Origin: an uncultured Ignavibacteria bacterium | GTDB taxonomy: Bacteria > Zixibacteria > MSB-5A5 > SM23-73-2 | NCBI GenBank assembly: GCA_964447175.1 | Contig: CAYURP010000001.1 | Coordinates: forward strand, 78,208 to 142,207 | Direction: 5' to 3' | Length of the DNA: 64,000 nucleotides | Shown here: piece after piece, positions 1-64,000 of the stretch | Position numbering within the stretch: position 1 is the first letter of the stretch | How the letters are laid out: each line of letters begins with the position of its first letter | The notes under the pieces: generated by a model | What the model saw: only the letters and a program-made list of their open reading frames with translations | Database searches by the model: none | Told to the model about the DNA's origin: nothing | Translations under genes and position numbers: made by a program

Positions 1-831
1 CAAGGCAAAACAGTTGTTTTTACAGTCGTCGATGGTAAACTTGCAGGTGCCTTGGCTCTTTCCGATAGAATTAGAGCTGAGTCTTACGAAGCGGTAAAAA
101 ATCTCAAAAAGAACAAGATCAGGGTGTATATGCTCACTGGCGACACAAGGGAAGTTGCCAAATCAGTTGCTGAAGAGCTGGGTATTGATGACTATTTTGC
201 ACAGGTTTTGCCTGAGGAAAAGGCAGAAAAAGTGAAGTTATTGAAAGAAAAGGGTTACAAGGTTTCCATGGTGGGTGATGGGATAAATGATGCTCCAGCT
301 TTAGTTACAGCAGACGTTGGCATTGCCATAGGTGCCGGAACGGACGTAGCAATAGAAAGCGCAGACATTGTTCTGGTAAGAAATAATCCCAAAGATGTTT
401 CACTTGTCGTGGGCCTTTCAAAAAAAACGTACTCCAAGATGGTTCAGAATCTTTGGTGGGCGGCAGGTTATAATATCGTAGCCATACCCCTGGCAGCTGG
501 AATATTATATAATATGGGGATTGTGATAAATCCTGCAGTTGGAGCTCTGCTTATGTCCTTGAGTACAGTTATAGTAGCTTTGAATGCTCAAACCTTAAGA
601 AAATACGAGCCGGAAAAGGTGGAATTTATGGAGAAAAAGTACATAACCAAAGACCCGGTTTGCGGAATGGAAGTGGACCCGGAAAAAGCATTTAGTAAAA
701 CTGATTATGAGGGAAATATCTTTTATTTCTGCTCGGAAAGTTGCGAACTGGAATTCAAGAAAAATCCCCAAAAATATTTATCAAAGATAAAGAAAGAAGC
801 ACCTGAAGAACACAAGCACCACCAGCATTAG
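1..831 (+). CDS. Heavy-metal (Cu+/Ag+-type) P-type ATPase, C-terminal portion. The 5' end is truncated by the window edge. Ends with a YHS/TRASH metal-binding domain.
   Basis: The frame is open from base 1. It has the P-type hinge motif 'MVGDGINDAPAL', the terminal TM helices, then 'DPVCGMEVDPEKAF...YFCSESCELEF' (YHS domain) and a His-rich tail. Stop at 829-831. Confidence 0.85.
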   Translation, partial: QGKTVVFTVVDGKLAGALALSDRIRAESYEAVKNLKKNKIRVYMLTGDTREVAKSVAEELGIDDYFAQVLPEEKAEKVKLLKEKGYKVSMVGDGINDAPALVTADVGIAIGAGTDVAIESADIVLVRNNPKDVSLVVGLSKKTYSKMVQNLWWAAGYNIVAIPLAAGILYNMGIVINPAVGALLMSLSTVIVALNAQTLRKYEPEKVEFMEKKYITKDPVCGMEVDPEKAFSKTDYEGNIFYFCSESCELEFKKNPQKYLSKIKKEAPEEHKHHQH

Positions 832-963
832 AAAAAAACTAAGAAAAGGTAAAAAAATGCTGGGATTGACCATACTGGATTCAGCCAGCTCTTTTTCAGA
901 AACTACTAAAAGAAACATTTAGAAACTCAAAGAATAAGGGGAATTCTGGAGCTACTTTTGTAG

Positions 964-1179
964 CCCGGGGATATCGGTGAAACTGGTACATCTGGCGAAA
1001 TAATGGCTCAGGCAATGGAGCATGAGGTCTTTTCCTTTGTGGACGCTTTGCAGCCCTGTGTCAGCTTTTACAATACCTACCAGAAATACAATAAAATGGT
1101 GGAGATACTGGATCACGTTCCCGCTGACTTTAATGAAGCCATGGAGGTGGCAAAAAGGAGCGATAAATTACCCTTATGA
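964..1179 (+). pseudogene. Remnant of a 2-oxoacid:ferredoxin oxidoreductase beta subunit (KorB/PorB-like, TPP-binding C-terminus). Only about 70 C-terminal codons remain.
   Basis: Translation is 'GDIGETGTSGEIMAQAMEHEVFSFVDALQPCVSFYNTYQKYNKMVEIL...'. The 'GFSF.D.LQPCV(T/S)F' motif matches the KorB C-terminus. There is no N-terminal part and an in-frame stop lies immediately upstream (961-963). Confidence 0.5.
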
Positions 1180-1332
1180 GTGATATACAAAACCCAAAAA
1201 CCTGTTTTCCACAAAGAATTATATGGTGACTGGAATCCGGTAACAAAGCGGATATCAAAGGAAAAAAGAATAGAAAAAATCTCTGAATTGCTGCAGCCTA
1301 AATAGCAATACAGCCCTGCCAATAATCATAAG

Positions 1333-1365
1333 TGCCCTTCAAAACTTTTGAAGGGCATTTTAGTT
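1333..1365. terminator. Rho-independent terminator-like hairpin, possibly bidirectional.
   Basis: 'tgcccttcaaaac ttttgaagggca' forms a perfect stem of 10-12 bp, followed by 'ttttagttt'. Confidence 0.55.
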
Positions 1366-1625
1366 TGGATATTAAAAGGGGAGATGGAAACACACATGAA
1401 TCTCGGATACAATCTTGCTAAAGAATGCTTGACATAAATAGTGTCTATCAGTAAATTAACATTACAGAATACAGATTTTGATAAATAATATCTTGGATTT
1501 TACGGGAAGAGGAAAAGAAAAAAGTATTGAACTCCCAGGGATAATGGAAGGAAAAGGGTTGACTTACTATCAGATATGTCAAAAAAGGCTTGAGTTTTTT
1601 TGGCATTCGGTCAGGAGGAGCTTAA

Positions 1626-1733
1626 ATGGGTAATAAGAAGCTTGATACTAAAACTTTAGAGAGTTGGCTCTGGGAGGCTGCTTGCAAAATTAGGGGGAAA
1701 TTGACCAGTTGGTGTATATGCTATGTGGTTTGA
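1626..1733 (+). pseudogene. Possible 5' fragment of a type I restriction-modification methyltransferase (HsdM N-terminal domain), truncated after about 35 codons.
   Basis: 'MGNKKLDTKTLESWLWEAACKIRGKL' resembles the conserved HsdM N-terminus ('LE..LW.AAD.LRG...'). It then runs into a stop. An AGGAGG lies upstream. Confidence 0.3.
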
Positions 1734-1768
1734 CAGAGGAGGAGATAAGGATTGTGGAGGGGAAATAG

Positions 1769-1943
1769 AACCCCCATTCCCCCCTTAACAGGGGGGTCAA
1801 AACAAAAGTCAAAGTCCCCCTGACAAGGGGGATTTAGAGGGTTCTCAGGAAAGGTCAATTAACCCCCCATTCCCCCCTTAACAGGGGGGCAAAATAAGTA
1901 AGTCTCCCTGACAAGGGGGATTCAGGGGATTCTTACAAAAGCG
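1769..1943. repeat. Two tandem units of about 85 bp (1769-1860 and 1861-1943). Each contains two G/C hairpins, 'CCCCCCTTAACAGGGGGG' and 'CCCCCTGACAAGGGGG'.
   Basis: Direct inspection. The same unit recurs twice at 2328-2500. Confidence 0.85.
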
Positions 1944-2348
1944 ATGGAAACAAAAGACAAAAATAAAACGACCAACAAATTCAACTATCTCCCCTACAAA
2001 AGAAAACTAACCCAGTTAGCACGACAGAACAGGAATAATCCCACTCCAGCAGAAAAGAAACTCTGGTATGAGGTCTTATGTCGAAAGCGATTCGAAGGAT
2101 ACAAGTTCACTCGCCAAAAGCCCCTTGGTGGTTATATAGTTGACTTCTACTGTTCGAAGCTCCGATTGGTGATTGAGATTGATGGTGATTTGCACGCGGA
2201 GAATGCTGAATATGATGAAGTGAGAACAAATATATTGAAACAATATGGATTGAAGGTTCTACGATATACTAATCGGGATGTGATGAATAATATTGAGGGT
2301 GTGTATCGGGATTTGATGCAAATTGTCAACCCCCCTTTCCCCCCTTAA
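1944..2348 (+). CDS. DUF559 family protein (Vsr/MutH-like endonuclease fold), embedded in the hairpin-repeat array.
   Basis: 134 aa with 'YIVDFYCSKLRLVIEIDGDLH...RTNILKQYGLKVLRYTNRDV', typical of DUF559. The last 7 codons ('VNPPFPP*') are encoded by repeat unit C. Confidence 0.7.
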   Translation: METKDKNKTTNKFNYLPYKRKLTQLARQNRNNPTPAEKKLWYEVLCRKRFEGYKFTRQKPLGGYIVDFYCSKLRLVIEIDGDLHAENAEYDEVRTNILKQYGLKVLRYTNRDVMNNIEGVYRDLMQIVNPPFPP

Positions 2349-2500
2349 CAGGGGGGCAAAACAAGTAAATCCCCCTGACAAGGGGAATTCAAGGGGTTCT
2401 CAGGGAAGGTCAATTAACCCCCCGTTCCCCTCTTAACAGGGGGGTAAAACAATTAAGTCTCCCTGACAAGGGGGATTCAGGGGGTTCTTAAGAAAGATCA
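2328..2500. repeat. Two further tandem copies (2328-2415 and 2416-2500) of the double-hairpin unit of about 85 bp.
   Basis: Direct inspection. About 85-90% identical to the units at 1769-1943. Confidence 0.85.
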
Positions 2501-2696
2501 ATGACCCCCTTGTGCTTCATCTCTTATCAAATGGGAAAGAAAGTAGGCAAAGATAAAAGCGTTTGAGCTGGAAACAAAATGTTAGGCTCCTCTTTCTCTG
2601 TCAATTAATCTGGGTTGATAAATTTAGGAATGAGCTTAAGGACGGATGATCTTTTGATTGTAATCACTATCAACCAATAACCAACCACCGATCTTT

Positions 2697-4127
2697 TTAG
2701 ACCGGTGAGAGCTTGGCTTCTTTTTCACTGCATAACCCAACAAACCGTCTTTTGTCCTCCACAAAATCTAAGGCGGTCTCGAAGCTGATTTTGTTCTGCT
2801 GGTAGAGTTTGAGCAGAGATGCGTCCATGGAGTGCATTTTTTTGGCAGCCCCGGTCTGGATCTGGGTGGGTATCTGCTCGATTTTGTCGTCCCTTATTAT
2901 TGACTTGACCGCTGGAGTTATGCCTAAAATCTCGGTTGCCACCACCAAACCTTTGTTATCCCTTCGGGGCAGAAGTTTTTGACAGACGACGCCTCTTAAA
3001 CAGGATGCCAGCTGGTTGGCGGTGCTTTCCCTCTGATTGTGAGGAAAAATCCCTAAGACTCGGTTTATGGTCTGGGTAGCGTCGCTGGTGTGAAGTGTGG
3101 TCAAAACCAGATGCCCGGTCTCAGCGGCTTCCAGTGCCACGGTCATGGTCTCCATGTCTCTCACCTCGCCTATAAAGATGACGTCCGGGTCCTGCCTTAA
3201 GACGTGTTTTAAGGCGTGACTAAAGGAATGGGTGTCCATTCCTATTTCCCTTTGTTTGACAATGCAGTTTCGGGACTGGTGCACGAACTCTATGGGGTCC
3301 TCCAGGGTAACGATTACCTTTTTGAACTCGTGATTGATTAAATCCAGCATAGCAGCCATGGTTGTGGATTTTCCCACTCCGGTGGGACCGGCAATTATCA
3401 CCAGCCCGTCTGGAGAACGAGCCAGATCGTCCACTACCTCGGGCAAGCCTAATTCAGCCCTGCTTTTGATCTTCAACCTTATAGTCCTGTAGGTGGCTTC
3501 CACATTACCCTGCTGCAGATGAACGTTGACCCTCCACCTGCTCAATCCGGGAATATACAGAGCGTAATTCAGCTCCTTTTCTCTTTCGAATTCGGCGATC
3601 TGTTTCTCATCCATGACCGAATAGATCATTCTCTTCATATCCTCTCTTTCCAAGCCCTCCACGGGTATGGGCACCAGCTCCTGGTTTATTCTCAGATATG
3701 GGGGTTTGTTGACCGTAAGATGCAGATCCGAGGCATTTTTCTCTACCATTATCTCCAAAAGCTTGCAGATGTCTATCATCTCGATTTGCTGGGCTAATTC
3801 ATTTTTGTCCTGATCCTCTATCTCGGTGAAGGTTACTCCAACATAGTAACGTTTTTTGTCCAGCTCGCTCACCCTTACCACCCTTCCCTTGGTTTTCACT
3901 GGATGGGAGATTTTGGGGATTTTTAATTCGAAATCGATTGTGCTTCCTAAAGGAATTGGAGAATCACAGGTAAACTTCAATCCCTGGGAGGAGATATCGT
4001 TGGTTCTGGATTTAAAAACCTCCTCTGATGCCTGATCGCCTGTTTTGACTCTGTAAGATAAATCGAAATTGGTTCTTATTCTTCGGGAAATCCTTTTTTC
4101 CTCTCCTGAGAAATATAGATCACTCAT
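2697..4127 (-). CDS. pilT: Type IV pilus retraction ATPase (PilT/PilU family) with an N-terminal PilZ (c-di-GMP-binding) domain fused.
   Basis: The N-terminus has 'RRIRTNF' (RxxxR) and 'DISSQGL' (DxSxxG), which are PilZ signatures. The C-terminal 350 aa have Walker A 'GPTGVGKSTT', the Asp box 'DVIFIGEVRD' and the His box 'GHLVLTTLHT' of PilT. Confidence 0.8.
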   Translation of the reverse strand: MSDLYFSGEEKRISRRIRTNFDLSYRVKTGDQASEEVFKSRTNDISSQGLKFTCDSPIPLGSTIDFELKIPKISHPVKTKGRVVRVSELDKKRYYVGVTFTEIEDQDKNELAQQIEMIDICKLLEIMVEKNASDLHLTVNKPPYLRINQELVPIPVEGLEREDMKRMIYSVMDEKQIAEFEREKELNYALYIPGLSRWRVNVHLQQGNVEATYRTIRLKIKSRAELGLPEVVDDLARSPDGLVIIAGPTGVGKSTTMAAMLDLINHEFKKVIVTLEDPIEFVHQSRNCIVKQREIGMDTHSFSHALKHVLRQDPDVIFIGEVRDMETMTVALEAAETGHLVLTTLHTSDATQTINRVLGIFPHNQRESTANQLASCLRGVVCQKLLPRRDNKGLVVATEILGITPAVKSIIRDDKIEQIPTQIQTGAAKKMHSMDASLLKLYQQNKISFETALDFVEDKRRFVGLCSEKEAKLSPV

Positions 4128-4362
4128 TTTTGTCTCCGGTTTTCAAAATTATGTTTCGGGTATATTTGACTACTTAATAAGTCGGTTTTGTGATAAAAAT
4201 CTATAGGATATGGAGGATTTTTTAAAAAGTCTTAGATCTTAAGTATAATAGGGTTATCCTTTTAAATCGATCTATTTGACGGGTTTTTTGTTGACTTTTA
4301 CATAATGGGTCTCTATATTTTCTAAGATTTTATATTAGGGTTTTGTCAATAAGGAATAAAAG

Positions 4363-5298
4363 ATGAATGAAGGACCCAAAATATCCATAATAGTTCCAGC
4401 CCATAATGAGGAAAAGAACATCACTCTTCTGGTGGAAAAACTCAGCGAAATGTTTGATAATTCAAAGCTTTCGGGAGAGGTGATATTGGTTGATGACGGT
4501 TCCACGGATAAAACTCTTTCCTTAGCTCAGGAATGCAAGAAAAAATATGCGTTTCTTAAGGTTGTCTCTCACAGAACCAATCGGGGGATCACCGATGCCC
4601 TGGTAACCGGATTCAAAAACTCAAAAGGGGATATATTCGTATTCTGGCCAGCTGATCTGCAATATCTGCCCCAGGATATACCGAAATTAATAGACAAAAT
4701 GGACCAGGGGTTTGACGTGGTCTGCGGCTGGAAAGAGGGAAATTATGGGATAAAAAGTTTTGTCTCTTTTATCTATAATACCCTTTCCCGCTGGATCTTC
4801 GGGATGAAGGTTCACGATCTGAATTCGGTAAAAGCCTTCAGAAAAAAGATAGTGGAGGAGATACCCATTTTACGCAAGGACTGGCACAGGTATATGGTAG
4901 TGATGGCTAAGGAGAAAGGCTTTAAAATCGATGAGGTCAGGGTTAAACTCTACCCCAGAAAATATGGCAAATCCAAGTTCGGATTCTGGAGAATACCCAT
5001 AGGATTTTTAGATCTTCTGAGCGTTAAATTTCAGATTTCCTTTATGAAAAAGCCGATGCTTCTTTTTGGCTCCTCGGGAATCCTCTTGATTCTTTTGGGC
5101 CTTCTGGCTGGACTTGTTGCCCTTTACTTAAGGATATTTTTGAATGAGGGGTACAGACCGATTCTATACCTGGTTATTTTATTTATGCTTTTAGGTTTTT
5201 CCTCATTTGCTTTGGGATTTCTGGCTGAAGCCATTGCGGGCTTAAGGGAGGAATTACAGTGGTTTAGAGAAAAAGGAACGGATAAAAAAATGGAATAA
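4363..5298 (+). CDS. GT2 glycosyltransferase with C-terminal TM helices (polyprenyl-phosphate sugar transferase, GtrB/ArnC-like).
   Basis: 'ISIIVPAHNEEKNI...VILVDDGSTDKT' is a GT2 DXD region. The C-terminus has 2 TM helices. Confidence 0.8.
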   Translation: MNEGPKISIIVPAHNEEKNITLLVEKLSEMFDNSKLSGEVILVDDGSTDKTLSLAQECKKKYAFLKVVSHRTNRGITDALVTGFKNSKGDIFVFWPADLQYLPQDIPKLIDKMDQGFDVVCGWKEGNYGIKSFVSFIYNTLSRWIFGMKVHDLNSVKAFRKKIVEEIPILRKDWHRYMVVMAKEKGFKIDEVRVKLYPRKYGKSKFGFWRIPIGFLDLLSVKFQISFMKKPMLLFGSSGILLILLGLLAGLVALYLRIFLNEGYRPILYLVILFMLLGFSSFALGFLAEAIAGLREELQWFREKGTDKKME

Positions 5299-5310
5299 AG
5301 TAGGCGGAGA

Positions 5311-6492
5311 GTGAAAAAGCATTGTATCTTGGTGTTGACCCATAACTATATCCGATCAAAAAAAGATTATGCAGGTCTTTTCTTGCACACCCTTTTCAAA
5401 GGATTAGTTCCTAAAGGTTATAAAATCACAGTTTTAGCCCCACATCAAAAAGGTTTGTCTTTTTCTGAAAAAATGGATGGGGTAAGGATCTTTCGTTTCG
5501 GATATGCTCCCCCTTTTCTGGAGAACTTGGCTTATGGTGGTGAGATGCAAAAAAAAGTAAAGGGAAATCCTTTGAATTTGGTTTTATTTATGCTTTTTCT
5601 TTTCTCTTTTTTTTCTCGCTCCTTAAATTTAGCCCGAAAAAAGGAGGTGGATTTGATCTCCTGCCAGTGGTGGATACCAGGAGGACTCATCGGGTGGCTG
5701 GTCTTTTGTTTTACAAAAAAACCCTTTTGGGTAACTTTGCATGGGACGGACTTAAGGATTTTAAAAAGCTCTAATATCTTTAAGCCATTAGCCAGAAAGG
5801 TATTTGAACAGGCAAAGGGAGTGAGTTGCGTTTCCTCTTTCTTAAAAGAATATTTAGTCGAATCAGGATTGGTAAAAAAAGATAAGATTAAGGTTTTGCC
5901 TATGCCCGTTGATGCTCAGAAATTCAGAGGTCAAAAGCTTTTAAAAAAAGACAAGAAAATGCTTCTCTGTGTTGCCCGATTCACCAAGCAAAAAGGATTG
6001 GAGTACTTGGTATCAGCTATCAGGATACTTTTTGACAAGGGATTTGACTTTGAGACAAAAATTATAGGCGGTGGACCCGAAAGAGGATATCTGGAGAAAA
6101 AAATTCAAGAACTGGGTTTAAATGAAAGGATTTTCCTTCTGGATAGTATGCCCCAGGAGAACCTTTTTTCTTATTATCAGGAGTGTGATCTTTTTGTTCT
6201 TCCCTCAATCGAGGAGGGTTTTGGTTTGGTCTTGGTTGAGGCTCAGATGTGTGGGCGCCCCGTAATCGGTACTAACTCCGGCGGAATCCCGGATATAATC
6301 CAGGATGATATAACCGGACTCCTGGTAAAGCCTGAAGACCCTCTGGATCTGGCAAAAGCCATTGAGAGAATCTTAGTTGACCCGGAGTTAGCAGAAAAGT
6401 TGGCTGAAAGGGGTTACGCTTTAACAATTTCTAAATTTTCGCCTGAGGCTATTCAGGCAAAATTCATGGAGTTTATAAATTTGGACAGTTAG
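5311..6492 (+). CDS. GT4 (GT-B fold) glycosyltransferase.
   Basis: 'EGFGLVLVEAQMCGRPVIGT' is the GT4 E-x7-E region. Length 393 aa. Confidence 0.8.
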   Translation: MKKHCILVLTHNYIRSKKDYAGLFLHTLFKGLVPKGYKITVLAPHQKGLSFSEKMDGVRIFRFGYAPPFLENLAYGGEMQKKVKGNPLNLVLFMLFLFSFFSRSLNLARKKEVDLISCQWWIPGGLIGWLVFCFTKKPFWVTLHGTDLRILKSSNIFKPLARKVFEQAKGVSCVSSFLKEYLVESGLVKKDKIKVLPMPVDAQKFRGQKLLKKDKKMLLCVARFTKQKGLEYLVSAIRILFDKGFDFETKIIGGGPERGYLEKKIQELGLNERIFLLDSMPQENLFSYYQECDLFVLPSIEEGFGLVLVEAQMCGRPVIGTNSGGIPDIIQDDITGLLVKPEDPLDLAKAIERILVDPELAEKLAERGYALTISKFSPEAIQAKFMEFINLDS

Positions 6493-6507
6493 TTCAAAAA
6501 AAAGGAG

Positions 6508-7422
6508 TTGAAGATTAAAAAAGTTTTATATAGAATTTTACAGATCGGGGTAGTTTTTGTAATCTTCTATTTTTTGTTTAAGAGCCTGTTCTCCAATTGG
6601 AGTCAGATAAAGGAGTACAGCTGGAATTTTCATTATCCCTCTCTTCTGATTTCCTTTGTTCTGGCGGCTTTATCCTATTCGGTTTTGGTAGGAGTATGGA
6701 ATGGGATCCTGAAACAAAGCGGATATGTTATAAGCTATTCCAAAATGTTTAAAATCTGGTTTATCTCCAATCTGGGAAGATACATTCCTGGTAAGGTGTG
6801 GCAACTTCTGGGAATGCTTTATCTTCTGGAGAAGGAAAAGGTACCCAAAAGCAAAGGCTTCACCGTGGCTATTTTAGCTCAAGTCCTTTCCTCTATGGCT
6901 GGAATCCTGGTGATGCTGGGATTTTTAAGATATGACTTCTATCGTAAGCTTTTTTCTGAAAGCTTGTGGTTTTTGTTTGTTCTTCTGGCATTTGTGCTTG
7001 GAGTTTTGGTTCTGATAATTTATCCTCGGCTTTTGCAGAAGGTCATCAATCTGGTATTGGGATTTTTCAAAAAGGATAAAATCTCCTTAAACTATAAACC
7101 CAAAAATCTTTTGTTTTATCTTCTATCCTACATCGGATGCTGGTTTTTGTTCGGATTCTGCTTTCTAATTTTCATCAGAAGCATCACCCCGGCACCTTTT
7201 GAAATTTATTTTGGAGTTACCGGAGCATTTGCCGGATCGGTAACTATTGGTTTTTTGGCTTTTTTTTCTCCCGGGGGAGTGGGAATCAGAGAGGGAGTTT
7301 TAGTTGCCCTTCTGAATGCCTATTTCCCGCTTCCTGTGGCTACCTTGATCGCTCTTTTGTCCAGGGTCTGGATAACCGTGGTTGAGCTTATGTTATTTTT
7401 GATCGCTCTGTCTTTTAAATAA
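6508..7422 (+). CDS. UPF0104/flippase-like integral membrane protein (MprF-type TM-region family).
   Basis: Polytopic membrane protein with 'NLGRYIPGKVWQLLGMLYLL', typical of UPF0104. Confidence 0.5.
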   Translation: MKIKKVLYRILQIGVVFVIFYFLFKSLFSNWSQIKEYSWNFHYPSLLISFVLAALSYSVLVGVWNGILKQSGYVISYSKMFKIWFISNLGRYIPGKVWQLLGMLYLLEKEKVPKSKGFTVAILAQVLSSMAGILVMLGFLRYDFYRKLFSESLWFLFVLLAFVLGVLVLIIYPRLLQKVINLVLGFFKKDKISLNYKPKNLLFYLLSYIGCWFLFGFCFLIFIRSITPAPFEIYFGVTGAFAGSVTIGFLAFFSPGGVGIREGVLVALLNAYFPLPVATLIALLSRVWITVVELMLFLIALSFK

Positions 7423-7438
7423 ATTAAGAGGATTTCAT

Positions 7439-9898
7439 ATGTCAAAAAAAGACAAAAAGAAATTAAAGCCTACAAAAGCTTCAAAACCAAGTTTTTGGGA
7501 AGCCGAAAAATTTAAAAAATATTTTCCGGTTATTCTGTTTATGGTTTTAGCCCTGATTCTTTTCTCTCAGTTTGTTTTCTCTAATCAGATGCTTTTCGGA
7601 ACTGATACCATTGAAGCTGGCGTAATGTTTAGATCATTTTACGCTAATTTCGTTAAGCAGTATCACCAGATACCCATGTGGGAACCCTATCTTTTTGGTG
7701 GCATGCCTTTTGTGGATGCCATGCACGGGGATACCTTTTACCCTCTGGCGCTTTTGCAGTTTGTTCTGCCCCTGCATAAAGCCCTGGGATGGAAGCTGGT
7801 TATTACCGTCTTTCTGGCAGGGATTTTCACCTATCTTTGTTTAAGGGCTTTTGGTTTCAGCCGGGGGATCTCAATCTTAGGTGGATTAGCTTATATGTTT
7901 TCAGCTAATCTGGTTTCCTGGGTCTACGGAGGACAGGATGGCAGGATGTATATCACCAGCCTTTTGCCTCTTTTATTTTTCTTTTTGGAAAAGAGTTTGA
8001 ACACCAAAAGATTTATATATTATCTGTGCCTGGGGATTTCCATTGGCCTTTTGATTTTAGCCAATCACCCTCAATTGGCTTATTATGCTTTGTGGGCATT
8101 AGGTCTTTATTTTCTTTTCAGATTAATTTTACAATTCAAGGACTCAGAAGAGAAAAGCTTTGTACCCCAAATAAAACCTCTTTTAAAGCCAATTTTGTTA
8201 TTTATTATTTCGGTTATAATTGGTTTGGCTTTGTCTTTGATCCAGATACTGCCTCCTTATATCTATGTCAATAAATACTCTCCTCGGGCAGAAGGAGCAA
8301 GGGGTTATGAGTATGCCACCTCCTGGTCCTCCCATCCCGAGGAATTAGCATCACAGATTGTGCCCGAATTCTGCGGCTATAATCTAACAGACCAGTCCAC
8401 CTATTGGGGCAGAAATCCCTTCAAACAGAACTCCGACTATGGGGGAGTGGTTCCGTTGTTTTTTGCTTTCTTAGCTTTGTTTTTGGTCAAGGATAGAAGG
8501 ATCTGGTTCTTTTTGGGGCTTTCCATTTTAGCCATAATCTATTCCCTGGGGGCGCATACCCCGGTTTACAGGCTTTTTTACTGGCTGGTTCCCCAGGTGA
8601 AAAATTTCCGGGCACCGTCTTTGATTATGTTCCTTTTGATTTTCTCTGTGGTATTTTCAGCCTGTTTTGGCCTGCAGAGGATTTTGAGTGGAATAAAATC
8701 ACAAAACGAACAGAAAAAGCTTTTAACGGTAATTATGAGTGTGGTGATCCTTTTTGGGATTTTGGCATTTCTTTTCACCATCGGAGGGGAGGTTATGCTC
8801 TCCATCTGGAACGGGATTTTATACTCTAACATTTCTCCTCCTAAGAAAGCCTCTATGTTACAGAACCTGCCCAACATTCAAAGGGATTTCTGGTTGATCT
8901 TTTTCTTTATAGGTACAACTGCAGCAGCGTTGTACCTTTTTATTAAAGGGAAATTAAAAACCACAGTTTTTATCATCTGGATAGGTGCTCTTGTGGTGAT
9001 AGATCTGTGGAGGATAGATCTCAAGTTCATAGAGAATTTTGATTACTTTAGCAATTTTAGAAAGAATCAGGTTGTGGATTTTCTAAAAAAGGATCAGGAT
9101 CGATTTCGAGCCCTGGTCTTACCAGGGACTTTGAAAGGTCAGAATTTCATGGCTTTATTCGATATTCCCCAGGTCTTTGGGTATCATGGGAACCAGTTGA
9201 AAAGATATGATGAGTTTACCGAAAGGGGATATCGGGAAAAAGCCACCACCCAGAGGGAGTATTATGACCGTTACTCTCAGTTTATTTTCGGTCCCAAACC
9301 GGATCTTTTAAATGTGAAATATCTTCTTTCAGGAGCTGATTTCTCTCACCCTAAATTCCAGAGGGTATATCAAGGCGATGGGCTTTTCGTGTTTCAGAAT
9401 ACCCAATATCTGCCCCGGGCCAGAATCGTCTTTGCATACGAGGTGATTGAGGATGATGAGAAAATCCTGGAAAGGCTTAAGGATCCTGAGTTTGATCACA
9501 TTAATAAAATTATCCTCGAGAAGACTCCTCAGAATATTCTTTCTGAGGGTGACACAATTGGAGTTTTGGGATCAGCTGAAATCATTGAGGATAACATAAA
9601 TAATTTCACTGTCAGGGCAGAATTGTCCCATCCCGGTTTTCTGGTTTTAAGCGAGAACTTCTATCCTGCCTGGAAAGCCTTTGTGGATGGGAAAAAGACA
9701 GAAATCCTCCAGGCTAACTACACCTTCAGAGCAGTCTTTTTGGATGAAGGTGAACATCAGGTAAGATTGGTTTATGATTCACCGTACTATGGACTTGCGA
9801 AAAATGTTAGTGGCATAAGTATCCTTTTCGTATTTTTTGTATTGATTCTCGGGTTTGTGAAAAAACCTCTTTACCGAAGGAATTTGGATAAAAAATGA
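7439..9898 (+). CDS. Large YfhO-like polytopic membrane protein. It has an N-terminal multi-TM region and a C-terminal soluble domain. Putative glycan/lipid transferase.
   Basis: 819 aa with about 13 predicted TM helices followed by a beta-rich domain of about 300 aa. It sits in a glycosyltransferase cluster. Confidence 0.5.
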   Translation: MSKKDKKKLKPTKASKPSFWEAEKFKKYFPVILFMVLALILFSQFVFSNQMLFGTDTIEAGVMFRSFYANFVKQYHQIPMWEPYLFGGMPFVDAMHGDTFYPLALLQFVLPLHKALGWKLVITVFLAGIFTYLCLRAFGFSRGISILGGLAYMFSANLVSWVYGGQDGRMYITSLLPLLFFFLEKSLNTKRFIYYLCLGISIGLLILANHPQLAYYALWALGLYFLFRLILQFKDSEEKSFVPQIKPLLKPILLFIISVIIGLALSLIQILPPYIYVNKYSPRAEGARGYEYATSWSSHPEELASQIVPEFCGYNLTDQSTYWGRNPFKQNSDYGGVVPLFFAFLALFLVKDRRIWFFLGLSILAIIYSLGAHTPVYRLFYWLVPQVKNFRAPSLIMFLLIFSVVFSACFGLQRILSGIKSQNEQKKLLTVIMSVVILFGILAFLFTIGGEVMLSIWNGILYSNISPPKKASMLQNLPNIQRDFWLIFFFIGTTAAALYLFIKGKLKTTVFIIWIGALVVIDLWRIDLKFIENFDYFSNFRKNQVVDFLKKDQDRFRALVLPGTLKGQNFMALFDIPQVFGYHGNQLKRYDEFTERGYREKATTQREYYDRYSQFIFGPKPDLLNVKYLLSGADFSHPKFQRVYQGDGLFVFQNTQYLPRARIVFAYEVIEDDEKILERLKDPEFDHINKIILEKTPQNILSEGDTIGVLGSAEIIEDNINNFTVRAELSHPGFLVLSENFYPAWKAFVDGKKTEILQANYTFRAVFLDEGEHQVRLVYDSPYYGLAKNVSGISILFVFFVLILGFVKKPLYRRNLDKK

Positions 9899-10611
9899 AA
9901 AGAACGTTAATCATTATACCCACTTACAATGAGAAAGAGAATATCGGTGAAATCATCCCGGTGATTTTGGAAAAGGACCCATCCATCGATGTGTTGATTG
10001 TGGACGATAACTCCCCGGATGGAACAGGTAAGATCGCTGATGAGATGGTAAAAGAGAATTCCCGGATAAAAGTTCTTCACCGGGAAAAGAAGGCTGGATT
10101 GGGAACGGCTTATAAGACCGGCTTCAAATATGCTCTGGAGAATGGTTACGATCACATATTTGAGATGGATGCGGATTTCTCGCATGATCCCAAGTATATC
10201 CCTCTTTTCCTGGAGGCCATAAAGAAAGCTGATCTGGTATTAGGCTCAAGATATATATCCGGAGTAAATGTTATCAACTGGCCCATGTCCCGGCTTCTTT
10301 TATCCTATTATGCCAATGTTTACACCCGCTGGGTAACCGGGCTGCCAGTGAGAGATGCCACCGGAGGATTCAAATGTTTCAGAAGGGAAGTTTTGGAAAA
10401 GATCGATCTGGACCGGGTTCAATCCGAGGGTTATTCCTTTCAGATTGAGATGAGTTTCAGAGCCTGGAAAAAGGGATTTAAGATTAAGGAGGTTCCCATC
10501 GTTTTTGAGGATCGGAGGGTGGGGCAATCCAAAATGTCAAAAAAGATAGTGAGGGAAGCCATCTGGAGGGTGTGGAAACTGAGAATTCTCAGCCTGCTCA
10601 ACAGATTATGA
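9895..10611 (+). CDS. Polyprenol-phosphate mannosyl/glycosyl-transferase (Dpm1-like GT2).
   Basis: 'LIIIPTYNEKENIGEIIPVIL...LIVDDNSPDGTG' matches Dpm1/Ppm1-type GT2. Confidence 0.8.
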   Translation: MKRTLIIIPTYNEKENIGEIIPVILEKDPSIDVLIVDDNSPDGTGKIADEMVKENSRIKVLHREKKAGLGTAYKTGFKYALENGYDHIFEMDADFSHDPKYIPLFLEAIKKADLVLGSRYISGVNVINWPMSRLLLSYYANVYTRWVTGLPVRDATGGFKCFRREVLEKIDLDRVQSEGYSFQIEMSFRAWKKGFKIKEVPIVFEDRRVGQSKMSKKIVREAIWRVWKLRILSLLNRL

Positions 10612-10614
10612 AAA

Positions 10615-11490
10615 ATGAAGAGAAAAACATCCATAGTTATAGTGAATTACCGGGTGAAAGATCTTTTGAAGGAATGTTTGAACTCCGTACTCAGTTCCAA
10701 AGATAACATGGATAACGAGATAATCGTGATCGATAATAACTCAAAGGATGGGTCAGTTGAGCTTTTGAAAAAAGAATTCCCCCAGATCAGGCTAATAGAA
10801 AATCATCTGAATAAAGGGTTTTCCTATGCCTGTAACCAGGGGATAGAAAAAAGCTCCGGGGATTATATTTTACTTTTAAATCCGGATACCATCTTTCCCC
10901 AAAAGGGTTTTAGCGCGATGATTGAATTCATGGATTCAAATCCTGAGGCTGGAATCTGTGGACCTGAAATGGTTGATGACCGGGGCAATCTTTTATATTC
11001 CTGCAGGAGTTTTCCTTCCTTTCTGACTTCCATTTCCTCCTCCCAATCCCTGTTGGAGCGCTTTTTCCCAGGAAATCCGCTTTCCCGGCGGTATCTTTTG
11101 AAGGACATGAATCATTCCCAGATTCAGGAGGTGGACTGGGTATCTGGCTCCTGCCTTTTTGCCCGAAAAAAAATGCTGGATCAGATCGGCCTTCTGGACG
11201 AGGATTTCTTTATCTATGTAGAAGATGTGGATTTATGTTATCGAGCTCATCGGGCTGGATGGAAGGTTTTCTATTTCCCCAAAACGACCTTTATTCATAA
11301 GGTGGGGCAGAGCACCTCCCAGGACAGAGTCAAATCCAAGCTGGAACATCATCGGAGTATGTGGATTTTTGCAAAAAAGCATTTTAAGTCTAATATTTTG
11401 GTGAGGTCTTTTATTTTTTTTGGGATTTTAGTTCGCTTGATTTTCGTCAGTTTTAGTTTTATACTTTACCGTAGGGGAAAAAGAAGTTAG
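10615..11490 (+). CDS. GT2 glycosyltransferase with a C-terminal TM anchor.
   Basis: '[20 protein letters not shown]...[12 protein letters not shown]', a 'DED' motif and a hydrophobic C-terminus. Confidence 0.75.
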
Positions 11491-11494
11491 GTCT

Positions 11495-12466
11495 ATGAAT
11501 GGACAATTTTTAGATTTCGAACGCCCCATTGTGGAGCTGGAGAGGAAGATCCGGGACATGAGGGATTTCGCCACCGAGGAGAGGGTGGATTTTACCGAGG
11601 AGATCGGGGCTTTAGAAAAAAAGCTAAAAAGGCTTCAGAACGAGATATATTCTAATCTCACTCCCTGGCAGAGGGTTCAGCTGGCCCGGCACCATTTAAG
11701 GCCTCACTCCCTTGACTATATAACACTTATGACCAAAGATTTTCTGGAGCTTCACGGTGACCGAAATTTTGCTGACGATAAGGCAGTGGTGGGAGGGTTT
11801 GCCAGAATAGATGAGAAGCCGGTTATGATCATAGGCCAGCAAAAAGGCAGAGATACCAAACAGAAGCTTTTACGAAACTTTGGAATGATGCATCCTGAGG
11901 GTTACAGAAAGGCGTTAAGGTTGATGAAGCTGGCTGCCAGGTTCGAAAAGCCCATAATCATTTTAGTGGACACGCCCGGAGCGTATCCGGGCATAGGGGC
12001 GGAGGAAAGGGGTCAGGCTGAAGCCATAGCCAGAAACTTAAGAGAGATGTCCTCGCTTCCTGTTCCCATTATCATCAACATTATCGGGGAGGGAGCCAGC
12101 GGTGGTGCTTTAGGCATTGGGGTGGGGGATAAAATACTTATGCTGGAGAATGCCTGGTATTCAGTTATATCGCCTGAAGGTTGTGCTGCTATTTTGTGGA
12201 GGGATAGTGCTAAAGCACCTCTGGCTGCAGAAGCTTTAAAACTTACCGCCATGGATCTTATGAAACTCAAAGTGATTGACAAAATAATCCCCGAACCTTT
12301 AGGTGGAGCTCATCGCAATTATTCGGAGATGGCTAAAATTTTGAAGAACGAGATCCTCCTGGAACTTTCCGAGTTGGAGGTTCTGACTCCAGATGAGCTC
12401 ATAGAAAAAAGATTGGAGAAGTTCAGGAAAATGGGTGAGTATTTAGAGGAGAGTCAGATAAGATGA
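11495..12466 (+). CDS. accA: Acetyl-CoA carboxylase carboxyltransferase alpha subunit.
   Basis: '[14 protein letters not shown]', '[26 protein letters not shown]' and '[13 protein letters not shown]' match AccA. Confidence 0.95.
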
Positions 12467-12589
12467 CAGATCCCCAACTGCAGCTGGTTTCTCCTAAAAT
12501 TAAAGAAGAAATTCATTTAACGTTTTGGCATCTATGTGAAATTGTATTTGTAACTACCTGATTTAGAAAAAAATTGGAGGTAAAAAAAG

Positions 12590-13042
12590 ATGAAGCTTTC
12601 CAAATTTTGCGATGAGGGTTTGATTTCTTTTGAACTTTCAGCCAAGGTCAAGGAGAAGGTAATCGAGGAGCTGGTTACCCTGGCTTCTAAGTCTAAGCTG
12701 GTGAAAGACAAAGATATGCTTCTCAGGGATGTTCTGGAAAGAGAGAAGCTAGTAACCACTGGAGTGGGGTATGGGGTGGCTTTTCCTCATGCCAAGACCA
12801 GATCGGTTAGGGGAATTGTGATCACCTTTGGCAGATCCAAACAGGGAATTGATTTCGATGCCATGGATAAAAGGCCGGTACATCTTTTCTTTTTGATCGC
12901 TGCCCCCGAGGATGCTATCGGCGCCCATCTCAATGTTATGGCCAGGTTGTCCTATATCATGAAATCCGAAGGAAACAGAGACAAACTTATGAACATAAAA
13001 AGTCCCAAGGAACTACTGGAGATGCTGGATTCGGTTGAATAG
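12590..13042 (+). CDS. ptsN: PTS EIIA(Ntr)-type protein (PtsN-like, fructose/mannitol-family IIA).
   Basis: 'GVGYGVAFPHAKT' is the active-site His region of EIIA-2. Length 150 aa. Confidence 0.75.
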   Translation: MKLSKFCDEGLISFELSAKVKEKVIEELVTLASKSKLVKDKDMLLRDVLEREKLVTTGVGYGVAFPHAKTRSVRGIVITFGRSKQGIDFDAMDKRPVHLFFLIAAPEDAIGAHLNVMARLSYIMKSEGNRDKLMNIKSPKELLEMLDSVE

Positions 13043-13179
13043 TGAGAATGTGAGTCAAGGAAAAGCCTGACCCGGAAAGATAAATTAATTGAAGGGATGC
13101 GTATGCTTAGAATTTCAATGATAAGGCAAAGCGTACGTCAGTTAGTGCTTGAGTTTCAGAAAATAATAAAATTGAGATT

Positions 13180-13983
13180 ATGAGCTGGTTTTCGCTTCAA
13201 AGTTTAAGATTGAAAAAGTTTCGGTACCTGGGGATTTTCTTATTCTTTTCTTTTTTACTTCTGATTCTACCCCAGAGGGGGAAACTTTTTATCTCTGAGA
13301 CCATTCTTCAATATACCTATTCGCCCTTTTTCAAATTCAGTCAAAAAATCAAGCAGCTCTCTAATGTCTATGAGGAAAATAAGAAACTGCAAAAGGAAAA
13401 CGTGAGGTTGATTCTGGAAAACCTGAGATTGGAAGAGGAGGGTCTGGAAAACGAAAGGTTGCGGGCTCTTCTGGATTTCAAGTCCCAGATAGATTATAAT
13501 GTAATCCCGGGTGAGGTAGTGGCACTGGAACCTAACCGTAGAAGTAATTCCGTTTTGATCAGCGTGGGTAAAGATGACGGTGTGAAAAAGCATCTGCCAG
13601 TTATCAATATGCACGGGTTGGTGGGTAAGGTAGTAGAAGTATATCCTAAAAATTCCCTGGTGGAGCTGCTCTCGGATCCTAACTGTCGGGTAGCAGCTTT
13701 GATCAAACGGAGCAGGGTTCACGGGATTGTAAAGCAACAGAAGGGTACAAACCTAAGTCTGGATAACGTACCTTCCGGTGCGGATGTGAGGCAAGGGGAT
13801 GAGATTATCTCCTCGGGCCTGGGAGGTGTTTTCCCCCAGGCTTTGAGAATTGGAACCGTGGTGAAAACCGAAGACAGCAAGACCTCAATTTTTAAACACA
13901 TTCAAGTTCAGCCGTATGCAGATTTCAATTGTCTTGAGGAGCTTTTCGTTATAGAGGTTACCAAAAGCGAGTTAAACCAGTAA
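13180..13983 (+). CDS. mreC: Rod shape-determining protein MreC.
   Basis: N-terminal TM plus coiled coil, then 'GLVGKVVEVYPKNSLVELLSDPNCRVAALI'-type beta domains. Followed by mreD-mrdA-rodA. Confidence 0.85.
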   Translation: MSWFSLQSLRLKKFRYLGIFLFFSFLLLILPQRGKLFISETILQYTYSPFFKFSQKIKQLSNVYEENKKLQKENVRLILENLRLEEEGLENERLRALLDFKSQIDYNVIPGEVVALEPNRRSNSVLISVGKDDGVKKHLPVINMHGLVGKVVEVYPKNSLVELLSDPNCRVAALIKRSRVHGIVKQQKGTNLSLDNVPSGADVRQGDEIISSGLGGVFPQALRIGTVVKTEDSKTSIFKHIQVQPYADFNCLEELFVIEVTKSELNQ

Positions 13984-14526
13984 TTGAGGTGGCCTGTGTT
14001 CTGGAATAATATTAGTTATTTGAAGATCATAAGAGGAGCTTTAATCCTTTTTGTGGTGGTGATATTTTTAAGCTTTTTCTCCGAGCCTCTGCGGGTGGCA
14101 AACGTGAAACTGGATTTGCCCCTTTTTTTAGTGGTGTACGTAGGTCTGACCCGGGGTACCAAGGAAGGTATCGGTATTGGATTTTTGATCGGGCTTTTGG
14201 TTGACGTCCTGAATCCGTCTTTTTTGGGCTTAAATACTTTAATCAAAACCATCCTGGGTTATCTGGCCGGGAATTTCAAGGACAATCTTTTTCTGGAGCC
14301 GATTCATTTCAAGGGGCTGGTAATTTTCTTGGCCTTGATATTCAATGATTTGATATATTATCTGATCCGCTCGGGATTTGATCTTCCAGCAACATTGGGA
14401 ATAATCTTTTTTACCTCGATTCTATCAGGAATCTATACCTCCGGCGTAGGGATGCTGGTGTTTTTCATCAACCAACGTTTTAAGTTAAGGATAGCTTTCG
14501 AAAATGGAGCTTCTAAACCAGAATAA
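13984..14526 (+). CDS. mreD: Rod shape-determining protein MreD (TTG start; the start is uncertain).
   Basis: 180 aa with 5 TM helices, in the conserved position between mreC and mrdA. Confidence 0.6.
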   Translation: MRWPVFWNNISYLKIIRGALILFVVVIFLSFFSEPLRVANVKLDLPLFLVVYVGLTRGTKEGIGIGFLIGLLVDVLNPSFLGLNTLIKTILGYLAGNFKDNLFLEPIHFKGLVIFLALIFNDLIYYLIRSGFDLPATLGIIFFTSILSGIYTSGVGMLVFFINQRFKLRIAFENGASKPE

Positions 14527-16294
14527 AGACAAAAGAAGCAAGATCATTTACTATCTTTTTTTCGTGGTTTTATTTGTTTTTGTGCTCAGGTTGTACTATC
14601 TCCAGGTAGTCAAGGTCGCATATTACAAAAAGATATCCGAGAAGAACTGCATAAGGCCGGTTTCTTTGATTTCTCCCCGGGGTATGATTTCCGACAGAGA
14701 CGGTCGGATAATGGTTTCCAATTTTCCATCCTATACTCTTTTGATCATGCCAGGAGAGGTGGAAAACCTGGAGAAAACCATTAACCAATTGAGCTTATTT
14801 ACCGGAGTTGAGGGAACAGATCCTTTAGAGAAGGTAAAGAAAAGCCGCTCCTATACCTATCAGCCTATCCGGGTGGCTCGGTATGTGGACTTTCCCACCC
14901 TGTGTATGGTGGAGGAAAGAAACGAGGAACTGCTAGGTATATTTTATCAGGTGGAGCTTAACAGAAAATACCCGGAGTCTAACTGGAGCGGCCCTTTATT
15001 GGGATATGTTGATGAGATCTCGGTGGAGGAGCTGAAAAAAACTGAGTATCAAGTGAACATACTGGGGGATCTGGTGGGTAAGGAGGGGTTGGAGAGTCAG
15101 TATGAGGATCTCCTCAAAGGACAGAAGGGAACCCGCTATATGGAGGTGAGCGCTACCGGCAAACTGATGGGTGAGTTGGAGGACAAAAAACCTGTGATGC
15201 CAGTCCCCGGCTCTAATCTGGAACTAACCATTGATCTGGGTCTACAAGCCTTCGCAGAATCATGCTTTTATCCCTACAGGTCCGGGGCTTTGATAGCTAT
15301 AGACCCAAGAAACGGGGAGATTTTAACCCTTTTGAGCAAGCCGGGATTTGATTCCAACATCTTCACCGGAGTTATCACCCAGAAGGAATGGCAAAGACTG
15401 GTTTCCGACCCTAACCTTCCCTTTTTGAATCGGGTGATTCAGGGACTTTATCCTCCCGGGTCAATTCTTAAGCTTCTGACTGCTGGTGCTGCTCTTGAAG
15501 AAAGAATAATCGACCAGAATACCACCTTCTCGTCATGTTACGGTTTTTATCCATATGGAGATCGGATATTTCGATGTTGGAATGAGGGAGGACATGGAAA
15601 GTTGAATTTGATCGATGCCCTGGCCCAATCCTGCGACATTTATTTTTATCAGCTGGGATTGGAATTAGGCCTGGAGAAATGGAGCGAATATGCGGAGAAG
15701 TGTGGATTAGGAAAAAAGGTGTGGATCGACCTGCCCGGCGAGAAAGGGGGTTTAGTGCCTACCCTGGAGTATTACCACAAAAAATATGGAAAGGCGAGAT
15801 GGGTAAGAAATCTGATAATAAACCTGTCCATCGGGCAAGGGGAGATCATGCTCACCCCGATTCAGGTTACTGCATTCTACTGCGGCCTGGTCAATGAGGG
15901 ATGGGTATTTCAGCCTCATCTTTTGAAGAGGATAATTTCCGATGGCAAAAAAATCACACCTGAACCTGAGGTTCTGCGGAGATTGCCTTTCTCCACTGAA
16001 ACCCTAAGGATTTTGAAAAGGGCTATGATAAAAGCAGTGGAGCATCCTCTGGGAACTGGTCACCTGGCTCGGATTTCAGGAATAGAGATGGGCGGCAAGA
16101 CCGGCACTGCTCAGAATCCCCACGGTGAGGACCATTCCTGGTTTGTGGGGTTTGCTCCAGCTGAAAAGCCGGAGATTCTGGTAACCGTTCTGATTGAAAA
16201 TGCCGGTCACGGAGGGGATGTGGCAGCACCTGTGGCCAGAGAGATTATTCTTAAATACCTGCAAAAGAACTACAAACAACTAGCGGGAAAATAG
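14504..16294 (+). CDS. mrdA: Penicillin-binding protein 2 (peptidoglycan D,D-transpeptidase MrdA).
   Basis: N-terminal TM and dimerisation domain. The transpeptidase has 'SILK' (SxxK), 'SxN' and 'KTGT'. Gene order is mreCD-mrdA-rodA. Confidence 0.9.
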   Translation: MELLNQNKDKRSKIIYYLFFVVLFVFVLRLYYLQVVKVAYYKKISEKNCIRPVSLISPRGMISDRDGRIMVSNFPSYTLLIMPGEVENLEKTINQLSLFTGVEGTDPLEKVKKSRSYTYQPIRVARYVDFPTLCMVEERNEELLGIFYQVELNRKYPESNWSGPLLGYVDEISVEELKKTEYQVNILGDLVGKEGLESQYEDLLKGQKGTRYMEVSATGKLMGELEDKKPVMPVPGSNLELTIDLGLQAFAESCFYPYRSGALIAIDPRNGEILTLLSKPGFDSNIFTGVITQKEWQRLVSDPNLPFLNRVIQGLYPPGSILKLLTAGAALEERIIDQNTTFSSCYGFYPYGDRIFRCWNEGGHGKLNLIDALAQSCDIYFYQLGLELGLEKWSEYAEKCGLGKKVWIDLPGEKGGLVPTLEYYHKKYGKARWVRNLIINLSIGQGEIMLTPIQVTAFYCGLVNEGWVFQPHLLKRIISDGKKITPEPEVLRRLPFSTETLRILKRAMIKAVEHPLGTGHLARISGIEMGGKTGTAQNPHGEDHSWFVGFAPAEKPEILVTVLIENAGHGGDVAAPVAREIILKYLQKNYKQLAGK

Positions 16295-16317
16295 AACCTT
16301 TTTTCATTCTGGAACCG

Positions 16318-17538
16318 ATGCGTCTTCAGTGGAAAGATTTTGATTACTGGCTTTTACTGGCTGCGTTTGTCCTTTCCTTAATCGGGATTTTTTTGATCTT
16401 CAGTTCAAAATATTATTCCACCAACCCATCGGAACATAACTTATATCTGAAGCAGGCTTTGTGGCTTGTTTTCGGGCTTTTAGCAGGGGGGGTGTTTTTT
16501 TTCATACCACTGAGATTTCACGATGCCTTCTCCTATCTTTATTATTTTCTGGTCTTGGCTTTTTTGGGGTTGCTTATCCTGTCCGGGACAAATCAAATGG
16601 GCGCAGCTCGCTGGTTCAGGTTGGGCTGGATAAACCTCCAACCATCAGAATTTGCCAAGCTGGCTTTTGTGTTCGCTCTGTCCCGATATCTGAGTTACAC
16701 CAAAAAGCCAATATACAGCTCTAAATGGTTATTAACTATTGTTCTTATGGTTTGCCTGCCAGCTGCCCTGGTACTGAAGCAACCGGATCTGGGAACCTCT
16801 TTGGTCTTTTTTGCTCTGTTTTTTTCTATTCTTTTTTGGGCCGGGGTTCCGGTTCTTTTTCTCATTGTTTTGGTGTCTCCATTATTGAGCCTGGTGTGTG
16901 GATTTCACTGGTTCACCTGGGCTGCGTTTTTTCTGGGATTCCTTCTGCTGCTCTATTATCTCCGTCCTGGTTTGGTTTTCGGGGTGGTTATGATCTTGCT
17001 TAATTTCGCTGTGGGAACCGTTACCCCCCTAATATGGAACCGACTTCATGATTATCAAAAGCTCAGGATTTTAACCTTTCTGGACCCGGGCAGGGATCCC
17101 CAGGGTGCTGGCTATCAGATACTTCAGTCCAAAGTAGCTATCGGATCAGGAGGAATTCTAGGCAAGGGATTTCTACAGGGCTCCCAGACCAAGCTGGCAT
17201 TTTTGCCAATGCAACACACTGATTTCATCTTCACCGTAGTGGGCGAGGAATTGGGACTATTGGGTGCTCTGGTGGTCTTAGCCTTATTCACTTTCCTTAT
17301 TGTCAGGGGGATTATAATCGCCAAAAAAGCAAGAAACAACTTTGCCAGCTTTACCGCCATAGGGATAACAACTATTTTTGCCTTCCAGATGCTGGTCAAC
17401 ATTGGAATGGTTTTAGGGATCATGCCGGTTACCGGATTGCCTTTGCCCTTCTTAAGTTATGGTGGTTCATCCATGCTTTTATCATGGATTGGGGTGGGAT
17501 TGCTGCTGGCGATTGGCTATAAATGGTACGAATATTGA
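16318..17538 (+). CDS. rodA: SEDS-family peptidoglycan glycosyltransferase RodA.
   Basis: 10 TM helices and the FtsW/RodA C-terminal motif 'GLPLPFLSYGGSSML'. Confidence 0.9.
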   Translation: MRLQWKDFDYWLLLAAFVLSLIGIFLIFSSKYYSTNPSEHNLYLKQALWLVFGLLAGGVFFFIPLRFHDAFSYLYYFLVLAFLGLLILSGTNQMGAARWFRLGWINLQPSEFAKLAFVFALSRYLSYTKKPIYSSKWLLTIVLMVCLPAALVLKQPDLGTSLVFFALFFSILFWAGVPVLFLIVLVSPLLSLVCGFHWFTWAAFFLGFLLLLYYLRPGLVFGVVMILLNFAVGTVTPLIWNRLHDYQKLRILTFLDPGRDPQGAGYQILQSKVAIGSGGILGKGFLQGSQTKLAFLPMQHTDFIFTVVGEELGLLGALVVLALFTFLIVRGIIIAKKARNNFASFTAIGITTIFAFQMLVNIGMVLGIMPVTGLPLPFLSYGGSSMLLSWIGVGLLLAIGYKWYEY

Positions 17539-17583
17539 TTTTATTTTTTTCTGACTTTGTAAGCAGAAAGTGAGTAGAGTAAG

Positions 17584-18384
17584 TTGCATTCCGTTGTGTT
17601 TAAAATAGGGCCCGTGGTGGTAAGAAGCTACGGTCTTTTATTATCCATCTCCTTTGGTCTGGGTTTATGGCTGGCGCTTGTCCGAGCTAAAAAATGGAAC
17701 ATAAAACTTGATCTGGTCTTAGATCTTTTCCTTATTATTTTGCTCTCCTCTGTTTTCGGGTCAAGATTTTTTTACGTTATATTTCATCTGGACGAGTTTA
17801 TAGGACACCCCTGGGATATGATTAACCCGGTTCAAAGCTCAGGGGAGCTGGGCATTGCCGGACTGTCAATGGTAGGAGGTGTGGTTTTGGCTGTGGGTTT
17901 TGGCATACTCTATCTTTTCATGAAAAAAGAGAACGTGTGGAAGGTGGCGGATATTCTCTCCCCCTCCTTTATGCTGGGGTTGGGAATAACCAGGATCGGC
18001 TGCTTTTTGAACGGATGCTGCTTTGGAAAACCCACCCATTCCTGTGTGGGCGTGGTCTTTCCCTACGATTCAGCTGCCGGGTATTTCTACCCTGAAACTG
18101 CAATCTATCCCACCCAGCTTTTTTCGTCTGGGGCAGGTTTTCTGATACTTTTTCTTTTGGTCTGGGGGGAGAAATATAAAAAATTCGATGGTTTCACCTT
18201 CTGGTTGATGCTTTTTCTTTTTTCTCTGCAAAGGATAATCATCGACTTTTTCAGATATTACGAAACCGAAATGGTTTTTCTCTCAGTGAGAGAAATTAAC
18301 ATCTCCATAAACCAGGCTGTCCTGGTGCTGGTTGCACTTTTCTCAATTTTTGCCTGGAATTACATGAGAAAGAAACAGGTTTAG
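17584..18384 (+). CDS. lgt: Prolipoprotein diacylglyceryl transferase.
   Basis: 'VRSYGLLLSISFGLG' and 'RIGCFLNGCCFGKPT' are Lgt signature motifs. Confidence 0.85.
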   Translation: MHSVVFKIGPVVVRSYGLLLSISFGLGLWLALVRAKKWNIKLDLVLDLFLIILLSSVFGSRFFYVIFHLDEFIGHPWDMINPVQSSGELGIAGLSMVGGVVLAVGFGILYLFMKKENVWKVADILSPSFMLGLGITRIGCFLNGCCFGKPTHSCVGVVFPYDSAAGYFYPETAIYPTQLFSSGAGFLILFLLVWGEKYKKFDGFTFWLMLFLFSLQRIIIDFFRYYETEMVFLSVREINISINQAVLVLVALFSIFAWNYMRKKQV

Positions 18385-18403
18385 ACCTCATAGATGAATT
18401 AAT

Positions 18404-19150
18404 GTGATTACAAAGGAAATTTTAAAGATAAGGGATGCAGCAGCAGGTCTTAAGAGAGCAATTATTGATTTTGTATTGCCACCGCATTGCATAATTTGCA
18501 GCAACTATCTTTCACCTGAGGAGAGAATTATCTGCGATGTTTGTTGGGAGAATATGTCCATCCTGCCATCACCATTTTGTCCTGTTTGTAAGAATTTTCT
18601 GGAGCAAGGGAATCTTTTTTGTAAAATTTGTACAGAAAGGAAACTTCTCTGTGCTGTGAGGTCTTTGGGTGTGTTTGACAGTTATTATCAAAAGATGATT
18701 CACGGATTTAAATACCAACAAAAAATGACTTTGGGTCAGAGATTAGGGAAAAGATTAGGAGAAAAGCTGATAGATGATAAGTTGGTTTCCAGGTTCGATT
18801 GTATAATCCCTGTGCCTTTGCATCCAGCCAGAAAAAGGGAGAGAGGATTCAACCAGAGCCAGATCTTAGCTCAGGAATTATCAGAGGCAATCCATATACC
18901 AGTACTGAAAAAAGTCCTGAAGAGGACAAGAAACACCAAAGATCAAACCAAGTTAACTCCTGAGGAGCGTATACAGAACGTAAAAGGCGCATTTGCACTA
19001 AAGGGTCCAGAGGCAATCGAAGGTAAAAGAATAATCTTAGTGGATGATGTAATGACCACCGGCGCAACATTGGGAGAGTGTGCCAGGGTTCTTTCAGAAG
19101 CAGGGGCAAAGCAGATTATGGGCGTCACCATAGCAGTAGCTTTAATCTGA
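18404..19150 (+). CDS. comF: ComF-family protein (double zinc ribbon plus phosphoribosyltransferase domain). GTG start.
   Basis: N-terminal CxxC x4 and the C-terminal PRTase motif 'ILVDDVMTTGATL'. Confidence 0.8.
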   Translation: MITKEILKIRDAAAGLKRAIIDFVLPPHCIICSNYLSPEERIICDVCWENMSILPSPFCPVCKNFLEQGNLFCKICTERKLLCAVRSLGVFDSYYQKMIHGFKYQQKMTLGQRLGKRLGEKLIDDKLVSRFDCIIPVPLHPARKRERGFNQSQILAQELSEAIHIPVLKKVLKRTRNTKDQTKLTPEERIQNVKGAFALKGPEAIEGKRIILVDDVMTTGATLGECARVLSEAGAKQIMGVTIAVALI

Positions 19151-19315
19151 GTTAAAATCGTTAAACGTTATCCGTGATTCGTTATTCGAATTACTATTGC
19201 GTCTTCGATTTGAATTATTATATTATTATAGAAGTTGACTTCATGGTAACACAAGTTGTTTAAACTTGTGCTATCACAGGTTGGGACAACCTATGATACC
19301 GAGGGAAAGTCTTGA

Positions 19316-19385
19316 CGGAGAGATGTCCAGGTTTGGTCGAAGGAGCCGCGTGCTTGTCCCGCAATATGCGGGAGAGAGCTTGAAA
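19316..19385 (+). pseudogene. Degenerate tRNA-Ser-like fragment. The 5' half resembles the adjacent tRNA-Ser, but there is no T-arm.
   Basis: 'GGAGAGATGTCCAGGTTTGGTCGAAGGAGC...' is about 85% identical to the first 36 nt of the tRNA at 19445. It then diverges into an unrelated hairpin. Confidence 0.35.
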
Positions 19386-19444
19386 AAAAAGAGGTGAAAA
19401 AACATAGATTGTAATTAAAAGCATATCTTTGTAAGAAAAGCTAC

Positions 19445-19533
19445 GGAGAGATGTCCGAGTTGGTCGAAGGAGCACGCCTGGAGAGCGTGTAGCCCCCAAA
19501 AGGGGCTCCTGGGTTCGAATCCCAGTCTCTCCG
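19445..19533 (+). tRNA. tRNA-Ser (anticodon GGA), class II with a long variable arm. CCA is not encoded.
   Basis: The cloverleaf was folded by hand. The acceptor is GGAGAGA/TCTCTCC. The anticodon stem is CACGC/GCGTG with loop CTGGAGA. The variable arm is 'TAGCCCCCAAAAGGGGCTCC' and the T-loop is GGGTTCGAATCCC. Confidence 0.9.
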
Positions 19534-19562
19534 CTTCATTTTCTAATTTTTACTTGACAAGG

Positions 19563-19650
19563 ACTTATCACCTTGTTCCACCGTGATCATGAATGGACAT
19601 AAGATCTTTTCTAAGTTGACTCCCGAGAATGTATCCACTTCAATCCCTGA
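19563..19650 (-). pseudogene. Truncated paralogous copy of the 3' end of the PKD-protein gene. It encodes '...IEVDTFSGVNLEKILCPFMITVEQGDKS' and lies directly next to the tRNA.
   Basis: About 85% nucleotide identity with 19768-19845, the C-terminal coding end of the 19731..20843 gene. Confidence 0.5.
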
Positions 19651-19730
19651 TTTTTGTCAATAAAACGGGAATGTAGTATTAATATTAGATATTCCAAGTA
19701 CTAGACTTCAACCTTTGCGTCTTCTGTCGA

Positions 19731-20843
19731 TCAGTTTACCCATCTAACGCCATCAACGTAGAAGGTTTTATCACCTTGTTCCACTGTGATCATGAATGGG
19801 CAGAATATCTTTTCCAAGTTAGCTCCCGAGAATGCATCCACAGGAATACTTATCTCCTGCCAAGTGCTGTCTCCGTCCCATCCATGGTCAGCGAGGTAAA
19901 CTCTGAATTTACTACCGTATCTACTATAGTGCTGTATCTCAATCTTCATAATTTCTGCTGTCTTCACCCAGAACTTAAGATAAGCATAAGCTGATAAGTC
20001 TACCGTATGGTCTGAAGGTTGGTTGAGGAATACACCCCAACCTGCATAATTCTTCTTATTTCCCCAGTTTGGACCACTTTTCGTCTTAAAACATGTGTAT
20101 CCTTCAGGAGCATTCTCACCTGTATAGCTTGGGTCGAACAAAGCTTCCGGTCCTCCCCAATCTTCTCCACTCCAAATCCAAATCTCACCGTCATCACGGT
20201 CACCCAAGTCATTATAGATAGTATAATCGCAAGTGAGAGTTATGTTCTGTGAGACAGTATCTTTTGCTCCATCATTATCAGCGACAATGAGAACAACCTC
20301 ATAGCTTCCTGCTACTGCGTATTGATGACTTGGATTCTGGATGCTATAAAGTGAATCATCGCCAAAGTTCCACTCCCAGATCACAATTTCTCCGTCGTCA
20401 TCCGCTGATTCATCTGTGAACTTCACTGCGCAACCATTGGTGGAACAGACAAAAGCAGCTATAGGAGGGCGATTTATAATGTCTACAGTGTCTAAGTAAC
20501 TACCTGTGGCTCCATCGTTATCAGTGACAGTAAGACATACTTCAAAAGTTCCGACACTCACATATCGATGGGTGGGGTTTTGAGCTGTAGATACCGATCC
20601 ATCACCGAAATTCCAGTGCCAATCAGTAATTTCTCCGTCTGGATCTGTGGACTGGTCAACAAATTGGACTTCTCGTAAGTTGGTCGAGTAAGAAAAAGAA
20701 GCAATTGGGGGGTTGATTTCAGGTTCGGTCGATTTTTTGGAACACTGAAAATTCATAACAACTCCAAGGAACCCAATAATCAAGATAACCGATGTCTTGT
20801 AAATCTTTTGTTTCTCCATTTTTATCACTCCTCGTATCATCAT
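19731..20843 (-). CDS. Lipoprotein with two PKD domains and a C-terminal CBM-like beta-sandwich domain.
   Basis: Signal peptide plus Cys. Two repeats of 'W.WNFGDGS....NP.H.Y...G.YEV.L.V.DNDGA'. The C-terminal domain is homologous to the C-terminus of the adjacent GH17 protein. Confidence 0.75.
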   Translation of the reverse strand: MMIRGVIKMEKQKIYKTSVILIIGFLGVVMNFQCSKKSTEPEINPPIASFSYSTNLREVQFVDQSTDPDGEITDWHWNFGDGSVSTAQNPTHRYVSVGTFEVCLTVTDNDGATGSYLDTVDIINRPPIAAFVCSTNGCAVKFTDESADDDGEIVIWEWNFGDDSLYSIQNPSHQYAVAGSYEVVLIVADNDGAKDTVSQNITLTCDYTIYNDLGDRDDGEIWIWSGEDWGGPEALFDPSYTGENAPEGYTCFKTKSGPNWGNKKNYAGWGVFLNQPSDHTVDLSAYAYLKFWVKTAEIMKIEIQHYSRYGSKFRVYLADHGWDGDSTWQEISIPVDAFSGANLEKIFCPFMITVEQGDKTFYVDGVRWVN

Positions 20844-22498
20844 TTTTTTCTTTTTTGGAAATTTTGACTTAAGGAGAATTCAAATGGTATCACACCCTCT
20901 CTGCAACCAATACCTGTAGTAATAGTTATACCCTCGACTACAATCTCATCAAGATAAATTGTACTTCCATTAGGATTTTGATTATAATTTGTAACCCAAC
21001 AAAATCCACCTATAACCATGCTGAGGTCTTTTCCTGTCAAGTTAAGCGAGCATCCTTTCCATTCATTTGTCAATGTAATTACACCAGTCGAAATAGGCCC
21101 ATAAGAATCCAAATAATCAAGTGTAGGATCATTAATTCCTCCTGTTTTAAACTCTACTTTTTCTCCTCCTTCTTTTCCCTTTGCCCAAAAACTGAGTTTT
21201 ACGGAATCATATCTAGCTAATGAATTGGAAAAATCATAACCAGGGTATTTACCCCAATTATTGACTGGAAACTGCCAATAAATTCCACCCCATTGAGCGG
21301 GAGAAGGTGAATATGAAATTCGAATACAAGTCTCACCAGAATGAGGATTATCAGTAGATAATTCATCTATTATCTCAGTAGGGTTTGCAGAGGTTGAATC
21401 ATCACCTATGTAATGGGCGAGTTCGCCCATCCAGCCACTAGAAAAAAATCCGTTCAATGGATCACATCCATCATTATAAACATACAATGGTAGAGTAGTT
21501 TCTGTAGGATTCACTACTCTGGGGGCTCTGTTTATTCCATTTTGTGCAGACTCAGGGATTAAATCTTTTAATTGTGGTTTTGGTGAACCATTGGAAAAAT
21601 ACATTCCCCAGTGACTTCCGGCCTCTCCTTCCAATTTGCTTTTCCATTCTTCATCAAATATTTCAAAATAAAAATAGTCAATCTTATTACTATCAGCCAT
21701 AGAGATAAAATCAGAAAGATATCTCTTCTGGTTTTCCTCGCCTGGAATTGCGTTACTACGTTTTTCACCTTTCGACGGCCAACCGGTCTCGCCAATGATA
21801 ATCTTCTTATTTGGATAACTTGTTTTTAATTCATTCCATTTTTCTAATACGTAATTAGCGCCTTCTTCAACCGCTCTACCCTCCCAATAAGGGTAAATAT
21901 GAACCAATAGAACATCTACTGCTTGTGCTAATTGAGGGTGGTCAAGCCAATAATTCCATATTTCAGCTGTGGCGACGGGCAGATTTGTAGTGTTTTTTAC
22001 TTCTGAAATAAAATCTAGTAGTTGTTGTTCAGAAAGATCGTTTCTTAACAAAACTTCACTACCGACAATCAAACCTTTCACATGACTTAAATTCTGATTT
22101 GCTATATTTATCAAACTATTTATTTGCCTTGCATTTTCACATTCATATTTTGAAATCCACGCTCCAGGATAGCAGTCAATTCCATACTCCTGACATAGAG
22201 AAGGTATTTGCTCCAAATTATCCGTAGTTCCATATGTGCGAATGGAGACTGCCAAATTCTTAATAAAAGCGATATCTTCGGTAAACTCGCTGATAGTGGG
22301 GTGAATGCCGCAATCCGGATCCTCATTGTCGCGATATGGTCCATAACATAGTCCTAAAAATTTTTCATTTTCTGGTTTAGGCCCATTTCTATTTGGTTCT
22401 GGACCCTTTTTCGTGCACTCAAGCAATAATAGTGAAAGAGTAATAAAAGCGATTATTAACGAAACAGGCAATAGTTTAGTTCTGTATATCTTTCCCAT
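20840..22498 (-). CDS. Glycoside hydrolase family 17 (beta-1,3-glucanase/glucanosyltransferase) with a C-terminal CBM-like domain.
   Basis: 'HIYPYWEG' and 'KIIIGETGWPSKGE' match GH17 catalytic-region signatures. Signal peptide. The C-terminal domain of about 180 aa is shared with the PKD protein. Confidence 0.7.
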   Translation of the reverse strand: MGKIYRTKLLPVSLIIAFITLSLLLLECTKKGPEPNRNGPKPENEKFLGLCYGPYRDNEDPDCGIHPTISEFTEDIAFIKNLAVSIRTYGTTDNLEQIPSLCQEYGIDCYPGAWISKYECENARQINSLINIANQNLSHVKGLIVGSEVLLRNDLSEQQLLDFISEVKNTTNLPVATAEIWNYWLDHPQLAQAVDVLLVHIYPYWEGRAVEEGANYVLEKWNELKTSYPNKKIIIGETGWPSKGEKRSNAIPGEENQKRYLSDFISMADSNKIDYFYFEIFDEEWKSKLEGEAGSHWGMYFSNGSPKPQLKDLIPESAQNGINRAPRVVNPTETTLPLYVYNDGCDPLNGFFSSGWMGELAHYIGDDSTSANPTEIIDELSTDNPHSGETCIRISYSPSPAQWGGIYWQFPVNNWGKYPGYDFSNSLARYDSVKLSFWAKGKEGGEKVEFKTGGINDPTLDYLDSYGPISTGVITLTNEWKGCSLNLTGKDLSMVIGGFCWVTNYNQNPNGSTIYLDEIVVEGITITTGIGCREGVIPFEFSLSQNFQKRKK

Positions 22499-22534
22499 AG
22501 CTTACTTTCCTTTTTTGATATAAGATTCAAGATG

Positions 22535-23839
22535 TTATTCCGAGTTGAATAACTTGGTTAAATTCAACCTCAAGGATGGGAGGACTTCATTCGATTGCTG
22601 TAGAGACAGAGGAATGCTAAAAGCTTCCTGATATTCTGTATAAACAAATCTAAACTGAAGACCAAATCTAATTGATTTTGTAAAAGCTCCTTCGATATCG
22701 AAGCCAGCAAAAAATTCCGTTTCCTTTAACTCCCCTAAATCGAATGTTGTCTCCTTTTGCCTCTCATTAAATCGATGCCAGCCTTTTTCCGCTTCTAATG
22801 AAATTTTATCAGGTAGCAACAAGTTTGTCCCTCCCACCAGGTGGAAAATAGCTTGTTTGTTTTTCCCGAAATAGAAAACCGGATAGGTGATATATATTGG
22901 CAGACTAAAGCTATTTTCATCAATGAAAGATCGGTTCTTAGACCTTACTAAATAATAGATCAGCGCATCTCCTCCAGGGGAACCTTCTTTGATATAACTT
23001 TTTCTATAAAGATTTTCGACTTCTATTACTTCCGAACCTTTTATTTCAGAGGTTTGGATGGCAATATTTAAAATTCCCCAAAAACGAAAATGAACATCAA
23101 GACTAGTTCTATGCTCTAAGGCAAAATGTACGGTATTTTCAATAATAAGATAATTATCTGGATTATTAGGATCTAGGATATCATCGGGTCGATACTTCAC
23201 ATCATCAGGGTGTGGACGACCGGTTCTTATATTACTTGGTATATTGCCGAGACTTACTTGATCGCCCTTTCGATATCCAAAGCCAAATCCAAACCCAAAT
23301 CTTATGCCTTCAATTTTACCCAACAGTTTTTTTGCTAATTGGTGAATTTTTTCATCCGCCTTGTCTATTTCAGTTGTAGAAAATGTTATGTTTTTCTCTG
23401 TAATAATAGAATTATTTAATACATTAATAGCTTTGGCTTTAAATTCGATTTTCCTACTACCCTCCGAATCGATTTTTGTTATGATGATTGTTCTAACCTG
23501 CTCAGATATACTTTTTTTGATACCATCAAGCACTGTTGATGGCTCGTCATCATAACTTATTACTGATAATATTCCGGTTAAGCTTGAATTAGGTAGGAAT
23601 ATCAAATCAGAAAGATTTATTAATTCAAGCTGCAAATCTTCCGGGAATTTCTCGGGGAAATTTGTATGGTAATGCGTTTCTAAGATATTCTGAACACTCC
23701 TATCTAATCCTTGTGAAATCTCCGCTGAAGGAAGCATTACAATTGGAGAATTAAAGCTGTTTAATGTACGGCCGAAAACCGTTTTCGAGCTCAGAAGGAT
23801 CAAGTAAACTAACAGAATTAAGCGAGTTTTGGATTTCAT
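22535..23839 (-). CDS. Secreted hypothetical protein (signal peptide; Gly-Phe repeat 'GFGFGFGYRKGD').
   Basis: Codon-consistent ORF in the same operon as GH17. No family recognised. Confidence 0.4.
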   Translation of the reverse strand: MKSKTRLILLVYLILLSSKTVFGRTLNSFNSPIVMLPSAEISQGLDRSVQNILETHYHTNFPEKFPEDLQLELINLSDLIFLPNSSLTGILSVISYDDEPSTVLDGIKKSISEQVRTIIITKIDSEGSRKIEFKAKAINVLNNSIITEKNITFSTTEIDKADEKIHQLAKKLLGKIEGIRFGFGFGFGYRKGDQVSLGNIPSNIRTGRPHPDDVKYRPDDILDPNNPDNYLIIENTVHFALEHRTSLDVHFRFWGILNIAIQTSEIKGSEVIEVENLYRKSYIKEGSPGGDALIYYLVRSKNRSFIDENSFSLPIYITYPVFYFGKNKQAIFHLVGGTNLLLPDKISLEAEKGWHRFNERQKETTFDLGELKETEFFAGFDIEGAFTKSIRFGLQFRFVYTEYQEAFSIPLSLQQSNEVLPSLRLNLTKLFNSE

Positions 23840-23854
23840 TTTTCGATTTCCACT

Positions 23855-24565
23855 CTAATCTCTTCGTTTAAAATGAGATTTCTCTACAGATTTCTCTGAT
23901 GCTGGCCCTTCAAAAATTATGCTATCACTAAATTCCCATGTTGTTACTGCCTTATCTGTATATTCTATTCTTAAATTGTAAACACCTTCTTCAGCTCTCA
24001 GCTTAAAGTTATTTTTCTTACCTTGAGCTTTTAATGTGTCATTTAGGAATATTTTAAAATCAGGTATCTGATATACAAAGTCAGAAAGATCAATAATAAC
24101 CTCATAAGTTCCCAGTGGCTCCCCTGTTAAACTATCAATTAAACTATTAGGGCGTTTATTTTCTTCTCTGAGGTTGTTGAGTTCATTATTGGTGGTTTGA
24201 AGGTCTTGTTTTAAGGAATTGATTTCTTGCGTTTGGCTGTTAATTTCCTTATTCAAATCTTGCTTCTCCTTCTCTAAACGAACTATCTTGCCTGACAAAG
24301 CCTTTCTGCTTTCGGTTAACGTCTTAATTTCGTTATCACGTCGTTGGATTATCTCATCGATGCTTACCGCCCACTTATGAGTGGAGTAACCCGCCCAAAA
24401 AAGTGCATTAAAGATTCCGAATATAGCTGCCCACCTTTTTAAGGTTGACCAAATTGTCTTTTCAGATTGTGGCCGATCGTCAACATCGGGAATTGCATTC
24501 TGAGGTTCTTTTTCTCTCTTTGTTGGCTTGGTAGAATTGTCAGAATGTTTTTTAGATTTTTTCAT
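23855..24565 (-). CDS. Membrane-anchored coiled-coil protein (hypothetical).
   Basis: Charged N-terminus, one TM ('WAAIFGIFNALFWAGY'), a heptad-rich segment of about 80 aa, then a C-terminal beta domain. Confidence 0.4.
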   Translation of the reverse strand: MKKSKKHSDNSTKPTKREKEPQNAIPDVDDRPQSEKTIWSTLKRWAAIFGIFNALFWAGYSTHKWAVSIDEIIQRRDNEIKTLTESRKALSGKIVRLEKEKQDLNKEINSQTQEINSLKQDLQTTNNELNNLREENKRPNSLIDSLTGEPLGTYEVIIDLSDFVYQIPDFKIFLNDTLKAQGKKNNFKLRAEEGVYNLRIEYTDKAVTTWEFSDSIIFEGPASEKSVEKSHFKRRD

Positions 24566-24794
24566 AGATGCCCTGATATTCTTAAATTAGAATATTCTGT
24601 CTGCATTTTTTTGCTAATAACTATTCTTATACAGTTCCGCATAAGAACCTTTGGATGCTGAATCTGCTGTATAAATACCTCGGAGAGCACCGTAAAAATC
24701 GATAACTCCAACAAATCTAATGGCTTTTTTCTCATACATGCAATCTGTCTGGCGGTTTATTCAGTCTTTATAAACTACCACCTGATTATACCGT

Positions 24795-25010
24795 TTATAG
24801 GTTGTCCGCTGGGTTTATCACCACCTTACTGTCGTGTTTAAGAATATGGGTGTAAATCATCGTCGTCTTGCGCTTTCTGTGCCCAAGCAGTTCCTGAACT
24901 GTTCGTATGTCATAACTACCTTCCAGCAAATCGTCTGAGAATAGTGCTCACATGTGTTATAGTTTGCAAGCTTGCTGAAGTCGTGTTTACGCCCAGTATG
25001 CTCACTTGGC
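24795..25010 (-). pseudogene. Tyrosine recombinase/integrase remnant. Only the C-terminal catalytic tail is intact. The upstream part is frameshifted or deleted.
   Basis: The minus-strand translation is '[48 protein letters not shown]' (intact over 24795-24947). It contains the box II/Tyr motif 'RTVQELLGH...TTMIYTHV'. The preceding 'H.LRH' box is present only out of frame ('[14 protein letters not shown]'). No N-terminal domain is present. Confidence 0.6.
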
Positions 25011-25250
25011 TTACCCGCATTCTGTTATTTCTTTTTCTTTTTTCAGCTTTATATTAAGCTATCTCTGTCCATAAGTCAAGAAAAAAGCCACCGACTACGG
25101 CATTTTTTGTGACCATTTTGTGCCATCTTCAAGTCAAAACAACTCAAAATAACTAAAAACAACTCTAAACAACCATAAAAGACAAATTTCTGAGTGTTGA
25201 GCTGTTAGCACCTAATTTGCTATTAGATAGTAGGTTACAGAATCTCCCCT

Positions 25251-25274
25251 GTTCGAATCCCAGTCTCTCCGCTT
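25251..25274 (+). repeat. Direct repeat of the tRNA-Ser 3' end (attR-like). It is 24/24 identical to 19513-19536.
   Basis: 'gttcgaatcccagtctctccgctt' is present both inside the tRNA (T-loop to acceptor) and here, 5.7 kb downstream. Confidence 0.65.
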
Positions 25275-25447
25275 TTTGATTCTGTTATTTTTTAGATGAA
25301 TGAGCATTAGGAAATTTCAGTATAAAGCTTCGGGAATTCCTATTCCCGAAGCATCTGATATTAGATTACTAAAAATTCTTGACATGACCCTATGTGAATG
25401 TTTTTTTTAATCTGTGGTTGAACCTTAACCAAAAAAGGAGTGTAGAA

Positions 25448-26260
25448 ATGAAAAGCACCTTCAGTAAATCTATTATTATGATTTTATTGTTTGCCTGTGT
25501 TTTCTGGATTAACTGTGGAAAGGATAAGTCTGTGGATTCAGGTGACACGGTTGATAACACAAATTTTATCGCAGAAAGGTCTTTTTCCTATCAGGTGGAT
25601 GTGGTAGACCATTCCCAGCTCAGCCTGGAGGCTATAAATGGTAATATTAAGATTACGGGAATGTCTGGCTCCGACTCGGTTATTATTACAGGCATAAGAA
25701 GAGTTGGCTCGGAAAGCACCCAGGATGCCGAAGAGCACCTGCAGCTGCTTGAGGTAAGTGTAGAGGATTTGGGGAACAAAATCCTGGTAAAAACCCTTCA
25801 ACCCGAAAAGTCGTACGGCCGGAGCTATCAGGTTAATTATACCATAACACTGCCAAAAGATTTAAAGGTTTTGGTAAGCAGTGTCAATGGAAACGTTACC
25901 CTTGATTCAATAGATAATGATGTCATAGTGAGCAATGTGAACGGAACGATCACATTGAATGAAATCTACGGAAGTGCATTTGTATCATTAATCAATGGTG
26001 GAATCGATGGTGAAATTACAATGCCGCAGGATGGCGTGATACAGATGAGTGTGGTCAACGGAAATATTGTTCTAAACATACCAGTTGAAACCTCTGCAGA
26101 ATTTGCAGCCGGGATTACAAACGGGAATATTGTTGTTTCCAATCTTACCCTTCAAAACCAGGTAGTTACAAGCTCTTCCCTTAACGGTACACTTGGCGAT
26201 GGAAAAGGCACGATCTCGGTTATAACGGTTAATGGTAATATAAGTGTGTCGGGATTTTAA
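25448..26260 (+). CDS. Lipoprotein with repetitive beta-helix-like 'VNGNI' repeats (DUF4097/putative adhesin-like).
   Basis: Signal peptide plus lipobox 'WINCGKD'. More than 8 repeats of '(V/I)NG.I.L'. The annotated ORF start at 25394 is probably too far upstream. The ATG at 25448 is preceded by AGGAG. Confidence 0.6.
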   Translation: MKSTFSKSIIMILLFACVFWINCGKDKSVDSGDTVDNTNFIAERSFSYQVDVVDHSQLSLEAINGNIKITGMSGSDSVIITGIRRVGSESTQDAEEHLQLLEVSVEDLGNKILVKTLQPEKSYGRSYQVNYTITLPKDLKVLVSSVNGNVTLDSIDNDVIVSNVNGTITLNEIYGSAFVSLINGGIDGEITMPQDGVIQMSVVNGNIVLNIPVETSAEFAAGITNGNIVVSNLTLQNQVVTSSSLNGTLGDGKGTISVITVNGNISVSGF

Positions 26261-26501
26261 TAGATCACCCATTTTGTGTAAGCTATCTTTTGTCATTGTT
26301 TCCGATTTTGGCTCTCCAATAAACTAAACCATCCCTTTTTACGTATATTTTTTTACTGTATAATTGAACCTTCTGCTGGTTGGTCTGGCGGGAGGAGGTT
26401 ACCCTGATTTAGATTTGAAAAATATGTTTTTTTTCCATTTCAAATAAGTAGCTTTTGACTAAGAATCTAATTGGTTAACATTAAAGAGTTTGGAGGATGA
26501 T

Positions 26502-28130
26502 ATGGAGACGTATCGAATACCTTGTCCGGCTAATGAACCGATTTACAGCTATGCTCCGGGAACACCAGAGCGAAAAAAGCTGAAAGCTGCCCTGGAGGAA
26601 TTGAAATCCAAGCAGATAGAAATACCCATGGTTATCAATGGTCAGGAGGTAAAATCCGATAACAAGGCCAAGATCACCGCACCGCACGATCACAATCTTG
26701 TTTTGGGTTATGTATACAAAGGTAGCAAGAAAGATACCGAGTCGGCAATCCAGGCCGCGCTGAAAGCTCAAAAGGAATGGGCGACCTTGTCGGGTAAACA
26801 CCGTGCTGCTATCTTTTTAAAGGCAGCTGACCTTTTGGCCGGACCTTATCGCTATATTATGAATGCAGCTTCTATGTTAGGACACTCTAAAACTGTATTC
26901 CAGGCGGAGATCGATGGCGTTTGTGAGCTGGTCGATTTCCTGCGGTTCAATGCCTATTACATGCAGATGATCTCCGATATACAGCCCATAAATCCTGATC
27001 CTTTGGTGTGGAATCGCCTTGACTACCGGCCTCTGGAAGGATTTGTCTTTGCAGTTACCCCGTTCAATTTCATTTCCATCAATGGCAACCTTCCTACCGC
27101 ACCAGCTATATGGGGGAATGTGGTAGTATGGAAGCCGCCAGCCTCCACGCCTTACACCTCGCACTTCTTTATGAAAATTCTAATGGAGGCAGGTTTGCCC
27201 CCGGGAGTTATCAACTTCGTTACCGGCAGGTCATCTGAGATCGGCGAGGTGGTTTTAAACAACGAGAATTTCGCAGGAGTACATTTCACCGGATCAACCG
27301 CGGTGTTCCATAATATGTGGAAGACCATTGGAGGGAATATCGCCAAATACAAGACTTATCCTCGCATTGTGGGTGAAACCGGAGGCAAAGATTTCATCTT
27401 CGTTCATAAATCAGCAGTTCCGGAGGAAGTTGCCACTGCTATCACAAGAGGTGCTTTTGAATATCAGGGCCAGAAGTGTTCAGCAGCATCCCGGGCTTAC
27501 ATTCCCAGATCAATCTGGCTCAGAATCAAAGAGATTGTATTAAATCAGATAGGTGAGATAAAGATGGGTGATCCGTGTGATTTCAGCAACTTTATGAATG
27601 CCATAATCGACAGGGGCGCATATGACAGCATCAAATCCTATATAGACTTTGCCAAGAACGCATCAGATGCTGAGATCATTGTTGGAGGCAACTGTGACGA
27701 TTCCAAAGGTTATTTCATCGATGCTACGGTGATTGAGACCGGAAATCCCAGGTTCAAGACCATGGTGGAGGAGATATTCGGCCCGGTAATCACCATTTAC
27801 GTTTACAATGATGCAGATTACGAGAAGACCTTAAACTTATGTGACCAGACCTCACCTTATGCCTTAACCGGTGCGATTTTCGCAACAGATCGGAATGCCG
27901 TTGAGTTAGCAGAGAGTATCTTACGACAGGCAGCCGGAAACTTCTATATCAATGACAAACCCACCGGAGCAGTGGTAGCACAGCAGCCATTCGGGGGCGG
28001 AAGAGCCTCAGGCACCAATGACAAAGCCGGCGGTTTTCACAACATGATCCGCTGGACATCGCCCCGGTCAATTAAGGAGAATCTTGTACCTCCGAAGGAC
28101 TTCAAGTATCCTTTTATGATGGAGCCGTAA
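26502..28130 (+). CDS. pruA: 1-pyrroline-5-carboxylate (L-glutamate-gamma-semialdehyde) dehydrogenase, ALDH family.
   Basis: Length about 540 aa. The ALDH catalytic motifs are 'VGETGGKDF' (Glu) and 'FEYQGQKCSAASR' (Cys). The N-terminal region is typical of single-domain P5CDH. GGAGGA lies 5 nt before the ATG at 26502. Confidence 0.85.
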   Translation: METYRIPCPANEPIYSYAPGTPERKKLKAALEELKSKQIEIPMVINGQEVKSDNKAKITAPHDHNLVLGYVYKGSKKDTESAIQAALKAQKEWATLSGKHRAAIFLKAADLLAGPYRYIMNAASMLGHSKTVFQAEIDGVCELVDFLRFNAYYMQMISDIQPINPDPLVWNRLDYRPLEGFVFAVTPFNFISINGNLPTAPAIWGNVVVWKPPASTPYTSHFFMKILMEAGLPPGVINFVTGRSSEIGEVVLNNENFAGVHFTGSTAVFHNMWKTIGGNIAKYKTYPRIVGETGGKDFIFVHKSAVPEEVATAITRGAFEYQGQKCSAASRAYIPRSIWLRIKEIVLNQIGEIKMGDPCDFSNFMNAIIDRGAYDSIKSYIDFAKNASDAEIIVGGNCDDSKGYFIDATVIETGNPRFKTMVEEIFGPVITIYVYNDADYEKTLNLCDQTSPYALTGAIFATDRNAVELAESILRQAAGNFYINDKPTGAVVAQQPFGGGRASGTNDKAGGFHNMIRWTSPRSIKENLVPPKDFKYPFMMEP

Positions 28131-28139
28131 GAATTAGTA

Positions 28140-28745
28140 AATAGTTCATAGTTAATAGTGGATAGTTGGAATAGAATCCGTAGGCTGGGCAACCTTACCC
28201 AGCCTGAATTTTACTGGGGCTGATCATCCTATAGGCAGATCCCGCCAGAGGCGGGAGAGCCCCAGCTACGAGAACAAAAATAAGGTAGCACAGGTTGTCA
28301 CGCGGAACGGGCAGGCAACCTGTGATTACAAATTTGGTTTTCCAGAACCTAACTTAAGTTAGGTTCTGGTATCTTATTTCCCCCCCTCCCGTCCCCTGGA
28401 GATCTGAAGATCTCCGCTACATACTAAGAAGCACACCTTAAGGCAAGGTGGGCTACCGGACCCCCTCCCCTGGAAAACTAAAGTTTTCCACTACACAAAA
28501 GAATTGATTGGGACAAGATCAGGAGACCTTGTCCTACCCACTCCTCAGAAAATCTCAGATACATTGGTATTGAGAGGTACGTAGGCTGGGCACCCTTGCC
28601 CAGCCTATATTTTTGCCGGGGCTGTTCATGCCATAGGCAGATCCCGTCAGAAGCGGGGGAGCCCCGGCTACGAGGTTTTAGCTGCGAACTACTTTCTGAA
28701 TCATCTAAACAAATGATAGCCCTGCTCGTATCAAAAAGTAAGTTT
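28140..28745. repeat. Mosaic cluster of structured intergenic repeats. It has two copies of a 95-bp element (28181-28275 and 28580-28672), a 14-bp-stem perfect palindrome (28337-28364), and the H1 and H2 hairpin elements shared with 43.5-48.1 kb.
   Basis: Direct inspection. 'gtaggctgggcaMccttRcccagcct...ataggcagatcccgYcagaRgcggg' occurs twice. 'cccctggaRRMctRaagWtYtccRctaca' occurs twice. The 'caccttaaggcaaggtgggctacc' hairpin is present. Confidence 0.75.
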
Positions 28746-28758
28746 AGCGGGAAAACAG

Positions 28759-29895
28759 ATGGCTCTTGATTTTAACAAAATACATAAAGAAGCTTTGGTG
28801 GCTGATCTGCATTGTGATACCCTGATCCAGATGAAAAGAGGGTATGATTTTTCCGAACGTCATAATGATTATCACGTGGATATCCCCCGATTGATAGAAG
28901 GAGGTATTGATCTTCAGGTGTTCGCCAGTTTTCTGGGGTCAGCTAAAAAAGAGCAAAGTCCCTTTGAAAGTGTCAGCGCTTCAATTGACCTCCTGAAAGC
29001 AGAGATCTCAAAACACTCCGACAAGATAGCGGTATGTTTAACATCAAGCGACGCGCAAAAGATTAAGGAAAGTAATAGAATCGGTGCAATGCTTTCGATT
29101 GAGGGTGGTTTGGCTCTGAATAAAGATCCAGCCAACGTTGAACGCTTCTACAAAAAGGGAATCAGACTAATAACCATCGCGCACAGCAAGCCGAACGGGT
29201 GGTGTACCAGTTCGGAGGAGAAAGACGCATCCTTTCACGGACTCACAGACCTGGGACGGAAGATGATCTCAGAGATGAACAGGTTGGGCATTATTATTGA
29301 TCTCTCCCACAGCTCTGATGCCACGTTTGAGGAGGTACTAAAGGTTTCCAGCCATCCGGTTATAGCATCCCATTCTAATTCCCGATCCCTGTGCGATAAA
29401 CTCCGTAATATCACAGATGAGCAGATTAAAACCCTGGCTAAAAAGGATGGTATGATCGGTGTTACCTTTGTTAGCCAATTTCTCTCTGCCGAATTTGATA
29501 AGGCTTTTTCTGAATATTGGAACAGGGTACCAGAGGATGAAGCCAAAAAGTTGCCTGAGCTTTTTTTATCCGAAATCCCCGAAGAGGAGAAGCAGAAGCA
29601 GATGCAGGAATATAAGCCCCTTATGGATAATGCAGAAAAAGTTTTAGGAGCATTAAGACCTTCGTTTAAAACGGTGGTGGATCATATCGATTATATGGTG
29701 AACCTGGCAGGACCTGACTATGTGAGCATAGGGTCGGATTATGATGGGATGTCCATGCCCCCTTTAGAGCTTGAAGATTGTTCTAAAATGCCGAATTTAA
29801 CAGAGGAACTTGCAGCGCGGGGTTATAGTGAAGTTAACATTAAAAAGATACTGGGGGGCAATTTTATGCGGGTTTTCAAAGCAGTTTGTAGGTAG
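28759..29895 (+). CDS. Membrane dipeptidase (peptidase family M19).
   Basis: 'ALVADLHCDTL', 'IEGG' and 'DLSHSSDATFEEVLKVSSHPVIASHSNSRSLCD' match M19 zinc-ligand regions. Confidence 0.8.
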   Translation: MALDFNKIHKEALVADLHCDTLIQMKRGYDFSERHNDYHVDIPRLIEGGIDLQVFASFLGSAKKEQSPFESVSASIDLLKAEISKHSDKIAVCLTSSDAQKIKESNRIGAMLSIEGGLALNKDPANVERFYKKGIRLITIAHSKPNGWCTSSEEKDASFHGLTDLGRKMISEMNRLGIIIDLSHSSDATFEEVLKVSSHPVIASHSNSRSLCDKLRNITDEQIKTLAKKDGMIGVTFVSQFLSAEFDKAFSEYWNRVPEDEAKKLPELFLSEIPEEEKQKQMQEYKPLMDNAEKVLGALRPSFKTVVDHIDYMVNLAGPDYVSIGSDYDGMSMPPLELEDCSKMPNLTEELAARGYSEVNIKKILGGNFMRVFKAVCR

Positions 29896-30137
29896 ACAAA
29901 GAGACGGGCAAATTTAAAATTCAAAATTAAAAGTTCAAAATTTAAAATTATAGTTATTGTTTGCCTGGGACAGAGTTATATAGGGACATTCAGGTGATTC
30001 CTGCTCAGGTTTCAAGGATTCTTTTTTTTGAATTTGTTTTTAGACCAGATTAAACCTTTCAGTAGAATTTGTGTCTAAAAGTAAAAAGAATATATCAAAT
30101 AAATGATTTATATAAAGTTAAAAAACGAGGAGACGGA

Positions 30138-31397
30138 TTGAATTTAAAACACATTTTTCTATTTGTTATCTGTATAGCCTTTTTTACTAAAAACTCTTCA
30201 GCTCAGGAGCCATTGACCCTTCAGGATTGCCTTTCTTTAGCCAAGGAGAATAACCTCAAGCTGATTCAGCGAAAAACAGCGATAGCAAAGTCCGAGGTGG
30301 GTGTGACTGCCGCTTATTCATCGTATTATCCGAGCCTGAACCTTTCCATTCCGAGCCTGAACCTTTCCAGTAGATATGGCCAAGAAAGGAGCTACTCGAC
30401 AAGCATTGGGGTCGGATACACGCTCTATCAGGGAGGGTCTATTCGTGCCGGTGTAAAGGCTGCAAAAGCGAGAGTGAAAATAGCGGAGGAGAACTATCAT
30501 CTTGGGGAGAACGAAGTGATTCTCGCAGTAAAGGAGGTTTTTTTTGGAATTTTGCAGAAGCAGGAACGGATTGCACTTGCAGAGGACATCCTTAAAAGAC
30601 GGAAAGAAGACCTGGTGCTTATCAGATTGAAGTATAATGCAGGCAGAGAGAGTTCACCCGCAGTGATGGAAGCTGAAGCGAATCTATTGCAGGCAGAATA
30701 TGATAAGAAGCAGGCGGAAGCGGAATTGACCCTTGCCAAAATAGAACTCAATCTGCTTTTTGGCAGGCCCAGAAGGGCAGAAGTATCCATAATGTATGAA
30801 GATGAGGATATAAAGTTTCCGTCTCTTGATAGTCTAATTGCAGAGGCGAAAACTCAAAGACCAGATATTCGCTCCCAGAGGATTAACACGGAGGTATTGA
30901 AAGCTCAGGTTACTCAGGCTAAGAGTAGCTATTTTCCAAAAATTTCCCTGTCTTCTTCATGGGGATATACATGGCGGAGTGGCGAAAAATTCCTGGACCA
31001 GCAAGGAGATTGGAGTGTAGGAATAAGCTTCTCCTTGCCTACTATCTTTGATGGTTTTTCCAGGAAGGCAAAAGTCAATGAGGCGACCCTGTCCCTAAAG
31101 GATCAGGAGGCAACAATCCAGGAGCTAAAGCAGCAGATAGAGGAGGAGATTGAGCAGGATTGGGCCAACTGGGAACTGGCAGAAAAAGTAATTGAGGTGA
31201 ATGATAAAACTCTGCAGGCTACTCGGGAGATGTACCAACTAACAAAGCTTCAATATGAGCAGGGAATGACATCTTACTTTTTCCTGCAACAAAAGGAAAG
31301 TGATCTTACTAACGCAGAAAACAGATATGTTAGTGCTTTATATAATCTGCGTGTGTCTATAGCCAGATTAGAAAAGGCATGGGGAAGGAGGAGTTGA
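30138..31397 (+). CDS. TolC-family outer-membrane efflux channel. TTG start at 30138. The listed ORF starts 69 nt earlier.
   Basis: Signal peptide and two OEP repeats rich in coiled-coil/Gln. It is the first gene of the TolC-MFP-MacB operon. AGGAG lies 6 nt upstream of the TTG. Confidence 0.8.
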   Translation: MNLKHIFLFVICIAFFTKNSSAQEPLTLQDCLSLAKENNLKLIQRKTAIAKSEVGVTAAYSSYYPSLNLSIPSLNLSSRYGQERSYSTSIGVGYTLYQGGSIRAGVKAAKARVKIAEENYHLGENEVILAVKEVFFGILQKQERIALAEDILKRRKEDLVLIRLKYNAGRESSPAVMEAEANLLQAEYDKKQAEAELTLAKIELNLLFGRPRRAEVSIMYEDEDIKFPSLDSLIAEAKTQRPDIRSQRINTEVLKAQVTQAKSSYFPKISLSSSWGYTWRSGEKFLDQQGDWSVGISFSLPTIFDGFSRKAKVNEATLSLKDQEATIQELKQQIEEEIEQDWANWELAEKVIEVNDKTLQATREMYQLTKLQYEQGMTSYFFLQQKESDLTNAENRYVSALYNLRVSIARLEKAWGRRS

Positions 31398-32386
31398 TGA
31401 GAAAATTATTCATAGGAATCATATTTCTAATAATAATCCTGGCTGGATTTTTCTACCTGCGAAAAAGGAATAACCATAATTCAAGTTCACCCAGTTATGA
31501 GATAGTCAGAGTGGAGAAGGGAAATATAGAAGTTAAGGTTCTTTCCACCGGGATTATACAACCCTATACCAGGGTGGAGGTTAGCGCATCTGTCGGCGGA
31601 AGGATAGACAGAGTAGAGGTGGATGAGGGAGATTTGGTCAAAAAAGGGGATATTCTTGCCTGGATTTCCAGCGAGGATAGGATGGCTCTTCTGGATGCGG
31701 CACGTTCTGCTCTGGAATCCTCTCAACAAGAAAACGATCAGGAGGCCATAAAAGAGGCGGAGATGGCTTATGAAATCGCAGAGAAAGCTTACAAACCGGT
31801 GCCTCTAACTAACTCGATTTCCGGCGAAGTAATAAATCGCTCCTGTGAGCCGGGACAGAACGTCTCCACCCAGAGCATCCTCTTCGTCATCGCTGATCGG
31901 CTTGTGGCCAGCGTGGAAGTGGATGAGGTGGATATAGGTAAGATAAAGATGGGACAACAGACCTGGATTACGCTTGATGCTTTTCCCGATGAGAGGTTGA
32001 AAGGAAAAGTGACCAAGATCTCCCGCGAGGGCAGTCTGGTCTCGGACGTGGTGGTCTACGAGGTGATGGTGGATCCCCTGAAAGTTCCGCCCCATTGGGC
32101 ATCGGGTATGACAGCCAACGTGGAATTTATGGTCGAAAGAAAGGACAGTATACTGGTGATTCCAAAAGGTACAGTAAAGGGAAAAGAAGGTGATAACTAC
32201 GTTATGCTATTAGAAGATAAGCCAACACCTCGGAAGATCGAAACAGGTATTACTGATGGAAGGGTGATCGAAGTAACTGAAGGATTGAAGGAAGGTGAAA
32301 AAATAATCTTGGGTGGGATAGAAAACAACTCACGGCAAGGAGAGCCTGGCCAAGACCTGAGGAGGATGATGAGGGGACTGAGATGA
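31379..32386 (+). CDS. Efflux periplasmic adaptor (membrane fusion protein, MacA/HlyD-like).
   Basis: N-terminal TM, biotinyl/lipoyl-like and beta-barrel MFP domains. It overlaps the neighbouring genes. Confidence 0.8.
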   Translation: MGKEELMRKLFIGIIFLIIILAGFFYLRKRNNHNSSSPSYEIVRVEKGNIEVKVLSTGIIQPYTRVEVSASVGGRIDRVEVDEGDLVKKGDILAWISSEDRMALLDAARSALESSQQENDQEAIKEAEMAYEIAEKAYKPVPLTNSISGEVINRSCEPGQNVSTQSILFVIADRLVASVEVDEVDIGKIKMGQQTWITLDAFPDERLKGKVTKISREGSLVSDVVVYEVMVDPLKVPPHWASGMTANVEFMVERKDSILVIPKGTVKGKEGDNYVMLLEDKPTPRKIETGITDGRVIEVTEGLKEGEKIILGGIENNSRQGEPGQDLRRMMRGLR

Positions 32387-34338
32387 TTGAACTTAAAAAT
32401 GTCAGCAAAACCTACAAGATGGGGGATATAAAGGTCCCTGCCCTGAGAAATGCCACACTTAAAATAGAAGATGGCGAATTCATCGCCATTATGGGACCTT
32501 CAGGTTCGGGCAAGTCCACCCTCCTGAATATCCTGGGATGCCTGGATGTTCCCACCAGCGGCAAATATCTATTCGATGACATAAACGTCGCAGAATTTTC
32601 CGAATCGCAGCTTGCCCGGATCCGGAATGAGAAGATAGGATTCGTTTTTCAGACTTTTAACCTGCTGCCTCGTTTGAACGCCCTGTCCAATGTGGAGCTT
32701 CCACTTATTTATGGGGGAAATCATACTAAAAGAAAAGATATAGCCATTAATGCGCTGCAGGCGGTTAATCTTGAAGATAGAGCTCATCACCGTCCCAGAG
32801 AATTGTCCGGCGGACAACAACAGCGTGTTGCCATTGCCCGGGCACTGGCCAACCAGCCTTCCATAATTCTTGCGGATGAGCCCACCGGGAATCTGGATTC
32901 TAAATCCGGGAAAGAGATAATGTCAATCCTTTCTGAGTTTAACCAGAAGGGCATGACCATTATTCTGGTAACGCACGATGACTCGGTAGCATCTTATGCT
33001 CAAAGAATCGTACGTTTGAAAGATGGTGAGATTGTGGAAGATCAGAGAACCTCAGGTATGGAGCGGGTTAGCCAGACTACGGTGCCAGCACTTAGCGACA
33101 AGAAGAAAAGAAGGTTCTCCATGGCTGAATTGGTAGAAAGTTTGTCCATGGCAGTATCCTCCATTTTTTCAAATAAACTCCGCAGTTTTCTGACCATGCT
33201 GGGAATTATCGTGGGAGTTTCTGCTGTGATTACCATGATAGCCATAGGTCAGGGGGCTGGTGCTCAGATTACGGAACGTATCAGTAAGCTGGGGGCAAAT
33301 CTTTTGATGGTGCGTCCCGGGGCCTCTCAGAGAGGACCTGCACGATCAGCCAGCGGAAGCATTACCTCTCTCACTTATGAGGATGCCCAGGCCATTGCTG
33401 AGAGAAGCCCCTCTGTGGCTAAAGTGGATGCAGAGTATTCCAGAAATGCTCAGGTGGTCTACGGAAATAAGAATACCAATACCACCATAAATGGAGTGAC
33501 ACCCAGCTATCCCGAAGTAAGAAATTTTCCGGTAGAGCAAGGTTTTTTCCTGACTGATGAGGATAACCGAATTATGAGTCGGGTGGCGGTTCTGGGAAAA
33601 ACGGTGGTCAAAAACCTTTTCGGAGAAGAAAATCCTATAGGACAATACATAAAGATTAAGCGGAGCAATTTTCAGGTTATCGGCGTGATGAGCGAAAAAG
33701 GTAGTAGTGGGCGGAGAGATGAGGACGATATCATCTTTGTTCCACTGAAAACCGCACAGAAAAGGCTATTTGGGGTGGATTATGTATCATCTGTCAATGT
33801 AGAGGCAAAGAATGAGGATGTTATGGACAAAGCATCAGCCGAGATTGCATCTTTGCTCCATGAAAGGCACAATATCAGGGAGGACCAGGAGGACGACTTC
33901 AATATCATGTCTCAGGCAGAGATACTCTCCACCATGCAGGAAACCAGTAACACCTTCACTATGCTTTTAGCCGGTGTTGCCGTGGTTAGCCTTATCGTGG
34001 GAGGAATTGGGATTATGAACATTATGTTTGTGTCCGTTACCGAGAGGACCAGGGAAATAGGCATCCGCAAAGCCATAGGCGCACAGAGGCGTGATATCCT
34101 GAGCCAGTTTCTTATCGAGGCGGTCATAGTGTCTTTGAGCGGCGGAGCAATTGGCGCTCTTTTAGGCATTTTGACCAGTCAACTGGTGAGCAAGTTTGCA
34201 GGCTGGCCCACGGTCATCACCCCCACCTCCGTATTATTGTCCTTCTCCTTTGCCTTTGCGGTGGGACTGTTTTTTGGATTCTATCCAGCCCGTAAGGGCG
34301 CGCTTTTAAACCCTATCGATGCATTGAGATATGAGTAG
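32383..34338 (+). CDS. macB: MacB-type ABC transporter (fused N-terminal ATPase plus C-terminal FtsX permease).
   Basis: Walker A 'GPSGSGKST', signature '[15 protein letters not shown]', Walker B '[11 protein letters not shown]'. The C-terminal 4-TM FtsX domain ends '[10 protein letters not shown]'. Confidence 0.9.
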
Positions 34339-34421
34339 CACATAGAAAGAATTCAAATTACAGGAAGAGCCAGGCTGAAATTGAATCGAGATGACGATAA
34401 AAAATTATTTGAGGAGAATAA

Positions 34422-34664
34422 GTGGATATGAAATCAGATAAAATCACAAATAATCAGATCACCACAGATGATTTGGCATTTTCAGCCTATCTGAAAATGA
34501 AGGGTTATCCTCTCATCAAATCAGATCAAAAAAAATCAAAAAGCACCTTCACTTTTGAAGTTGATGCGGATATGGATCAACTCAAGGTGGAGTTTATCAA
34601 CAGCCAGTTTGTCCAGTTCTACAATGAACTGAGAAACTTAAAGAAGATGATTTCAACAAAATAG
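34422..34664 (+). CDS. Small conserved hypothetical protein (80 aa; possibly DUF5659-like).
   Basis: 'DLAFSAYLKMKGYPLI...FTFEVD...FINSQFVQFYNELRNLKK'. Good RBS (GAGGAG). Confidence 0.3.
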   Translation: MDMKSDKITNNQITTDDLAFSAYLKMKGYPLIKSDQKKSKSTFTFEVDADMDQLKVEFINSQFVQFYNELRNLKKMISTK

Positions 34665-34673
34665 GAGGTCGAG

Positions 34674-35627
34674 ATGAAATCGTATCGCACATCCATTGCA
34701 ATCCTTTTGTTTTTTGCCCTTCTTGTTGCCAGCCCCTGGAACGAGGCTTTGAGCCAGCGCGGTGGAGGTCATCATGGGAAAGGCTTCTTGTCCAATTTGA
34801 CGGATGAGCAAAGAGAGGCTGTTCAAGAGAAAATGGAGGAGATGAGAGAACAGGGTGCTACACCTGAGGAGGTTCACACCGCAGTAGTTGAGATGCTGAA
34901 AGGTTATGGCATCGAGGTGCCCGAGGATTGGAAGGGACTGCATGGTCGAGGTGGCTTTGGTCCTGGTCCAGGTGGCTTCTGGAAAGATCTCACTGATGAG
35001 CAGAGGCAAGCTGTTCATGAAAAGATAAAGGAGCTGCGAGGTCAGAGTGCTACAGCTGAGGAGATTCACACCGCAGTGGCAGAGATGCTAAAAGGTTATG
35101 GCATTGAGGTGCCTGAGGATTGGAAAGGACCGCATGGTCGAGGTGGTTTTGATCCTGGTCCAGGTGGCTTCTGGAAAGATCTGACTGAAAAGCAGAGACA
35201 AGCTGTTCATGAAAAGATAAAGGAGATGAAAGACCAGGGTGCTACCCGGGAGGAGATTCACGCCGCAGTAACTGAGATAATTGAAAGTTACGGTATCGAG
35301 CTACCAAAGGATTCTGAAGATAGTACTTCAGAAATCGCACCTGCTGCTGAACCTTATATTAAAGCCCAGAATTATCCCAATCCCTTTAATCCTCAGACCG
35401 AGATCGCTTACAATCTGCCTCAGGACTATCAGGTCAAGCTGACCATCCTGAATATACAGGGTCAAAAAGTCAGGGTTTTGGTGGATGAGTATCAGAACGC
35501 AGGGATGAAAAAGGTGACCTGGGATGGCTGTGATGAAAGCGGAGAAAGAGTAGCAAGCGGGGTCTATTTTTACAGAATTGAAGCTGGCTCATACACTGTG
35601 TCGAACCGGATGGTTCTGCTCAAGTAG
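34674..35627 (+). CDS. Secreted T9SS cargo protein. It has three tandem Spy/CpxP-like LTXXQ repeats of about 62 aa plus a Por-secretion C-terminal sorting domain.
   Basis: Signal peptide. Three repeats of 'LTDEQR.AV.EK..E.R.QGAT.EE.H.AV.EMLKGYGIEVPEDWKG.HGRGGF.PGPGGFWKD'. The C-terminus 'NYPNPFNPQTEIAYNLP...VASGVYFYRIEAGSYTVSNRMVLLK' matches the T9SS type-A CTD. Confidence 0.7.
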   Translation: MKSYRTSIAILLFFALLVASPWNEALSQRGGGHHGKGFLSNLTDEQREAVQEKMEEMREQGATPEEVHTAVVEMLKGYGIEVPEDWKGLHGRGGFGPGPGGFWKDLTDEQRQAVHEKIKELRGQSATAEEIHTAVAEMLKGYGIEVPEDWKGPHGRGGFDPGPGGFWKDLTEKQRQAVHEKIKEMKDQGATREEIHAAVTEIIESYGIELPKDSEDSTSEIAPAAEPYIKAQNYPNPFNPQTEIAYNLPQDYQVKLTILNIQGQKVRVLVDEYQNAGMKKVTWDGCDESGERVASGVYFYRIEAGSYTVSNRMVLLK

Positions 35628-35721
35628 ACCAGAAGTCATGGGTAACTGTATTCAATTATTGGGGGCGACCCGAAATTCTGGTCGCCCCTGGTTTCTAACT
35701 TATAATAAATGAGGATAAAAA

Positions 35722-36585
35722 ATGGCCTACAAAAACCTCATCCCAATGCGAATGCAAATAGTGATATTCCTGGCATTTGCCGGGATTATCCTTATAGCAG
35801 GTTGCCAGACTCAGGAGGTTGAGACTCGCTGGTCAGCAGAGCCGGTGAAGGTTGACGGTGAAATAACGGAATGGAACAATATGCCTATGAACTATTTTGA
35901 GGAGAGCGGGGTGGGACTGGGTTTATGCAATGACACAGAAAAACTTTACATTCTTTTTCGCTTCAACAACTCCCAATGGGTGCGCGCCATTCGCAGGGGT
36001 GGTTTGACTTTGTGGCTGGATAATTCCGGCAAAAAGAAGAAAGATTTCGGGATCCGTTACACTGGTGGACCATCACTTTCTGATCTGCAAAAAATGGGAG
36101 GGTCTGGTGAGGGTGGATTCAGGGAAAGCCTGACCCCGGAGCAGCAACAGCGTCTTGCGGACAGAGAGAAGGCCATGGCTGATCAAATCACATTCATCAA
36201 CAAAAAAAGCAATCGGGAAATAACATTAAAGGCTGATGGCTCTGGCGGTCCGGCTGTTTGTTTTGACTCTCTTGAGGGGATCTATGCATATGAATTCAGT
36301 ATTCCCCTGCAGAAAGGGGATGCTTTTGATTGTGCCATTGGTGCGAAACCAGGGCAAACTATCTGTCTTGGATTGGAGTGGGGGGGCATGGGTGATCGCC
36401 AGCGCATGAGGTGGGGAGAGGGTAGTGGGATGGGTGCGCCCCCCGGCGGTGGAGGTAGCATGCCACCGGGTGGAGGGGGTATGGGTGGCGGTCCACCAGG
36501 TGGAGGTAGGGGCGGTGCCCGCATGCAACAACCTGAAAAGCAGGAGATCTGGGTGAAAACAAAGCTGTCTTTACCCCCGGCATAA
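35722..36585 (+). CDS. Lipoprotein with a C-terminal Gly/Pro/Met-rich low-complexity tail (hypothetical).
   Basis: Lipobox 'IAGCQT'. The C-terminus has 'GGGGSMPPGGGGMGGGPPGGGRGG'. Confidence 0.45.
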   Translation: MAYKNLIPMRMQIVIFLAFAGIILIAGCQTQEVETRWSAEPVKVDGEITEWNNMPMNYFEESGVGLGLCNDTEKLYILFRFNNSQWVRAIRRGGLTLWLDNSGKKKKDFGIRYTGGPSLSDLQKMGGSGEGGFRESLTPEQQQRLADREKAMADQITFINKKSNREITLKADGSGGPAVCFDSLEGIYAYEFSIPLQKGDAFDCAIGAKPGQTICLGLEWGGMGDRQRMRWGEGSGMGAPPGGGGSMPPGGGGMGGGPPGGGRGGARMQQPEKQEIWVKTKLSLPPA

Positions 36586-36598
36586 CAGGAATAGATCA

Positions 36599-37369
36599 AT
36601 GGGCAGATTTTCTAAATTCAAGGCGCGGTGGGCAGTGGCTTTTTACAGTCCGGTTCTCCTCTTATTATTAAGCTCCTGCGCTACCGTGCCCTCTTCCCAA
36701 AAATATGTGGGCTCGGTTTCCGATCTAAAAAACTCACACCGGATGGATGAATCCTTCCAGGCTTTGTGGGAGAGGCGGACGGTGTATTTCGGTCAGGAAA
36801 GATTGGGCGGAAAACCTTTGCACCTGGGCATCCCTTTTATGACGAGCGGAGAGCGGAGCGGAGATAGCGAATTTCCGCTTCAGATTACAGCCACTTTAAT
36901 GGATTCCCTGCTCATAGAAGCTGGCTTAAAGCACTATGTTTCCCTACTGGGGATGAACTTGGAGGAGGAGGCTGAGTTTCGCAGCTCTTATTTTAGCAGA
37001 TATGATCCTGCAAACCATCTTCTTATCTGGTGTGAACTGCAAACCTCTTGGGCGGAACTCCATCTGAATCTTGACCGCTGGACTATCTTTATCGAGGACC
37101 ATGCTGGTAATCAATATGAACCTGTACAGATATTGGAGGGATCCCCACCCGCTCGTCAAACAATAACGGATATGTTTCCTGATTTCCAGCCCAAACTGAG
37201 GCTTCGGGCATGGGAATTCCATCAAAAGACTATAATGCTTTGCTTCCCAAAGTTCGATTTTTATAAAAACCCCGTTCTTTCAGATGAAATACAATCTCTC
37301 AAATTGATCTTTCAATTGAGTGAGGATCAGAAAACAAGAGCAGAAGGAATCTGGGAATTCAGCGATTAA
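36599..37369 (+). CDS. Hypothetical lipoprotein.
   Basis: Lipobox 'LLSSCAT'. No recognised family. Confidence 0.4.
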   Translation: MGRFSKFKARWAVAFYSPVLLLLLSSCATVPSSQKYVGSVSDLKNSHRMDESFQALWERRTVYFGQERLGGKPLHLGIPFMTSGERSGDSEFPLQITATLMDSLLIEAGLKHYVSLLGMNLEEEAEFRSSYFSRYDPANHLLIWCELQTSWAELHLNLDRWTIFIEDHAGNQYEPVQILEGSPPARQTITDMFPDFQPKLRLRAWEFHQKTIMLCFPKFDFYKNPVLSDEIQSLKLIFQLSEDQKTRAEGIWEFSD

Positions 37370-37528
37370 GCTGGCTCTGAAACATGTGCTAAAAAGAGAG
37401 ATCCTGAGCTAAGCTGTTCTGACAGCAAATCGTGATAAATGTATTATTTAGGCTTAAAATGAACCTGGCAGGATTTGCGTAAATGTAGATAGATGCTTTG
37501 AGCTTACCCAAAGAAAAAAGGAGTTTGA

Positions 37529-38791
37529 ATGAAGAAAATAATAGCTTTGTTTGTCATCGTACTCGTGGTAGTGATTTGGCTGGTTTTCAATCCGTTTAAA
37601 AAATCCGAGTCCAATGAAAACAGCGCCACCAGGAGGTCGACTGCCACAGCCCAGCGGGGTAATCTGGTGATAGCCGTAAATTCAACCGGAGTTATAGAGC
37701 CTACCCTTACAGTGGAGCTGAAATCAAAGGCTTCTGGCGAAATCATCGAGCTGCCCATCGAGGAAGGTGACATGGTAAAGAAGGGCCAGCTCATAGCCCG
37801 TCTTGACCAAAAAACTGCCAAAAACGAGTTTGACCAGGCTCAGGCTGATCTTGAGGTAGCTCAGGTGGCACTTTCTCAGGCCGAAAAACAACTTCAAAGG
37901 CAAAAACAGATGTACGAGCGGGAATTGATCTCAGAGCTGGATTATGAAAATGCATTGCTGGCTAATGAACAGGCAAACTCCAACCTGGTCCGGACAAAAA
38001 CAGCACTGGAAGACGCTAAGGAAAGGCTTTCTGATACCATTATCAAATCGCCCATAGATGGTGTAGTCCTGCAAAAATTTGTGGAAAAAGGCCAGATCAT
38101 AGCTTCGGGCATATCCGCCGTTACCGGTGGAACCACCATCGCAACGGTTGCGGATATGTCCCGGGCATACGTTAAGACCTCAGTAGATGAGGTAGACATC
38201 GGGCAGATCGCACCGAACCAGAAAGCTACGGTTATAGCTGAGACATATCCCGATCGTGAGTTCAACGGCGAAGTTCTGCGAATTCACCCCCTGGCAAAAG
38301 TGGATCAGAACGTAACTACTTTCGATGTAACCATTGAGGTGGACAATTCGGAGGGATTGCTAATGGCAGGAATGAACGCCAGCGTGGAGATAATAGCAGG
38401 CTTCAAGGAGAATGTCTTATTGGTACCCCGGGAAGCCTTGACTGATGCCAGGTCCATAGCCCGGATGGTCGGCTTCAATCCAATGGGTGCCGGTCAGCAA
38501 AGCGATACGAGAAAACCACAAGGTGGAAGCTCAACAGGTGAGCCTCCTCCTGGGATGATGGCAGATAAATCTTCTAATCCCAAACGGATGGTTATTGTCG
38601 TTGCCAATGGTCAGGAGGAGCCGCGAGACGTGGAGATAGGGCTGTCCAATTTCGAGAAAGCAGAGATATTATCCGGTTTGTCTGAGGGGGATACAGTCCT
38701 CACAACAGTAACCTCCAAGGCACTCCAGGATCGGGAGGCTTTTCTGCAGCGAATCAGAGAGCACAGCCAGATTCCCGGTATGGGGAGGTAA
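37529..38791 (+). CDS. Efflux periplasmic adaptor (MFP/HlyD family), second copy.
   Basis: N-terminal TM, coiled-coil hairpin, lipoyl and beta-barrel domains. It is followed by an FtsX permease. Confidence 0.8.
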   Translation: MKKIIALFVIVLVVVIWLVFNPFKKSESNENSATRRSTATAQRGNLVIAVNSTGVIEPTLTVELKSKASGEIIELPIEEGDMVKKGQLIARLDQKTAKNEFDQAQADLEVAQVALSQAEKQLQRQKQMYERELISELDYENALLANEQANSNLVRTKTALEDAKERLSDTIIKSPIDGVVLQKFVEKGQIIASGISAVTGGTTIATVADMSRAYVKTSVDEVDIGQIAPNQKATVIAETYPDREFNGEVLRIHPLAKVDQNVTTFDVTIEVDNSEGLLMAGMNASVEIIAGFKENVLLVPREALTDARSIARMVGFNPMGAGQQSDTRKPQGGSSTGEPPPGMMADKSSNPKRMVIVVANGQEEPRDVEIGLSNFEKAEILSGLSEGDTVLTTVTSKALQDREAFLQRIREHSQIPGMGR

Positions 38792-38795
38792 AAGA

Positions 38796-40013
38796 ATGAT
38801 TTTAGGCGAGCTTATCGGAGTCAGTATCAGCTCCTTACAGGCTAACAAGGTCAGATCTTTTTTGACCATGCTGGGGATAATAATTGGAGTGGCTGCGGTC
38901 ATCACCATGATCTCCCTGGGCCAGGGAGCAAAAAAGGCAGTGTCCGACCGACTGGAAGCATTGGGAACCAATCTTTTGTATATCAGATCAGGAGCGCCTC
39001 GTATGGGAGGCGTCAGGGGACCTGTGGGAGCCCTGGAGCGGTTGGATGAGAAAGACTTAAAGAGACTCAAAGCTGAATGCACAGCCGTGGATAATATCGT
39101 GCCGGAGATCACCGGGTCCCGGCAGGTGATTTATGGCAACTCAAACTGGAACACCATGGTCATCGGCACCAGTCCGGAATACTTTGAGATGAGAAACTTT
39201 AACATTGCCGAAGGTGAAGAGTTTACCCAGAGCGACGTAAACGCATTCAGAAGGGTAGCGGTAGTTGGCCCCACCTTGGTGGAGAACGTTTTTGGAAAGG
39301 TCGATCCTGTGGGCAAATCCATAAGGATAGGTCGGATTAGATTTGACGTGATTGGTGTGACCGAATCCAAGGGCTTATCCGGAGGCTGGATGGATTATGA
39401 TGACATGGTCCTGATTCCTTATACCACGGCTCAGAAACGAGTCTTTGGCATAGACTATTTGAACCGTCTGGTTGCCCGTTTAAAAGACGAATCCCTGGTT
39501 CAGCCCGCCTATTTGGAGATCGAGAGAATTCTGAGGGAATCCCACCGACTCCGGCCTGACCAGGAGAACGACTTTTTCATCCAGTCCCAGTCCGATTTCA
39601 CCGAAGCCAGAGAACAAGCCACCCAGACCCTGACTTATCTTCTGGCAGGAGTAGCCTTGGTCTCTCTGATAGTCGGGGGCATAGGCATAATGAACATCAT
39701 GCTGGTCTCGGTCACCGAAAGAACCCGGGAGATCGGCGTTCGCATGGCAATAGGAGCCAGGCGCAGAGATATCCTGATCCAGTTCGTAATCGAATCTGTC
39801 AGTCTCTCCTTATTAGGTGGGATTATGGGTATATTTATGGGAATAGGGGGTTCCTGGGCATTAGCAAAATTTTTCGGGTGGAGTACGTTTATTGCGCCCG
39901 GTTCAGTAGCCCTGTCATTTCTTTTTGCCTTTGCCGTAGGCATCTTTTTCGGCATCTACCCCGCCCGCAAAGCCTCCCTTTTACATCCCATTGAGGCTTT
40001 GAGGTACGAGTAA
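38796..40013 (+). CDS. ABC transporter permease, FtsX/MacB-type. It has a periplasmic domain plus 4 TM helices and no fused ATPase.
   Basis: Homologous to the C-terminal half of the 32383..34338 product. It ends 'LLHPIEALRYE*'. Confidence 0.85.
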   Translation: MILGELIGVSISSLQANKVRSFLTMLGIIIGVAAVITMISLGQGAKKAVSDRLEALGTNLLYIRSGAPRMGGVRGPVGALERLDEKDLKRLKAECTAVDNIVPEITGSRQVIYGNSNWNTMVIGTSPEYFEMRNFNIAEGEEFTQSDVNAFRRVAVVGPTLVENVFGKVDPVGKSIRIGRIRFDVIGVTESKGLSGGWMDYDDMVLIPYTTAQKRVFGIDYLNRLVARLKDESLVQPAYLEIERILRESHRLRPDQENDFFIQSQSDFTEAREQATQTLTYLLAGVALVSLIVGGIGIMNIMLVSVTERTREIGVRMAIGARRRDILIQFVIESVSLSLLGGIMGIFMGIGGSWALAKFFGWSTFIAPGSVALSFLFAFAVGIFFGIYPARKASLLHPIEALRYE

Positions 40014-40028
40014 AACCACAAGAATTCT
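39978..40028 (+). repeat. Left copy of an imperfect direct repeat of about 50 bp, spanning the last 11 codons of the FtsX permease gene plus 15 nt beyond the stop. The right copy is at 43846-43896.
   Basis: 'cttttacatcccattgaggctttgaggtacgagtaaaaccacaagaatt' against 'cttttacatcccattgaagctttgaggtatgaataaaagcccacaataatt'. Confidence 0.7.
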
Positions 40029-40139
40029 TGCTTGATAATTACCAGTACAGGGTGGTGAGGAAATTACACGAATATCTGAAGCGGAATCAGACTCTTACTG
40101 CTTTGGGGTCGGTATTTCTTGGCATCCAAAAATTTATAC

Positions 40140-40168
40140 TTGACAATCGGGACGGAAATTAGTATATG
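40140..40168 (+). promoter_or_regulatory. Putative sigma70-type promoter (TTGACA-N17-TATATG) inside the inserted segment, 140 nt upstream of the PHP-ATPase gene.
   Basis: Sequence 'ttgacaatcgggacggaaattagtatatg'. Confidence 0.3.
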
Positions 40169-40306
40169 GTAACTACAGGAGCAGAGAAAAATGGGGAAAC
40201 CCCAGGGAATTTATGTGGTACATTGGCCTAGCGCTATGAAGAAAAACTTTATTGGTATTTCACGAAGGTTTAGTATACAGAAAACTAGACTGAGAGGAAA
40301 GCAGGC

Positions 40307-43063
40307 GTGAGCCCACAAGGTTTGTCTTTCAAGAAGTTCGATTTACATATCCATACTCCTGCCTCGCAGTGTTTTGCTGATAGATTTGAGGATGAGAAAT
40401 CAGCAGCACAAGCGATAGTCAAAGAGGCGACTAAGAAAGAATTAGCAGCAATAGCAATCACTGATCATAATACCGGCAGATTCATAGATTTGGTGAGAAG
40501 GGAAGCCAAAGGGACGAATCTTACTGTTTTCCCGGGAGTAGAAATCACCGTTGGAGATGCCCATAATCATGTTTTAGCAATTCTGGATGTGGATAAGACA
40601 AGCACGGATATCGATGAGCTATTGATGGTGCTGGGTATTCCAAGCAAGGTTCGGGGCAAGAAAGAAGCGTTTTCGGACAAGACTGTAGTCCAAGCAATAG
40701 ACATAATATGCAAAAGACCTTTCCACGGCATCGTTGTCCCGGCACACATTGACACAACAAATGGTATCTTTGAGCAGATGACAGGTCAGCCCCGAATAGA
40801 GGTAATCCAAAAGCCCGAAATCATAGCAGTAGAAGCGGTGGACTACGCAAAAGTGTCCAAATTGTTAAGTGGCCAAGATCCAAACTACAGACGAAAACTT
40901 ACGGTTTATCAGTCTTCCGACAATCCGAGCCTCGGCGATGACGGGAAACTCATTACATCAGGAGCCCATTCGGGGATGCATAGTATTAATGGTATCGGAT
41001 ATAGATACACGTACTTCAATGTGGATGAGAAAATCAATTTAGAGAGTCTGCGACAATGCTTCATTGATCCCGAGGTAAGAATAAGACAAAGCTGGGAATA
41101 CGAGAAAGGTGTCTACCCCCACGTGAAGAAGGTAAATATCAATAGTGGTTTTCTGGACGACGTCAAAGCTGAGTTTCATCCAGGTTTGAATAGCATATTA
41201 GGTGCTAAAGGAGTGGGCAAGTCTCTTTTGATAGAATTCATAAGATTTGCACTTGATCAAGAGCCGTCACAAGAGGAAGCAAAAATTGATCATGTTAACA
41301 AATTGGAAGCGCAACTACGTCAGTATGGTGAGGTTGAAGTTATAGCCTGTGACGAAACCGGGAAAGAATTCCAGATCAAAAGAACCTATGACCCTGCGGA
41401 AAACAACCCCCTTCATTGCATAGATATATCTAAAAATGAAGTTATTGATGTCAATATCTCTAAGTTATTCCCAGTTATTGCACTTAGCCAAAACGAGATT
41501 ATCAAGATAGCTGAAGACAAAGCGGATGAACAGTTACGCTTCATTGACAGATTTTTTGATTTTCATTTGTACAAGGATCAAATTGATTATCTGGAAGACG
41601 AGTTGCAAGAGCTAGATAGAGAATTCTCAACTACAATCAGATCTTTTCATGAAGGAGCGAAGTTGACAAAACAACTACAAACTGCAAAGGTTGAATTGGA
41701 AAGACTCACAGAGCAACTCAAAAATCCTATCTTTACGGAAATAGGGAAGTACGAATCAAAGGATAAAGTTTTTAGCACTCAGGAGAGGTACTTAGCTACT
41801 TTGAAGGATTACATCTTGAAGCTCATAAATATCATCAAACAGGAGAAGACACCTGTCCTAGGTGCGGACTTGTCGAATGACCCTTCGCTCAAGAGGAACA
41901 TGGATATACTCACGACAACAAAATCAAAGTTGTTGGATGACCTTACTTCTCACATAGAAATGGTAGATACATCTACTCAAAGAGTGATTGCTGAACATCA
42001 AAAATCGTTGCCAGCCTTTAATCAGAAGAAAAACGAATTAAAAGAAATAGTGCTGAAGTTAGGGGGGGATGTCCAATCCTTAGAGCAAAAAAGGAAAAAT
42101 AAGATAAAAGAAATAGAGAATATTGAAACGAAGTTGTCGTCTACAGAAGCAAAAGCACAACGAACAAAAGAGATATTTGAGAAAAGGGAGGAGATGCTTC
42201 GGGAACTGAAGGGAGTATATAGTTCATATTTTCGAGAAAGGAAGGGAAAATGCGAATTCTTTGAAAAGGCGTCCGATGGCAACCTCAAGATCGAAATACA
42301 AGAATCATCTAATATAGACGAATTCAAGAATCGTCTGCTAAGTTTGAAACGAGGATCATATTTGAGAGATGTTGAAATAGAACAGATATGTGAAAAAGTC
42401 TCTCCTCAAGATTTTATTCTAGAATTACTCAGGTATGACATATTGCTGGTAGACAAACCATCACAGGCGGGCAGTAGAATTAAGCAATTATCCAGAATGG
42501 CTGAATTACCTCCTGAAAAAATTAAGGGGCTCGTTGATTACCTGCTGGTACTAATTGAGGATGGACAATTAGAGTACGAGGACTTATTACGTTTGCAATA
42601 TAAGGCATACCCTGTAGATCGACCTGTCATTATGTACAACATAGGAGACAATACTAATCCCAAATATGAATCTTTAGACAAGGTGTCGACAGGGCAAAAA
42701 TGCACAGCAATGCTCATTCTGGCGTTAAGCGATAGCAAGATGCCCATAATTATTGATCAACCAGAAGATTCTATAGACATAAAAACAATTTGGCACGATA
42801 TGTGTTTGAAGATTAGAAGTGGAAAGGAACGAAGACAGTTTATATTCACCACTCACAATTCCAGTGTGGCTGTCGCTTCTGATACCGATAAGTTCATGAT
42901 AATGACAGGCACAGCCTCCAGTGGAGAGATCGTTTTGTCTGGCACCGTGGACAATGAAAACATAAGGAAAGAAATCATTGACTATCTGGAGGGTGGGCTC
43001 ACAACATATAGGTTGAAATATCTGAAATACAACATGCCGAAGGCTATGGACGGATCAAAGTAG
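40307..43063 (+). CDS. PHP-domain phosphoesterase fused to an SMC/SbcC/ABC-type ATPase (918 aa). Ppl-like single-gene candidate anti-phage defence protein. GTG start.
   Basis: The N-terminus has 'FDLHIHTPAS...AAIAITDHNT', the PHP His/Asp metal ligands. The middle has Walker A 'GAKGVGKSLL' and a Q-loop 'ALSQNE', followed by coiled-coil-prone sequence of about 350 aa. The C-terminus has the ABC signature 'STGQK', Walker B 'IIIDQPEDSID' and the H-loop 'TTHN'. Confidence 0.75.
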   Translation: MSPQGLSFKKFDLHIHTPASQCFADRFEDEKSAAQAIVKEATKKELAAIAITDHNTGRFIDLVRREAKGTNLTVFPGVEITVGDAHNHVLAILDVDKTSTDIDELLMVLGIPSKVRGKKEAFSDKTVVQAIDIICKRPFHGIVVPAHIDTTNGIFEQMTGQPRIEVIQKPEIIAVEAVDYAKVSKLLSGQDPNYRRKLTVYQSSDNPSLGDDGKLITSGAHSGMHSINGIGYRYTYFNVDEKINLESLRQCFIDPEVRIRQSWEYEKGVYPHVKKVNINSGFLDDVKAEFHPGLNSILGAKGVGKSLLIEFIRFALDQEPSQEEAKIDHVNKLEAQLRQYGEVEVIACDETGKEFQIKRTYDPAENNPLHCIDISKNEVIDVNISKLFPVIALSQNEIIKIAEDKADEQLRFIDRFFDFHLYKDQIDYLEDELQELDREFSTTIRSFHEGAKLTKQLQTAKVELERLTEQLKNPIFTEIGKYESKDKVFSTQERYLATLKDYILKLINIIKQEKTPVLGADLSNDPSLKRNMDILTTTKSKLLDDLTSHIEMVDTSTQRVIAEHQKSLPAFNQKKNELKEIVLKLGGDVQSLEQKRKNKIKEIENIETKLSSTEAKAQRTKEIFEKREEMLRELKGVYSSYFRERKGKCEFFEKASDGNLKIEIQESSNIDEFKNRLLSLKRGSYLRDVEIEQICEKVSPQDFILELLRYDILLVDKPSQAGSRIKQLSRMAELPPEKIKGLVDYLLVLIEDGQLEYEDLLRLQYKAYPVDRPVIMYNIGDNTNPKYESLDKVSTGQKCTAMLILALSDSKMPIIIDQPEDSIDIKTIWHDMCLKIRSGKERRQFIFTTHNSSVAVASDTDKFMIMTGTASSGEIVLSGTVDNENIRKEIIDYLEGGLTTYRLKYLKYNMPKAMDGSK

Positions 43064-43138
43064 TAAAACTGAAATTATTTCGAAACGTATCGGCATTAAG
43101 AAATGCGGATGCCGAGGGACGAATGAGTTTCGGCAATT

Positions 43139-43165
43139 TCCCCCCGCAAAATGCGGGGGGTCTTG
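43139..43165. terminator. Bidirectional terminator-like hairpin between the convergent PHP-ATPase and DUF4242 genes.
   Basis: 'cccccgcaaaatgcggggggtcttgt' has a 7-bp G/C stem. Confidence 0.45.
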
Positions 43166-43225
43166 TGACTATTACCGAAGCATCACAGATAATATCAAGG
43201 CTGCAGCTTATATGTTATCTTTGAT

Positions 43226-43501
43226 TTATCTGAAGTTTTCCGAGTGAATCATGAACTTATCATCTAATTTGTAGATCCCTTCTGTCGGAAAGTTCTGCGC
43301 TGCTTTAGCGATCACTTTACGTATAGACTCAGCATCTTTTGCATCCCACTCACAGTATAATTTGCCTTCCTCGCGTGCATACCAGCTTCTAACCCAGTAA
43401 GCATCAACTCCGTGATTCGCCTTGATGGCCTTAGCAACAGGTGTAGCGGCTTCCAAGGTCAGCTCTTTGCCTGCGGGATGAATAACTAAGAATTTTGCCA
43501 T
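43226..43501 (-). CDS. DUF4242-family small protein.
   Basis: 91 aa, 'MAKFLVIH...GVDAYWVRSWYAREEGKLYCEWDAKDAESIRKV...EGIYKL'. This matches the DUF4242 pattern. Confidence 0.5.
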   Translation of the reverse strand: MAKFLVIHPAGKELTLEAATPVAKAIKANHGVDAYWVRSWYAREEGKLYCEWDAKDAESIRKVIAKAAQNFPTEGIYKLDDKFMIHSENFR

Positions 43502-43559
43502 TTTTTGTCACCTCCTTCGCCATTTCATACCTTATGTTATGCAATTTACTTCAAGTAGT

Positions 43560-44340
43560 CAAGAAAAAAACACCTTCAACTTGGGCCAGGTCCGTGACCA
43601 AGTTGTGTCCAGCGAAATCTTGTAGGCACTAATTTCCTCCGTGCCAGCGCGAATAAATTCGTGCCTACAATTTATCATCAGATTTACAAAAAAAGAGATT
43701 GTTCAGTATGTAGCGGAAGACTTTTCCGCCTCGGGCGGATTCCGCCACAGACGGGGAGCCTCCCATTTTAAGTTCTAATGGAAACCTTATGGTTTCCTCT
43801 TTCCCCATCCCGTCCCCTGGAAGACTAAAGTCTTCCTCTACATAACTTTTACATCCCATTGAAGCTTTGAGGTATGAATAAAAGCCCACAATAATTTTAT
43901 TCCTTGTTGGAATTAGATTTTCAATTTTGTAGTTGCCCAATTTATTGGGCTTTTTTAACCGATGAATCGGCAAACTACAAATTCAGTTGATGAATCGAGA
44001 AACTACAAATCTGTTTCATCTGTTGGAAATCATCATAAGATTGGATTTATCCCCCCCGACCCCTGGAAGACTAAAGTCTTCCGCTACATAATAAAACAAT
44101 CTCCTTTCGTGCTGTTGGGTCCCCAGACCCAACAGATGATTAGACTTTTCCCACCAGGTCAGGGGACCTGGCGGCACTGGTATAACCAGGTGAACCTGAA
44201 GTCGAAGATCCCGCCCCAGGCGGGGGTTCACACTCCAATAGCAAAAGCCCACCTTGAGGCAAGGTGGGCTACCCAGTCCCGATCCCTGGAAAACTGAAGT
44301 TTTCCACTACATAATGAATACATTATAATAGCCCAGCTTA
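43560..44340. repeat. Mosaic array of structured repeat families H1-H6 and a partial 95-bp element. It includes an 11-codon FtsX-gene 3' fragment (43846-43880).
   Basis: Direct inspection. H6 is at 43636-43686 and an inverted H2 half at 43715-43731. Further H2 copies are at 43806-43842, 44051-44089 and 44278-44312. H4 is at 43926-43988, with a partial second copy to 44010. H5 is at 44011-44057 and H3 at 44103-44177. The partial 95-bp element lies near 44200-44230. H1 is at 44244-44273. Confidence 0.8.
44244..44273 (-). terminator. Rho-independent terminator for the minus-strand gene 44343..45620 (the H1 hairpin).
   Basis: The minus strand reads 'ggtagcccaccttgcctcaaggtgggctttt', a 9-bp stem followed by a T-tract. 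Confidence 0.5.
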
Positions 44341-44342
44341 AA

Positions 44343-45620
44343 TTACCTAATGACCCAGATGCGGACCCTGACCCAATCGACGACAGTATCATTGCTTTGC
44401 CGGGTCACTCTGATTATGGAATTGTCCAGATCGTACCAGTAAGCTCCCCTATACGTGGTGCTATTTTGGAAGCCTCCGAAGCCTTCTTGATGGGGCCCCG
44501 TAACGCCCCCGCTGTTGTCATAGAACACAAGGTCAACAACATAATCATTATAGCTGCCTCCAAGATTGTGGGTGAACGTTTTGGTCTCGCCTTGACTGAT
44601 CGACACCCACCCGCTGTTATAGTCGGGCTGGGGGAAACCGAAGTAGTTCTTGACTTCATTGTCGGATACGTCGATATTGCCTTCCACATCCAGCTTTTCA
44701 CTGGGACTTGTAGTTCCGATGCCTACATTGCCTGCGCTTTCAATAAACATCTTTGTTGTAGCATTTGTTTGAAAATGTAAATCTGCCCAGCCACCTCCTC
44801 CGGCATGAGCATTAATTTTAAAACCATCTCCGCCACCATCATGCTTTAACTCCCCATAAACGGTTGAATAAGTAGGGTCTTCTCCGACTCGGATATGGTT
44901 TGCCACGTGAAGATCATCATTCGGGGTGGTGGTTCCGATGCCCACGTTGGCGTTTCTGAGTACAATCTTATTACCGGGATCATCAATTTCCAAGTAAACT
45001 TGATTTCCTATGCCGTCAGGGTCACCAAGCCTAACATTATAACCGTTTGTTACAATAGAAGGCTCAGCAAGATTTGGATATACTCCAAAGTCTCCACCTC
45101 CAACTGTTAGCTTTTCACCGGGGCTTGCCGTCCCGACGCCTACCTTGTCCGTGTTGGCCTCTAATCTAACCACTGACCCATCATCTACCCATCCCCCACC
45201 ACTGCCAACGACGGATCCAGCTACGGCTGCACTGTCTGCCACCAGCGCCCGATAAGCATAGGGCATGCTGGTTAACCTGATTCTGGGAGAAATCTCCGCA
45301 TCTGTGCCCACGGTTATTCCGAAATACCTAACGGTGTCGTCGAAAAGGGAAGCGGGTATGGGATTTGTTCCTCCCAGTATTACGTTAAACAATCCGTCGG
45401 TCACCGTTACCCCGGAATGATACTCATACCACAAAGAATCATTCCCTGATTCAGAACCATAGATTTTGAAGTTCAAATCATACGAGCCGTTCAACGGATC
45501 CCCAGTATCACTGGTCAACATTCCCTGATAGTTGATCATATGAGGAATCTCAGCCCAGCAGGGATTGGCTACCAGACTGAGAAGAGCTATGATGGTTAAT
45601 ATAAAAAGCGCACGCATCAC
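44343..45620 (-). CDS. Secreted protein, paralogue A. It has a tail-fibre-like N-terminal repeat domain and a divergent C-terminal domain.
   Basis: Signal peptide. The N-terminal 165 aa are about 60% identical to the 46016..47539 product ('INYQGMLTD..G.PLNG.Y.L.FKIY....G...LW.E......V..GLFNV.LG...PIP.S.F.DT.RY.GITV..D.E.SPRIRLTS.PYAYRALVADSAAVAG'). Confidence 0.6.
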   Translation of the reverse strand: MMRALFILTIIALLSLVANPCWAEIPHMINYQGMLTSDTGDPLNGSYDLNFKIYGSESGNDSLWYEYHSGVTVTDGLFNVILGGTNPIPASLFDDTVRYFGITVGTDAEISPRIRLTSMPYAYRALVADSAAVAGSVVGSGGGWVDDGSVVRLEANTDKVGVGTASPGEKLTVGGGDFGVYPNLAEPSIVTNGYNVRLGDPDGIGNQVYLEIDDPGNKIVLRNANVGIGTTTPNDDLHVANHIRVGEDPTYSTVYGELKHDGGGDGFKINAHAGGGGWADLHFQTNATTKMFIESAGNVGIGTTSPSEKLDVEGNIDVSDNEVKNYFGFPQPDYNSGWVSISQGETKTFTHNLGGSYNDYVVDLVFYDNSGGVTGPHQEGFGGFQNSTTYRGAYWYDLDNSIIRVTRQSNDTVVDWVRVRIWVIR

Positions 45621-45624
45621 ATAC

Positions 45625-46012
45625 CTCCGATTGGTTTGAGGGTTAACGTTTTTAAATAATTAAATGGAAAATTCTTTCTATGGCAAGAAAAAAGTAGCAG
45701 TGGAGCTCTGCCTCCGCCTGGTAATTGCTTCTGTAGTTACTCAATTTATTGGGATTTGTTAGCTCGATGAATCGACAATTGCAGAATAATCTGTTTCATC
45801 TGTTGGGAAGCAACATAGAGTTGAGTTCACCCCACTTCTTCCCCTGGAAGACTGAAGTCTTCCACTACATTTTAAAAATCCCCTGGAAACCTTTCGTGCT
45901 GTCGGGTCCCCAGACCCGACACATAATTGGGCTCTTCCCGCCAGGTCAGGGGCCTGGCGAGCACAAGAGATAAGATCACATGATCTTCCGACTTTCGTTT
46001 CAAATATGACCT
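45625..46012. repeat. Mosaic repeat array: H4 (about 45731-45790), H5 (45791-45835), H2 (45836-45870) and H3 (45889-45964).
   Basis: Same families as at 43.9-44.2 kb, in the same order. Confidence 0.8.
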
Positions 46013-46015
46013 TGT

Positions 46016-47539
46016 CTACCTATCCTTAATCTCTTTCTCGCTTTGCTGTCCCAGCTGCTTTGCTATCTCCTCTCTTATTTCCGTAAGCTTTGTTTCAAAT
46101 TCAGCACGCACAGCTTCAGTTTCAGCTTTCACCCGCTCAGCGATCGCCACTTCGATTTGAGCCTGGGTAGGATCGAGGTGACCCTCATTTAGTGAAGAAC
46201 TGGCAAAAATAACGCCATACGAAGTTGGGAAGAAAAGTATGGTAAGATTAGCGTCAAATATGCAGCTGAAGGATCCGGCGTCCTTTTGGCCAAGGAAATA
46301 GAAGTTGTTGATCCCAGCCTCTACCTCAAAAAACCCGTGAACCGTGACAATATCACGATAAGTCATATTGCCCCAGGTGCTTTGAATTACCATCCAGTTG
46401 TTTTGGTCAGCTGGAAACACGCCCGCTTCATCGGAAACGCCAAATTGTAGTATTTCATTCGTACCAGAGCTGTGCGACACATATATATTCCCGGTGCCGA
46501 TTACAAATGCATATCCACTAGTGGGGAAAACCATCATACGACCCAGAATGGTTTTGACTGTGCCGTCCAACTCCACGGAACTCGTGGTTCGTTGATTGTT
46601 CCCAATTCCAGCTTCATTCTTGATCTCTGCGTTAGAAATTGAGCTAGTGGGAAGCATTACTGACGAATCATCACTTGAATACATGTCAAAGATTACAGAA
46701 CGGTCACTACCAGTTATGGAGACCATCGGTTCTTGCGTATTATTCCAGTTGCCGTCGACCATAAATCCATATTGCCCTGCTGAGTCACGCATAACCTCAA
46801 AAAATCCGCCGCCACCGGAGCTATAGTCACTATGAATGATATGGGAGATATTCCCTGTTCGATCGTTAAAGCGAAGGTCCATACCACCTCCAGGCAACTC
46901 TGCAGCATACATAATCTCCGAGGGCGACTCGTCCCCATAAAATAGGAACTTACCGTCTTCTGATGTTGAGCCTAAACGAAGTTGACTGCCAATAAGAGAA
47001 TCTGAAGCGTGAATATCACCTGCAACATCAAGCTTAGTCGATGGAGTGGATGTGCCTATTCCGACATAATCAGTCCCAGTCTCCAATCTGACCACTGTTC
47101 CATCATCTACCCATCCTCCAACCCCGCCAGTTCCTAATCCAGCTACGGCAGCGCTATCTGCCACCAGCGCCCGGTAAGCATAGGGTATGCTGGTTAACCT
47201 TATTCTGGGTGAGAGTTCTGGATCAGATTCAACTGTGATCCCCAGATACCTCAGAGTGTCGTTGAACACAGATGAAGGTATGGGAGTTGTGCTTCCCAAT
47301 ATCACATTGAATAACCCGTTTTCAACTGATATCCCGGTCTGGGCTTCAGTCCACAAAGCTGATCCACCAGAGGATTGACTGTAGATTTTGAAGGTTAAGT
47401 TATAGTCCCCATTCAAAGGATTCCCTCCGGTATCTGTGAGCATTCCCTGGTAATTCATCAGGAAGGGAATCCCAGCCCAGCACACGGCAGCAGCCAGCAT
47501 AAATGCCCCAATGACCGCTCCCACAAGAAGCTTTTTCAT
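46016..47539 (-). CDS. Secreted protein, paralogue B. Tail-fibre-like N-terminal repeat domain and a long variable C-terminal region ending in a coiled coil.
   Basis: Signal peptide. Conserved N-terminus as in paralogue A. The C-terminus is 'IEVAIAERVKAETEAVRAEFETKLTEIREEIAKQL'. The 5' leader is conserved with paralogue A ('aaacgttaaccctYaaacc'). Confidence 0.6.
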   Translation of the reverse strand: MKKLLVGAVIGAFMLAAAVCWAGIPFLMNYQGMLTDTGGNPLNGDYNLTFKIYSQSSGGSALWTEAQTGISVENGLFNVILGSTTPIPSSVFNDTLRYLGITVESDPELSPRIRLTSIPYAYRALVADSAAVAGLGTGGVGGWVDDGTVVRLETGTDYVGIGTSTPSTKLDVAGDIHASDSLIGSQLRLGSTSEDGKFLFYGDESPSEIMYAAELPGGGMDLRFNDRTGNISHIIHSDYSSGGGGFFEVMRDSAGQYGFMVDGNWNNTQEPMVSITGSDRSVIFDMYSSDDSSVMLPTSSISNAEIKNEAGIGNNQRTTSSVELDGTVKTILGRMMVFPTSGYAFVIGTGNIYVSHSSGTNEILQFGVSDEAGVFPADQNNWMVIQSTWGNMTYRDIVTVHGFFEVEAGINNFYFLGQKDAGSFSCIFDANLTILFFPTSYGVIFASSSLNEGHLDPTQAQIEVAIAERVKAETEAVRAEFETKLTEIREEIAKQLGQQSEKEIKDR

Positions 47540-47544
47540 TACGG

Positions 47545-48062
47545 GACTCCTTTCGGTTTAAGGATTAACGTTTAAGGTAAATATCTGATATTTGTCCTTT
47601 TTGTCAAGTAGTTTTTATGGTTACAGATGCCTACATGTTAAGAGAGGATACGATTTTATCCCTGCCAGCACGAATAGAATTCGTGCCTACAATTGCTCAT
47701 CAGATTTTTCGTGGTGTTGGGTCCCCAGACCCGACAGATAATTGGGCTTTCCCGTCAGGTCAGGGGACCTGGCGGCACCAATACGGTCTCCTCTACATAA
47801 TAAAAAGCCCACCTTGAGGCAAGGTGGGCTACCGGATCCCGACCCCTGGAAAACTAAAGTTTTCCTCTACATATTAAAACCCTGAGTGCTTTTGTAGTTG
47901 CCCAATTCATTGGGCTTCTTTTAGCCGATTAATCGGCAAACTACAAATTTGCTTGACAAATCAAGTGACTACAAGTCTGTTTCATCTGTTGGGAATCTCT
48001 ATAGGATGGGATTTATCCCCTCTCTTCCCTTGGAAAACTGAAGTTTTCCGCTACATTTTAAA
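47545..48062. repeat. Mosaic repeat array: H6 (47659-47709), H3 (47706-47779), H1 (47802-47833), H2 (47833-47873), H4 (47889-47965), H5 (47975-48020) and H2 (48017-48056).
   Basis: Direct inspection. Confidence 0.8.
47802..47833 (-). terminator. Rho-independent terminator (H1 hairpin), about 230 nt downstream of the minus-strand gene 48066..49541.
   Basis: The minus strand reads 'ggtagcccaccttgcctcaaggtgggcttttta'. Confidence 0.45.
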
Positions 48063-48065
48063 ATT

Positions 48066-49541
48066 TCAGCGGGCAAGGAGCTTTTCGATTTTTTGGGCCA
48101 CCATGCTTGCAGCTCCGTCGTAATTTGCCATTACCGCAGCGGTATAACCATTATCCAGATACATATCCAGGTTGGCATTGATGCCCGGCGCTCCTCCACC
48201 GTGGCCGATTATCCGCTGACCGTTTACCATTCGATCCTGGAAAAGATAGGCATACATTGTACCGGGTCCCCTCTGGGTCTTGCCTGTGGTCAGGGTATCA
48301 AAGGACTCCCTGTTAATAAGCTTATTTGAACGCAAAGCTATGTCGAATTTCAAAAGGTCTTCCACTGTTGAAAACCCCCCTCCAGCCGGTCCGCCCTTGA
48401 CTGTATGCATGAATAGATTATTACGCCATTTGCTGTCGGGACCGCGATTTCCCTCATAATCCATTTTAGTATAACCTATGGCCAGATTGGGCACCGGAGT
48501 ATCCATTTCATAGCAGTCGGTATTGATCATTCCAGCAGGTTTAGAGATGTTCTCCCTGATGTAATCGTAGTAGTCCTGGCCAGTAACTTTCTCAATAATC
48601 ATTCCCAGAACAATGGGTCCGGAATTGCTGTAATGAAAGTCCGTGCCTGGCTCGAAAAGCAAGGTGTCGTCGAAAGCCAGCTCCCCCAGCTGACTTACGG
48701 TCTTGATCTCCCACCAGGGTGCATCAAATATCTCATCCCAGTAATCCTGCATTCCGGAGGTATGGCTCAAAAGATGATGAATGGTTACCTTTTCTGCAAT
48801 CTCCTTGCGAGGCAGATCGAGCAAGTATTTGCCCACAGGATCATTTAAAGATATTTTCCCCTGCTCCACCAGCTGCATAATTGCCACTCCGGTGAACATC
48901 TTGTTCATTGATCCCAGGTTGAATTTGGTGTCCAGCTGAATGGGGACATTGTATCGCTTGCTTGCCAGACCGTATGCCCGGGTGTAAAACGGTTTGCCGT
49001 TTTTTGCGATCAAAACAGTCCCTGAAAACCGATCATTGGAGACCAAGTGATCCAGATAACGGTCGAGAAAGTCAACCATCTCCTGATGCGTCAACTCGCC
49101 TTCCGGTACTTCAAATCCGGGTTCTTCCCCGGGCCGGACAGAGAGCCGGTCCAGCTTGTGGGGAGGGAGCGTATCGACCATTATTGTTAGATCAACCCAC
49201 TCCATCTCACCGTCGGGATTTTTAGCTTGTAAAAGCACCGAGAGGGAGTAATTCTCTGAATCCCCAATCCGATAAAGTGTCGCACCGCCCAGATCAGAAT
49301 AGACCTGCTTGAAAAACTCTAAACGCTTCTCAAAGGCGCCCTCCCGCTCTTTCCAGTGATCTTTGATGAAGCTTTTCCACTGATCCTCATCACCAGAGTT
49401 GAATGAATTTAAAAGAATTGTTAATAACCTGCCCGCAGGAGTATCTGGTATCTCAGGCTGAGAAGCCTGAACGCTTGAGGAAAATAAAAGGACAATTACT
49501 AAGATACAGAAGATAAGTTTACAATTACCTGGTCTATACAT
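48066..49541 (-). CDS. Secreted serine hydrolase of the beta-lactamase/PBP4*-like family, with an extra N-terminal domain.
   Basis: Signal peptide. 'LGSMNKMFTGVAIMQL' (SxxK) and 'FHYSNSG' (YxN). Confidence 0.8.
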   Translation of the reverse strand: MYRPGNCKLIFCILVIVLLFSSSVQASQPEIPDTPAGRLLTILLNSFNSGDEDQWKSFIKDHWKEREGAFEKRLEFFKQVYSDLGGATLYRIGDSENYSLSVLLQAKNPDGEMEWVDLTIMVDTLPPHKLDRLSVRPGEEPGFEVPEGELTHQEMVDFLDRYLDHLVSNDRFSGTVLIAKNGKPFYTRAYGLASKRYNVPIQLDTKFNLGSMNKMFTGVAIMQLVEQGKISLNDPVGKYLLDLPRKEIAEKVTIHHLLSHTSGMQDYWDEIFDAPWWEIKTVSQLGELAFDDTLLFEPGTDFHYSNSGPIVLGMIIEKVTGQDYYDYIRENISKPAGMINTDCYEMDTPVPNLAIGYTKMDYEGNRGPDSKWRNNLFMHTVKGGPAGGGFSTVEDLLKFDIALRSNKLINRESFDTLTTGKTQRGPGTMYAYLFQDRMVNGQRIIGHGGGAPGINANLDMYLDNGYTAAVMANYDGAASMVAQKIEKLLAR

Positions 49542-49761
49542 ATTACCTCCTTTCTAAGGGGAATAAAATAACAAAATCTAAGCTCAATTCCTCCACTTTT
49601 TTAAATATTTACAAAAAAATCTGGATGAAGTTCCAATGCTTTGTGATTTTTTGAAAATAATGCTTTTAAATTTATATTTTAGAATCCAATTGACTTTTTG
49701 AAAAAGACAGGTAAAATGAAAAAAAGATACTATTAATAAAAATTATTTCTGGAGTTATAAT

Positions 49762-50727
49762 ATGAACAATGACCGAATAAACTTGATACCAAATATTGAG
49801 GACATTAAAAAAGCTTTTGAAAGGATCAAGCCATTCATAAAAAGAACCCCTGTATTAACCTGCAAAAGCCTGGACCAGATTACAGGTGCTGAGCTTTTTT
49901 TCAAATGTGAGAACTTTCAGAAAGTGGGTGCCTTCAAATTTCGCGGGGCAGTCAATGCTGTTTTCTCCCTTACTGAGGAGGAAGCTAAACGGGGTGTGGC
50001 TACCCATTCCTCAGGAAATCATGCCCAGGCTTTAGCTCTGGCAGCTAAAATCAGGGGTATAAAAGCATATATAGCTATGCCTAAAAGCGCTCCTCAGGTG
50101 AAAATAGACGCGGTGAAGGGGTATGGAGGAGAGATAATACCCTGTGAGCCCACATTGAAATCCAGGGAGGAGACCTTAAAGCAGGTGGTTAAAGATACTG
50201 GTGCTGTTTTTATACATTCATCCAATGACCATCGGGTAATAGCTGGTCAGGGAACTGCATCTCTGGAGCTTTTGGAGGAGGTCGAAAACCTGGATGCGGT
50301 TATGGTTCCAGTGGGTGGAGGAGGACTTTTAGGCGGAACAGCACTGACTTTTTCCAGCCTTTCACCTTCTACTAAGGTCATCGGGGTGGAACCAGAAGGT
50401 GCAGATGACGCCTACCGATCTTTCGCACAAAAAATATTGATCCCCTCGACAAACCCCAGAACCATAGCAGATGGTCTTTTAACCTCGCTGGGTGATCTTA
50501 CTTTTCCCATCATGAGAAGACACGTGCACCAGATGGTAACTGTAGGCGAAGATGCCATAGTGTCCTCTATGCGTCTTATCTGGGAACGAATGAAGATCGT
50601 TATCGAGCCCTCATCCGCTGTTCCTTTTGCTGCTTTCTTGGAAAATAAAATTAACCTCAAGGGTAAAAGAGTAGGGATTGTAATCTCCGGTGGGAATGTT
50701 GATCTGGACAAACTTCCCTGGGTTTAG
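49762..50727 (+). CDS. PLP-dependent threonine/serine dehydratase (TdcB/IlvA catabolic-type or serine racemase-like, fold type II).
   Basis: 'CENFQKVGAFKFRGA' (PLP Lys), 'HSSGNHAQALA' and 'GGGGL'. Length 321 aa. Confidence 0.8.
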   Translation: MNNDRINLIPNIEDIKKAFERIKPFIKRTPVLTCKSLDQITGAELFFKCENFQKVGAFKFRGAVNAVFSLTEEEAKRGVATHSSGNHAQALALAAKIRGIKAYIAMPKSAPQVKIDAVKGYGGEIIPCEPTLKSREETLKQVVKDTGAVFIHSSNDHRVIAGQGTASLELLEEVENLDAVMVPVGGGGLLGGTALTFSSLSPSTKVIGVEPEGADDAYRSFAQKILIPSTNPRTIADGLLTSLGDLTFPIMRRHVHQMVTVGEDAIVSSMRLIWERMKIVIEPSSAVPFAAFLENKINLKGKRVGIVISGGNVDLDKLPWV

Positions 50728-50806
50728 TTATTGCTATAGAAATTAAATCTTATAAGCTCTGTATCCCTGAAATTCTTTAATGATACTTTAAACACAAGTA
50801 ATTAAA

Positions 50807-51307
50807 TTAAGTCTTTCCCAGTTTTCTTATAATACCCAGAATAATATTAAATCTGGGAACTTTCATCATATATTCTTCATACTTTTTGCCAAATTTTTCA
50901 ATACCTGAGCTGTCTCCCTCTAAACCACCCAGATAAAATATAATCACAATTGGAATTCCCAGGATTATGACTAACCAATGCTGGGAAATAAGTATGAATG
51001 CCAGACTCAGAAGCATCCCGGCTAAAAACTGGGGATGCCTGACCATGCTATAGATATTTGTATCCACCAACCTGGTGGTCTTTACATAGCTTTCCCCTTG
51101 TGGAACCCTTCCTTTTTTCTTGAAAACGTAGATGGGAAGCCATCCTAAAATGGCTGAGATTATCCAAAAACCCGTTCCGATTATCTTTAAGCTGGGGATT
51201 TTCCCGTGATTAAAATAAATGATAAAGAAAATAATCTGAGCAATCATTAAAACAGAGAGTATGCCGTGGAAAAGTATGTGAGTTGTTTTTTTCTTTTGAT
51301 TTTCCAT
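50807..51307 (-). CDS. Isoprenylcysteine carboxyl methyltransferase (ICMT)/PEMT-family membrane methyltransferase.
   Basis: Membrane protein of 4-5 TM helices with the 'MVRHPQFLAGML' motif (RHPxY-like). Confidence 0.6.
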   Translation of the reverse strand: MENQKKKTTHILFHGILSVLMIAQIIFFIIYFNHGKIPSLKIIGTGFWIISAILGWLPIYVFKKKGRVPQGESYVKTTRLVDTNIYSMVRHPQFLAGMLLSLAFILISQHWLVIILGIPIVIIFYLGGLEGDSSGIEKFGKKYEEYMMKVPRFNIILGIIRKLGKT

Positions 51308-51526
51308 TCTTTTTCTCTCAGTTATATTTTACATACGCAATTGATTTCTATTTTCCAAGGAATTATCTCTGAATGCATAACGCTGTTAATTCTATGAAAT
51401 GAATTCCAGGTAAAAGGATTATTTGACATTATTTAGTTCTTGTCGAATCAATTTTTTGACTATACATTCTTCTGGATATTTAAAGGTAAGAATAACATAA
51501 TCTAATGCTCTAATTTAAAACACTAA

Positions 51527-52633
51527 ATGTGGAGGCAAGGTATGGAAAGAATAGTTTTGTTTTTTGCAATTTGTTTATTGGGGCTGATTATTTTTTGCTC
51601 AACCGTTGCATCTGAAGAAAATCAACCCGGGCTTTCACTGAGAGAAACCTTTGACATCTATGTCAAATCGATTCAAAAATCAGACCTGGAAGGACTTTTT
51701 ACCACTGTAACCGACGGTAACGATTTCTTTTTCCTTACTGCTGACGGGAAAATCCTTGATCGCGATGAATACTACAAGTTTCATCAGGACTGGTTCAAAG
51801 AAACCGATTGGGAAATGCCCGTGGAGGTGCTGAAGGTTGAAGAAGGAAAAGAACACGGCTATACAAACGCAATTTTCTATTATAGAGCTAAAACTACCGA
51901 TGGCAACATTTACAACCTGGATTCCTATTTCACCATGATCTTCCGCAAGGAGGATGGGATGTGGAAGGTGGTGGCAGATGTTTGTACTCCCATCAAACGA
52001 TACATAATCCTACCTGATTCGGATGTCAAGTATGATATGGATCAGATGTATCTTTTCGATATCATAAAGAATCGCCGCACCGTGCGAAAATTCAAACCCA
52101 CCCCGGTCCCTGATAAACATATTAAAAAGATCCTGAATGCAGCCCGTTATGCCCCCACTGCAGGGAATGCCCAACCCTGGAAGTTTGTGGTGATTCAGAA
52201 CAGGCAGCGCCTGTATTCGCTCTCTGAACTGCTCAAAAGATCCTGGGAGGAGAGAGTAAATGCACATCAGGATTTGGATGCAGAAAAAAAGAGATCCTAT
52301 ATAGAGGGTGGTAAAGAATCCATCCAAAATGTAATGACTGCACCGGTCTATATAATGGCCTTCGTGGACTCAACAGCTTATCCTAAATACGCTTTGTGGG
52401 ATGGTTGTCTGGCTGTGGAGAACCTTATGCTGGCTGCTAAAGCTTTAGGATATGGAACCGGATTTTTCACCACCTATTTTCCCGAAGAAGTGGTGAAACC
52501 ATTTGTCAAAGCACCAGATAACCTTCAGTTTCTGTGTGCCACCCCTGTGGGTATGCCGGAGGAATGGCCAGAGATGCCCCAGAAAAAGGATCTGGAGGAA
52601 TTTATCATCTATGATAGTTTTGGGACAGAGTGA
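51527..52633 (+). CDS. Fusion protein with an N-terminal NTF2/SnoaL-like (DUF4440-like) domain and a C-terminal nitroreductase domain.
   Basis: Signal/TM at the N-terminus. The C-terminal half has 'RRTVRKFKPTPVPDKHIKKILNAARYAPTAGNAQPWKFVVI', the nitroreductase FMN-site. Confidence 0.7.
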   Translation: MWRQGMERIVLFFAICLLGLIIFCSTVASEENQPGLSLRETFDIYVKSIQKSDLEGLFTTVTDGNDFFFLTADGKILDRDEYYKFHQDWFKETDWEMPVEVLKVEEGKEHGYTNAIFYYRAKTTDGNIYNLDSYFTMIFRKEDGMWKVVADVCTPIKRYIILPDSDVKYDMDQMYLFDIIKNRRTVRKFKPTPVPDKHIKKILNAARYAPTAGNAQPWKFVVIQNRQRLYSLSELLKRSWEERVNAHQDLDAEKKRSYIEGGKESIQNVMTAPVYIMAFVDSTAYPKYALWDGCLAVENLMLAAKALGYGTGFFTTYFPEEVVKPFVKAPDNLQFLCATPVGMPEEWPEMPQKKDLEEFIIYDSFGTE

Positions 52634-52763
52634 GACTGTGCATTTACTCAGCCAATCTTAAGCAGGAGATGATCTGCCAAATAAAAATCAAGTCATTTCA
52701 TTAAAGAATGAACTTTTAGAAACGTATGCATATTAATTCGTTTTAAACTACTGAAGATATACA

Positions 52764-53384
52764 ATGTTTGAGTTTATCATAAGTTCTTTGGCTGCTATTT
52801 TCGTGGTTATGGATCCTCTGGGAGCCATACCAGTGTTTTTGGTGACCACTGAGGGGGATACACCGGAGAAACGAAATAGAATTATCAAACGAGCCTGCTG
52901 GGGTGCTTTCATTATTTTGGTTGCTTTTGCCCTTCTGGGTGCAGTGATATTCAGAATTTTTGGGATAACCTTCGCTGCCTTCAGGATTGCTGGAGGTATT
53001 CTGCTTCTCAAGGTATCCCTGGATATGCTTTACGCCAGAAGGCCAGGAAGCCACATCACCATAGGTGAGGAGAAGGACGCAGCGCAAAAAGAGGACGTAG
53101 CTATTGTCCCTTTAGCCATGCCCATGCTCAGCGGTCCTGCCACCATTGCCACAGTTTTAGTTCTTATGGAGAAATCCAGCTCCACGCTCCAGTCAGCTAT
53201 TGTGATTATCTCAATTTTTTTGGTCTGTTTGCTTACTTACGTTATCTTAAGAAGTTCAAACCTAATTTTCCGCAAATTAGGGCAAACCGGTGTGAATATC
53301 CTTGTTAGGATAATGGGTTTGATCCTTCTGGCCTTGGCCATACAATTTGTATTCGACGGCATAAAGCAGATGCTTTTCAAATGA
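52764..53384 (+). CDS. marC: MarC-family integral membrane protein (UPF0056).
   Basis: 206 aa with 6 TM helices. 'PLGAIPVFL' N-terminus and 'AMPMLSGPATIATV' are characteristic. Confidence 0.75.
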   Translation: MFEFIISSLAAIFVVMDPLGAIPVFLVTTEGDTPEKRNRIIKRACWGAFIILVAFALLGAVIFRIFGITFAAFRIAGGILLLKVSLDMLYARRPGSHITIGEEKDAAQKEDVAIVPLAMPMLSGPATIATVLVLMEKSSSTLQSAIVIISIFLVCLLTYVILRSSNLIFRKLGQTGVNILVRIMGLILLALAIQFVFDGIKQMLFK

Positions 53385-53511
53385 AGACAGATAGTTTGGA
53401 TAAATTTTGAAAAACCATCAAAGCAATTAACAAATGAGTTTTGGATTGAGTTATTGGCATCTTATGGTCAATTAAATATTTAGTTCAACCGGCCTAACTA
53501 GTTTCACCAGG

Positions 53512-54225
53512 ATGAAAAATAGTGAGAAATATTCAGCAATAAAAAATGAATTGCTTGCTAAAGGAGCCTCGTTGGTTGGTTTTGCTGACTTGAGTAAAAT
53601 ACCATCTGATACTCGAGATTTTATGAGATATGCCCTTTCAATTGCTGTGGCCTTGGATCCGACTATAATAGCTGGTATTCGTAAAGGTCCGACCCAAAAG
53701 TATCGTCTGGAGTATAAAAGAGTTAATGCACTTCTATCGAAATTAGCTGATTATGCAGCGGGTATGTTAAGGGACTGGGGATATAAAGCGATTCCCAAAG
53801 CCCCTACCAATGTGGGAATCGATCCAAAGACCCAGAGCACGATTCTTCCTCATAAAACCGTTGCTACCCGGGCGGGATTGGGGTGGATAGGTAAATGTGC
53901 GCTTTTGGTTACTAAGGAATTTGGTACTGCCATTAGGCTTACCTCGGTTCTTACGGATGCTGAGTTAGAAACAGCGATTCCCACGGATCAATCGTTATGC
54001 GGTGATTGTGAAGATTGCGTGAAACTCTGTCCCGGAGGTGCTGCCTCAGGAAAAAACTGGAGTGTGAACCTAAATCGAGATTCGTTCTTCGATGCTTTTG
54101 CCTGTGCCAGTGCTGCCAGAGAATGTGCAATAAAAAGGATTGATATCGACGATACCATCTGCGGGATCTGTATTTCAGTCTGTCCCTGGACTGAAAAATA
54201 TATTAAGAATAAAACGGGCAAATAA
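53512..54225 (+). CDS. 4Fe-4S cluster-binding protein (QueG/RdhA-related N-domain plus two ferredoxin-type Cys motifs).
   Basis: 'CGDCEDCVKLCP' and 'CGICISVCPW'. Confidence 0.4.
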   Translation: MKNSEKYSAIKNELLAKGASLVGFADLSKIPSDTRDFMRYALSIAVALDPTIIAGIRKGPTQKYRLEYKRVNALLSKLADYAAGMLRDWGYKAIPKAPTNVGIDPKTQSTILPHKTVATRAGLGWIGKCALLVTKEFGTAIRLTSVLTDAELETAIPTDQSLCGDCEDCVKLCPGGAASGKNWSVNLNRDSFFDAFACASAARECAIKRIDIDDTICGICISVCPWTEKYIKNKTGK

Positions 54226-54346
54226 CAGAAAATTGAAAAAAGCCATATGTGAACTAATGCTGGGGCTGGGATGGTGTTTGAGTACAAAAAAGACCGAATG
54301 GTTTTTAAACCATCCGGTCTTGGATTATAAATTAGTCTTTTTTGAG

Positions 54347-56506
54347 TTAGAAGCCTATGCGGACCCCGGTTCGGATGATGTAGAGCGAGCCGGTTTCTAT
54401 CCCGTATACATATCCTTCATCATCAGTCAAATCATAATAAACAGCATCAGCAGTGAAAGAGACCTTTTCTGTGATTTTGTATTCCCCACCAAATGAGAGT
54501 TGATACTGAGTGTAAGCCAGATCGGAATAATCGATAATGGGGGTGTAGTCGTAATCTGCCGAAGCGACATTATCAAAAACCTCATCCGGAACCTCAGTCA
54601 TATCAGTTATATCCATTGTCCCTTTGCTGTTGATGAAGCTTCCGCTCAGTGTGAGATTTAATTTCTGTGTTGCCAGGAAAAGAATATTGGCGGAAAGGGT
54701 AAGGGCTTTGCTTTCATACTCGGTCTGGGCAAAAAAGGATCCGTAATGCTCTTGTTCGCCACCAACTGTGGCGTTAACCACGCCCCCTCACCCATCCATC
54801 ATGGCCACAGCTGCCAGGCCGTTGGATTTATTGTATATATAGCTCAGATTGCCGAAGAAATTCCATTTGGGGGTGGGTGTGAGATTAAACGAGAAAGTGG
54901 GCTGCAGTTTGGTCTGTTTTAGATCCAGAGTGTCAATGTCGCTGTTAGTTCCCAGGCTGGCCCTTAAACTGGCAGAAAGGCTGGCTTTGGGGCTGGGTCT
55001 CAGGTTTAGATTCAGCTCCACTCCGTTAACCAGGGTGGGTTGGTTGGTTACCTGTCCGTATCTCAATTCCTCACGCTGATAGTAATAGAAGGGTGAGGGA
55101 TAGTTCTTACCCGGATTTTCGAAGATCAGATTATAGGGGGCAGGATTTTTTATGCTTTCCAGGAAAAACTTAAGGAGCCCGGTGAATTTAGAAGTGGGCC
55201 GGTATTTTCCTCCTATGGAGAATTTGAGCTTATTGGTTTTTTCATCTGCGCCCGCTTCAGGATAGTCATCTCTTTTTATCTGCTGGTATCCTGCTGAAAA
55301 TGAAAGCCGGTATTTCCTCTGGGGCTGGTAGATGAATTCAGCTGAACCTTTAGCCTCGGTTCGGGTGAGATTGGAATAACGAATGAAGTCGAATTGTTCA
55401 GAATCTTCTAGTGCAGGATCTGTCTTCCCCCAAGGTGGATTGTCAACTCCTACTGTGTCGTTTTCGATTCGGTTTAGCGAGGCTTGTGCAATGAATTTGG
55501 TTTTTAAGCTGGGATTCACCACGTACTTCAAAGTCCCGCCGTTACTTTTAATTTCCAAGCCTTCGGAGATGTTCTTGGCCTGGGAGTTGGTGAAACTACC
55601 GAAAATTTTGCTTTTCCCCATTTGGGTTGAAACCTTGACCGTATGAGCCAGCTTCTGGTTCTGGGAGAGTTTGCCAAATGGGACCTCTTCTCCGCTGAAA
55701 ATAACCCTGCCCGAAAGATCAGTGCCATTGATGGGGTTTTGAGCTGTGTCGTAAAACGCAACTGGCACGGGCGCTTCCGATTTGAAAGAGCGAAAACTGA
55801 ACATATAGGACAGAAACACATTACTTGGATTAATTTCAAATCCCAGGGATGCGGAATGGGTGCGGCGGTCAACATCCACTGATTTGGAGACCAAATGGCA
55901 GGAGGAGCAGTGCATGGACACTATTTTTTGATCCTCCCCTTTCTCCAGAATGGAACGGTGAGCTGCAATGAGTTTCAGTTTGGCTTTGCCGGGCACTTTG
56001 ACTTCAAAGTCCGATTTTATCTGATGCCGGGTATAACCGAAATCGGCATTGGGAGTTTGATCCTCATGGGTAACCATTTTCCCTCCACCGGGTGGGGAGG
56101 CGGATTGATTTGTGGCCTCCCGGACCATCAGATTACTCAAAAGATCTTTCTCCCTCTGTCGGTAAAATGAACTATAGGATACCTTTCCGGATAGAACCTC
56201 TTTTGATCTTCCCGAAAGCTCAAGTGAAATTCTTTTGGAGTCGTAGTAATGCCCGGAGAACCAGAGATTTTTTTCACCTTTATAGCCGGAGTAATTCAGC
56301 AAAACCTCAGGTAAAGCACCCTCTTTTCCACTATCGAACTCTCCCACCTTTTTGTAGAAATCGTTGAGTCCGGTATAGTGACCCCCTAACCAGAGGCTCC
56401 AGCTGGAAAAACTTGGCTCATCCTGGGAGAATGTGGGAGAGGAGGAAATCAACAGCCCGACTATTATCAACAAACTAATTAAAACGCATACGTCTGTTTT
56501 TTTCAT
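54347..56506 (-). CDS. MtrB/PioB-family outer-membrane beta-barrel (porin partner of the decaheme cytochrome). It is interrupted by one in-frame TGA (minus-strand codon at plus 54788-54790).
   Basis: Signal peptide. The N-terminal CxxC ('MHCSSCH') is conserved in MtrB. About 719 aa if read through. The C-terminus ends in Phe ('RIGF*'), as in OM beta-barrels. The two listed ORFs (54788..56506 and 54347..54781) share one frame, separated only by the TGA. Confidence 0.6.
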
Positions 56507-56516
56507 ATTCCTCTCC

Positions 56517-57470
56517 TTATCTTGTTAATGCTTTTCCAGCACCTGAAGTGGACTGGGATGGAAGGTCGGATCCATGAATCTCGGAGTGGCACTGAGTGCA
56601 TTTGGTCAGAAAAGCTTCCTTCATGCCTTCCTTTGTGGATAAGCCTGACCTCTCAGGGTGCAGGGGAACTGTAAATTCTCCCTCCACTCCTAAAAGTGTG
56701 GTATGAAAATGCATGGAATGGCAGGACAAACACAAAAAGGGTTCGTTCTGCACAAGCATTTTGTCAGCCACGGTTCCGTGAGGGTCATGGCAGATTTTGC
56801 AGTCCTCATTGACCGGATCATGCTCGAAAATAAAGGGTCCCTGAAGAGAGGAGTGGCAGGAGAAACAGAGTTCGCGGCTATCGCCTCCGAAAGCGTGTTT
56901 AACTTCCCCGGAGTGAGGTGAATGACAATCCGAACAGCTGATCACGCCCTCCAAAACTGGATGATGTGAAGGCATCTGAGCCTGAGCCATCTTATCAGGA
57001 TGACAGCCAAAACAGAGCTGGGGCTGTGGTTTAGCTAAAAGACTCTTCTCCTGGGAGTGAATCCTGTGGCAGTCGCTGCATCCCCCTGCCATTTCGGAAT
57101 GGGTTGAGCCGAGCCAGGAAGTGAAATCTATACCCCGGTGACAATTAAGGCACAGGTTTACTCCAGTGCGGGTATAATCTCTGGCGGGATTAATAATCAA
57201 GGCTACATCTCCTTCCTCTGCGTGCCGGGAACCAGGACCATGACATGATTCACAGGTATTCCCATCTCCCACGGACAGGCGGGCATGGATATTATCTTTA
57301 AATCCCTCAGTGATATCCTCATGACAGGCTGAGCAAACCTCATCCCCCACCACCACTGCAGCGGGAGGGGAATCTCCCAATACATAAGCTGCTGAAATAA
57401 GAAGAAAAGAGAAGATGAAAAGATAAACCCCTACTTTAAATCGAAGTGGGGTGAATTTTAGAATTCTCAA
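56517..57470 (-). CDS. Periplasmic decaheme c-type cytochrome, MtrA/DmsE/PioA family.
   Basis: Signal peptide. Ten CxxCH motifs in 317 aa: CSACH, CESCH, CLNCH, CSDCH, CFGCH, CSDCH, CFSCH, CKICH, CLSCH, CTQCH. It lies immediately upstream of the MtrB-like gene. Confidence 0.85.
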   Translation of the reverse strand: MRILKFTPLRFKVGVYLFIFSFLLISAAYVLGDSPPAAVVVGDEVCSACHEDITEGFKDNIHARLSVGDGNTCESCHGPGSRHAEEGDVALIINPARDYTRTGVNLCLNCHRGIDFTSWLGSTHSEMAGGCSDCHRIHSQEKSLLAKPQPQLCFGCHPDKMAQAQMPSHHPVLEGVISCSDCHSPHSGEVKHAFGGDSRELCFSCHSSLQGPFIFEHDPVNEDCKICHDPHGTVADKMLVQNEPFLCLSCHSMHFHTTLLGVEGEFTVPLHPERSGLSTKEGMKEAFLTKCTQCHSEIHGSDLPSQSTSGAGKALTR

Positions 57471-57783
57471 TATATACCTCCTTTCCTTGTATGTATCAGG
57501 TCATTGTTTCTTGATTTGAACATTTCTATAAGCCTCTTGCATGAAGTAAATCTATATAATATTGCCAGATTACCTACATAGTATAACTTATTTTAGGAAT
57601 TGGTTATAATTTTGTCAAGGGGAAAATGAATTGAATACTGTGTTAATCTTGATTCTAAAACTTCTCAATCAAACATTCACAGCTTTAAATCATTGTCTTC
57701 TGATGGTTTAGAAATCATCACTAAAAAAGATTGACTCATTTTATTTTGGAATTATCTTTAGTTGAATATAGAACAAAAGAGCT

Positions 57784-58914
57784 ATGAGAAGGAATATTAA
57801 AATTTTCAGCATCCTGGGGATCGATATCTATATCCATTATTCCTGGTTCATAATTTTAGCTTTGGTTACCTATAGCCTGGCATTCTCATATTTTCCTGCT
57901 CAGCTCCCGGGTCAAACCAAATCCACCTATTGGTTAATGGGTGGAGTATCTGCCCTGCTTTTGTTTGCCTCTGTTTTGCTGCACGAGCTGGCTCATTCGG
58001 TAGTTGCCAGAGAGGGTAAGCTAAAAGTAGATAAAATCGTTCTTTTCCTGTTCGGGGGTGTTTCCCAAATAGCAGAGGAACCTAAATCAGCCAAAGAGGA
58101 ATTCAAAATGGCCTTTGCCGGTCCTCTGATAAGCTTTATTTTAGCTGGGATTTTCGGGATAATCTGGGTATTTATTATGTTGCCTCTCAGGCACCAGGTC
58201 TTAAGCTCCATATTCAGCTATCTGGCCATTATCAATCTGATCTTAGGTGTTTTTAATCTTCTGCCCGGCTTCCCCCTGGATGGGGGGAGGATCCTGAGAG
58301 CTTACTGGTGGAATAAAACTAAAGATCTTCACCGGGCAACTCTTCTGGCTACTAATGCGGGCAAAGGACTGTCCATATTAATGATTCTTCTGGGCGCCTT
58401 CCAGATCTTCGCTGGATATCTTATTGGTGGTGTCTGGCTGATTTTTATCGGATTTTTCCTGCGCCAGGCTGCTGAAGCCGGGTATCAAAGGGTAATGGTT
58501 CAAGATCTCCTTTCCGGAGTTAAAGTAAAAGAGCTGATGAGCCAGAACCCGGTCTGTGTTTCCCCGGAGATGAGCGTCTCCCAGGTGGTGGAGGAATACT
58601 TTATGAGGTACCGCTATACCAGTTTTCCTGTTTGTCAATCGGGTCAGGTTCTGGGAATCATCACCTTGCAATCTGTTAAGGAAATCCCCAGGGAGAATTG
58701 GAAGGATGAAACTATCAGAGACAGTTTCACGCCAGTTTCTCCTGAGCACATACTTCACCCTGAAGATGAAACAATTGAGGCTTTAAGAAAGATCATCACC
58801 AGCGACCTGGGAAGATTACCTGTGGTGGAAAATAACCGGATTGTGGGTATTCTGAGCAGAAAAGATGTAATGAACCTGTTGGTGATCAAAACGGATCTGG
58901 CATTCCGAAAGTAA
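57784..58914 (+). CDS. Site-2 protease family (M50) metalloprotease with a C-terminal CBS-pair domain.
   Basis: 'LLHELAHSVVA' (HExxH) and 'NLLPGFPLDGGRIL' (LDG motif). The C-terminal 130 aa carry the CBS pair. Confidence 0.85.
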   Translation: MRRNIKIFSILGIDIYIHYSWFIILALVTYSLAFSYFPAQLPGQTKSTYWLMGGVSALLLFASVLLHELAHSVVAREGKLKVDKIVLFLFGGVSQIAEEPKSAKEEFKMAFAGPLISFILAGIFGIIWVFIMLPLRHQVLSSIFSYLAIINLILGVFNLLPGFPLDGGRILRAYWWNKTKDLHRATLLATNAGKGLSILMILLGAFQIFAGYLIGGVWLIFIGFFLRQAAEAGYQRVMVQDLLSGVKVKELMSQNPVCVSPEMSVSQVVEEYFMRYRYTSFPVCQSGQVLGIITLQSVKEIPRENWKDETIRDSFTPVSPEHILHPEDETIEALRKIITSDLGRLPVVENNRIVGILSRKDVMNLLVIKTDLAFRK

Positions 58915-59002
58915 TCTATCTAATCTGAAAATGTCCCGTGGTGTCATATTCTCTCTTCAAAGGCCGAGAGTGTTCAAAAAATCAAAGGGAAAATAATCTT
59001 TA

Positions 59003-59662
59003 ATGATTAAGGTCCTTTTTAAAAATAGGGTGGATGCGGGTCAAAATCTTGCCCAGGCTTTGAAGGAGATGAAGCTGGATTTTAAAAAGCCGATTGTACT
59101 TGGAATTCCCCGGGGCGGGATTCCCGTAGGGTATGTTTTAGCCAAAACCTTAGGCTGTGAGCTGGATACTATTGTTTTAAGAAAAATTCCCATCCCCTCA
59201 GATCCAGAGGCAGGATATGGTGCGGTAACAATAGATCGAACGGTTATCCTCAACCAGGAGATGCTCCCTCATCTTCGCCTATCAAAGGAGGAGATGGATC
59301 AGGGAATTGAATCGGTTTATCAGGAGGTTAAAAGAAGAAATCAGCTATATCGAGAGGGAAGACCTTTCCCGGAACTTAAAGGAAGATCGGTTATCCTGAC
59401 CGATGATGGTTTAGCCACAGGTTACACCATGCTGGGGGCAATCAAGTTCTGCCGGAATAAAAAGCCAAAAGAGATCATCGTGGCAGTGCCAGTAGCCTCA
59501 GACAGTGCAGCGGAGTTGATTGAACCTGAAGCTGATCAGTTTATCGTTTTGCATATCAGCCACTCGTTTTATTTTGCAGTAGCCTCTTTTTACCAAAGAT
59601 TTGAAGATATGTTGGATGATGAAGTGGTCGAAATTTTGGAGAAAAGCAAAAAAAAGGATTAA
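59003..59662 (+). CDS. Phosphoribosyltransferase-domain protein.
   Basis: 'VLGIPRGGIPVGYVLAKTL' and 'VILTDDGLATGYTM', the PRPP-binding motif. Confidence 0.65.
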   Translation: MIKVLFKNRVDAGQNLAQALKEMKLDFKKPIVLGIPRGGIPVGYVLAKTLGCELDTIVLRKIPIPSDPEAGYGAVTIDRTVILNQEMLPHLRLSKEEMDQGIESVYQEVKRRNQLYREGRPFPELKGRSVILTDDGLATGYTMLGAIKFCRNKKPKEIIVAVPVASDSAAELIEPEADQFIVLHISHSFYFAVASFYQRFEDMLDDEVVEILEKSKKKD

Positions 59663-59676
59663 CAAGGAGGTAAAGG

Positions 59677-60285
59677 GTGAAAATCTTGGTTGTCTATTAC
59701 AGTATGTATGGTAATGTTTTTAAGCTGGCTCAGGCTGTAGCTTTGGGTACTAAAGAGGTAGAGGGAACTCATGTTAACCTGAAGACTGTGCCTGAGCTGG
59801 TTCCTCAGGAGATAATTGACAAATCTCCTGCTGTTAAAAAAGCAAAGGAGGAGCAGAAAGATATCCCCATTGCTACAATGGATGATCTGGCTGAAGCTGA
59901 TGGGGTGATATTTGGCTCCCCTACCAGATTTGGTAATATGTGCGCTCAGCTCAGACAGTTTCTGGATCAAACCGGAGGTTTGTGGCAAAAGGGTGCTCTG
60001 ATAGGAAAGCCTGCTGGTTTTTTCTGCAGCACCGGAACACTGCACGGGGGACAGGAGACTACCCTGGTCTCCATGATGCTGACTCCAATCCATCATGGAA
60101 TGCTCATTGTGGGACTTCCTCCTTCCGAAGAAAAGCTTTATGTGACCAAAGGCGGCGGTTCGTTCTATGGAGCCAGCTCGGTTTCAGGGGGGAAGGCGGA
60201 TAAACCACCTACTGAAGATGACCTTGATCTGGCTAAAGCCTTAGGTAAAAGGGTGGCAGAAATTGCCAGGAAGTTAAGGTCATAG
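59677..60285 (+). CDS. wrbA: NAD(P)H:quinone oxidoreductase, WrbA type (flavodoxin-like).
   Basis: 'MKILVVYYSMYGN' and 'GSPTRFGNM'. Length about 200 aa. Confidence 0.85.
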   Translation: MKILVVYYSMYGNVFKLAQAVALGTKEVEGTHVNLKTVPELVPQEIIDKSPAVKKAKEEQKDIPIATMDDLAEADGVIFGSPTRFGNMCAQLRQFLDQTGGLWQKGALIGKPAGFFCSTGTLHGGQETTLVSMMLTPIHHGMLIVGLPPSEEKLYVTKGGGSFYGASSVSGGKADKPPTEDDLDLAKALGKRVAEIARKLRS

Positions 60286-60286
60286 A

Positions 60287-61354
60287 ATGACAATGAGAAT
60301 AGACGGAAGTTACGGTGAGGGTGGAGGTCAGATCCTGCGCACTACACTCTCCTTAGCTTCTGTGCTGAAAAAAGAAGTCCAGATACAAGATATCAGAAAA
60401 GGGAGAAAAGTACCCGGACTTCAACCCCAGCATCTAACCTGCGTGGATGCCTGCAAGGAGATAACAGATGCCGAAGTAGAAGGGAATAAACTCCAGTCAC
60501 TGGCACTGAGATTTTCCCCGAAAACCATAAAAGGAGGAAAGTTTATTTTCGATGTAGCTAAGATAAAAGGGAGCGCAGGTTCGGTCTCTCTGGTACTGCA
60601 AAGCATTCTCCTCCCACTCCTTTTCGTTGAAAAACCCTCAGAAGTTGTAATTAAAGGCGGTACCCACGTTTCCTGGAGCCCTGCTTTTACCTATCTTCAA
60701 CAAGTATTTTTCCCCACAATCAGAAAAATGGGGTGTGAGGTTAATGGAAAAATAGCAAAATGGGGGTGGTATCCTAAAGGTGGAGGAGAGGTCACTTTTT
60801 TGATTAATCCTTTAGAAAAATTTCTGCCCTTAAATTTATTGGAAAGGGGAAAGTTGCTTAAACTTTCCGGAATCTCATCTGTTTCCAATCTCCCCATCTC
60901 AATAGCAAAGCGTCAGAGGGATCAGGCTTATAGGATCTTGAAAGAAAAAAAATTCTCTTCAGAAATTGAATTGGTGGATGCTCCCTCTTTGGGTAAGGGG
61001 ACTTTTTTCTTTATTCTGGCGGAGTTTGAAAATAGCCTGGCAGGTTTCAGTTCTCTGGGAGAAATCAAAAAAAGGGCAGAAACAGTGGCAGAGGAAGCAT
61101 GTGAGCAATTTTTTGAATTTATGGAATCAAATGCTGCCCTTGAAAAGCATTTAGCTGATCAGCTCATTCCCTATCTGTCACTTACAGGCGATAAATCCTC
61201 TTTTACTGTTTCATCTGTTTCCCAGCATCTTTTGACCAATATCTGGGTGGTGAAAAACTTCCTTCCCGTAAGAATAGAAGTAGAGGGAAAAGAAGGAGAA
61301 AAAGGTAAAATATTAATCGATTCATCTGAGATTAAGAATAAAATAAGAATTTAA
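60287..61354 (+). CDS. rtcA: RNA 3'-terminal phosphate cyclase.
   Basis: 'IDGSYGEGGGQILRTTLSLASVL' N-terminal motif and 'ADQLIPYL'. Length 355 aa. Confidence 0.9.
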   Translation: MTMRIDGSYGEGGGQILRTTLSLASVLKKEVQIQDIRKGRKVPGLQPQHLTCVDACKEITDAEVEGNKLQSLALRFSPKTIKGGKFIFDVAKIKGSAGSVSLVLQSILLPLLFVEKPSEVVIKGGTHVSWSPAFTYLQQVFFPTIRKMGCEVNGKIAKWGWYPKGGGEVTFLINPLEKFLPLNLLERGKLLKLSGISSVSNLPISIAKRQRDQAYRILKEKKFSSEIELVDAPSLGKGTFFFILAEFENSLAGFSSLGEIKKRAETVAEEACEQFFEFMESNAALEKHLADQLIPYLSLTGDKSSFTVSSVSQHLLTNIWVVKNFLPVRIEVEGKEGEKGKILIDSSEIKNKIRI

Positions 61355-61445
61355 AAAATTCCTTGATTTCGGTTTTATAATTGCTATTATTCAAAATGTG
61401 ATTTTTACAACTAAAAGCTATGAACTATTGACTATGGACCATCAT

Positions 61446-61518
61446 GGGGCAGTAGCTCAGCTGGGAGAGCATCTCGTTCGCAACGAGAAGGTCGGCGGTT
61501 CGAATCCGCTCTGCTCCA
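61446..61518 (+). tRNA. tRNA-Ala (anticodon CGC). CCA is not encoded.
   Basis: Manual fold. Acceptor GGGGCAG/CTGCTCC with the G3:U70 wobble typical of tRNA-Ala. Anticodon stem TCTCG/CGAGA with loop TTCGCAA. T-loop TTCGAAT. Confidence 0.85.
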
Positions 61519-61545
61519 GAAATTCGCTGAAGCGAATTTCTGGTT
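61519..61545 (+). terminator. Hairpin immediately after tRNA-Ala.
   Basis: 'gaaattcgctgaagcgaatttc' has a 9-bp stem, followed by 'tggtt'. Confidence 0.45.
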
Positions 61546-61581
61546 ATTGGTTATTGGTGGATAGTAGATGGTGTTAAAAAA

Positions 61582-61944
61582 ATGGGTTCAGAAGAAGTTT
61601 TTAGCTTTGAGAAGTTGAGAGTTTACCAAGGATCTTTGGATTTTTCAAAGGAAATGTACAAATTGACAAAAAAGTTCCCTAAAGATGAAATCTTCGGAGT
61701 AACTTCCCAGCTTAGAAGAGCTGCCACCTCTGTTCCGCTGAATATCGCAGAGGGAAGTAGTTTGACCAAAAAGGAGTTTAAAAGTTATTTAAGAAGGTCA
61801 AGAACATCACTTTATGAATGTGTGCCTCTCTTGAATATAGCTTTAGAGAATAGATATATCTCTGAAGTTCAGTTCAAAGCTATGTATCAGGATTCTATTA
61901 AGTTAGCAAAATCCATTAGCGCATTAATTGGTGCTGTGAAATAA
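61582..61944 (+). CDS. Four-helix-bundle protein (TIGR02436; formerly '23S rRNA intervening-sequence protein').
   Basis: 'FEKLRVYQGSLDFSKEMYKLTKKFPKDEIFGVTSQLRRAATSVPLNIAEG' is the family signature. Confidence 0.8.
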   Translation: MGSEEVFSFEKLRVYQGSLDFSKEMYKLTKKFPKDEIFGVTSQLRRAATSVPLNIAEGSSLTKKEFKSYLRRSRTSLYECVPLLNIALENRYISEVQFKAMYQDSIKLAKSISALIGAVK

Positions 61945-62000
61945 CTTTTACCAATAACTATGAACCATAAACCATTGACTAAAATTGCGAAGCAATTTTT

Positions 62001-62276
62001 TCTCTCGTGCTAGACGGGGAGCTAGCGGTGCCCTGTAGCCCGGAATCCGCTACACCGGGGTCGAATCCCCACTTGAGGTTTTCTGCTTTTTGAAAGGAGT
62101 TTTGAGCAAGTGATGATGAAGGTCAGGTCCTGCGCAACACAAGGTCGCCCAACCCCGTCAGGACCGGAAGGTAGCAGCGGTAAGCGATTCTTGGGTGTGC
62201 CGCGGGTTAGCCTGGCTGGAGTTAACTACCCAGAGCCCTTTAAAAAAAGAAAATCAAGGGTGGGTGCACGGGAGAT
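62001..62276 (+). ncRNA. ffs: Signal recognition particle RNA, large (Bacillus-type) form with an Alu domain. The ends are approximate.
   Basis: The 5' part 'GGGGAGCUAGCGGUGCCCUGUAGCCCGGAAUCCGCUACACCGGGGUCGAAUCCCCACUUGAGG' parallels the B. subtilis scRNA Alu domain. The S domain has 'GUCAGGACCGGAAGGUAGCAGCGGUAAG...GUGUGCCGCGGGUUAGCCUGGC' (helix 8 GGAA tetraloop region). The 3' part 'GGGUGCACGGG' pairs with the 5' end. It lies upstream of dnaX, as in Bacillus. Confidence 0.75.
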
Positions 62277-62334
62277 CTTAGTATACGGAAAACGGTATAC
62301 AGAAAACAGCCAAAAGCAAGAAAGGCTTTAAGAG

Positions 62335-63993
62335 ATGTCTTATCTGGTAATGGCAAGAAAATACAGGCCCTCCACCTTCGATGAAATTGTGGGCCAGGAT
62401 CATATCACCCAGACTCTGGTTAATGCCATCGGTTCCCAGAGATTGGCTCACTGCCTTCTTTTTGCCGGACCCCGGGGTACGGGAAAAACGACCACCGCCA
62501 GAATCCTGGCTAAAGTTCTGAATTGCGAAAAGGTTAAATCTGCGGTTCCCTGTAATAAATGCGATTCCTGCAAGGAGATCGATCTGGTAAGATCCATTGA
62601 CGTGTTTGAGATGGATGCTGCCTCCAAAAGCAAAGTGGATGACGTAAGGGAATTGATAATCGAGGGAGTCAAATACTCTCCGGTGAGGGGCAAGTATAAA
62701 ATCTATATCATAGACGAGGTTCAGATGCTTTCCGCCTCGGCCTTCGATGCTTTGCTCAAAACCATCGAGGAGCCTCCTAAAAACGTGGTCTTCGTTTTTG
62801 CTACTACTGAACCCCATGAGGTCCCAGCCACCATTTTATCCCGCTGCCAGAGATTTGATTTCAGGAGGATAGCTTTTGATGATCTGGTCAAATATATTAA
62901 AGACATAGCCAAAAAGGAGAAGATAAAGATCTCCGATGATGCGATCTATGTCTTAGCCCGGAAAGCTGACGGCTCTGCCAGGGACTGCCTTTCACTTCTG
63001 GATCAGGTGATCGCTTACGGGGGTAACGAGGTAAACAAGGAACTGGTGGAAAAGACCTTAGGCTTGGTGGATCAGGAAACACTCTTTAAGCTCTCAGATA
63101 TAATTCAAAAAAAGGACACAAAGGGTGGAATTGTTCTGCTTAATACCCTGGTGGATTCAGGAACCGATATTCCAGAATTCGTGTCCAGTTTTTTAGATCA
63201 CCTGAGAAACATCCTGGTAGCTAAAGTGGGCGGTGACTCAGAGAAGCTTTTCGACCTGTCCAAAGATTACATTAAAAGATACCAGGAAGAGGCAGAGAAA
63301 TTTACAGATACGGACATTCTGAGGATGATCAGCATCGTGGGCGAGCTTTCCAATTCCTTGCGAAAGACGTCTGAGCCCAAAGTTCATATGGAGGTAGCCC
63401 TGATGAAGCTGATAAAGATGGAATCCAGCATAAGCCTGGAGGATGTAATCCGGAAACTGGATAATCTTAAGAGTAAGGGCAATCCAAAAGGAAATCCATC
63501 TCCGGTGGAATATAAACCTGTAATTCCTGAAGAGCAGAAAAAGGAAAACAAACCGGAAAGCACCGCCATTCCCAAAGCTGAAAAAATGGATCTTGATTTT
63601 GAGAAGGTAAAACAGGGTTGGGAAAAAGTCTTGATGAAAGTCAAAGAGAAAAAGCTTTCCCTGTGGACCTGCTTGGTGGAAGGTGAGCCGGTGGATTTTG
63701 ACGGCAGATTTATCGGGATCGAGTTTCAAAATGGAAGGAAATTCCACAAATACCAGGTAGAAAAAAAGGAAAACAAACAGCTGATTGAGGAGATGCTCAA
63801 TGAAATCTACAATTTCCCTTTAAGGCTCAGATTCAGTCTGGATGAGAACAAGAATACCCCGTTCAAAAAGAGCAAAACCGATCCGGGGGGTAAAAAGAAG
63901 ATCGATATCGAGAAGATAAAACAAAGCGATCCAATAATTAAAAACATCCTGGATAATTTCCAGGGCGATATTCTGGACAGAGAGGAAATCTAA
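62335..63993 (+). CDS. dnaX: DNA polymerase III subunit gamma/tau.
   Basis: 'ARKYRPSTFDEIVGQ', Walker A 'GPRGTGKTT', the zinc module 'CNKCDSCKEI' and the SRC motif 'ILSRCQRFDF'. Confidence 0.95.
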   Translation: MSYLVMARKYRPSTFDEIVGQDHITQTLVNAIGSQRLAHCLLFAGPRGTGKTTTARILAKVLNCEKVKSAVPCNKCDSCKEIDLVRSIDVFEMDAASKSKVDDVRELIIEGVKYSPVRGKYKIYIIDEVQMLSASAFDALLKTIEEPPKNVVFVFATTEPHEVPATILSRCQRFDFRRIAFDDLVKYIKDIAKKEKIKISDDAIYVLARKADGSARDCLSLLDQVIAYGGNEVNKELVEKTLGLVDQETLFKLSDIIQKKDTKGGIVLLNTLVDSGTDIPEFVSSFLDHLRNILVAKVGGDSEKLFDLSKDYIKRYQEEAEKFTDTDILRMISIVGELSNSLRKTSEPKVHMEVALMKLIKMESSISLEDVIRKLDNLKSKGNPKGNPSPVEYKPVIPEEQKKENKPESTAIPKAEKMDLDFEKVKQGWEKVLMKVKEKKLSLWTCLVEGEPVDFDGRFIGIEFQNGRKFHKYQVEKKENKQLIEEMLNEIYNFPLRLRFSLDENKNTPFKKSKTDPGGKKKIDIEKIKQSDPIIKNILDNFQGDILDREEI

Positions 63994-64000
63994 AGGAGGA

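Follow-up and report, generated by a model that had tools for sequence, protein, structure and literature searches.

How did 5,738 bp of unusual sequence come to lie between a tRNA-Ser(GGA) gene and a second copy of its 3' end in a Zixibacteria chromosome, and what might the genes carried there do? We analyzed this locus within a stretch of 64,000 nucleotides, referred to here as the window. An earlier sequence-only reading had taken the locus for a decayed integrative element at the tRNA-Ser(GGA) gene, and this is supported by an empty site in a related genome, by the repeat itself and by a remnant of an integrase. Taken as a whole, the locus is quite likely a fossil integrative genomic island, an ordinary and well-documented kind of element. 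Its features are listed in Table 1.

Table 1. Features of the tRNA-Ser island and its borders, in coordinates of the window.
Feature	Position	Strand	Evidence
Pseudo-tRNA fragment, degenerate copy of tRNA-Ser positions 1-36	19317..19353	+	Local alignment
Intact tRNA-Ser(GGA), integration target, attL side	19445..19534	+	ARAGORN; Rfam RF00005 tRNA model, 53.4 bits
Left 24-nt direct repeat, attL core	19513..19536	+	Exact repeat
80-nt pseudo-copy of the PKD gene 3' end	19559..19638	-	Repeat family D1; translation, alignment
370-aa PKD-PKD protein, operon gene 4	19731..20843	-	Pfam PKD_4, E 7.4e-38, two stretches
552-aa GH17 enzyme	20840..22498	-	Pfam GH17, 60.8 bits
434-aa predicted outer-membrane protein	22535..23839	-	AF2 pLDDT 84; Foldseek
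236-aa membrane-anchored coiled-coil protein, operon gene 1	23855..24565	-	
Conserved non-coding leader upstream of the operon	24601..24734	-	nhmmer; alignments
Tyrosine-recombinase pseudogene, last ~75 codons only	24795..25020	-	Pfam; three-frame translations
4.4 tandem copies of a 10-bp unit (CAACTCAAAA)	25130..25173	.	TRF score 60; repeat family D2
Right 24-nt direct repeat, attR core, displaced tRNA 3' fragment	25251..25274	+	Exact repeat

A tRNA-Ser(GGA) gene with an insertion at its 3' end

The left copy of the repeat covers the last 22 nt of the tRNA, starting in the 5' strand of the T stem, and includes 2 nt beyond its 3' end. Repeat searches and shuffling confirmed the exact duplication noticed earlier: even with three mismatches allowed, the 24-mer has only these two copies in the 64-kb window, where it is thus no generic repeat, and it was found in 0 of 100 shuffled sequences. 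The match can be extended to 31 nt at 90% identity (repeat family D5). Upstream of the right copy, alignment to the tRNA did not rise above chance level, and such non-tRNA sequence is what would be expected for an attP arm. The host flank restarts at position 25275.

The unoccupied form of the site was found in a contig of a related Zixibacteria metagenome-assembled genome (MAG), designated L001, whose ComF protein is 82% identical in amino acids and whose backbone is 85.5% identical in nucleotides to the window. In this contig, comF is followed by a tRNA-Ser(GGA) gene that aligns to that of the window with zero differences, and then directly by the sequence corresponding to window positions 25275-25383, with the island absent. 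BLAST aligned L001 positions 2521-2653 to window positions 25251-25383 at 95.5% identity over 133 nt, compared with the 85.5% of the backbone. The 5,738 bp between the repeats are therefore a true insertion, and conserved synteny of the cargo beside tRNA-Ser, which would have spoken against an acquired element, is excluded by this island-free relative. The comparison rests on this one genome, and a metagenome scan found no further relatives. As to the direction of the event, we infer an insertion in the lineage of the window rather than a precise excision in that of L001.

The composition of the island also sets it apart. At 37.6%, compared with 43.7% elsewhere in the window, its GC content is the lowest among all 5.7-kb windows (z = -3.2), while its tetranucleotide distance has a z of 2.2; the deviation that the sequence-only reading had suggested looking for is thus present in both measures. 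The island is also the sole block of minus-strand genes between positions 4363 and 43063, a span of about 39 kb.

Both ends of the island bear further traces. The truncated second copy of the PKD gene 3' end reported earlier was recovered 22 nt from attL; it is 88% identical to positions 19762-19841 and consists of 26 codons encoding VDTFSGVNLEKILCPFMITVEQGDK, and we read it as a rearrangement scar. Upstream of the tRNA, a degenerate tRNA-Ser 5' half had been placed at 19316-19385. Its first part (Table 1) is tRNA-like, covering the 5' strand of the acceptor stem, the D arm and the start of the anticodon stem with an alignment score of 46 (best of 300 shuffles, 23), whereas the remainder up to 19385 does not resemble a tRNA. 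Neither ARAGORN nor Rfam called this fragment as a tRNA, and it falls within about 215 bp that are absent from L001. At the other end, the 10-bp tandem copies lie about 80 bp inside the right repeat; they could serve as arm-type binding sites, or be no more than low-complexity sequence. The island was also assembled independently in L051 and L052 (both 100% identical), and both contigs stop at about 25165-25175, within this tandem repeat and about 80 bp before the right junction.

A recurring operon for cell-envelope proteins

The cargo consists of four co-directional minus-strand ORFs separated by gaps of 16 and 37 bp and one overlap, in agreement with the four-gene operon proposed earlier. 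The product of the first gene combines a single transmembrane helix with a coiled coil, and its small C-terminal domain is probably a beta-sandwich. Its matches in Pfam and NCBIfam are of the coiled-coil type only; orthologs with 42-51% identity occur in two other loci (L043 and L057), and proteins of analogous architecture in two more (L040 and L046). The 434-aa product had been labeled simply as a secreted protein, a description that has to be revised, as AF2 and Foldseek predict an outer-membrane beta-barrel. Behind a signal peptide, it has a TolB-N/LpoB-like alpha/beta domain at the N-terminus and a barrel of roughly 12 strands at the C-terminus, and its structural matches are TolB, OmpA, OmpT, OmpW and LpoB. 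Searches against Pfam and NCBIfam gave no match. With 23 homologs, and 52 clusters among 1.84 billion representatives, the family is rare and uncharacterised, and it always adjoins GH17.

The GH17 enzyme, recognized earlier by its ETGWPS motif (here IIGETGWPS), scores above the Pfam cut-off of 28.2 bits. A lipoprotein-like N-terminal signal precedes the TIM barrel (residues about 45-330); then come a beta-sandwich of CBM30-like type (about 335-525) and a T9SS sorting-domain stub. The catalytic residues Glu148 and Glu237 are invariant in 38 homologs. The best sequence match in the PDB was the beta-1,3-glucanosyltransferase 4WTP (E 1e-33), and the AF2 model (pLDDT 89) matched 4WTR (TM 0.88), the laminarinase 6FCG (TM 0.60) and the CBM30 structure 1WZX (TM 0.63) in Foldseek, so the CBM-like C-terminal domain of the enzyme rests on a confident model.

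The PKD-PKD protein likewise belongs to the cargo as described, with two PKD stretches. Judging from a Cys after its hydrophobic N-terminal stretch, it is a probable lipoprotein, and its N-terminus resembles that of the GH17 enzyme (E 2e-4). Its uncharacterised C-terminal domain of about 170 aa found no match in the PDB or Pfam. The suggestion that this domain and that of the GH17 enzyme are the same CBM-like module has weak support: hhalign gave a weak collinear match (P 0.007), but BLASTP returned an E of 0.95 and an HMM of the GH17 C-terminal domain did not match the PKD-PKD protein. By homology, the most likely role of the cargo proteins is at the cell surface, where they would capture beta-1,3-glucans (laminarin, for example), cut or transglycosylate them and transfer the products through the outer membrane.

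The leader upstream of the operon contains a 9-6-9 palindrome at 24624-24647, TTCTTATGC GGAACT GTATAAGAA. Using nhmmer, copies of the leader were detected in L040, L046, L053 and L054 (two copies), with E values down to 6e-21. Rfam has no match for it, neither covariation nor an attC-like fold was seen, and it probably acts as a promoter/operator. Together, the membrane-protein, beta-barrel and GH17 genes form a trio that recurs in L040, L043, L046 and L057 in unrelated neighborhoods, none of which has a tRNA beside it, and position 4, occupied here by the PKD-PKD gene, is a variable slot in these contexts. The nucleotide identity of the trio loci to the window, 78-90%, brackets the value between the host backbone and its nearest relative (85.5%). 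This pattern suggests that the operon moves as a unit.

The recombinase remnant and the origin of the island

The integrase C-terminus that had been noticed just inside the right repeat on the minus strand was verified with Pfam. Its open frame comprises 50 codons at 24798-24947 (24795-24947 with the stop) and matches positions 140-170 of the 172-position Phage_integrase profile (E 3.6e-7). Three-frame translations also bore out the decay described earlier. Box II, at about 24948-24990, is frameshifted and degenerate, can be read only in another frame and has both His replaced; beyond about 25020 no integrase-like sequence was found, and the N-terminal and core-binding domains are absent. With the frame broken, the box II His lost and the N-terminus gone, the island is no longer able to excise itself. 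The stub lies at the tRNA-distal end of the island, where a deletion between about 25020 and attR must have removed 750 bp or more of the integrase gene. A search for a live relative of the integrase or of the element found none.

The IntI-like character of the tail was upheld by model scores: the TIGR02249 integron-integrase model gave 56.5 bits, compared with 43.4 for XerD and 42.5 for XerC, and it was the best model for the C-terminal 58 residues, among them the tail that follows the catalytic Tyr region. As the sequence-only reading had stated, attC-like sites are lacking, with 0 R''/R' pairs where 0.86 would be expected by chance, and no integron cassettes were found in the island. Integration into tRNA genes is not known for integron integrases.

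In the favored scenario, a mobile element would have carried an attP site identical over 24 nt to the tRNA-Ser(GGA) 3' end, from the T stem to the end of the gene plus 2 nt, and a tyrosine recombinase would have inserted it into the tRNA gene. After integration, the tRNA at the left junction would again have been intact, while the displaced 24-nt piece of the 3' end would have come to lie at the right one, so that the 5,738 bp now part the tRNA from its original downstream flank. The recombinase would then have decayed to about 75 frameshifted codons, locking the island in place, and the pseudo-copy next to attL would be a further scar, as would the degenerate 5' piece that precedes the tRNA gene. 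The cargo would be expressed as one operon from the conserved leader, yielding four cell-envelope proteins, namely an inner-membrane coiled-coil protein, an outer-membrane beta-barrel, a GH17 enzyme with a CBM-like domain and a PKD-PKD surface protein.

We infer that this particular integrase made the tRNA-Ser insertion. Because the stub, leader and operon also occur together in L040 away from a tRNA, the stub may instead be a passenger linked to the operon. The island would then be real, with the IntI-like stub an older relic travelling with the GH17 operon; the integration into tRNA-Ser would be due to a different integrase, since wholly deleted or acting in trans, or the whole occupied locus would have been acquired from a relative by homologous recombination. 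We regard this as possible but rather doubtful. It would account for the block in L040, where 22 codons of the same integrase 3' end precede the same leader and operon between unrelated direct repeats of about 88 nt, on a contig that has no tRNA, and for L046, where the leader is present without the stub. The unlikeness of the stub to the classical tRNA-targeting type and its tRNA-distal position point the same way. Nevertheless, the stub is the sole recombinase trace in the island, its distance from attR fits a simple internal deletion, and independent decay of one ancestral integrase along two lineages would explain the 75 and 22 codons equally well.

Readings that dispense with such an island fare worse. 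It is very improbable that the locus is a remnant of a chromosomal integron, with an IntI gene followed by cassettes in the same orientation and the leader as an attI/attC-like site. The integron-integrase score of the tail would suit it, as would the IntI-type N-terminal pieces carried by the nearest database fragments, the leader copies upstream of unrelated genes in L053 and L054, and the resemblance of the palindrome geometry to a tyrosine-recombinase core site. However, besides the missing attC pairs and covariation, the leader has no end-paired hairpin in the window (z -0.7 and -0.9), the diverged copy L054_a marks it as a sequence family rather than clean crossover breakpoints, the genes form a tightly packed operon rather than single-ORF cassettes, and a tRNA 3'-end repeat with an empty site would be left unexplained. 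A chimeric contig joined through the 24-nt tRNA repeat is extremely unlikely, although the source is a MAG and L051 and L052 stop before attR: their breaks lie in the 10-bp tandem repeat and not in the tRNA repeat, the two junctions would require two independent switches at the 24-nt repeat, and a partial tRNA would have to pre-exist after non-tRNA sequence, which would itself be an attR. We give equally little credence to a decayed prophage or phage satellite. An integrase with a tRNA attachment site would fit one, and the integrase fragment does match PHROG integrase families, but the cargo matches no phage structural or replication family (its only PHROG matches are of the coiled-coil type, to the coiled-coil protein), all four genes encode envelope or glycan-related proteins, and the junction was not found in scans of viral contigs.

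Comparison with known islands and glucan systems

Additive islands integrated in tRNA genes are known for short direct repeats of 16-20 bp, for mobility genes that decay rapidly and for a displaced fragment of the tRNA (PMC6917214). Like the tyrosine-integrase islands catalogued by Islander, the element in the window is inserted at a tRNA 3' end and bordered by a short direct repeat of that tRNA segment, with the intact tRNA at the near end and the displaced fragment at the far end, and it combines a GC content below that of the host with decayed mobility genes, niche-related cargo and an empty site in a relative. It differs in being very small (5.7 kb), in a repeat slightly longer than that range (24 nt), in an integrase of about 75 codons that is tRNA-distal and has an IntI-like tail, and in its host, an uncultured Zixibacteria lineage. 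The resemblance to integrons lies in the C-terminal 58 residues of the recombinase, whereas the part of the gene that would encode the IntI-specific extra domain has been lost, attC and attI sites are absent, the genes form a multi-gene operon with its own leader, and the insertion site is a tRNA gene, with a repeat derived from that tRNA flanking the element.

Laminarin utilization loci (PULs) of marine Bacteroidota combine GH17, GH16 and GH30 enzymes with SusC/SusD (PMC6246565). The window shares with them a cell-surface GH17 that would act on the beta-1,3 main chain, an outer-membrane component, and surface proteins with many PKD- and CBM-type domains. In contrast, it has no SusC/SusD pair, GH16, GH30 or regulator; what it carries instead are an inner-membrane coiled-coil protein and a small beta-barrel that has a TolB-N/LpoB-like domain and belongs to a rare family. 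The GH17 catalytic domain is structurally nearer to fungal RmBgt17A of Rhizomucor miehei (4WTP/4WTR) than to the Formosa laminarinase 6FCG, superposing on the former over residues 47-309 with an rmsd of 2.0 A at 29% identity. Both catalytic Glu residues are conserved between the two; RmBgt17A is a single-domain protein, whereas the bacterial enzyme adds a lipoprotein-type N-terminus and the CBM30-like domain. This nearest solved GH17 structure is that of a transglycosylase, not a hydrolase.

The insertion at tRNA-Ser(GGA) and its boundaries

The 5,738-bp island starts at the 3' end of an intact tRNA-Ser(GGA) gene, and a related genome carries the same site without it. A genome collection with a single representative of each species was searched with the ComF-like protein whose gene (18404-19150) lies next to the tRNA on its upstream side, and this yielded a single close relative, the Candidatus Zixiibacteriota MAG contig JBARPA010000347 (L001), whose ComF is 82% identical. 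In L001, comF is followed by a tRNA-Ser(GGA) identical to the window copy in alignment and then, with no insert, by 'TTTTTGATTCTGTTATTTTTTAGATGAATGAGC...', the sequence that lies 3' of the right repeat in the window. Because the two flanks are joined at the repeat in L001, the 5,738 bp represent an insertion at the tRNA, or a precise excision in the relative. The sequence-only reading had proposed looking for an unoccupied tRNA-Ser site in relatives, and this one comparator genome has it; the opposing expectation, that the cargo is conserved in synteny beside tRNA-Ser, does not hold, as L001 is without the cargo. A metagenome scan with a ComF alignment for further relatives of the host locus gave 360 pattern matches, none of which encoded a relative.

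The direct repeat GTTCGAATCCCAGTCTCTCCGCTT, described earlier from the sequence, is exact and occurs only twice in the 64-kb window. The count remained two when up to three mismatches were allowed (0 in 100 shuffles, 0 expected by chance), and similarity between the copies reaches 31 nt at 90%. Within the tRNA the repeat begins in the T stem (5' strand) and continues through the 3' end, plus two bases, a span that is one of the classical crossover sublocations of tRNA-targeting integrases (Williams 2002). The sequence upstream of attR aligned to the tRNA no better than chance. A whole-window Rfam scan at the gathering threshold reported only the tRNA-Ala and SRP RNA genes and missed this tRNA-Ser, probably a filter effect on a tRNA whose variable arm is long.

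Composition, which the sequence-only reading had proposed checking, also sets the island apart. The GC content of 19537-25250 is 0.376, compared with 0.437 in the rest of the window (z = -3.2), and is below that of all 94 non-overlapping 5.7-kb windows; the tetranucleotide distance has z = 2.2. The four cargo genes are the sole minus-strand block between 4363 and 43063, and GC skew flips sign across this block. Two other, independent assemblies of the island, from Logan SRR9700688 and JGI Ga0315537 (L051 and L052, both 100% identical), end in or beside the tandem repeat near attR, which leaves the contig of the window as the only one to show the right junction.

Several minor features surround the insertion point. 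Some 55 nt downstream of the right repeat is a hairpin with perfect 9-bp arms (CTTCGGGAA TTCCTA TTCCCGAAG), which is kept in L001 (2598-2625) and is probably the original downstream element of tRNA-Ser, now cut off from its tRNA by the island. An 80-nt pseudo-copy of the 3' end of the PKD gene (26 codons) begins 22 nt from attL. On the other side of the tRNA, the comF-tRNA interval (19151-19444) includes about 215 bp absent from L001. These bases contain 36 nt that copy the 5' end of tRNA-Ser in degenerate form, and then a CCCGC-AATAT-GCGGG hairpin. In the standard model of tRNA integration the 3' fragment of the tRNA is displaced, not the 5' fragment; the degenerate copy therefore falls outside this model, and could derive from a second, tandem tRNA that has decayed or from a rearrangement of older date. 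Directly after the comF stop codon, the heptamer TCGTTAT is repeated 4.4 times, and L001 has a similar repeat at about 2372-2392.

Features of the island, its surroundings and related contigs (window coordinates unless a contig is named)
Feature	Position	Strand	Details
TCGTTAT heptamer repeat	19158-19188
Degenerate tRNA-Ser 5' copy	19317-19353		36 nt
tRNA-Ser(GGA), intact	19445-19534	+	ARAGORN; local Rfam scan 53.4 bits
Left 24-nt repeat (attL)	19513-19536
PKD-PKD protein, 370 aa	19731-20843	-	PKD x2 (E 7e-38); unassigned ~170-aa C-terminal domain
GH17 enzyme, 552 aa	20840-22498	-	PF00332, 60.8 bits (cut-off 28.2)
Predicted outer-membrane barrel, 434 aa	22535-23839	-	AlphaFold model from 18 homologs, pLDDT 84
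Membrane protein, 236 aa	23855-24565	-	cytoplasmic tail, one TM helix, coiled coil, small C-terminal domain
Leader	24601-24734		copies at L040 3353-3483; L046 3707-3833; L053 11-132; L054 2101-2204 and 668-776
9-6-9 palindrome	24624-24647		TTCTTAT(G/A)C GGAACT GTATAAGAA; single copy in window
Tyrosine-recombinase stub	24795 to ~25020	-	in-frame part 24798-24947
Tandem repeat	25130-25173		4.4 copies of CAACTCAAAA; ~80 bp inside attR
Right 24-nt repeat (attR)	25251-25274
Hairpin	25327-25352
tRNA-Ala(CGC)	61445-61519		near right end of window
Large bacterial SRP RNA	62005-62271		181 bits; near right end of window
L001 1-2350 (BLAST)	16788-19143		85.5% identity
L001 2439-2544 (BLAST)	19431-19536		97% identity
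L001 2521-2653 (BLAST)	25251-25383		95.5% identity
Operon match in L040	23290-20828		90% nucleotide identity
Operon match in L046	23290-20928		87% nucleotide identity
Operon match in L043	24244-20829		80% nucleotide identity
Operon match in L057	24613-20924		78% nucleotide identity
L040 direct repeats	L040, about 3089-3176 and 7537-7623		~93% identity, ending at TTGACA box; third partial copy at L040 9348-9369

The cargo operon and its predicted role

The four cargo genes all point the same way and leave little space between them: two gaps measure 16 and 37 bp, and one pair overlaps by 4 bp. The enzyme encoded by the third gene belongs to family GH17. By sequence, the closest PDB entry is 4WTP, a beta-1,3-glucanosyltransferase from Rhizomucor (E 1.2e-33, residues 47-309), followed by the Formosa laminarinase 6FCG (E 5e-11). 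In the AF2 model (pLDDT 89, pTM 0.81), the (beta/alpha)8 barrel superposes on 4WTR with a TM-score of 0.88 and the C-terminal domain (about residues 335-525) resembles CBM30 1WZX with a TM-score of 0.63 (both Foldseek); the predicted catalytic glutamates E148 and E237 (ETGWPS) are invariant among 38 homologs. The N-terminus is lipoprotein-like and the C-terminus (20840-20920) is a T9SS sorting-domain stub, 'IPFEFSLSQNFQKRKK'. Members of this GH17 subclade (P0001-P0005) share the stub and the lipoprotein-like N-terminus, and more distant homologs (P0012-P0018) keep the whole T9SS domain; the sequences suggest that the subclade switched its secretion route.

The PKD protein has an N-terminus similar to the lipoprotein-like one of GH17 (E 2e-4), and a sequence comparison with the PDB gave no relative for its C-terminal domain. 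A CBM-like domain common to both proteins had been proposed, and the comparison gave weak results. An hhalign alignment of the two C-terminal domains is collinear over 119 columns (P 0.007, with a probability of only 5.6%), BLASTP is negative (E 0.95), and an HMM of the C-terminal domain of the GH17 protein matches the fourth gene of a related operon (L044, 4e-47) and not the PKD protein of the window.

For the 434-aa protein, Pfam and NCBIfam gave no match. In its model, an N-terminal alpha/beta domain, similar in Foldseek to TolB and LpoB, precedes a barrel of about 12 strands that resembles OmpA, OmpT, OmpW and Pla. The family is tiny, with 23 word-index homologs and 52 clusters (E <= 1e-3) in 1.84 billion representatives. 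The 236-aa membrane protein gave only coiled-coil-type matches in Pfam and NCBIfam; its orthologs on L043 and L057 are 42-51% identical, while the analogues on L040 and L046 have a TM helix and a probable beta-sandwich, the L046 protein also having a coiled coil and CarbopepD_reg_2.

Judged by these families and folds, the operon probably allows the cell to capture beta-1,3-glucan at its surface, to cleave or transglycosylate it, and to let the products pass the outer membrane. None of the four cargo proteins matched a SusC-like TonB-dependent transporter or a SusD-like protein in Pfam or NCBIfam, and the cargo barrel is small, without a TonB-dependent-receptor match. In contrast to polysaccharide utilization loci of the Bacteroidota type, in which a SusC/SusD pair is adjacent, the cargo operon thus has no such pair.

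Relatives of the operon and the leader

The membrane protein, the barrel and the GH17 enzyme recur as a trio, accompanied by a variable fourth gene of dockerin, T9SS or PKD type. We found it in JGI 3300033489 (L040), a 'Bacteroidetes' MAG (L043-L045), JGI 3300032046 (L046-L048) and ENA contigs (L057-L058). The neighbourhoods differ in every context, and the contigs scanned for tRNAs, L040-L047, carry none. Nucleotide identities of the operon to the window (78-90%) lie on both sides of the 85.5% measured for the backbone against the window's nearest relative, and the mosaic pattern of similarity fits horizontal spread with recombination. The trio is of interest as a portable unit that moves between sediment genomes, combining a GH17 enzyme with a CBM-like domain, a very rare outer-membrane barrel family and a membrane-anchored coiled-coil protein, and may handle beta-1,3-glucan without SusC/SusD. 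For Zixibacteria, an uncultured phylum, the island is a clean example of a horizontally acquired carbohydrate-active operon, in which the two junctions, the unoccupied site and the decay of the integrase are all documented. On L043/L044 (13917-17623), two genes come after the GH17 operon, one encoding an OLD-family ATPase/TOPRIM nuclease and the other a UvrD-type helicase; their similarity to the Gabija defence system points to a variable region.

Upstream of the operon is a non-coding leader whose copies are 82-87% identical. On the contigs L053 and L054, the copies precede unrelated genes (355-aa, 427-aa and 647-aa ORFs). The leader gave no Rfam match, covariation or attC-like fold, and the most economical reading of its sequence is a promoter with an operator for a dimeric regulator. 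Its palindrome could alternatively be the core site of a recombinase. Two matches to the palindrome in viral contigs were both chance occurrences inside a coding region. L040 keeps the region homologous to window 24605-24866, comprising the leader and a 22-codon piece ('MMFYTYVLNCVDKWIRNQADCL') from the 3' end of the integrase gene seen in the window, and the whole block shared with the window (L040 3224-7502: stub, leader and three genes) lies between direct repeats of ~88 nt. As stub, leader and operon are found together in both L040 and the window, they were linked before dispersal.

The recombinase remnant and the origin of the island

Inside the island, some 230-450 bp from attR, lies a non-functional C-terminal remnant of a tyrosine recombinase. 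Its frame retains 50 in-frame codons that match the extreme end of the Pfam Phage_integrase profile (E 3.6e-7). Box II is kept in another frame only, as 'STILRRFA' against HxLRHxFA, with the arginine present and both histidines gone, and integrase-like sequence is absent beyond ~25020. About three quarters of the gene are missing and the integrase is therefore dead; with the gene truncated in this way, self-excision of the island is not expected.

The IntI-like character of the tail, noticed in the sequence-only reading, was borne out by profile scores: the integron integrase model TIGR02249 scores 56.5 bits, ahead of XerD (43.4) and XerC (42.5). The TIGR02249 match covers model positions 258-315 of 315, the cut-off of 265 applies to full-length proteins, and the region of the IntI-specific domain is deleted from the stub. 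The closest database proteins are generic IntI-like C-termini at ~60% identity. No living parent integrase was found with a 73-aa reconstructed fragment, which gave 7,819 near-equal matches at ~60% identity; short fragments topped this search, probably a target-length effect on scoring. A tblastn search whose query was an unrelated 300-aa integrase lacked the sensitivity to recover even the known stub, and has no bearing on other recombinases.

Most likely, a small element entered tRNA-Ser(GGA) by the action of a tyrosine recombinase. The integrase would then have been destroyed by deletion and frameshift, fixing the island, while the cargo operon remained intact. Such a history agrees with the textbook description of additive tRNA islands (PMC6917214), and leaves the understanding of tRNA-targeted islands unchanged. 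The insertion, the repeat, the integrase remnant and the GH17 assignment are demonstrated, while the identity of the integrase that acted, the substrate and what the partner proteins do are inferred. What gives the island modest interest is its IntI-like stub, a leader that recurs elsewhere, and the link between GH17 and a rare barrel family. That the stub was an old passenger of the operon, and another enzyme made the integration, is permitted by the linkage of integrase gene, leader and operon before dispersal; however, the same linkage also speaks for an integrase that belonged to one mobile unit with the leader and operon, and we consider the passenger reading less likely. A prophage was rejected because cargo proteins match phage families by coiled-coil composition only: PHROG matches comprised integrase families and coiled-coil types, no phage structural, packaging or replication genes were found, and the att junction pattern had no match in viral contigs. 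An integron cassette array was likewise rejected, the cargo being four tightly packed genes, three of which are conserved as a unit elsewhere. In agreement with the earlier statement that attC-like sites are absent, 19000-26500 contains no RYYYAAC...GTTRRRY (R''/R') pair, with 0.86 expected, and the leader was dismissed as an attC since its window copy folds no better than shuffles and shows no covariation.

A bolder reading of these sequences is that an IntI-like integrase, the ~130-nt leader that follows it and the leader's palindrome would form an undescribed site-specific system by which sediment-dwelling members of the FCB superphylum exchange modules. Such a system would be comparable to an integron or to the pdif modules found on Acinetobacter plasmids, except that it would carry entire operons of several genes; the GH17 operon would be one module, which later rode into tRNA-Ser. 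In its favour, stub and leader are linked in the window and again in L040, the leader precedes unrelated genes on L053 and L054, and direct repeats flank the shared block in L040. The mosaic similarity boundaries near the palindrome point the same way, since similarity of L043 and L057 to the window starts just downstream of it; a clean crossover at this point is weakened, however, because one L054 copy (L054_a) is a diverged full-length leader paralog with no sharp breakpoint. We regard such a system as highly improbable.

Among the matches to the 73-aa reconstructed fragment, short IntI-like C-terminal pieces (50-130 aa) annotated as genes are numerous on long contigs (up to 212 kb) from sediment phyla (e.g., P0160, P0191, P0227 and P0228). 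An internally deleted form, with an IntI N-terminal piece fused to the C-terminus, occurs in Latescibacterota (P0233). Decayed IntI-like genes appear to be common in these sediment lineages.

What the first reader, a model, noticed from the sequence alone, without database searches (positions are those of the whole stretch)
39978..43896. A 3.8-kb cassette carrying a PHP-nuclease plus SbcC/ABC-ATPase fusion (Ppl-like candidate defence gene), inserted at the 3' end of an efflux permease gene
Seen in sequence: a 918-aa ORF combines an N-terminal PHP phosphoesterase domain (HxH...DHN ligands) with a Rad50/SbcC-like ABC ATPase. The ATPase has Walker A, a long coiled-coil middle, an 'STGQK' signature, Walker B 'IIIDQPED' and an H-loop. 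This is a one-polypeptide analogue of SbcCD in which a PHP nuclease replaces Mre11. It also matches the architecture described for the single-gene 'Ppl' (PHP plus ATPase) anti-phage system in published defence screens, as far as I recall. The segment 40029-43845 is bracketed by imperfect direct repeats of about 50 bp (39978-40028 and 43846-43896). The right-hand copy is an orphan fragment of the last 11 codons of the FtsX permease gene ('LHPIEALRYE*'). This is the signature of site-specific insertion or target duplication. The cassette brings its own putative promoter, a convergent DUF4242 gene and structured repeats. The PHP-ATPase is the best candidate in this window for an under-characterised immunity or DNA-processing system. 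Its PHP-plus-long-coiled-coil variant may differ from characterised Ppl.
Basis: partly seen in the sequence, partly recalled or inferred. Interest (0 to 1): 0.85.

Follow-up and report, generated by a model that had tools for sequence, protein, structure and literature searches.

The report
Ppl/TrlF-like defence nuclease in insertion hotspot
A single 918-residue gene that fuses a PHP nuclease to a Rad50-like ATPase, a divergent relative of the known anti-phage protein Ppl, sits in a spot just after an efflux-pump gene where related Zixibacteria carry other cargo or nothing; it is a new member of a known kind.

Summary
ORF 40307-43063 (+) encodes a 918-aa protein with an N-terminal PHP phosphoesterase and a Rad50/SMC-type ABC ATPase. 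All metal ligands and ATPase motifs are conserved. It matches the PADLOC Ppl model end to end (E 2e-46). It just passes NCBIfam's "TrlF family AAA-like ATPase" cut-off (362 vs 350 bits) and is far below the Ppl equivalog cut-off (196 vs 1000). It is therefore a divergent branch of the known Ppl/TrlF superfamily, with the same architecture as Ppl.

The roughly 49-nt direct repeat of the FtsX 3' end is real. The right copy is the original gene end, still followed by its native terminator. Orthologous loci in related Zixibacteria lack the gene. One locus is empty, one holds a type II restriction-modification system, one holds an integrase-fragment island bracketed by a 150-nt repeat of the same gene end, and one holds a NOV_C gene set. 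The site is a recurrent insertion hotspot.

The DUF4242 gene is not cargo-specific: it is present in the relative whose slot is empty. The promoter and GC arguments are weak. Anti-phage function and the Ppl-like mechanism are inferred, not shown.

The parts
38796..40013 (+). FtsX/MacB-type permease gene (405 aa), the last gene of an MFP-FtsX efflux pair. Its 3' end is the insertion target.
   Evidence: Pfam MacB_PCD and FtsX. Orthologues at 70-91% aa identity are named Zixibacteria.
39978..40026 (+). Left copy of the direct repeat: the last 36 nt of FtsX, including the stop codon, plus 13 nt. Its post-stop sequence resembles that of the occupied loci L091 and L094.
40027..40306 (+). Leader region specific to this genome. 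It has a TTGACA at 40140 with a poor -10 hexamer. The small ORFs (44 aa and 39 aa) are not conserved in homologous loci.
   Evidence: Similarity to L001 starts only at 40331.
40307..43063 (+). PHP-nuclease / Rad50-like ABC-ATPase gene (918 aa), a divergent member of the TrlF/Ppl superfamily.
40307..41092 (+). PHP phosphoesterase domain (residues 1 to about 262). Ligands: H14/H16 (40346-40354), D53-H54-N55 (40463-40471), E79, H88, H147, D205, H225.
   Evidence: Pfam PHP. PDB profile hits to RNase AM 7ug9 and PHP phosphoesterases. Foldseek hit to 7ug9. Invariant columns.
41201..41224 (+). Walker A motif GAKGVGKS (residues 299-306).
41564..42271 (+). Antiparallel coiled-coil insert (residues about 420-655, five long helices). 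It has no CxxC zinc hook; the only cysteine there is C649.
   Evidence: AF2 model secondary structure; sequence.
42686..42856 (+). C-terminal ATPase lobe motifs: signature STGQK (42686-42700), Walker B IIIDQPED (42746-42769), H-loop H850 (42854-42856).
43073..43139 (.). Segment 'X', a palindrome-containing spacer. It is where homology to relatives resumes, 10 nt after the gene's stop codon. It is followed by a G+C hairpin at 43140-43160 that L093 lacks.
   Evidence: blastn against L091 8339-8404 and L093 6707-6755.
43226..43501 (-). SCO4226-like (DUF4242) gene, 91 aa. It is resident at this locus in L093 without the PHP-ATPase, so it is not a partner of that gene.
   Evidence: It is next to none of the homologues examined.
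43698..43845 (.). Inverted pair of REP-like hairpin elements (43702-43724 inverted, 43800-43845 direct). The pair abuts the right repeat.
43846..43894 (+). Right copy of the direct repeat: an orphan FtsX 3' end (LLHPIEALRYE*). By comparison with L093 it is the original gene end.
43895..44006 (+). Native downstream flank of FtsX, with its terminator-like hairpin (43935-43950 plus a T-run). It has been displaced 3.9 kb from the gene.
   Evidence: Terminator scan. Colinear with L093 6458-6572.

Best explanation
The gene encodes a stand-alone nuclease-ATPase of the Ppl/TrlF superfamily. It lies in a recurrent insertion hotspot immediately after the FtsX permease gene of a Zixibacteria genome.

Shown here:
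- A PHP phosphoesterase with a complete metal-ligand set is fused to a Rad50/SMC-type ABC ATPase head, which is split by a coiled coil of about 235 residues.
- The protein is colinear with Ppl.
- No neighbouring gene is conserved across homologues.
- The gene is absent from orthologous loci.
- The FtsX 3' end is duplicated, and the native terminator now follows the orphan copy.

Inferred, by homology to E. coli Ppl as summarised in PMC12904381 and in the title of Xu et al., Mol Cell 2026:
- The protein dimerises through its ATPase heads.
- It is held inactive while NTPs are abundant.
- When phage replication depletes NTPs and exposes 3'-OH DNA ends, its PHP domain degrades DNA 3'-to-5' and stops the infection.

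The gene most likely arrived on a small integrative element that carried a mimic of the FtsX 3' end. That element has since lost its integrase and been reshuffled among the local REP-like repeats.
For: Family and architecture:
- PADLOC Ppl model, positions 6-889 of 894, E 2.2e-46.
- NCBIfam TrlF model 361.7 bits against a cut-off of 350, over the full length.
- End-to-end BLASTP to an annotated Ppl (24% identity, E 2e-35) and to a B. cereus TrlF (26%, E 3e-74), with all motifs aligned.
- Invariant catalytic residues in 36 homologues.
- AF2 model with pLDDT 85, whose ATPase resembles Rad50, SMC, JetC, MukB, RecF and LmuB and whose PHP domain resembles RNase AM.

Defence-type distribution:
- 769 clusters at 50% identity with E <= 1e-30.
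- Neighbours include type I RM plus a reverse transcriptase, a TaqI_C methylase, a helicase plus N6-methylase, DUF1156/DUF262/DUF499, an integrase plus DUF4365, HEPN/NTase, PemK plus a serine recombinase, and a WYL regulator.
- No neighbour is shared between contexts.
- Homologues also occur on conjugative plasmids and in two phages.

Insertion:
- L093 (FtsX 86% identical) has the same synteny without the gene.
- L091/L092 (91%) carry HTH_3, an N6_N4 methylase and HinfI in the same slot.
- L094 (81%) carries a tyrosine-integrase fragment between repeats of about 150 nt of the same FtsX end.
- L107 has an 85-aa, 171-aa and NOV_C gene set where L113 has 35 nt.
- The right repeat plus flank is colinear with L093's single FtsX end and terminator.
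Against: - No experiment bears on this protein or on any member of its clade.
- It is only 24% identical to Ppl. It scores 196 bits on the Ppl equivalog model (cut-off 1000) and sits at the very edge of the TrlF model. Its 65%-identical relative P0003 falls below that cut-off at 331 bits. Trigger and substrate could therefore differ.
- No integrase or remnant of one lies between the repeats.
- DUF4242 and segment X lie inside the repeats here but outside, to the right of the native flank, in L093. A single clean integration does not explain the layout.
- L091 and L107 have cargo without any repeat.
- GC content does not mark the gene as foreign.
- The primary Ppl paper could not be read. The mechanism comes from secondary summaries.
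Confidence: 0.65

Rival explanations
1. The cargo was swapped by homologous recombination rather than integrated site-specifically. On this reading, FtsX on the left and segment X (plus DUF4242) on the right are conserved anchors, and the gene replaced other cargo, such as the RM system of L091, by allelic exchange. The duplicated FtsX end plus flank (43846-44045) would then be a separate local rearrangement between two REP-like copies (43800-43845 and 44046-44091).
For: - Homology to L091 stops 4 nt after the FtsX stop codon and resumes at X, 10 nt after the PHP-ATPase stop codon. RM and PHP-ATPase therefore occupy exactly the same slot.
- L091 and L107 have cargo but no repeat.
- The orphan block is bracketed precisely by two 46-nt REP-like copies.
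- There is no integrase in the segment.
Against: - L094 shows an integrase-bearing segment bracketed by a 150-nt repeat of the same gene end. This is the classic footprint of integration into a gene's 3' end.
- The three coding differences between the two copies are all synonymous. The left copy resembles the L091/L094 alleles and the right copy resembles L093. This fits an incoming mimic of the gene end better than an in-situ duplication.
Confidence: 0.25
2. It is one component of a TRL-type (temperature-restriction-locus) module like Photorhabdus trlR-trlF-trlG. In that case its activity would depend on, or serve, a TrlG (AlbA_2 + HATPase_c_4) partner and a small regulator, and the phenotype would be stress- or temperature-linked growth arrest rather than direct phage defence.
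For: It reaches the NCBIfam TrlF family cut-off. TrlF is defined from that operon (PMC7554251). Some homologues have a small HTH gene overlapping their start (L002/L003).
Against: - There is no trlG-like or trlR-like gene beside it. Its neighbours are FtsX and DUF4242.
- None of the 8 homologous contexts examined shows an AlbA_2/HATPase_c_4 partner.
- In Photorhabdus no mutations mapped to trlF.
- Bona fide single-gene Ppl itself scores above the TrlF cut-off (475 bits), so TrlF membership does not imply a TRL operon.
Confidence: 0.05
3. It is a housekeeping DNA-repair enzyme: a one-polypeptide analogue of SbcCD/Mre11-Rad50 that processes hairpins or double-strand breaks in the host chromosome.
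For: The ATPase head resembles Rad50, RecN and RecF. PHP domains serve as proofreading and repair exonucleases in PolX and PolC (one search hits to PolC; statement in 10.1101/2025.09.30.679545).
Against: - It is absent from the same locus in relatives whose FtsX is 81-91% identical.
- Its contexts are variable and dominated by mobile elements and defence genes, and it occurs on plasmids and phages.
- It has no zinc hook.
- The nearest characterised relative is an anti-phage protein.
Confidence: 0.05

Closest known systems
Ppl (PHP + ATPase single-gene anti-phage system; Gao et al. 2020 from my own knowledge; mechanism in Xu et al., Mol Cell 2026;86:180, cited via PMC13434339 ref. 51 and PMC12904381)
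   Same: - Single gene with the same domain order and length (893 vs 918 aa).
- Colinear alignment from residue 5 to 905.
- Shared motifs: PHP HxH, DHN, E and H ligands; Walker A; xxGQK signature; DQPED Walker B; H-loop.
- Full-length match to the PADLOC Ppl HMM.
   Different: - 24% identity.
- 196 bits on the NCBIfam Ppl equivalog model, against a cut-off of 1000 and 1325 bits for a true Ppl.
- Phylum Zixibacteria, versus Enterobacteria and their plasmids.
- No functional data, so trigger and substrate are untested.
TrlF family AAA-like ATPase (NCBIfam NF045780; named after Photorhabdus trlF, PMC7554251)
   Same: Full-length match above the curated cut-off (361.7 vs 350 bits). Annotated TrlF proteins on plasmids are 22-28% identical end to end and lie beside RM and other defence-type genes.
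   Different: It sits at the edge of the model. Annotated members score 517-636 bits, Ppl itself scores 475, and the window's clade scores 331-388. It has no trlR or trlG partner.
SbcCD / Mre11-Rad50
   Same: A Rad50-type ABC ATPase head interrupted by an antiparallel coiled coil, working with a metal-dependent nuclease.
   Different: The nuclease is a PHP fold fused in cis, not a calcineurin-like Mre11 subunit. The coiled coil is about 235 residues in all and lacks the CxxC zinc hook. It is not a conserved housekeeping operon.
Genomic islands integrated into the 3' end of a gene, with direct-repeat att sites (tyrosine-integrase islands) and defence-island hotspots
   Same: The target gene's 3' end is duplicated, the gene is reconstituted at the left junction, and cargo varies at the same site in related genomes. 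A relative (L094) has an integrase fragment between the repeats.
   Different: There is no integrase in this copy. The repeat is only about 49 nt and 88% identical. The content between the repeats includes a gene (DUF4242) that is resident elsewhere at the locus in a relative.

Membership tests
Ppl (anti-phage protein Ppl) | N-terminal PHP phosphoesterase domain with an intact metal-ligand set | tested here: met
   Pfam PHP E 2.8e-5. PDB profile hits to PHP enzymes at 1e-9. Ligands invariant in 36 homologues and aligned to those of Ppl.
Ppl (anti-phage protein Ppl) | C-terminal SMC/Rad50-like ATPase in the same polypeptide, colinear over the whole length | tested here: met
   PADLOC PDLC02208, positions 6-889 of 894. 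BLASTP residues 5-905 vs 4-888 of WP_042015172.
Ppl (anti-phage protein Ppl) | Acts as a single gene, with no conserved partner | tested here: met
   No neighbour is shared among the contexts examined. This is consistent with, but does not prove, single-gene sufficiency.
Ppl (anti-phage protein Ppl) | Sequence-level orthology (NCBIfam equivalog NF042955 cut-off of 1000 bits) | tested here: not met
   196.3 bits. A true Ppl scores 1325.5.
Ppl (anti-phage protein Ppl) | Protects against phage; ssDNA 3'-5' exonuclease inhibited by NTPs and activated by 3'-OH ends | not testable with these tools
   Known only from the literature on E. coli Ppl (PMC12904381; PMC13434339 ref. 51).
TrlF family AAA-like ATPase (NF045780) | Full-length HMM score at or above the curated cut-off of 350 bits | tested here: met
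   361.7 bits, residues 5-897 against model positions 2-932 of 944. The margin is small: relative P0003 scores 331.
TRL operon (trlR-trlF-trlG, Photorhabdus) | Adjacent trlG (AlbA_2 + HATPase_c_4) and a small regulator trlR | tested here: not met
   The neighbours are FtsX and an SCO4226-like gene. The upstream small ORFs are not conserved.
SbcCD / Mre11-Rad50 | Separate Mre11/SbcD calcineurin-like nuclease, and a zinc hook at the coiled-coil apex | tested here: not met
   No Metallophos gene is adjacent. There is no CxxC in residues 420-655.
Integrase-mediated island at a gene's 3' end | Direct repeats of the target gene's end bracketing the insert | tested here: met
   39978-40026 and 43846-43894, 88% identity, 0 expected by chance.
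Integrase-mediated island at a gene's 3' end | An integrase gene within the insert | tested here: not met
   tblastn with integrases from L094 and L004 finds nothing in 40014-43900. The relative L094 has an integrase fragment.
Integrase-mediated island at a gene's 3' end | An unoccupied site in related genomes with a single copy of the repeat | tested here: met
   L093 has a single FtsX end colinear with the left copy up to 40026 and with the right copy from 43846. However, L093 carries DUF4242 to the right of the flank.

The most novel reading that the evidence does not exclude
The 3' end of this MFP-associated FtsX gene may be the attachment site of a family of small integrative islands in Zixibacteria that shuttle different defence cargos (Ppl/TrlF-like nuclease, type II RM, NOV_C nuclease). 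In addition, the clade to which this protein belongs may sense a different trigger or cut a different substrate from E. coli Ppl. That clade comprises roughly 900-aa proteins from uncultured lineages, at the edge of every curated model.
Probability: 0.3. Interest if true: 0.45.

Novelty: new member of a known kind. Interest (0 to 1): 0.3.

Why it matters
This extends the Ppl/TrlF nuclease-ATPase superfamily into an uncultured phylum, Zixibacteria. It shows that the family is large, with 769 clusters at 50% identity, and that curated models cover it only at their margin. Automated defence annotation will therefore label many members inconsistently.

The locus also gives a clean natural example of a defence-cargo hotspot. 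The same intergenic slot holds a Ppl-like gene, a restriction-modification system, an integrase island, a NOV_C set or nothing. That is useful for mining further cargo in these genomes.

It does not open a new mechanism. The expected biochemistry is that already described for Ppl.

Tried and rejected
- Exact look-up of the 918-aa protein's contig: not on record.
- Genome-contig scan with FtsX: saturated by generic FtsX motifs. The best hit was 52% identical and no orthologue was returned.
- Metagenome DNA scan with the 26-nt repeat core: 0 hits.
- A second scan with a conserved FtsX 23-mer gave 25 loci. Only L107 and L113 were new orthologues with downstream sequence.
- GC content as evidence of foreign origin: rejected, because the gene is within 1 SD of the window's genes.
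- Promoter claim: not above chance.
- Integrase remnant inside the repeats: none.
- Conserved partner gene or upstream regulator: none.
- Rfam families and tRNA genes in 39900-46100 and 36000-48000 as alternative att targets or structured RNAs: none.
- A solved Ppl structure in the PDB, by sequence, profile or fold: none found. Only generic PHP, Rad50, SMC and AriA matches appeared.
- Reading the primary Ppl paper: not held.
- DUF4242 as a functional partner or part of the cargo: rejected. It is present in L093 without the gene, and in L090 it sits in an unrelated context.
Full report
**1. What is in the sequence**

The ORF at 40307-43063 (+) is real and encodes 918 aa. Pfam finds four domains:
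- PHP at residues 12-103, at E 2.8e-5. Its 25.0 bits fall just under the gathering score of 26.4.
- SMC_N spanning 284-859.
- AAA_21 at 734-854.
- AAA_23 at 284-472.

An alignment with 36 homologues of 44-69% identity has invariant or nearly invariant columns at every position expected for the two enzymes:
- PHP ligands: H14 and H16 (HxH; H14 is nearly invariant, H16 invariant), D53-H54-N55, E79, H88, H147, D205, H225.
- ATPase motifs: Walker A G299-S306, Q395, signature S794-K798, Walker B and D-loop D817-D824, H850.

An AlphaFold2 model built on that alignment has mean pLDDT 85. It shows four parts:
- a PHP barrel at about residues 1-262;
- an ABC head whose N lobe is 270-415 and whose C lobe is 770-905;
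- five long helices at 420-655 that form a coiled-coil insert;
- a small helical domain at 660-762.

Foldseek against the PDB returns Rad50, SMC, JetC, MukB, RecF, RecN and LmuB heads for the ATPase, and RNase AM (7ug9) for the PHP part. A profile search of PDB sequences gives the same picture, plus AriA. The coiled coil has no CxxC hook.

**2. Which family**

- The PADLOC Ppl model matches over positions 6-889 of 894 at E 2.2e-46.
- NCBIfam places the protein just above the cut-off of 'TrlF family AAA-like ATPase' (361.7 vs 350 bits).
- It is far below the cut-off of the 'anti-phage protein Ppl' equivalog (196 vs 1000 bits).

I calibrated these scores with annotated proteins taken from plasmids.

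| Protein | Ppl model (bits) | TrlF model (bits) |
|---|---|---|
| True Ppl (Raoultella plasmid) | 1325 | 475 |
| Annotated TrlF proteins | 272-529 | 517-636 |
| Window's protein | 196 | 362 |
| Four relatives (P0003, P0011, P0074, P0102) | 164-208 | 331-388 |

Ppl is therefore nested inside the broad TrlF model. The window's clade is a more divergent branch that curated models reach only marginally.

BLASTP against the Raoultella Ppl is colinear from residue 5 to 905 (24% identity, E 2e-35). Against a B. cereus TrlF it gives 26% identity and E 3e-74.

The family is large. An exhaustive phmmer search finds 769 clusters at 50% identity with E <= 1e-30, nearly all 860-920 aa long.

**3. What is known about the family**

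TrlF was named from the Photorhabdus temperature-restriction locus trlR-trlF-trlG. There, all selected mutations fell in trlG and none in trlF (PMC7554251).

Ppl is a single-gene anti-phage system. A 2026 review describes E. coli Ppl as an ssDNA 3'-5' exonuclease. NTPs bound to both its PHP and NTPase domains inhibit it. It is activated by phage-induced nucleotide depletion together with 3'-OH ends made by phage homing endonucleases (PMC12904381). The primary paper is Xu et al., Mol Cell 2026;86:180 (reference 51 of PMC13434339). It is not in the library, so I rely on these summaries. A phage counter-defence, Bas63 gp130, has also been reported (PMC11482910).

**4. Genomic context of homologues**

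None of the contexts examined is a conserved housekeeping operon:

| Locus | Neighbours |
|---|---|
| L001 (65% identical) | WYL regulator |
| L002/L003 | type I RM upstream, overlapping HTH_17 gene, reverse transcriptase downstream |
| L004/L005 | integrase fragment and DUF4365 |
| L099 | TaqI_C-type methylase upstream, HEPN/NTase pair downstream |
| L100 | PemK toxin, serine recombinase, HTH genes |
| Plasmid copies | IS26, a helicase plus N6-methylase, an AimR arbitrium receptor, DUF1156/DUF262/DUF499 |

Two phages carry homologues. No neighbouring protein is shared between contexts. No AlbA_2/HATPase_c_4 (TrlG-like) partner appears.

**5. The repeat and the insertion**

The repeat is real. 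It is 43 nt at 88% identity by the repeat finder and about 49-51 nt by blastn. The core occurs twice, against 0 expected. The three differences inside the coding part are all synonymous.

FtsX homologues identify the organism as a member of candidate division Zixibacteria. Contigs carrying the closest FtsX orthologues show the state of the same site:

- **L093** (86% aa identity) has identical synteny: two hypothetical genes, MFP, FtsX, DUF4242 on the minus strand, then the 424-aa and 506-aa genes. It lacks the PHP-ATPase and has a single FtsX end.
- **L091/L092** (91%) have an HTH_3 gene, an N6_N4 methyltransferase and a HinfI endonuclease in the slot.
- **L094** (81%, GCA_030615745.1) has the catalytic half of a tyrosine integrase and a 185-aa gene. 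These lie between two nearly identical copies of about 150 nt, comprising the last 112 nt of FtsX plus about 37 nt.
- **L107** (70%) has an insertion of about 1.56 kb with 85-aa, 171-aa and NOV_C genes. **L113** (71%) has 35 nt there, before a shared DUF1761 gene.

In the window, homology to L091 ends 4 nt after the FtsX stop codon. It resumes at 43073, which is 10 nt after the PHP-ATPase stop codon. The cargo private to this genome is therefore about 3.05 kb.

The right repeat copy plus the next 110 nt is colinear with L093's single FtsX end and its terminator hairpin (43935-43950 plus a T-run). The orphan fragment is thus the original gene end, and the insertion separated FtsX from its terminator. 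No + strand terminator-like site lies between FtsX and the new gene, so read-through transcription is possible.

The post-stop sequence of the left copy resembles L091 and L094. That of the right copy resembles L093. This fits an incoming element that brought its own version of the gene end.

**6. What does not fit a single clean integration**

- DUF4242 and the adjacent palindromic segment X (43073-43139) lie inside the repeats here. In L093 they lie to the right of the native flank, outside any repeat. L091 has X but no DUF4242.
- The orphan block 43846-44045 is bracketed exactly by two 46-nt REP-like copies.
- There is no integrase between the repeats.
- The DUF4242 segment is 91.6% identical to L093, while the flanking genes are about 82% identical. 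In another relative (L090) the same gene sits in an unrelated context near Y1 transposase genes.

I conclude that the slot is a hotspot with a layered history. The integration model is favoured, but a cargo swap between conserved anchors plus a REP-mediated rearrangement remains a serious rival.

The GC content of the gene (0.402) is not an outlier among the window's genes. Promoter-like sites are at chance level. No Rfam family or tRNA gene is present.

**7. Mechanism**

| Statement | Status |
|---|---|
| The domains, motifs, fold, single-gene status, patchy presence and hotspot insertion described above | shown |
| ATP-sandwich head dimerisation, as in Rad50/SMC proteins | inferred from family knowledge |
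| NTP-inhibited 3'-5' exonuclease, licensed by nucleotide depletion and free 3'-OH ends, that aborts or blocks phage replication | inferred from Ppl |
| That this divergent clade uses the same trigger | not known |

**8. Verdict**

The thing is a new, divergent member of a known and recently characterised kind. Interest is modest, at 0.3. It rests mainly on the hotspot and on the poor model coverage of this clade.

Noticed in passing
window 28467-28489, 43814-43836, 44060-44082, 44283-44305, 45841-45863, 47843-47865 (+); inverted partial copy 43702-43724; also L091 8434-8478 and L093 7325-7457 and 9028-9059: A REP-like family with the sequence CCCCTGGAAGACTAAAGTCTTCC(N)CTACATAA. It forms a 7-8 bp hairpin (z about -3.4 to -4.6). 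Two copies carry a compensatory change (GGAAAAC/GTTTTCC). One inverted pair (43698-43845) folds as a long, REPIN-like hairpin. A related genome (L090) encodes Y1 (RAYT/IS200-like) transposases.
   Followed up: partly
window 44343-45620 (-), 46016-47539 (-); downstream modules 43925-44314 and 45729-45964: Tandem paralogous genes (425 and 507 aa) share an N-terminal region of about 130 residues with the motif INYQGxLTD..G.PLNG.Y.L.FKIY. They have no Pfam hit. Each is followed by a repeated non-coding module of about 250 nt (repeat families D3, D5, D7).
   Followed up: partly
window 43226-43501 (-) and flanks 43170-43575: The SCO4226-like (DUF4242) gene and its short flanks are 91.6% identical to L093, whereas the neighbouring genes are about 82% identical. 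Its 90% cluster has 91 members. In L090 it lies in an unrelated context. It may itself be mobile or under unusually strong constraint.
   Followed up: partly
window 24795-24929 (-): A 44-aa ORF (…[17 protein letters not shown]…) is the C-terminal catalytic fragment of a tyrosine recombinase. It is a decayed integrase about 15 kb from the finding.
   Followed up: no
L091 5890-8184 and L092 2801-5104: A complete type II RM module (HTH_3 controller-like gene, N6_N4 methyltransferase, HinfI-family endonuclease) occupies the same post-FtsX slot in the closest relative found.
   Followed up: partly
L094 9111-9260 and 11889-12036: A direct repeat of about 150 nt, nearly identical between copies, made of the FtsX 3' end plus 37 nt. 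It brackets a 2.7-kb segment holding a truncated tyrosine integrase and a 185-aa gene with no Pfam match. A DDE transposase and a PDDEXK_3 gene lie further downstream.
   Followed up: partly
window 30069-34338: A second, complete MacAB-TolC-type set (OEP, MFP, and a MacB with ABC and FtsX domains fused) lies just upstream. The MFP-FtsX pair at 37529-40013 has no ATPase gene of its own.
   Followed up: no
phage records OM046624.1 8630-11242 and PQ189346.1 10337-12923: A Yersinia phage and a Vibrio phage-like element each carry a PHP-ATPase homologue (27-28% identity; aligned pieces cover 67% and 57% of the query between residues 5 and about 905). They are annotated as 'chromosome partition protein' or 'hypothetical protein'.
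   Followed up: no

Follow-up and report, generated by a model that had tools for sequence, protein, structure and literature searches.

Secreted MAT-like fibre genes with shared heads and unlike tips beside GTAG-tagged REP repeats in an uncultured bacterium

We analysed a 64-kb stretch of chromosomal DNA (the window) in which two neighbouring minus-strand genes, fib1 and fib2, encode secreted fibre proteins and are separated from each other and from their neighbours by repeat-filled spacers. The fibre genes and their parts are:

44343..45617, minus strand: fib1, secreted MAT-like fibre protein, 424 aa (ORF; identical to database protein P0028; NF053851, E 8e-9)
45093..45551, minus strand: coding region of the fib1 shared head, residues 23-175 (61% amino-acid identity to fib2)
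45618..45700, minus strand: fib1 promoter/5'-leader module, CTTGCCAT..AGAATTT..ATTTAATTA...GTTAACCCTCAAACCAATCGGAGG (conserved in relatives)
46016..47539, minus strand: fib2, secreted MAT-like fibre protein, 507 aa (ORF; identical to database protein P0001; NF053851, E 8e-9)
47015..47473, minus strand: coding region of the fib2 shared head, residues 23-175 (BLASTP; patchwork nucleotide identity)
47540..47607, minus strand: fib2 leader with RBS and sigma-70-like promoter (TTGACA, 16 nt, GATATT; promoter scan 10/12; repeat D14)

The true start of fib1 is probably the ATG at 45617, not 45620, as this yields 424 aa, equal to P0028. The original prediction that the two genes are paralogues with a common signal peptide, 5' leader and N-terminal domain was borne out: BLASTP aligns residues 1-174 at 61% identity (E 1e-63), and the conservation at the DNA level reaches upstream into a common RBS and 5' leader (repeat D14) and is best at the junction between the head and the variable part. 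Past residue 174 the only remaining similarity is a weak 'VGIGTxxPxxKLDV' motif match. The shared head (residues 23-175) comprises the mature N-domain and the first stalk repeat.

In fib1, the signal peptide (1-22) and N-domain (23-~120) are followed by a linker, a stalk with 'VGIGTxxPxxKL' repeats (~140-325) and a tip (~330-424) that forms a small beta-sandwich (tip family aligned in A2). The AF2 model has pLDDT >85 for the N-domain and tip, while the stalk is modelled poorly as a monomer (pLDDT <50). The C-terminal part of fib2, whose full-length homologues were gathered in alignment A1, is modelled as a beta domain (~190-300), a jelly roll (~320-440) and a long helix (459-506). This jelly roll is TNF/lectin-like, with Foldseek matches (prob 1.0, TMt 0.6-0.66) to TNF and to the N-domain of the lectin BC2L-C. 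Of the earlier description of one beta-rich protein and one ending in a coiled coil, the predicted terminal helix of the 507-aa protein stands, but both proteins are beta-rich.

Mosaic adhesive trimer (MAT) fibre proteins have been described in Bdellovibrio bacteriovorus, where Bd2439 and Bd2734 use a TNF-like fold (Caulton et al. 2024, PMC10769870). The NCBIfam model of their N-terminal domain, NF053851 (Bdello_MAT_N), matches fib1 and fib2 at 35 bits, under the curated cut-off of 60, and 35 of 36 homologues (best E 4.5e-14). This domain is very widespread, as 36,517 cluster representatives match. The fib1 stalk matches the MAT fibre structures 8OND (Bd2133; E 4e-9), 8OL4, 8OJN, 8ON4 and 8OML. 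Among the homologues the head is kept at ~22-135, total length ranges from 105 to 3220 aa, and the C-termini are highly varied, including Peptidase_S74 (PF13884) and YadA head domains. The 'INYQG' head had been read as a tail-fibre repeat but represents the N-terminal domain of the MAT family; matches to phage tail fibres are confined to the stalk (residues ~154-369).

As in the Bdellovibrio proteins, the signal peptide of fib1 and fib2 leads straight into a conserved N-terminal domain rich in beta structure; both proteins also have GIGT-type stalk repeats and an exchangeable C-terminal tip, TNF-like tips included, and they occur as several paralogues with swapped tips. Unlike the Bdellovibrio proteins (~1,000 aa), they are about half as long (424-507 aa), their N-domain scores under the family cut-off, fib2 carries an extra C-terminal helix beyond the tip, neither has an S74 domain, and the host is probably Zixibacteria-like and not a known predator. 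We infer that they are tandem paralogues and secreted fibre adhesins of MAT-like build, from a family with very many members. Their type-I signal peptide would be cleaved after C-W-A, the beta-rich N-terminal domain presumably anchors the fibre on the cell envelope, the short stalk is probably a trimeric beta-prism, and the C-terminal tip would be the exchangeable, ligand-binding part.

The locus bla...SCO4226 was compared in three syntenic genomes (the window, L025 and L028), which together hold six fibre genes. In L028, a third tip type occupies the fib2 position, and fibB has a tip of the fib1 type, but its signal peptide and a head segment are of the fib2 type (80-95% against 54-62%). In L025, residues 23-60 of fib1 are 91% identical to window fib2 and 59% to window fib1, and the leaders of both paralogues are near-identical. 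Head nucleotide identity is patchy among the six genes, and the leader module is conserved upstream of five of them. Each gene appears to have its own conserved promoter and leader. Tip replacement, together with segmental exchange in head and leader at one locus in three genomes, supports the cassette-like duplication and diversification proposed originally. The family would diversify first by gene duplication, after which homologous recombination or gene conversion acting on the conserved head-and-leader region may swap tips and shuffle head segments. No local diversifying enzyme was found: a Pfam scan of 47 ORFs, including all window ORFs >=200 aa, gave no reverse transcriptase or integrase, nor any transposase among the ORFs >=200 aa.

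The spacers around these genes, and one distant spacer, contain the following repeats:

28131..28758, unstranded: independent REP mosaic between aldehyde dehydrogenase and M19 dipeptidase genes
43620..43685, unstranded: R5, palindromic module GTAG-GCAC... (D13, I1, I18)
43815..43842, minus strand: H2, read on this strand as aTGTAG-N-GGAAGAC-TTTA-GTCTTCC-AGGGG
43925..44012, unstranded: R4, three GTAG hairpins in alternating orientation, BIME-like (inverted repeats I8, I17; fold z -3.4)
44008..44054, minus strand: R6, spacer module GGGGATAAATCC..CCAACAGATGAAACAGA, always adjoining H2
44061..44088, minus strand: H2 copy
44105..44177, minus strand: H3, hairpin doublet CCAGGTC-CCCT-GACCTGG / CTGTTGGGTC-TGGG-GACCCAACAG (RNA fold z -3.3)
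44243..44272, minus strand: H1, GTAG-CCCACCTTG-CCTC-AAGGTGGG-CTTTT, 3' of fib1 (terminator scan, 11-bp stem)
44284..44311, minus strand: H2 copy, 32 nt 3' of the fib1 stop codon
45729..45778, unstranded: R4 partial copy
45788-45835 and 47976-48020: R6 copies
45842..45869, minus strand: H2 copy
45892..45964, minus strand: H3 copy
47653..47707, minus strand: R5 copy, GTAG-GCACGAAT-TCT-ATTCGTGC
47707..47778, minus strand: H3 copy, whose halves can also pair as one long hairpin (fold z -4.4)
47803..47832, minus strand: H1 second copy, terminator-like, 3' of the beta-lactamase-family gene
47844..47871, minus strand: H2 copy
47887..47975, unstranded: R4 copy
48028..48055, minus strand: H2 copy, directly 3' of the beta-lactamase-family gene stop (48066)

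H2 has the consensus GTAG-N-GGARNNC-TTYA-GNNYTCC-AGGGG and is present in 8 copies in the window, compared with 0.00 expected (100 shuffles). Its stem covaries: among copies chosen beforehand to have 6 or more of the 7 stem pairs, double-sided changes occur in 5 of the 7 pairs (108 cells vs 33.5 in shuffles), some of the pairs being G-U. A GTAG beside the hairpin is also found in H1, R4, R5 and the 28-kb modules. H1, with two perfect copies and a variant at 28.4 kb, is a GTAG-tagged REP whose hairpin and T run also make it resemble an intrinsic terminator. R4 reads GTAG-TT-GCCCAAT..ATTGGGC on the plus strand, and GTAG-TTT-GCCGAT..ATCGG and GTAG-TTTCTCGATTC on the minus strand; the R5 copies share 87% identity (E 1e-11). 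H3 (three copies, 73-90% identity) consists of two related hairpins in inverted arrangement with GTGC/GCAC at the outer ends. H3 and R6 have no GTAG tag and H3 was found only in this lineage; the modules are thus not all GTAG REPs of the classical kind.

The modules had been described as the same ordered series at each gene; this does not hold, as only an H2-R6-R4 block is common to all three spacers, copy numbers differ, and H3 precedes the block in two spacers and comes after it in the third. A 175-nt composite is itself repeated (43925-44096 = 47890-48063, E 8e-43), and the H2-R6 pair also occurs in L028. The spurious ORFs with recurrent peptides were seen as predicted (e.g., PWKTxVFxYI), as was the recurrence at 28.1-28.7 kb, where two GTAG head-to-head doublets of 95 nt each enclose an H2-H1-H2 cluster. 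REPINs of Pseudomonas are REP doublets that form hairpins. H3, the 95-nt units and many H2 pairs elsewhere are likewise inverted doublets able to fold longer, but here the halves often have different stems, so that only the ends pair.

H2 is carried by 23 loci in Zixibacteria, Chloroflexota, Ignavibacteria and Terriglobia. The alternative raised earlier of lineage-specific MITE/REP-like elements is half right: GTAG tag, hairpin and Y1 association are REP-like, but with H2 in at least four phyla the repeats are not lineage-specific. In three genomes (L008, L012, L024), H2 flanks on both sides a Y1_Tnp ORF (PF01797, E ~1e-12; HLHLL and YILENP motifs), some homologues of which NCBI names REP-associated tyrosine transposase (RAYT). 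Known GTAG REPs, BIMEs and REPtrons (Nunvar 2010, PMC2817692; Di Nocera 2013, PMC3733652; Ton-Hoang/Corneloup, PMC8266576) are, like ours, short palindromes of 25-30 nt outside genes that carry an unpaired GTAG at one foot and have complementary stem variants; they occur as singles, inverted doublets and clusters mostly 3' of genes and, as REPtrons, flank a Y1 HUH transposase gene, as ours do in related genomes. Compared with these descriptions, one type with conserved flanks (GTAG-N-GGA...TCC-AGGGG) is here common to several phyla, at least six module types lie within one 4.5-kb stretch, and H3 and R6 have no tag; Zixibacteria, Ignavibacteria, Chloroflexota and Terriglobia are not among the hosts listed in the part of the Di Nocera 2013 survey (PMC3733652) consulted. 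The 64-kb window contains no RAYT gene, and we therefore infer mobilisation in this genome: a RAYT encoded elsewhere in it is the most likely agent of REP spread, acting in trans.

A direct connection between repeats and fibres would exist if the REP clusters were functional parts of cassette exchange, with the head as 5' and the downstream REP block as 3' homology arm of a double crossover that swaps tips among paralogues or genomes. The tip replacement, head patchwork and well-conserved head junction are consistent with this, as is the presence of H2 (with or without H1) ~100 nt or less from the stop codon of every fibre gene in the window, L025, L028 and L010. But the same REPs follow the beta-lactamase-family, aldehyde dehydrogenase (28 kb) and RAYT genes, the spacers adjoining the L030 fibre gene gave no perfect-stem GTAG hairpin, no exchange junction maps to a REP, and elements of only 25-30 nt with diverging stems would make poor homology arms. 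Hence we regard such exchange as unlikely. A reading of the modules as structured regulatory RNAs that specifically control the fibre genes, be it as sRNAs, attenuators or mRNA stabilisers, is rather improbable, too. Strong folds (z -2.5 to -4.5), the covarying H2 stem with its G-U pairs, the terminator-like H1 and the mRNA 3'-end stabilisation ascribed to known REPs (PMC3733652) would fit this. The repeats, however, match no Rfam family even at E up to 1, H2 is sense in the fibre spacers but antisense to the flanking genes at 28 kb, it also flanks transposase genes, and copy number and order vary among close relatives. The dedicated recombinogenic or regulatory RNA role originally envisaged is accordingly not supported, with clusters also beside unrelated genes.

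We give very little weight to fib1 and fib2 as remnants of a prophage tail-fibre module, although their stalk repeats are matched by PHROG tail-fibre families and phage tail-fibre genes and some family members end, like phage fibres and tailspikes, in the Peptidase_S74 chaperone (PF13884). The match is limited to the stalk; the head is cellular and has no phage match, both proteins bear Sec signal peptides and are without S74, other phage genes are absent, and the flanks consist of core chromosomal genes syntenic in three genomes. Common gene orientation, separating repeats and variable tips on receptor-binding-like proteins recall integron-type cassettes or a locus targeted by a diversity-generating retroelement, but this is hardly credible: both fibre genes have a promoter-like site and leader of their own, the spacers hold many short GTAG hairpins instead of a single attC-like site, the repeats in other genomes adjoin a HUH Y1 transposase gene and not an integrase, the ORF scan gave neither integrase nor reverse transcriptase, and the coding repeats are only heads and VGIGT motifs, with no template/variable pair.

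Three of the four GTAG-REP-rich spacers of the window touch fibre genes and a fibre homologue in L031 is likewise REP-flanked, and the association of REP clusters with fibre genes may therefore be non-random. GTAG REP clusters nevertheless adjoin unrelated genes, and their number and order at the fibre locus differ among the window, L025 and L028; they are therefore not tied to the fibres, nor is a link by which they drive diversification demonstrated. Overall, the locus quite likely brings together two separate, ordinary things, MAT-type adhesins and RAYT-spread GTAG REPs, both of which belong to known kinds. REPs, mostly of the GTAG-tagged superfamily described together with REPtrons (PMC3733652), fill the spacers as singles, inverted doublets and BIME-like clusters, accumulating 3' of genes, where some of them (H1) may double as terminator or 3'-end hairpins.

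Two neighbouring paralogues on the minus strand, fib1 and fib2, encode fibre proteins that share a head (an N-terminal domain and the start of a stalk) and differ in their C-terminal tips. The genes of the locus are:

43226..43501, small SCO4226-like gene, downstream of the fibre genes
44343..45620 by ORF call, minus strand, fib1; probable ATG at 45617, giving 424 aa
46016..47539 by ORF call, minus strand, fib2, 507 aa
48066..49541, beta-lactamase-family gene, upstream of the fibre genes in the direction of transcription

The database protein for fib1 begins one residue after the 425-aa GTG-start translation. BLASTP aligned fib1 and fib2 over residues 1-174 with 61% identity (E 1e-63) and found beyond this only a short motif match, which bears out the original prediction of paralogues with conserved N-termini and divergent C-termini. 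Their DNA similarity extends from ~35-100 nt 5' of the start codons, including the RBS and leader, to near codon 175. Both proteins have a hydrophobic N-terminus whose last residues read C-W-A, followed by E/G-I-P, and the AF2 models place an N-terminal helix at residues 2-16 and 2-21 in the two proteins; on these features of sequence and model, both are predicted to carry N-terminal signal peptides. A lipoprotein signal was rejected on sequence alone, because the stretch ahead of the Cys does not resemble a lipobox. fib2 has a promoter-like site (TTGACA-16-GATATT, 47607-47580), and a conserved promoter/leader element is common to five of the six fibre genes, fib1 included, in the window and in L025 and L028, two related metagenomic genomes that carry the same locus. 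In L025 this element is near-identical between the two paralogues. The fibre genes appear to be transcribed as separate units.

Searches with fib1 and fib2 gave no Pfam match. Both are matched by NF053851 (Bdello_MAT_N), the NCBIfam N-terminal model for 'mosaic adhesive trimer family chimeric fiber protein', with E 8e-9 and 35 bits each against a curated cut-off of 60 bits. The same model matches 35 of 36 homologues (best E 4.5e-14), the scores seen lying below or near that cut-off. As a sequence match this shows homology, not membership of the curated subfamily. In AF2 models, which were built from homologue alignments as monomers, the N-domain is a confident beta domain in both proteins (residues ~25-118). 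The stalk of fib1 resembles Bdellovibrio mosaic adhesive trimer (MAT) fibres in a phmmer search of PDB sequences, with 8OND (Bd2133) at E 4e-9 and further matches to 8OL4, 8OJN, 8ON4 and 8OML; its pLDDT below 50 in the monomer model is expected of a trimeric fibre folded as a monomer. Matches to PHROG families and phage genomes involve the stalk repeats only, never the head.

The fib1 tip was modelled as a confident ~95-aa beta-sandwich, and the fib2 tip as a beta domain followed by a jelly roll and a helix (459-506). The earlier description of one tip as beta-rich is correct, but both proteins are beta-rich and fib2 has the helix in addition. Among PDB structures, the jelly roll is closest to the N-domain of the trimeric BC2L-C lectin and to TNF-family proteins (prob 1.0, TMt 0.60-0.66). 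An S74 protease motif was considered in fib2, where 'SNAEIK' has fitting spacing, and was rejected as the Lys is not conserved among homologues. MAT proteins are defined by a signal peptide, a meandering trimeric fibre, a variable tip and evolutionary 'tip swapping', and their tips include S74 domains, novel beta-sandwiches and TNF-like or C-type lectin folds (PMC10769870). Traits of the family also include a stalk that is an intertwined trimeric beta-prism or beta-helix with capping-loop motifs, surface localisation and the binding of ligands (glycans). The variable tip is present here, since the fib1 and fib2 tips are unrelated and a third tip type occurs at the same locus in L028. We conclude that fib1 and fib2 encode short fibre adhesins of MAT-like type, which share ancestry with the Bdellovibrio family and lie outside its curated subfamily. 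Sec export is predicted for both, and the analogy to MAT proteins suggests that the N-domain would anchor each protein and the trimeric tips would bind different ligands.

The head domain is widespread. A 113-aa head query retrieved 36,517 cluster representatives (E <= 1e-3), of which 13,896 have E <= 1e-10, with the N-domain almost always at residues ~22-135 of proteins 105-3220 aa long. The close homologues belong to Zixibacteria and further uncultivated lineages; their C-termini are of many kinds, PF13884 and PF05658 among them. In a few proteins (database entries P0313, P0315 and P0335), the N-domain, encoded here at 45216-45554 and belonging to a family without a Pfam model, occurs in 3-5 tandem copies.

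Comparison with L025 and L028 revealed how the locus varies. L025 has orthologues of both genes (fib2 78% and fib1 82% aa identity to the window), and the beta-lactamase-family protein of L028 is 78% identical to that of the window. At the first fibre position of L028 lies a gene with a third, unrelated tip; its second fibre gene, fibB, has a fib1-type tip and one stalk repeat fewer. The head of fibB follows a different pattern of likeness: its signal peptide has 80% nt identity to window fib2 vs 54% to window fib1, and its residues 23-60 have 95% vs 62%. Likewise, residues 23-60 of L025 fib1 are 91% identical to window fib2 and 59% to window fib1, and over residues 61-100 L025 fib1 and L028 fibB are 97.5% identical to each other, each being ~58% identical to window fib1. 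Tip replacement combined with a patchwork of head and leader is the kind of pattern left by recurrent recombination or gene conversion between paralogues, and it fits the 'mosaic' in the name of the MAT family. Cassette-like diversification, as originally proposed, is thus upheld by the third tip of L028 and the head-segment exchange in L025 fib1 and L028 fibB.

Other parts of the neighbourhood also vary. At 40307-43063 on the plus strand lies the gene of a 918-aa PHP + SMC/AAA protein that is matched along its whole length by 'Ppl', a PADLOC defence protein (E 2e-46). The gene is missing at this position in the syntenic L025 and L028, and so appears to be a strain-specific insertion of a defence gene next to the fibre locus. 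Within the repeat mosaic, 43846-43896 is 88% identical to 39978-40026, the last ~50 nt of a MacB/FtsX permease gene, and is probably the footprint of a rearrangement by which fib1 and the FtsX gene came apart; in L025 the SCO4226-like gene alone lies between these two. Farther away, three 192-nt tandem repeats (34782-35357) lie within gene 34674..35627, which encodes a type IX secretion C-terminal sorting domain protein. Its L025 orthologue is longer, at 427 aa, and the number of repeats therefore seems to vary. Finally, 19559-19638 is an 88% direct duplicate of 19762-19841, the 3' end of a PKD-domain gene (19731..20843), adjoining tRNA-Ser (19445-19534), and may be an old integration scar.

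The spacers around the fibre genes (43502-44342, 45621-46015 and 47540-48065) consist almost wholly of repeats, the modules H1, H2, H3, R4, R5 and R6, which recur among themselves and, as had been predicted, at 28.1-28.7 kb (BLASTN E down to 8e-43). The modules do not form the same ordered series expected of them, their order not being identical across the three spacers. On the minus strand, H2 reads aTGTAG-N-GGARNNC-TTYA-GNNYTCC-AGGGG and H1 reads GTAG-CCCACCTTG-CCTC-AAGGTGGG-CTTTT. GTAG stands beside the hairpin in H2, H1, R4, R5 and the 28-kb units, and is among the top three tetranucleotides 5' of perfect hairpins in the window (11 vs a mean of 2.5). H2 is present in 8 copies (0.00 expected), all intergenic in the 64-kb window, and forms doublets and clusters both here and at other loci. 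According to PMC3733652, a GTAG next to a short palindrome is the signature of the GTAG-tagged superfamily of repetitive extragenic palindromes (REPs). Members of this superfamily have stems of 6-13 bp with the GTAG unpaired at one end, lie mostly 3' of genes as singletons, dimers (HH/TT/HT) or clusters, and fall into sub-families with complementary stem changes. With most modules multicopy, extragenic and carrying GTAG and a hairpin, the REP-like alternative of the original prediction is supported. H3 consists of two related hairpins in an inverted doublet that can also fold into one long hairpin; this folding is REPIN-like. H3 lacks GTAG. H1 hairpins followed by a T run occur 3' of fib1 and of the beta-lactamase-family gene. 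Rfam gave no match in the region, either at the gathering threshold or at E up to 1.

The clusters are BIME-like mosaics and not of E. coli BIME architecture. The latter has regular spacing, alternating REPs and defined linkers, whereas here H2 is unidirectional, spacing is irregular and order varies between spacers, alternating orientation being seen only in R4, H3 and the 28-kb doublets. All eight H2 copies (28394-48055) have GTAG on the minus strand, and are antisense to the flanking genes at 28 kb and sense in the fibre spacers. This uniform orientation could reflect a strand bias of ssDNA handling by Y1 transposases, or mere local duplication. The 28-kb repeats (28131-28758) form a ~600-bp REP mosaic between aldehyde dehydrogenase and M19 dipeptidase genes, in which an H2-H1-H2 cluster is framed by a pair of 95-nt head-to-head GTAG doublets (28179-28272 and 28580-28674, 85% identical). 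REP content at orthologous spacers differs among the window, L025 and L028, with three tandem H2 after fib1 in L025. In addition, the GTGAACC...GGTTCAC hairpin at 44181-44236 contains a nested CCCGCC..GGCGGG hairpin that is absent from the L025 copy (3590-3620), as would be expected if one palindromic unit had inserted into another's loop. These differences, together with the nested hairpin, indicate REP turnover. A separate repeat family, distinct from the GTAG REPs and made of CCCCCCTTAACAGGGGGG and CCCCCTGACAAGGGGG hairpins, forms ~130-nt repeats on both sides of a DUF559 gene (1944..2348, PF04480 E 8e-35) at 1756-2496.

The repeats had also been suggested to be lineage-specific, which H2 contradicts. 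A degenerate-pattern scan of one genome per GTDB species, the window's own genome not being among these representatives, found H2 at 23 loci in Zixibacteria, Dehalococcoidia, Chloroflexia, Ignavibacteria and Terriglobia. In almost all of these hits, taken without selection, the stem positions left free by the pattern are complementary, and many of the hits are inverted doublets. Among 74 copies, pre-selected for at least 6/7 stem pairs (98.8% of cells paired), five of the seven pairs show double-sided changes (108 cells vs 33.5 in shuffles, 0/500 as high). A pattern search found H3 only in this lineage (the window's own duplicate locus); the exact H1 25-mer matched only two short contigs in a metagenome scan.

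At three of the H2 loci, in Ignavibacteria (L008) and Zixibacteria (L012 and L024), H2 flanks both sides of a ~156-aa ORF with HLHLL and YILENP motifs and an above-threshold match to PF01797 (Y1_Tnp), and NCBI names some homologues 'REP-associated tyrosine transposase' (RAYT). These units correspond to a REPtron as the term is used in PMC3733652. The RAYT proteins (L008 518-1018, L012 118-642, L024 898-1401) are 74-80% identical and have the same H2-type REP around them, which suggests horizontal REPtron transfer between phyla or mis-binning. We found no description of GTAG-REP/RAYT systems in these phyla. In the window, tblastn for a RAYT gave nothing better than E 0.18; a RAYT with its gene at another site in the genome is the probable agent of REP spread. 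The REPs would be selfish or domesticated palindromes that tolerate, and perhaps help, 3'-end formation.

REP blocks lie 3' of every fibre gene, and with the promoter-leader-head module they might delimit portable 'tip cassettes' exchanged via RAYT single-strand breaks or REP-REP recombination. We consider any causal role of the REPs in tip exchange improbable, and this particular scheme slightly less probable still. If it were true, surface fibres of uncultivated FCB-group bacteria would diversify by a REP-assisted route, within and between genomes, and the near-identical RAYT/H2 REPtrons across phyla would be the vehicle of tip exchange. An integron cassette array, which would have a single attC for each promoterless cassette and intI close by, was rejected, given several GTAG hairpins per spacer, a promoter-like site per gene and no integrase among the window ORFs. 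A diversity-generating retroelement was rejected likewise, with no reverse transcriptase among the window ORFs scanned and no TR/VR-like repeat in the tips. Overall, neither RAYT, integrase nor reverse transcriptase is encoded in the window, and the diversifying reverse transcriptase or recombinase that might have been expected nearby is not among the scanned ORFs. The original description was accurate and its two interpretations each half right: the fibres are diversified and the repeats are REP-like, but the latter are not lineage-specific and REP-driven diversification is improbable.

Both components are of known kinds, MAT-like fibres and GTAG-REP/RAYT systems. Current concepts are unchanged and the main gain is better annotation, including the caution that spurious ORFs in REP mosaics should not be called as genes. 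What is new on the repeat side is a REP type and RAYT common to several phyla, and their occurrence, with RAYT proteins 74-80% identical, bears on whether RAYT inheritance is strictly vertical. On the fibre side, the host group, the short fibre format and the scale of an N-domain family lacking a Pfam model are new. To our knowledge, the predator Bdellovibrio is the only organism in which the MAT-type head domain has so far been studied. One locus compared across three genomes now shows tip replacement and gene conversion in the head, a clear example from nature, and the MAT-type head fronts tens of thousands of short fibre proteins that swap tips in uncultivated bacteria (probably Zixibacteria in the present case).
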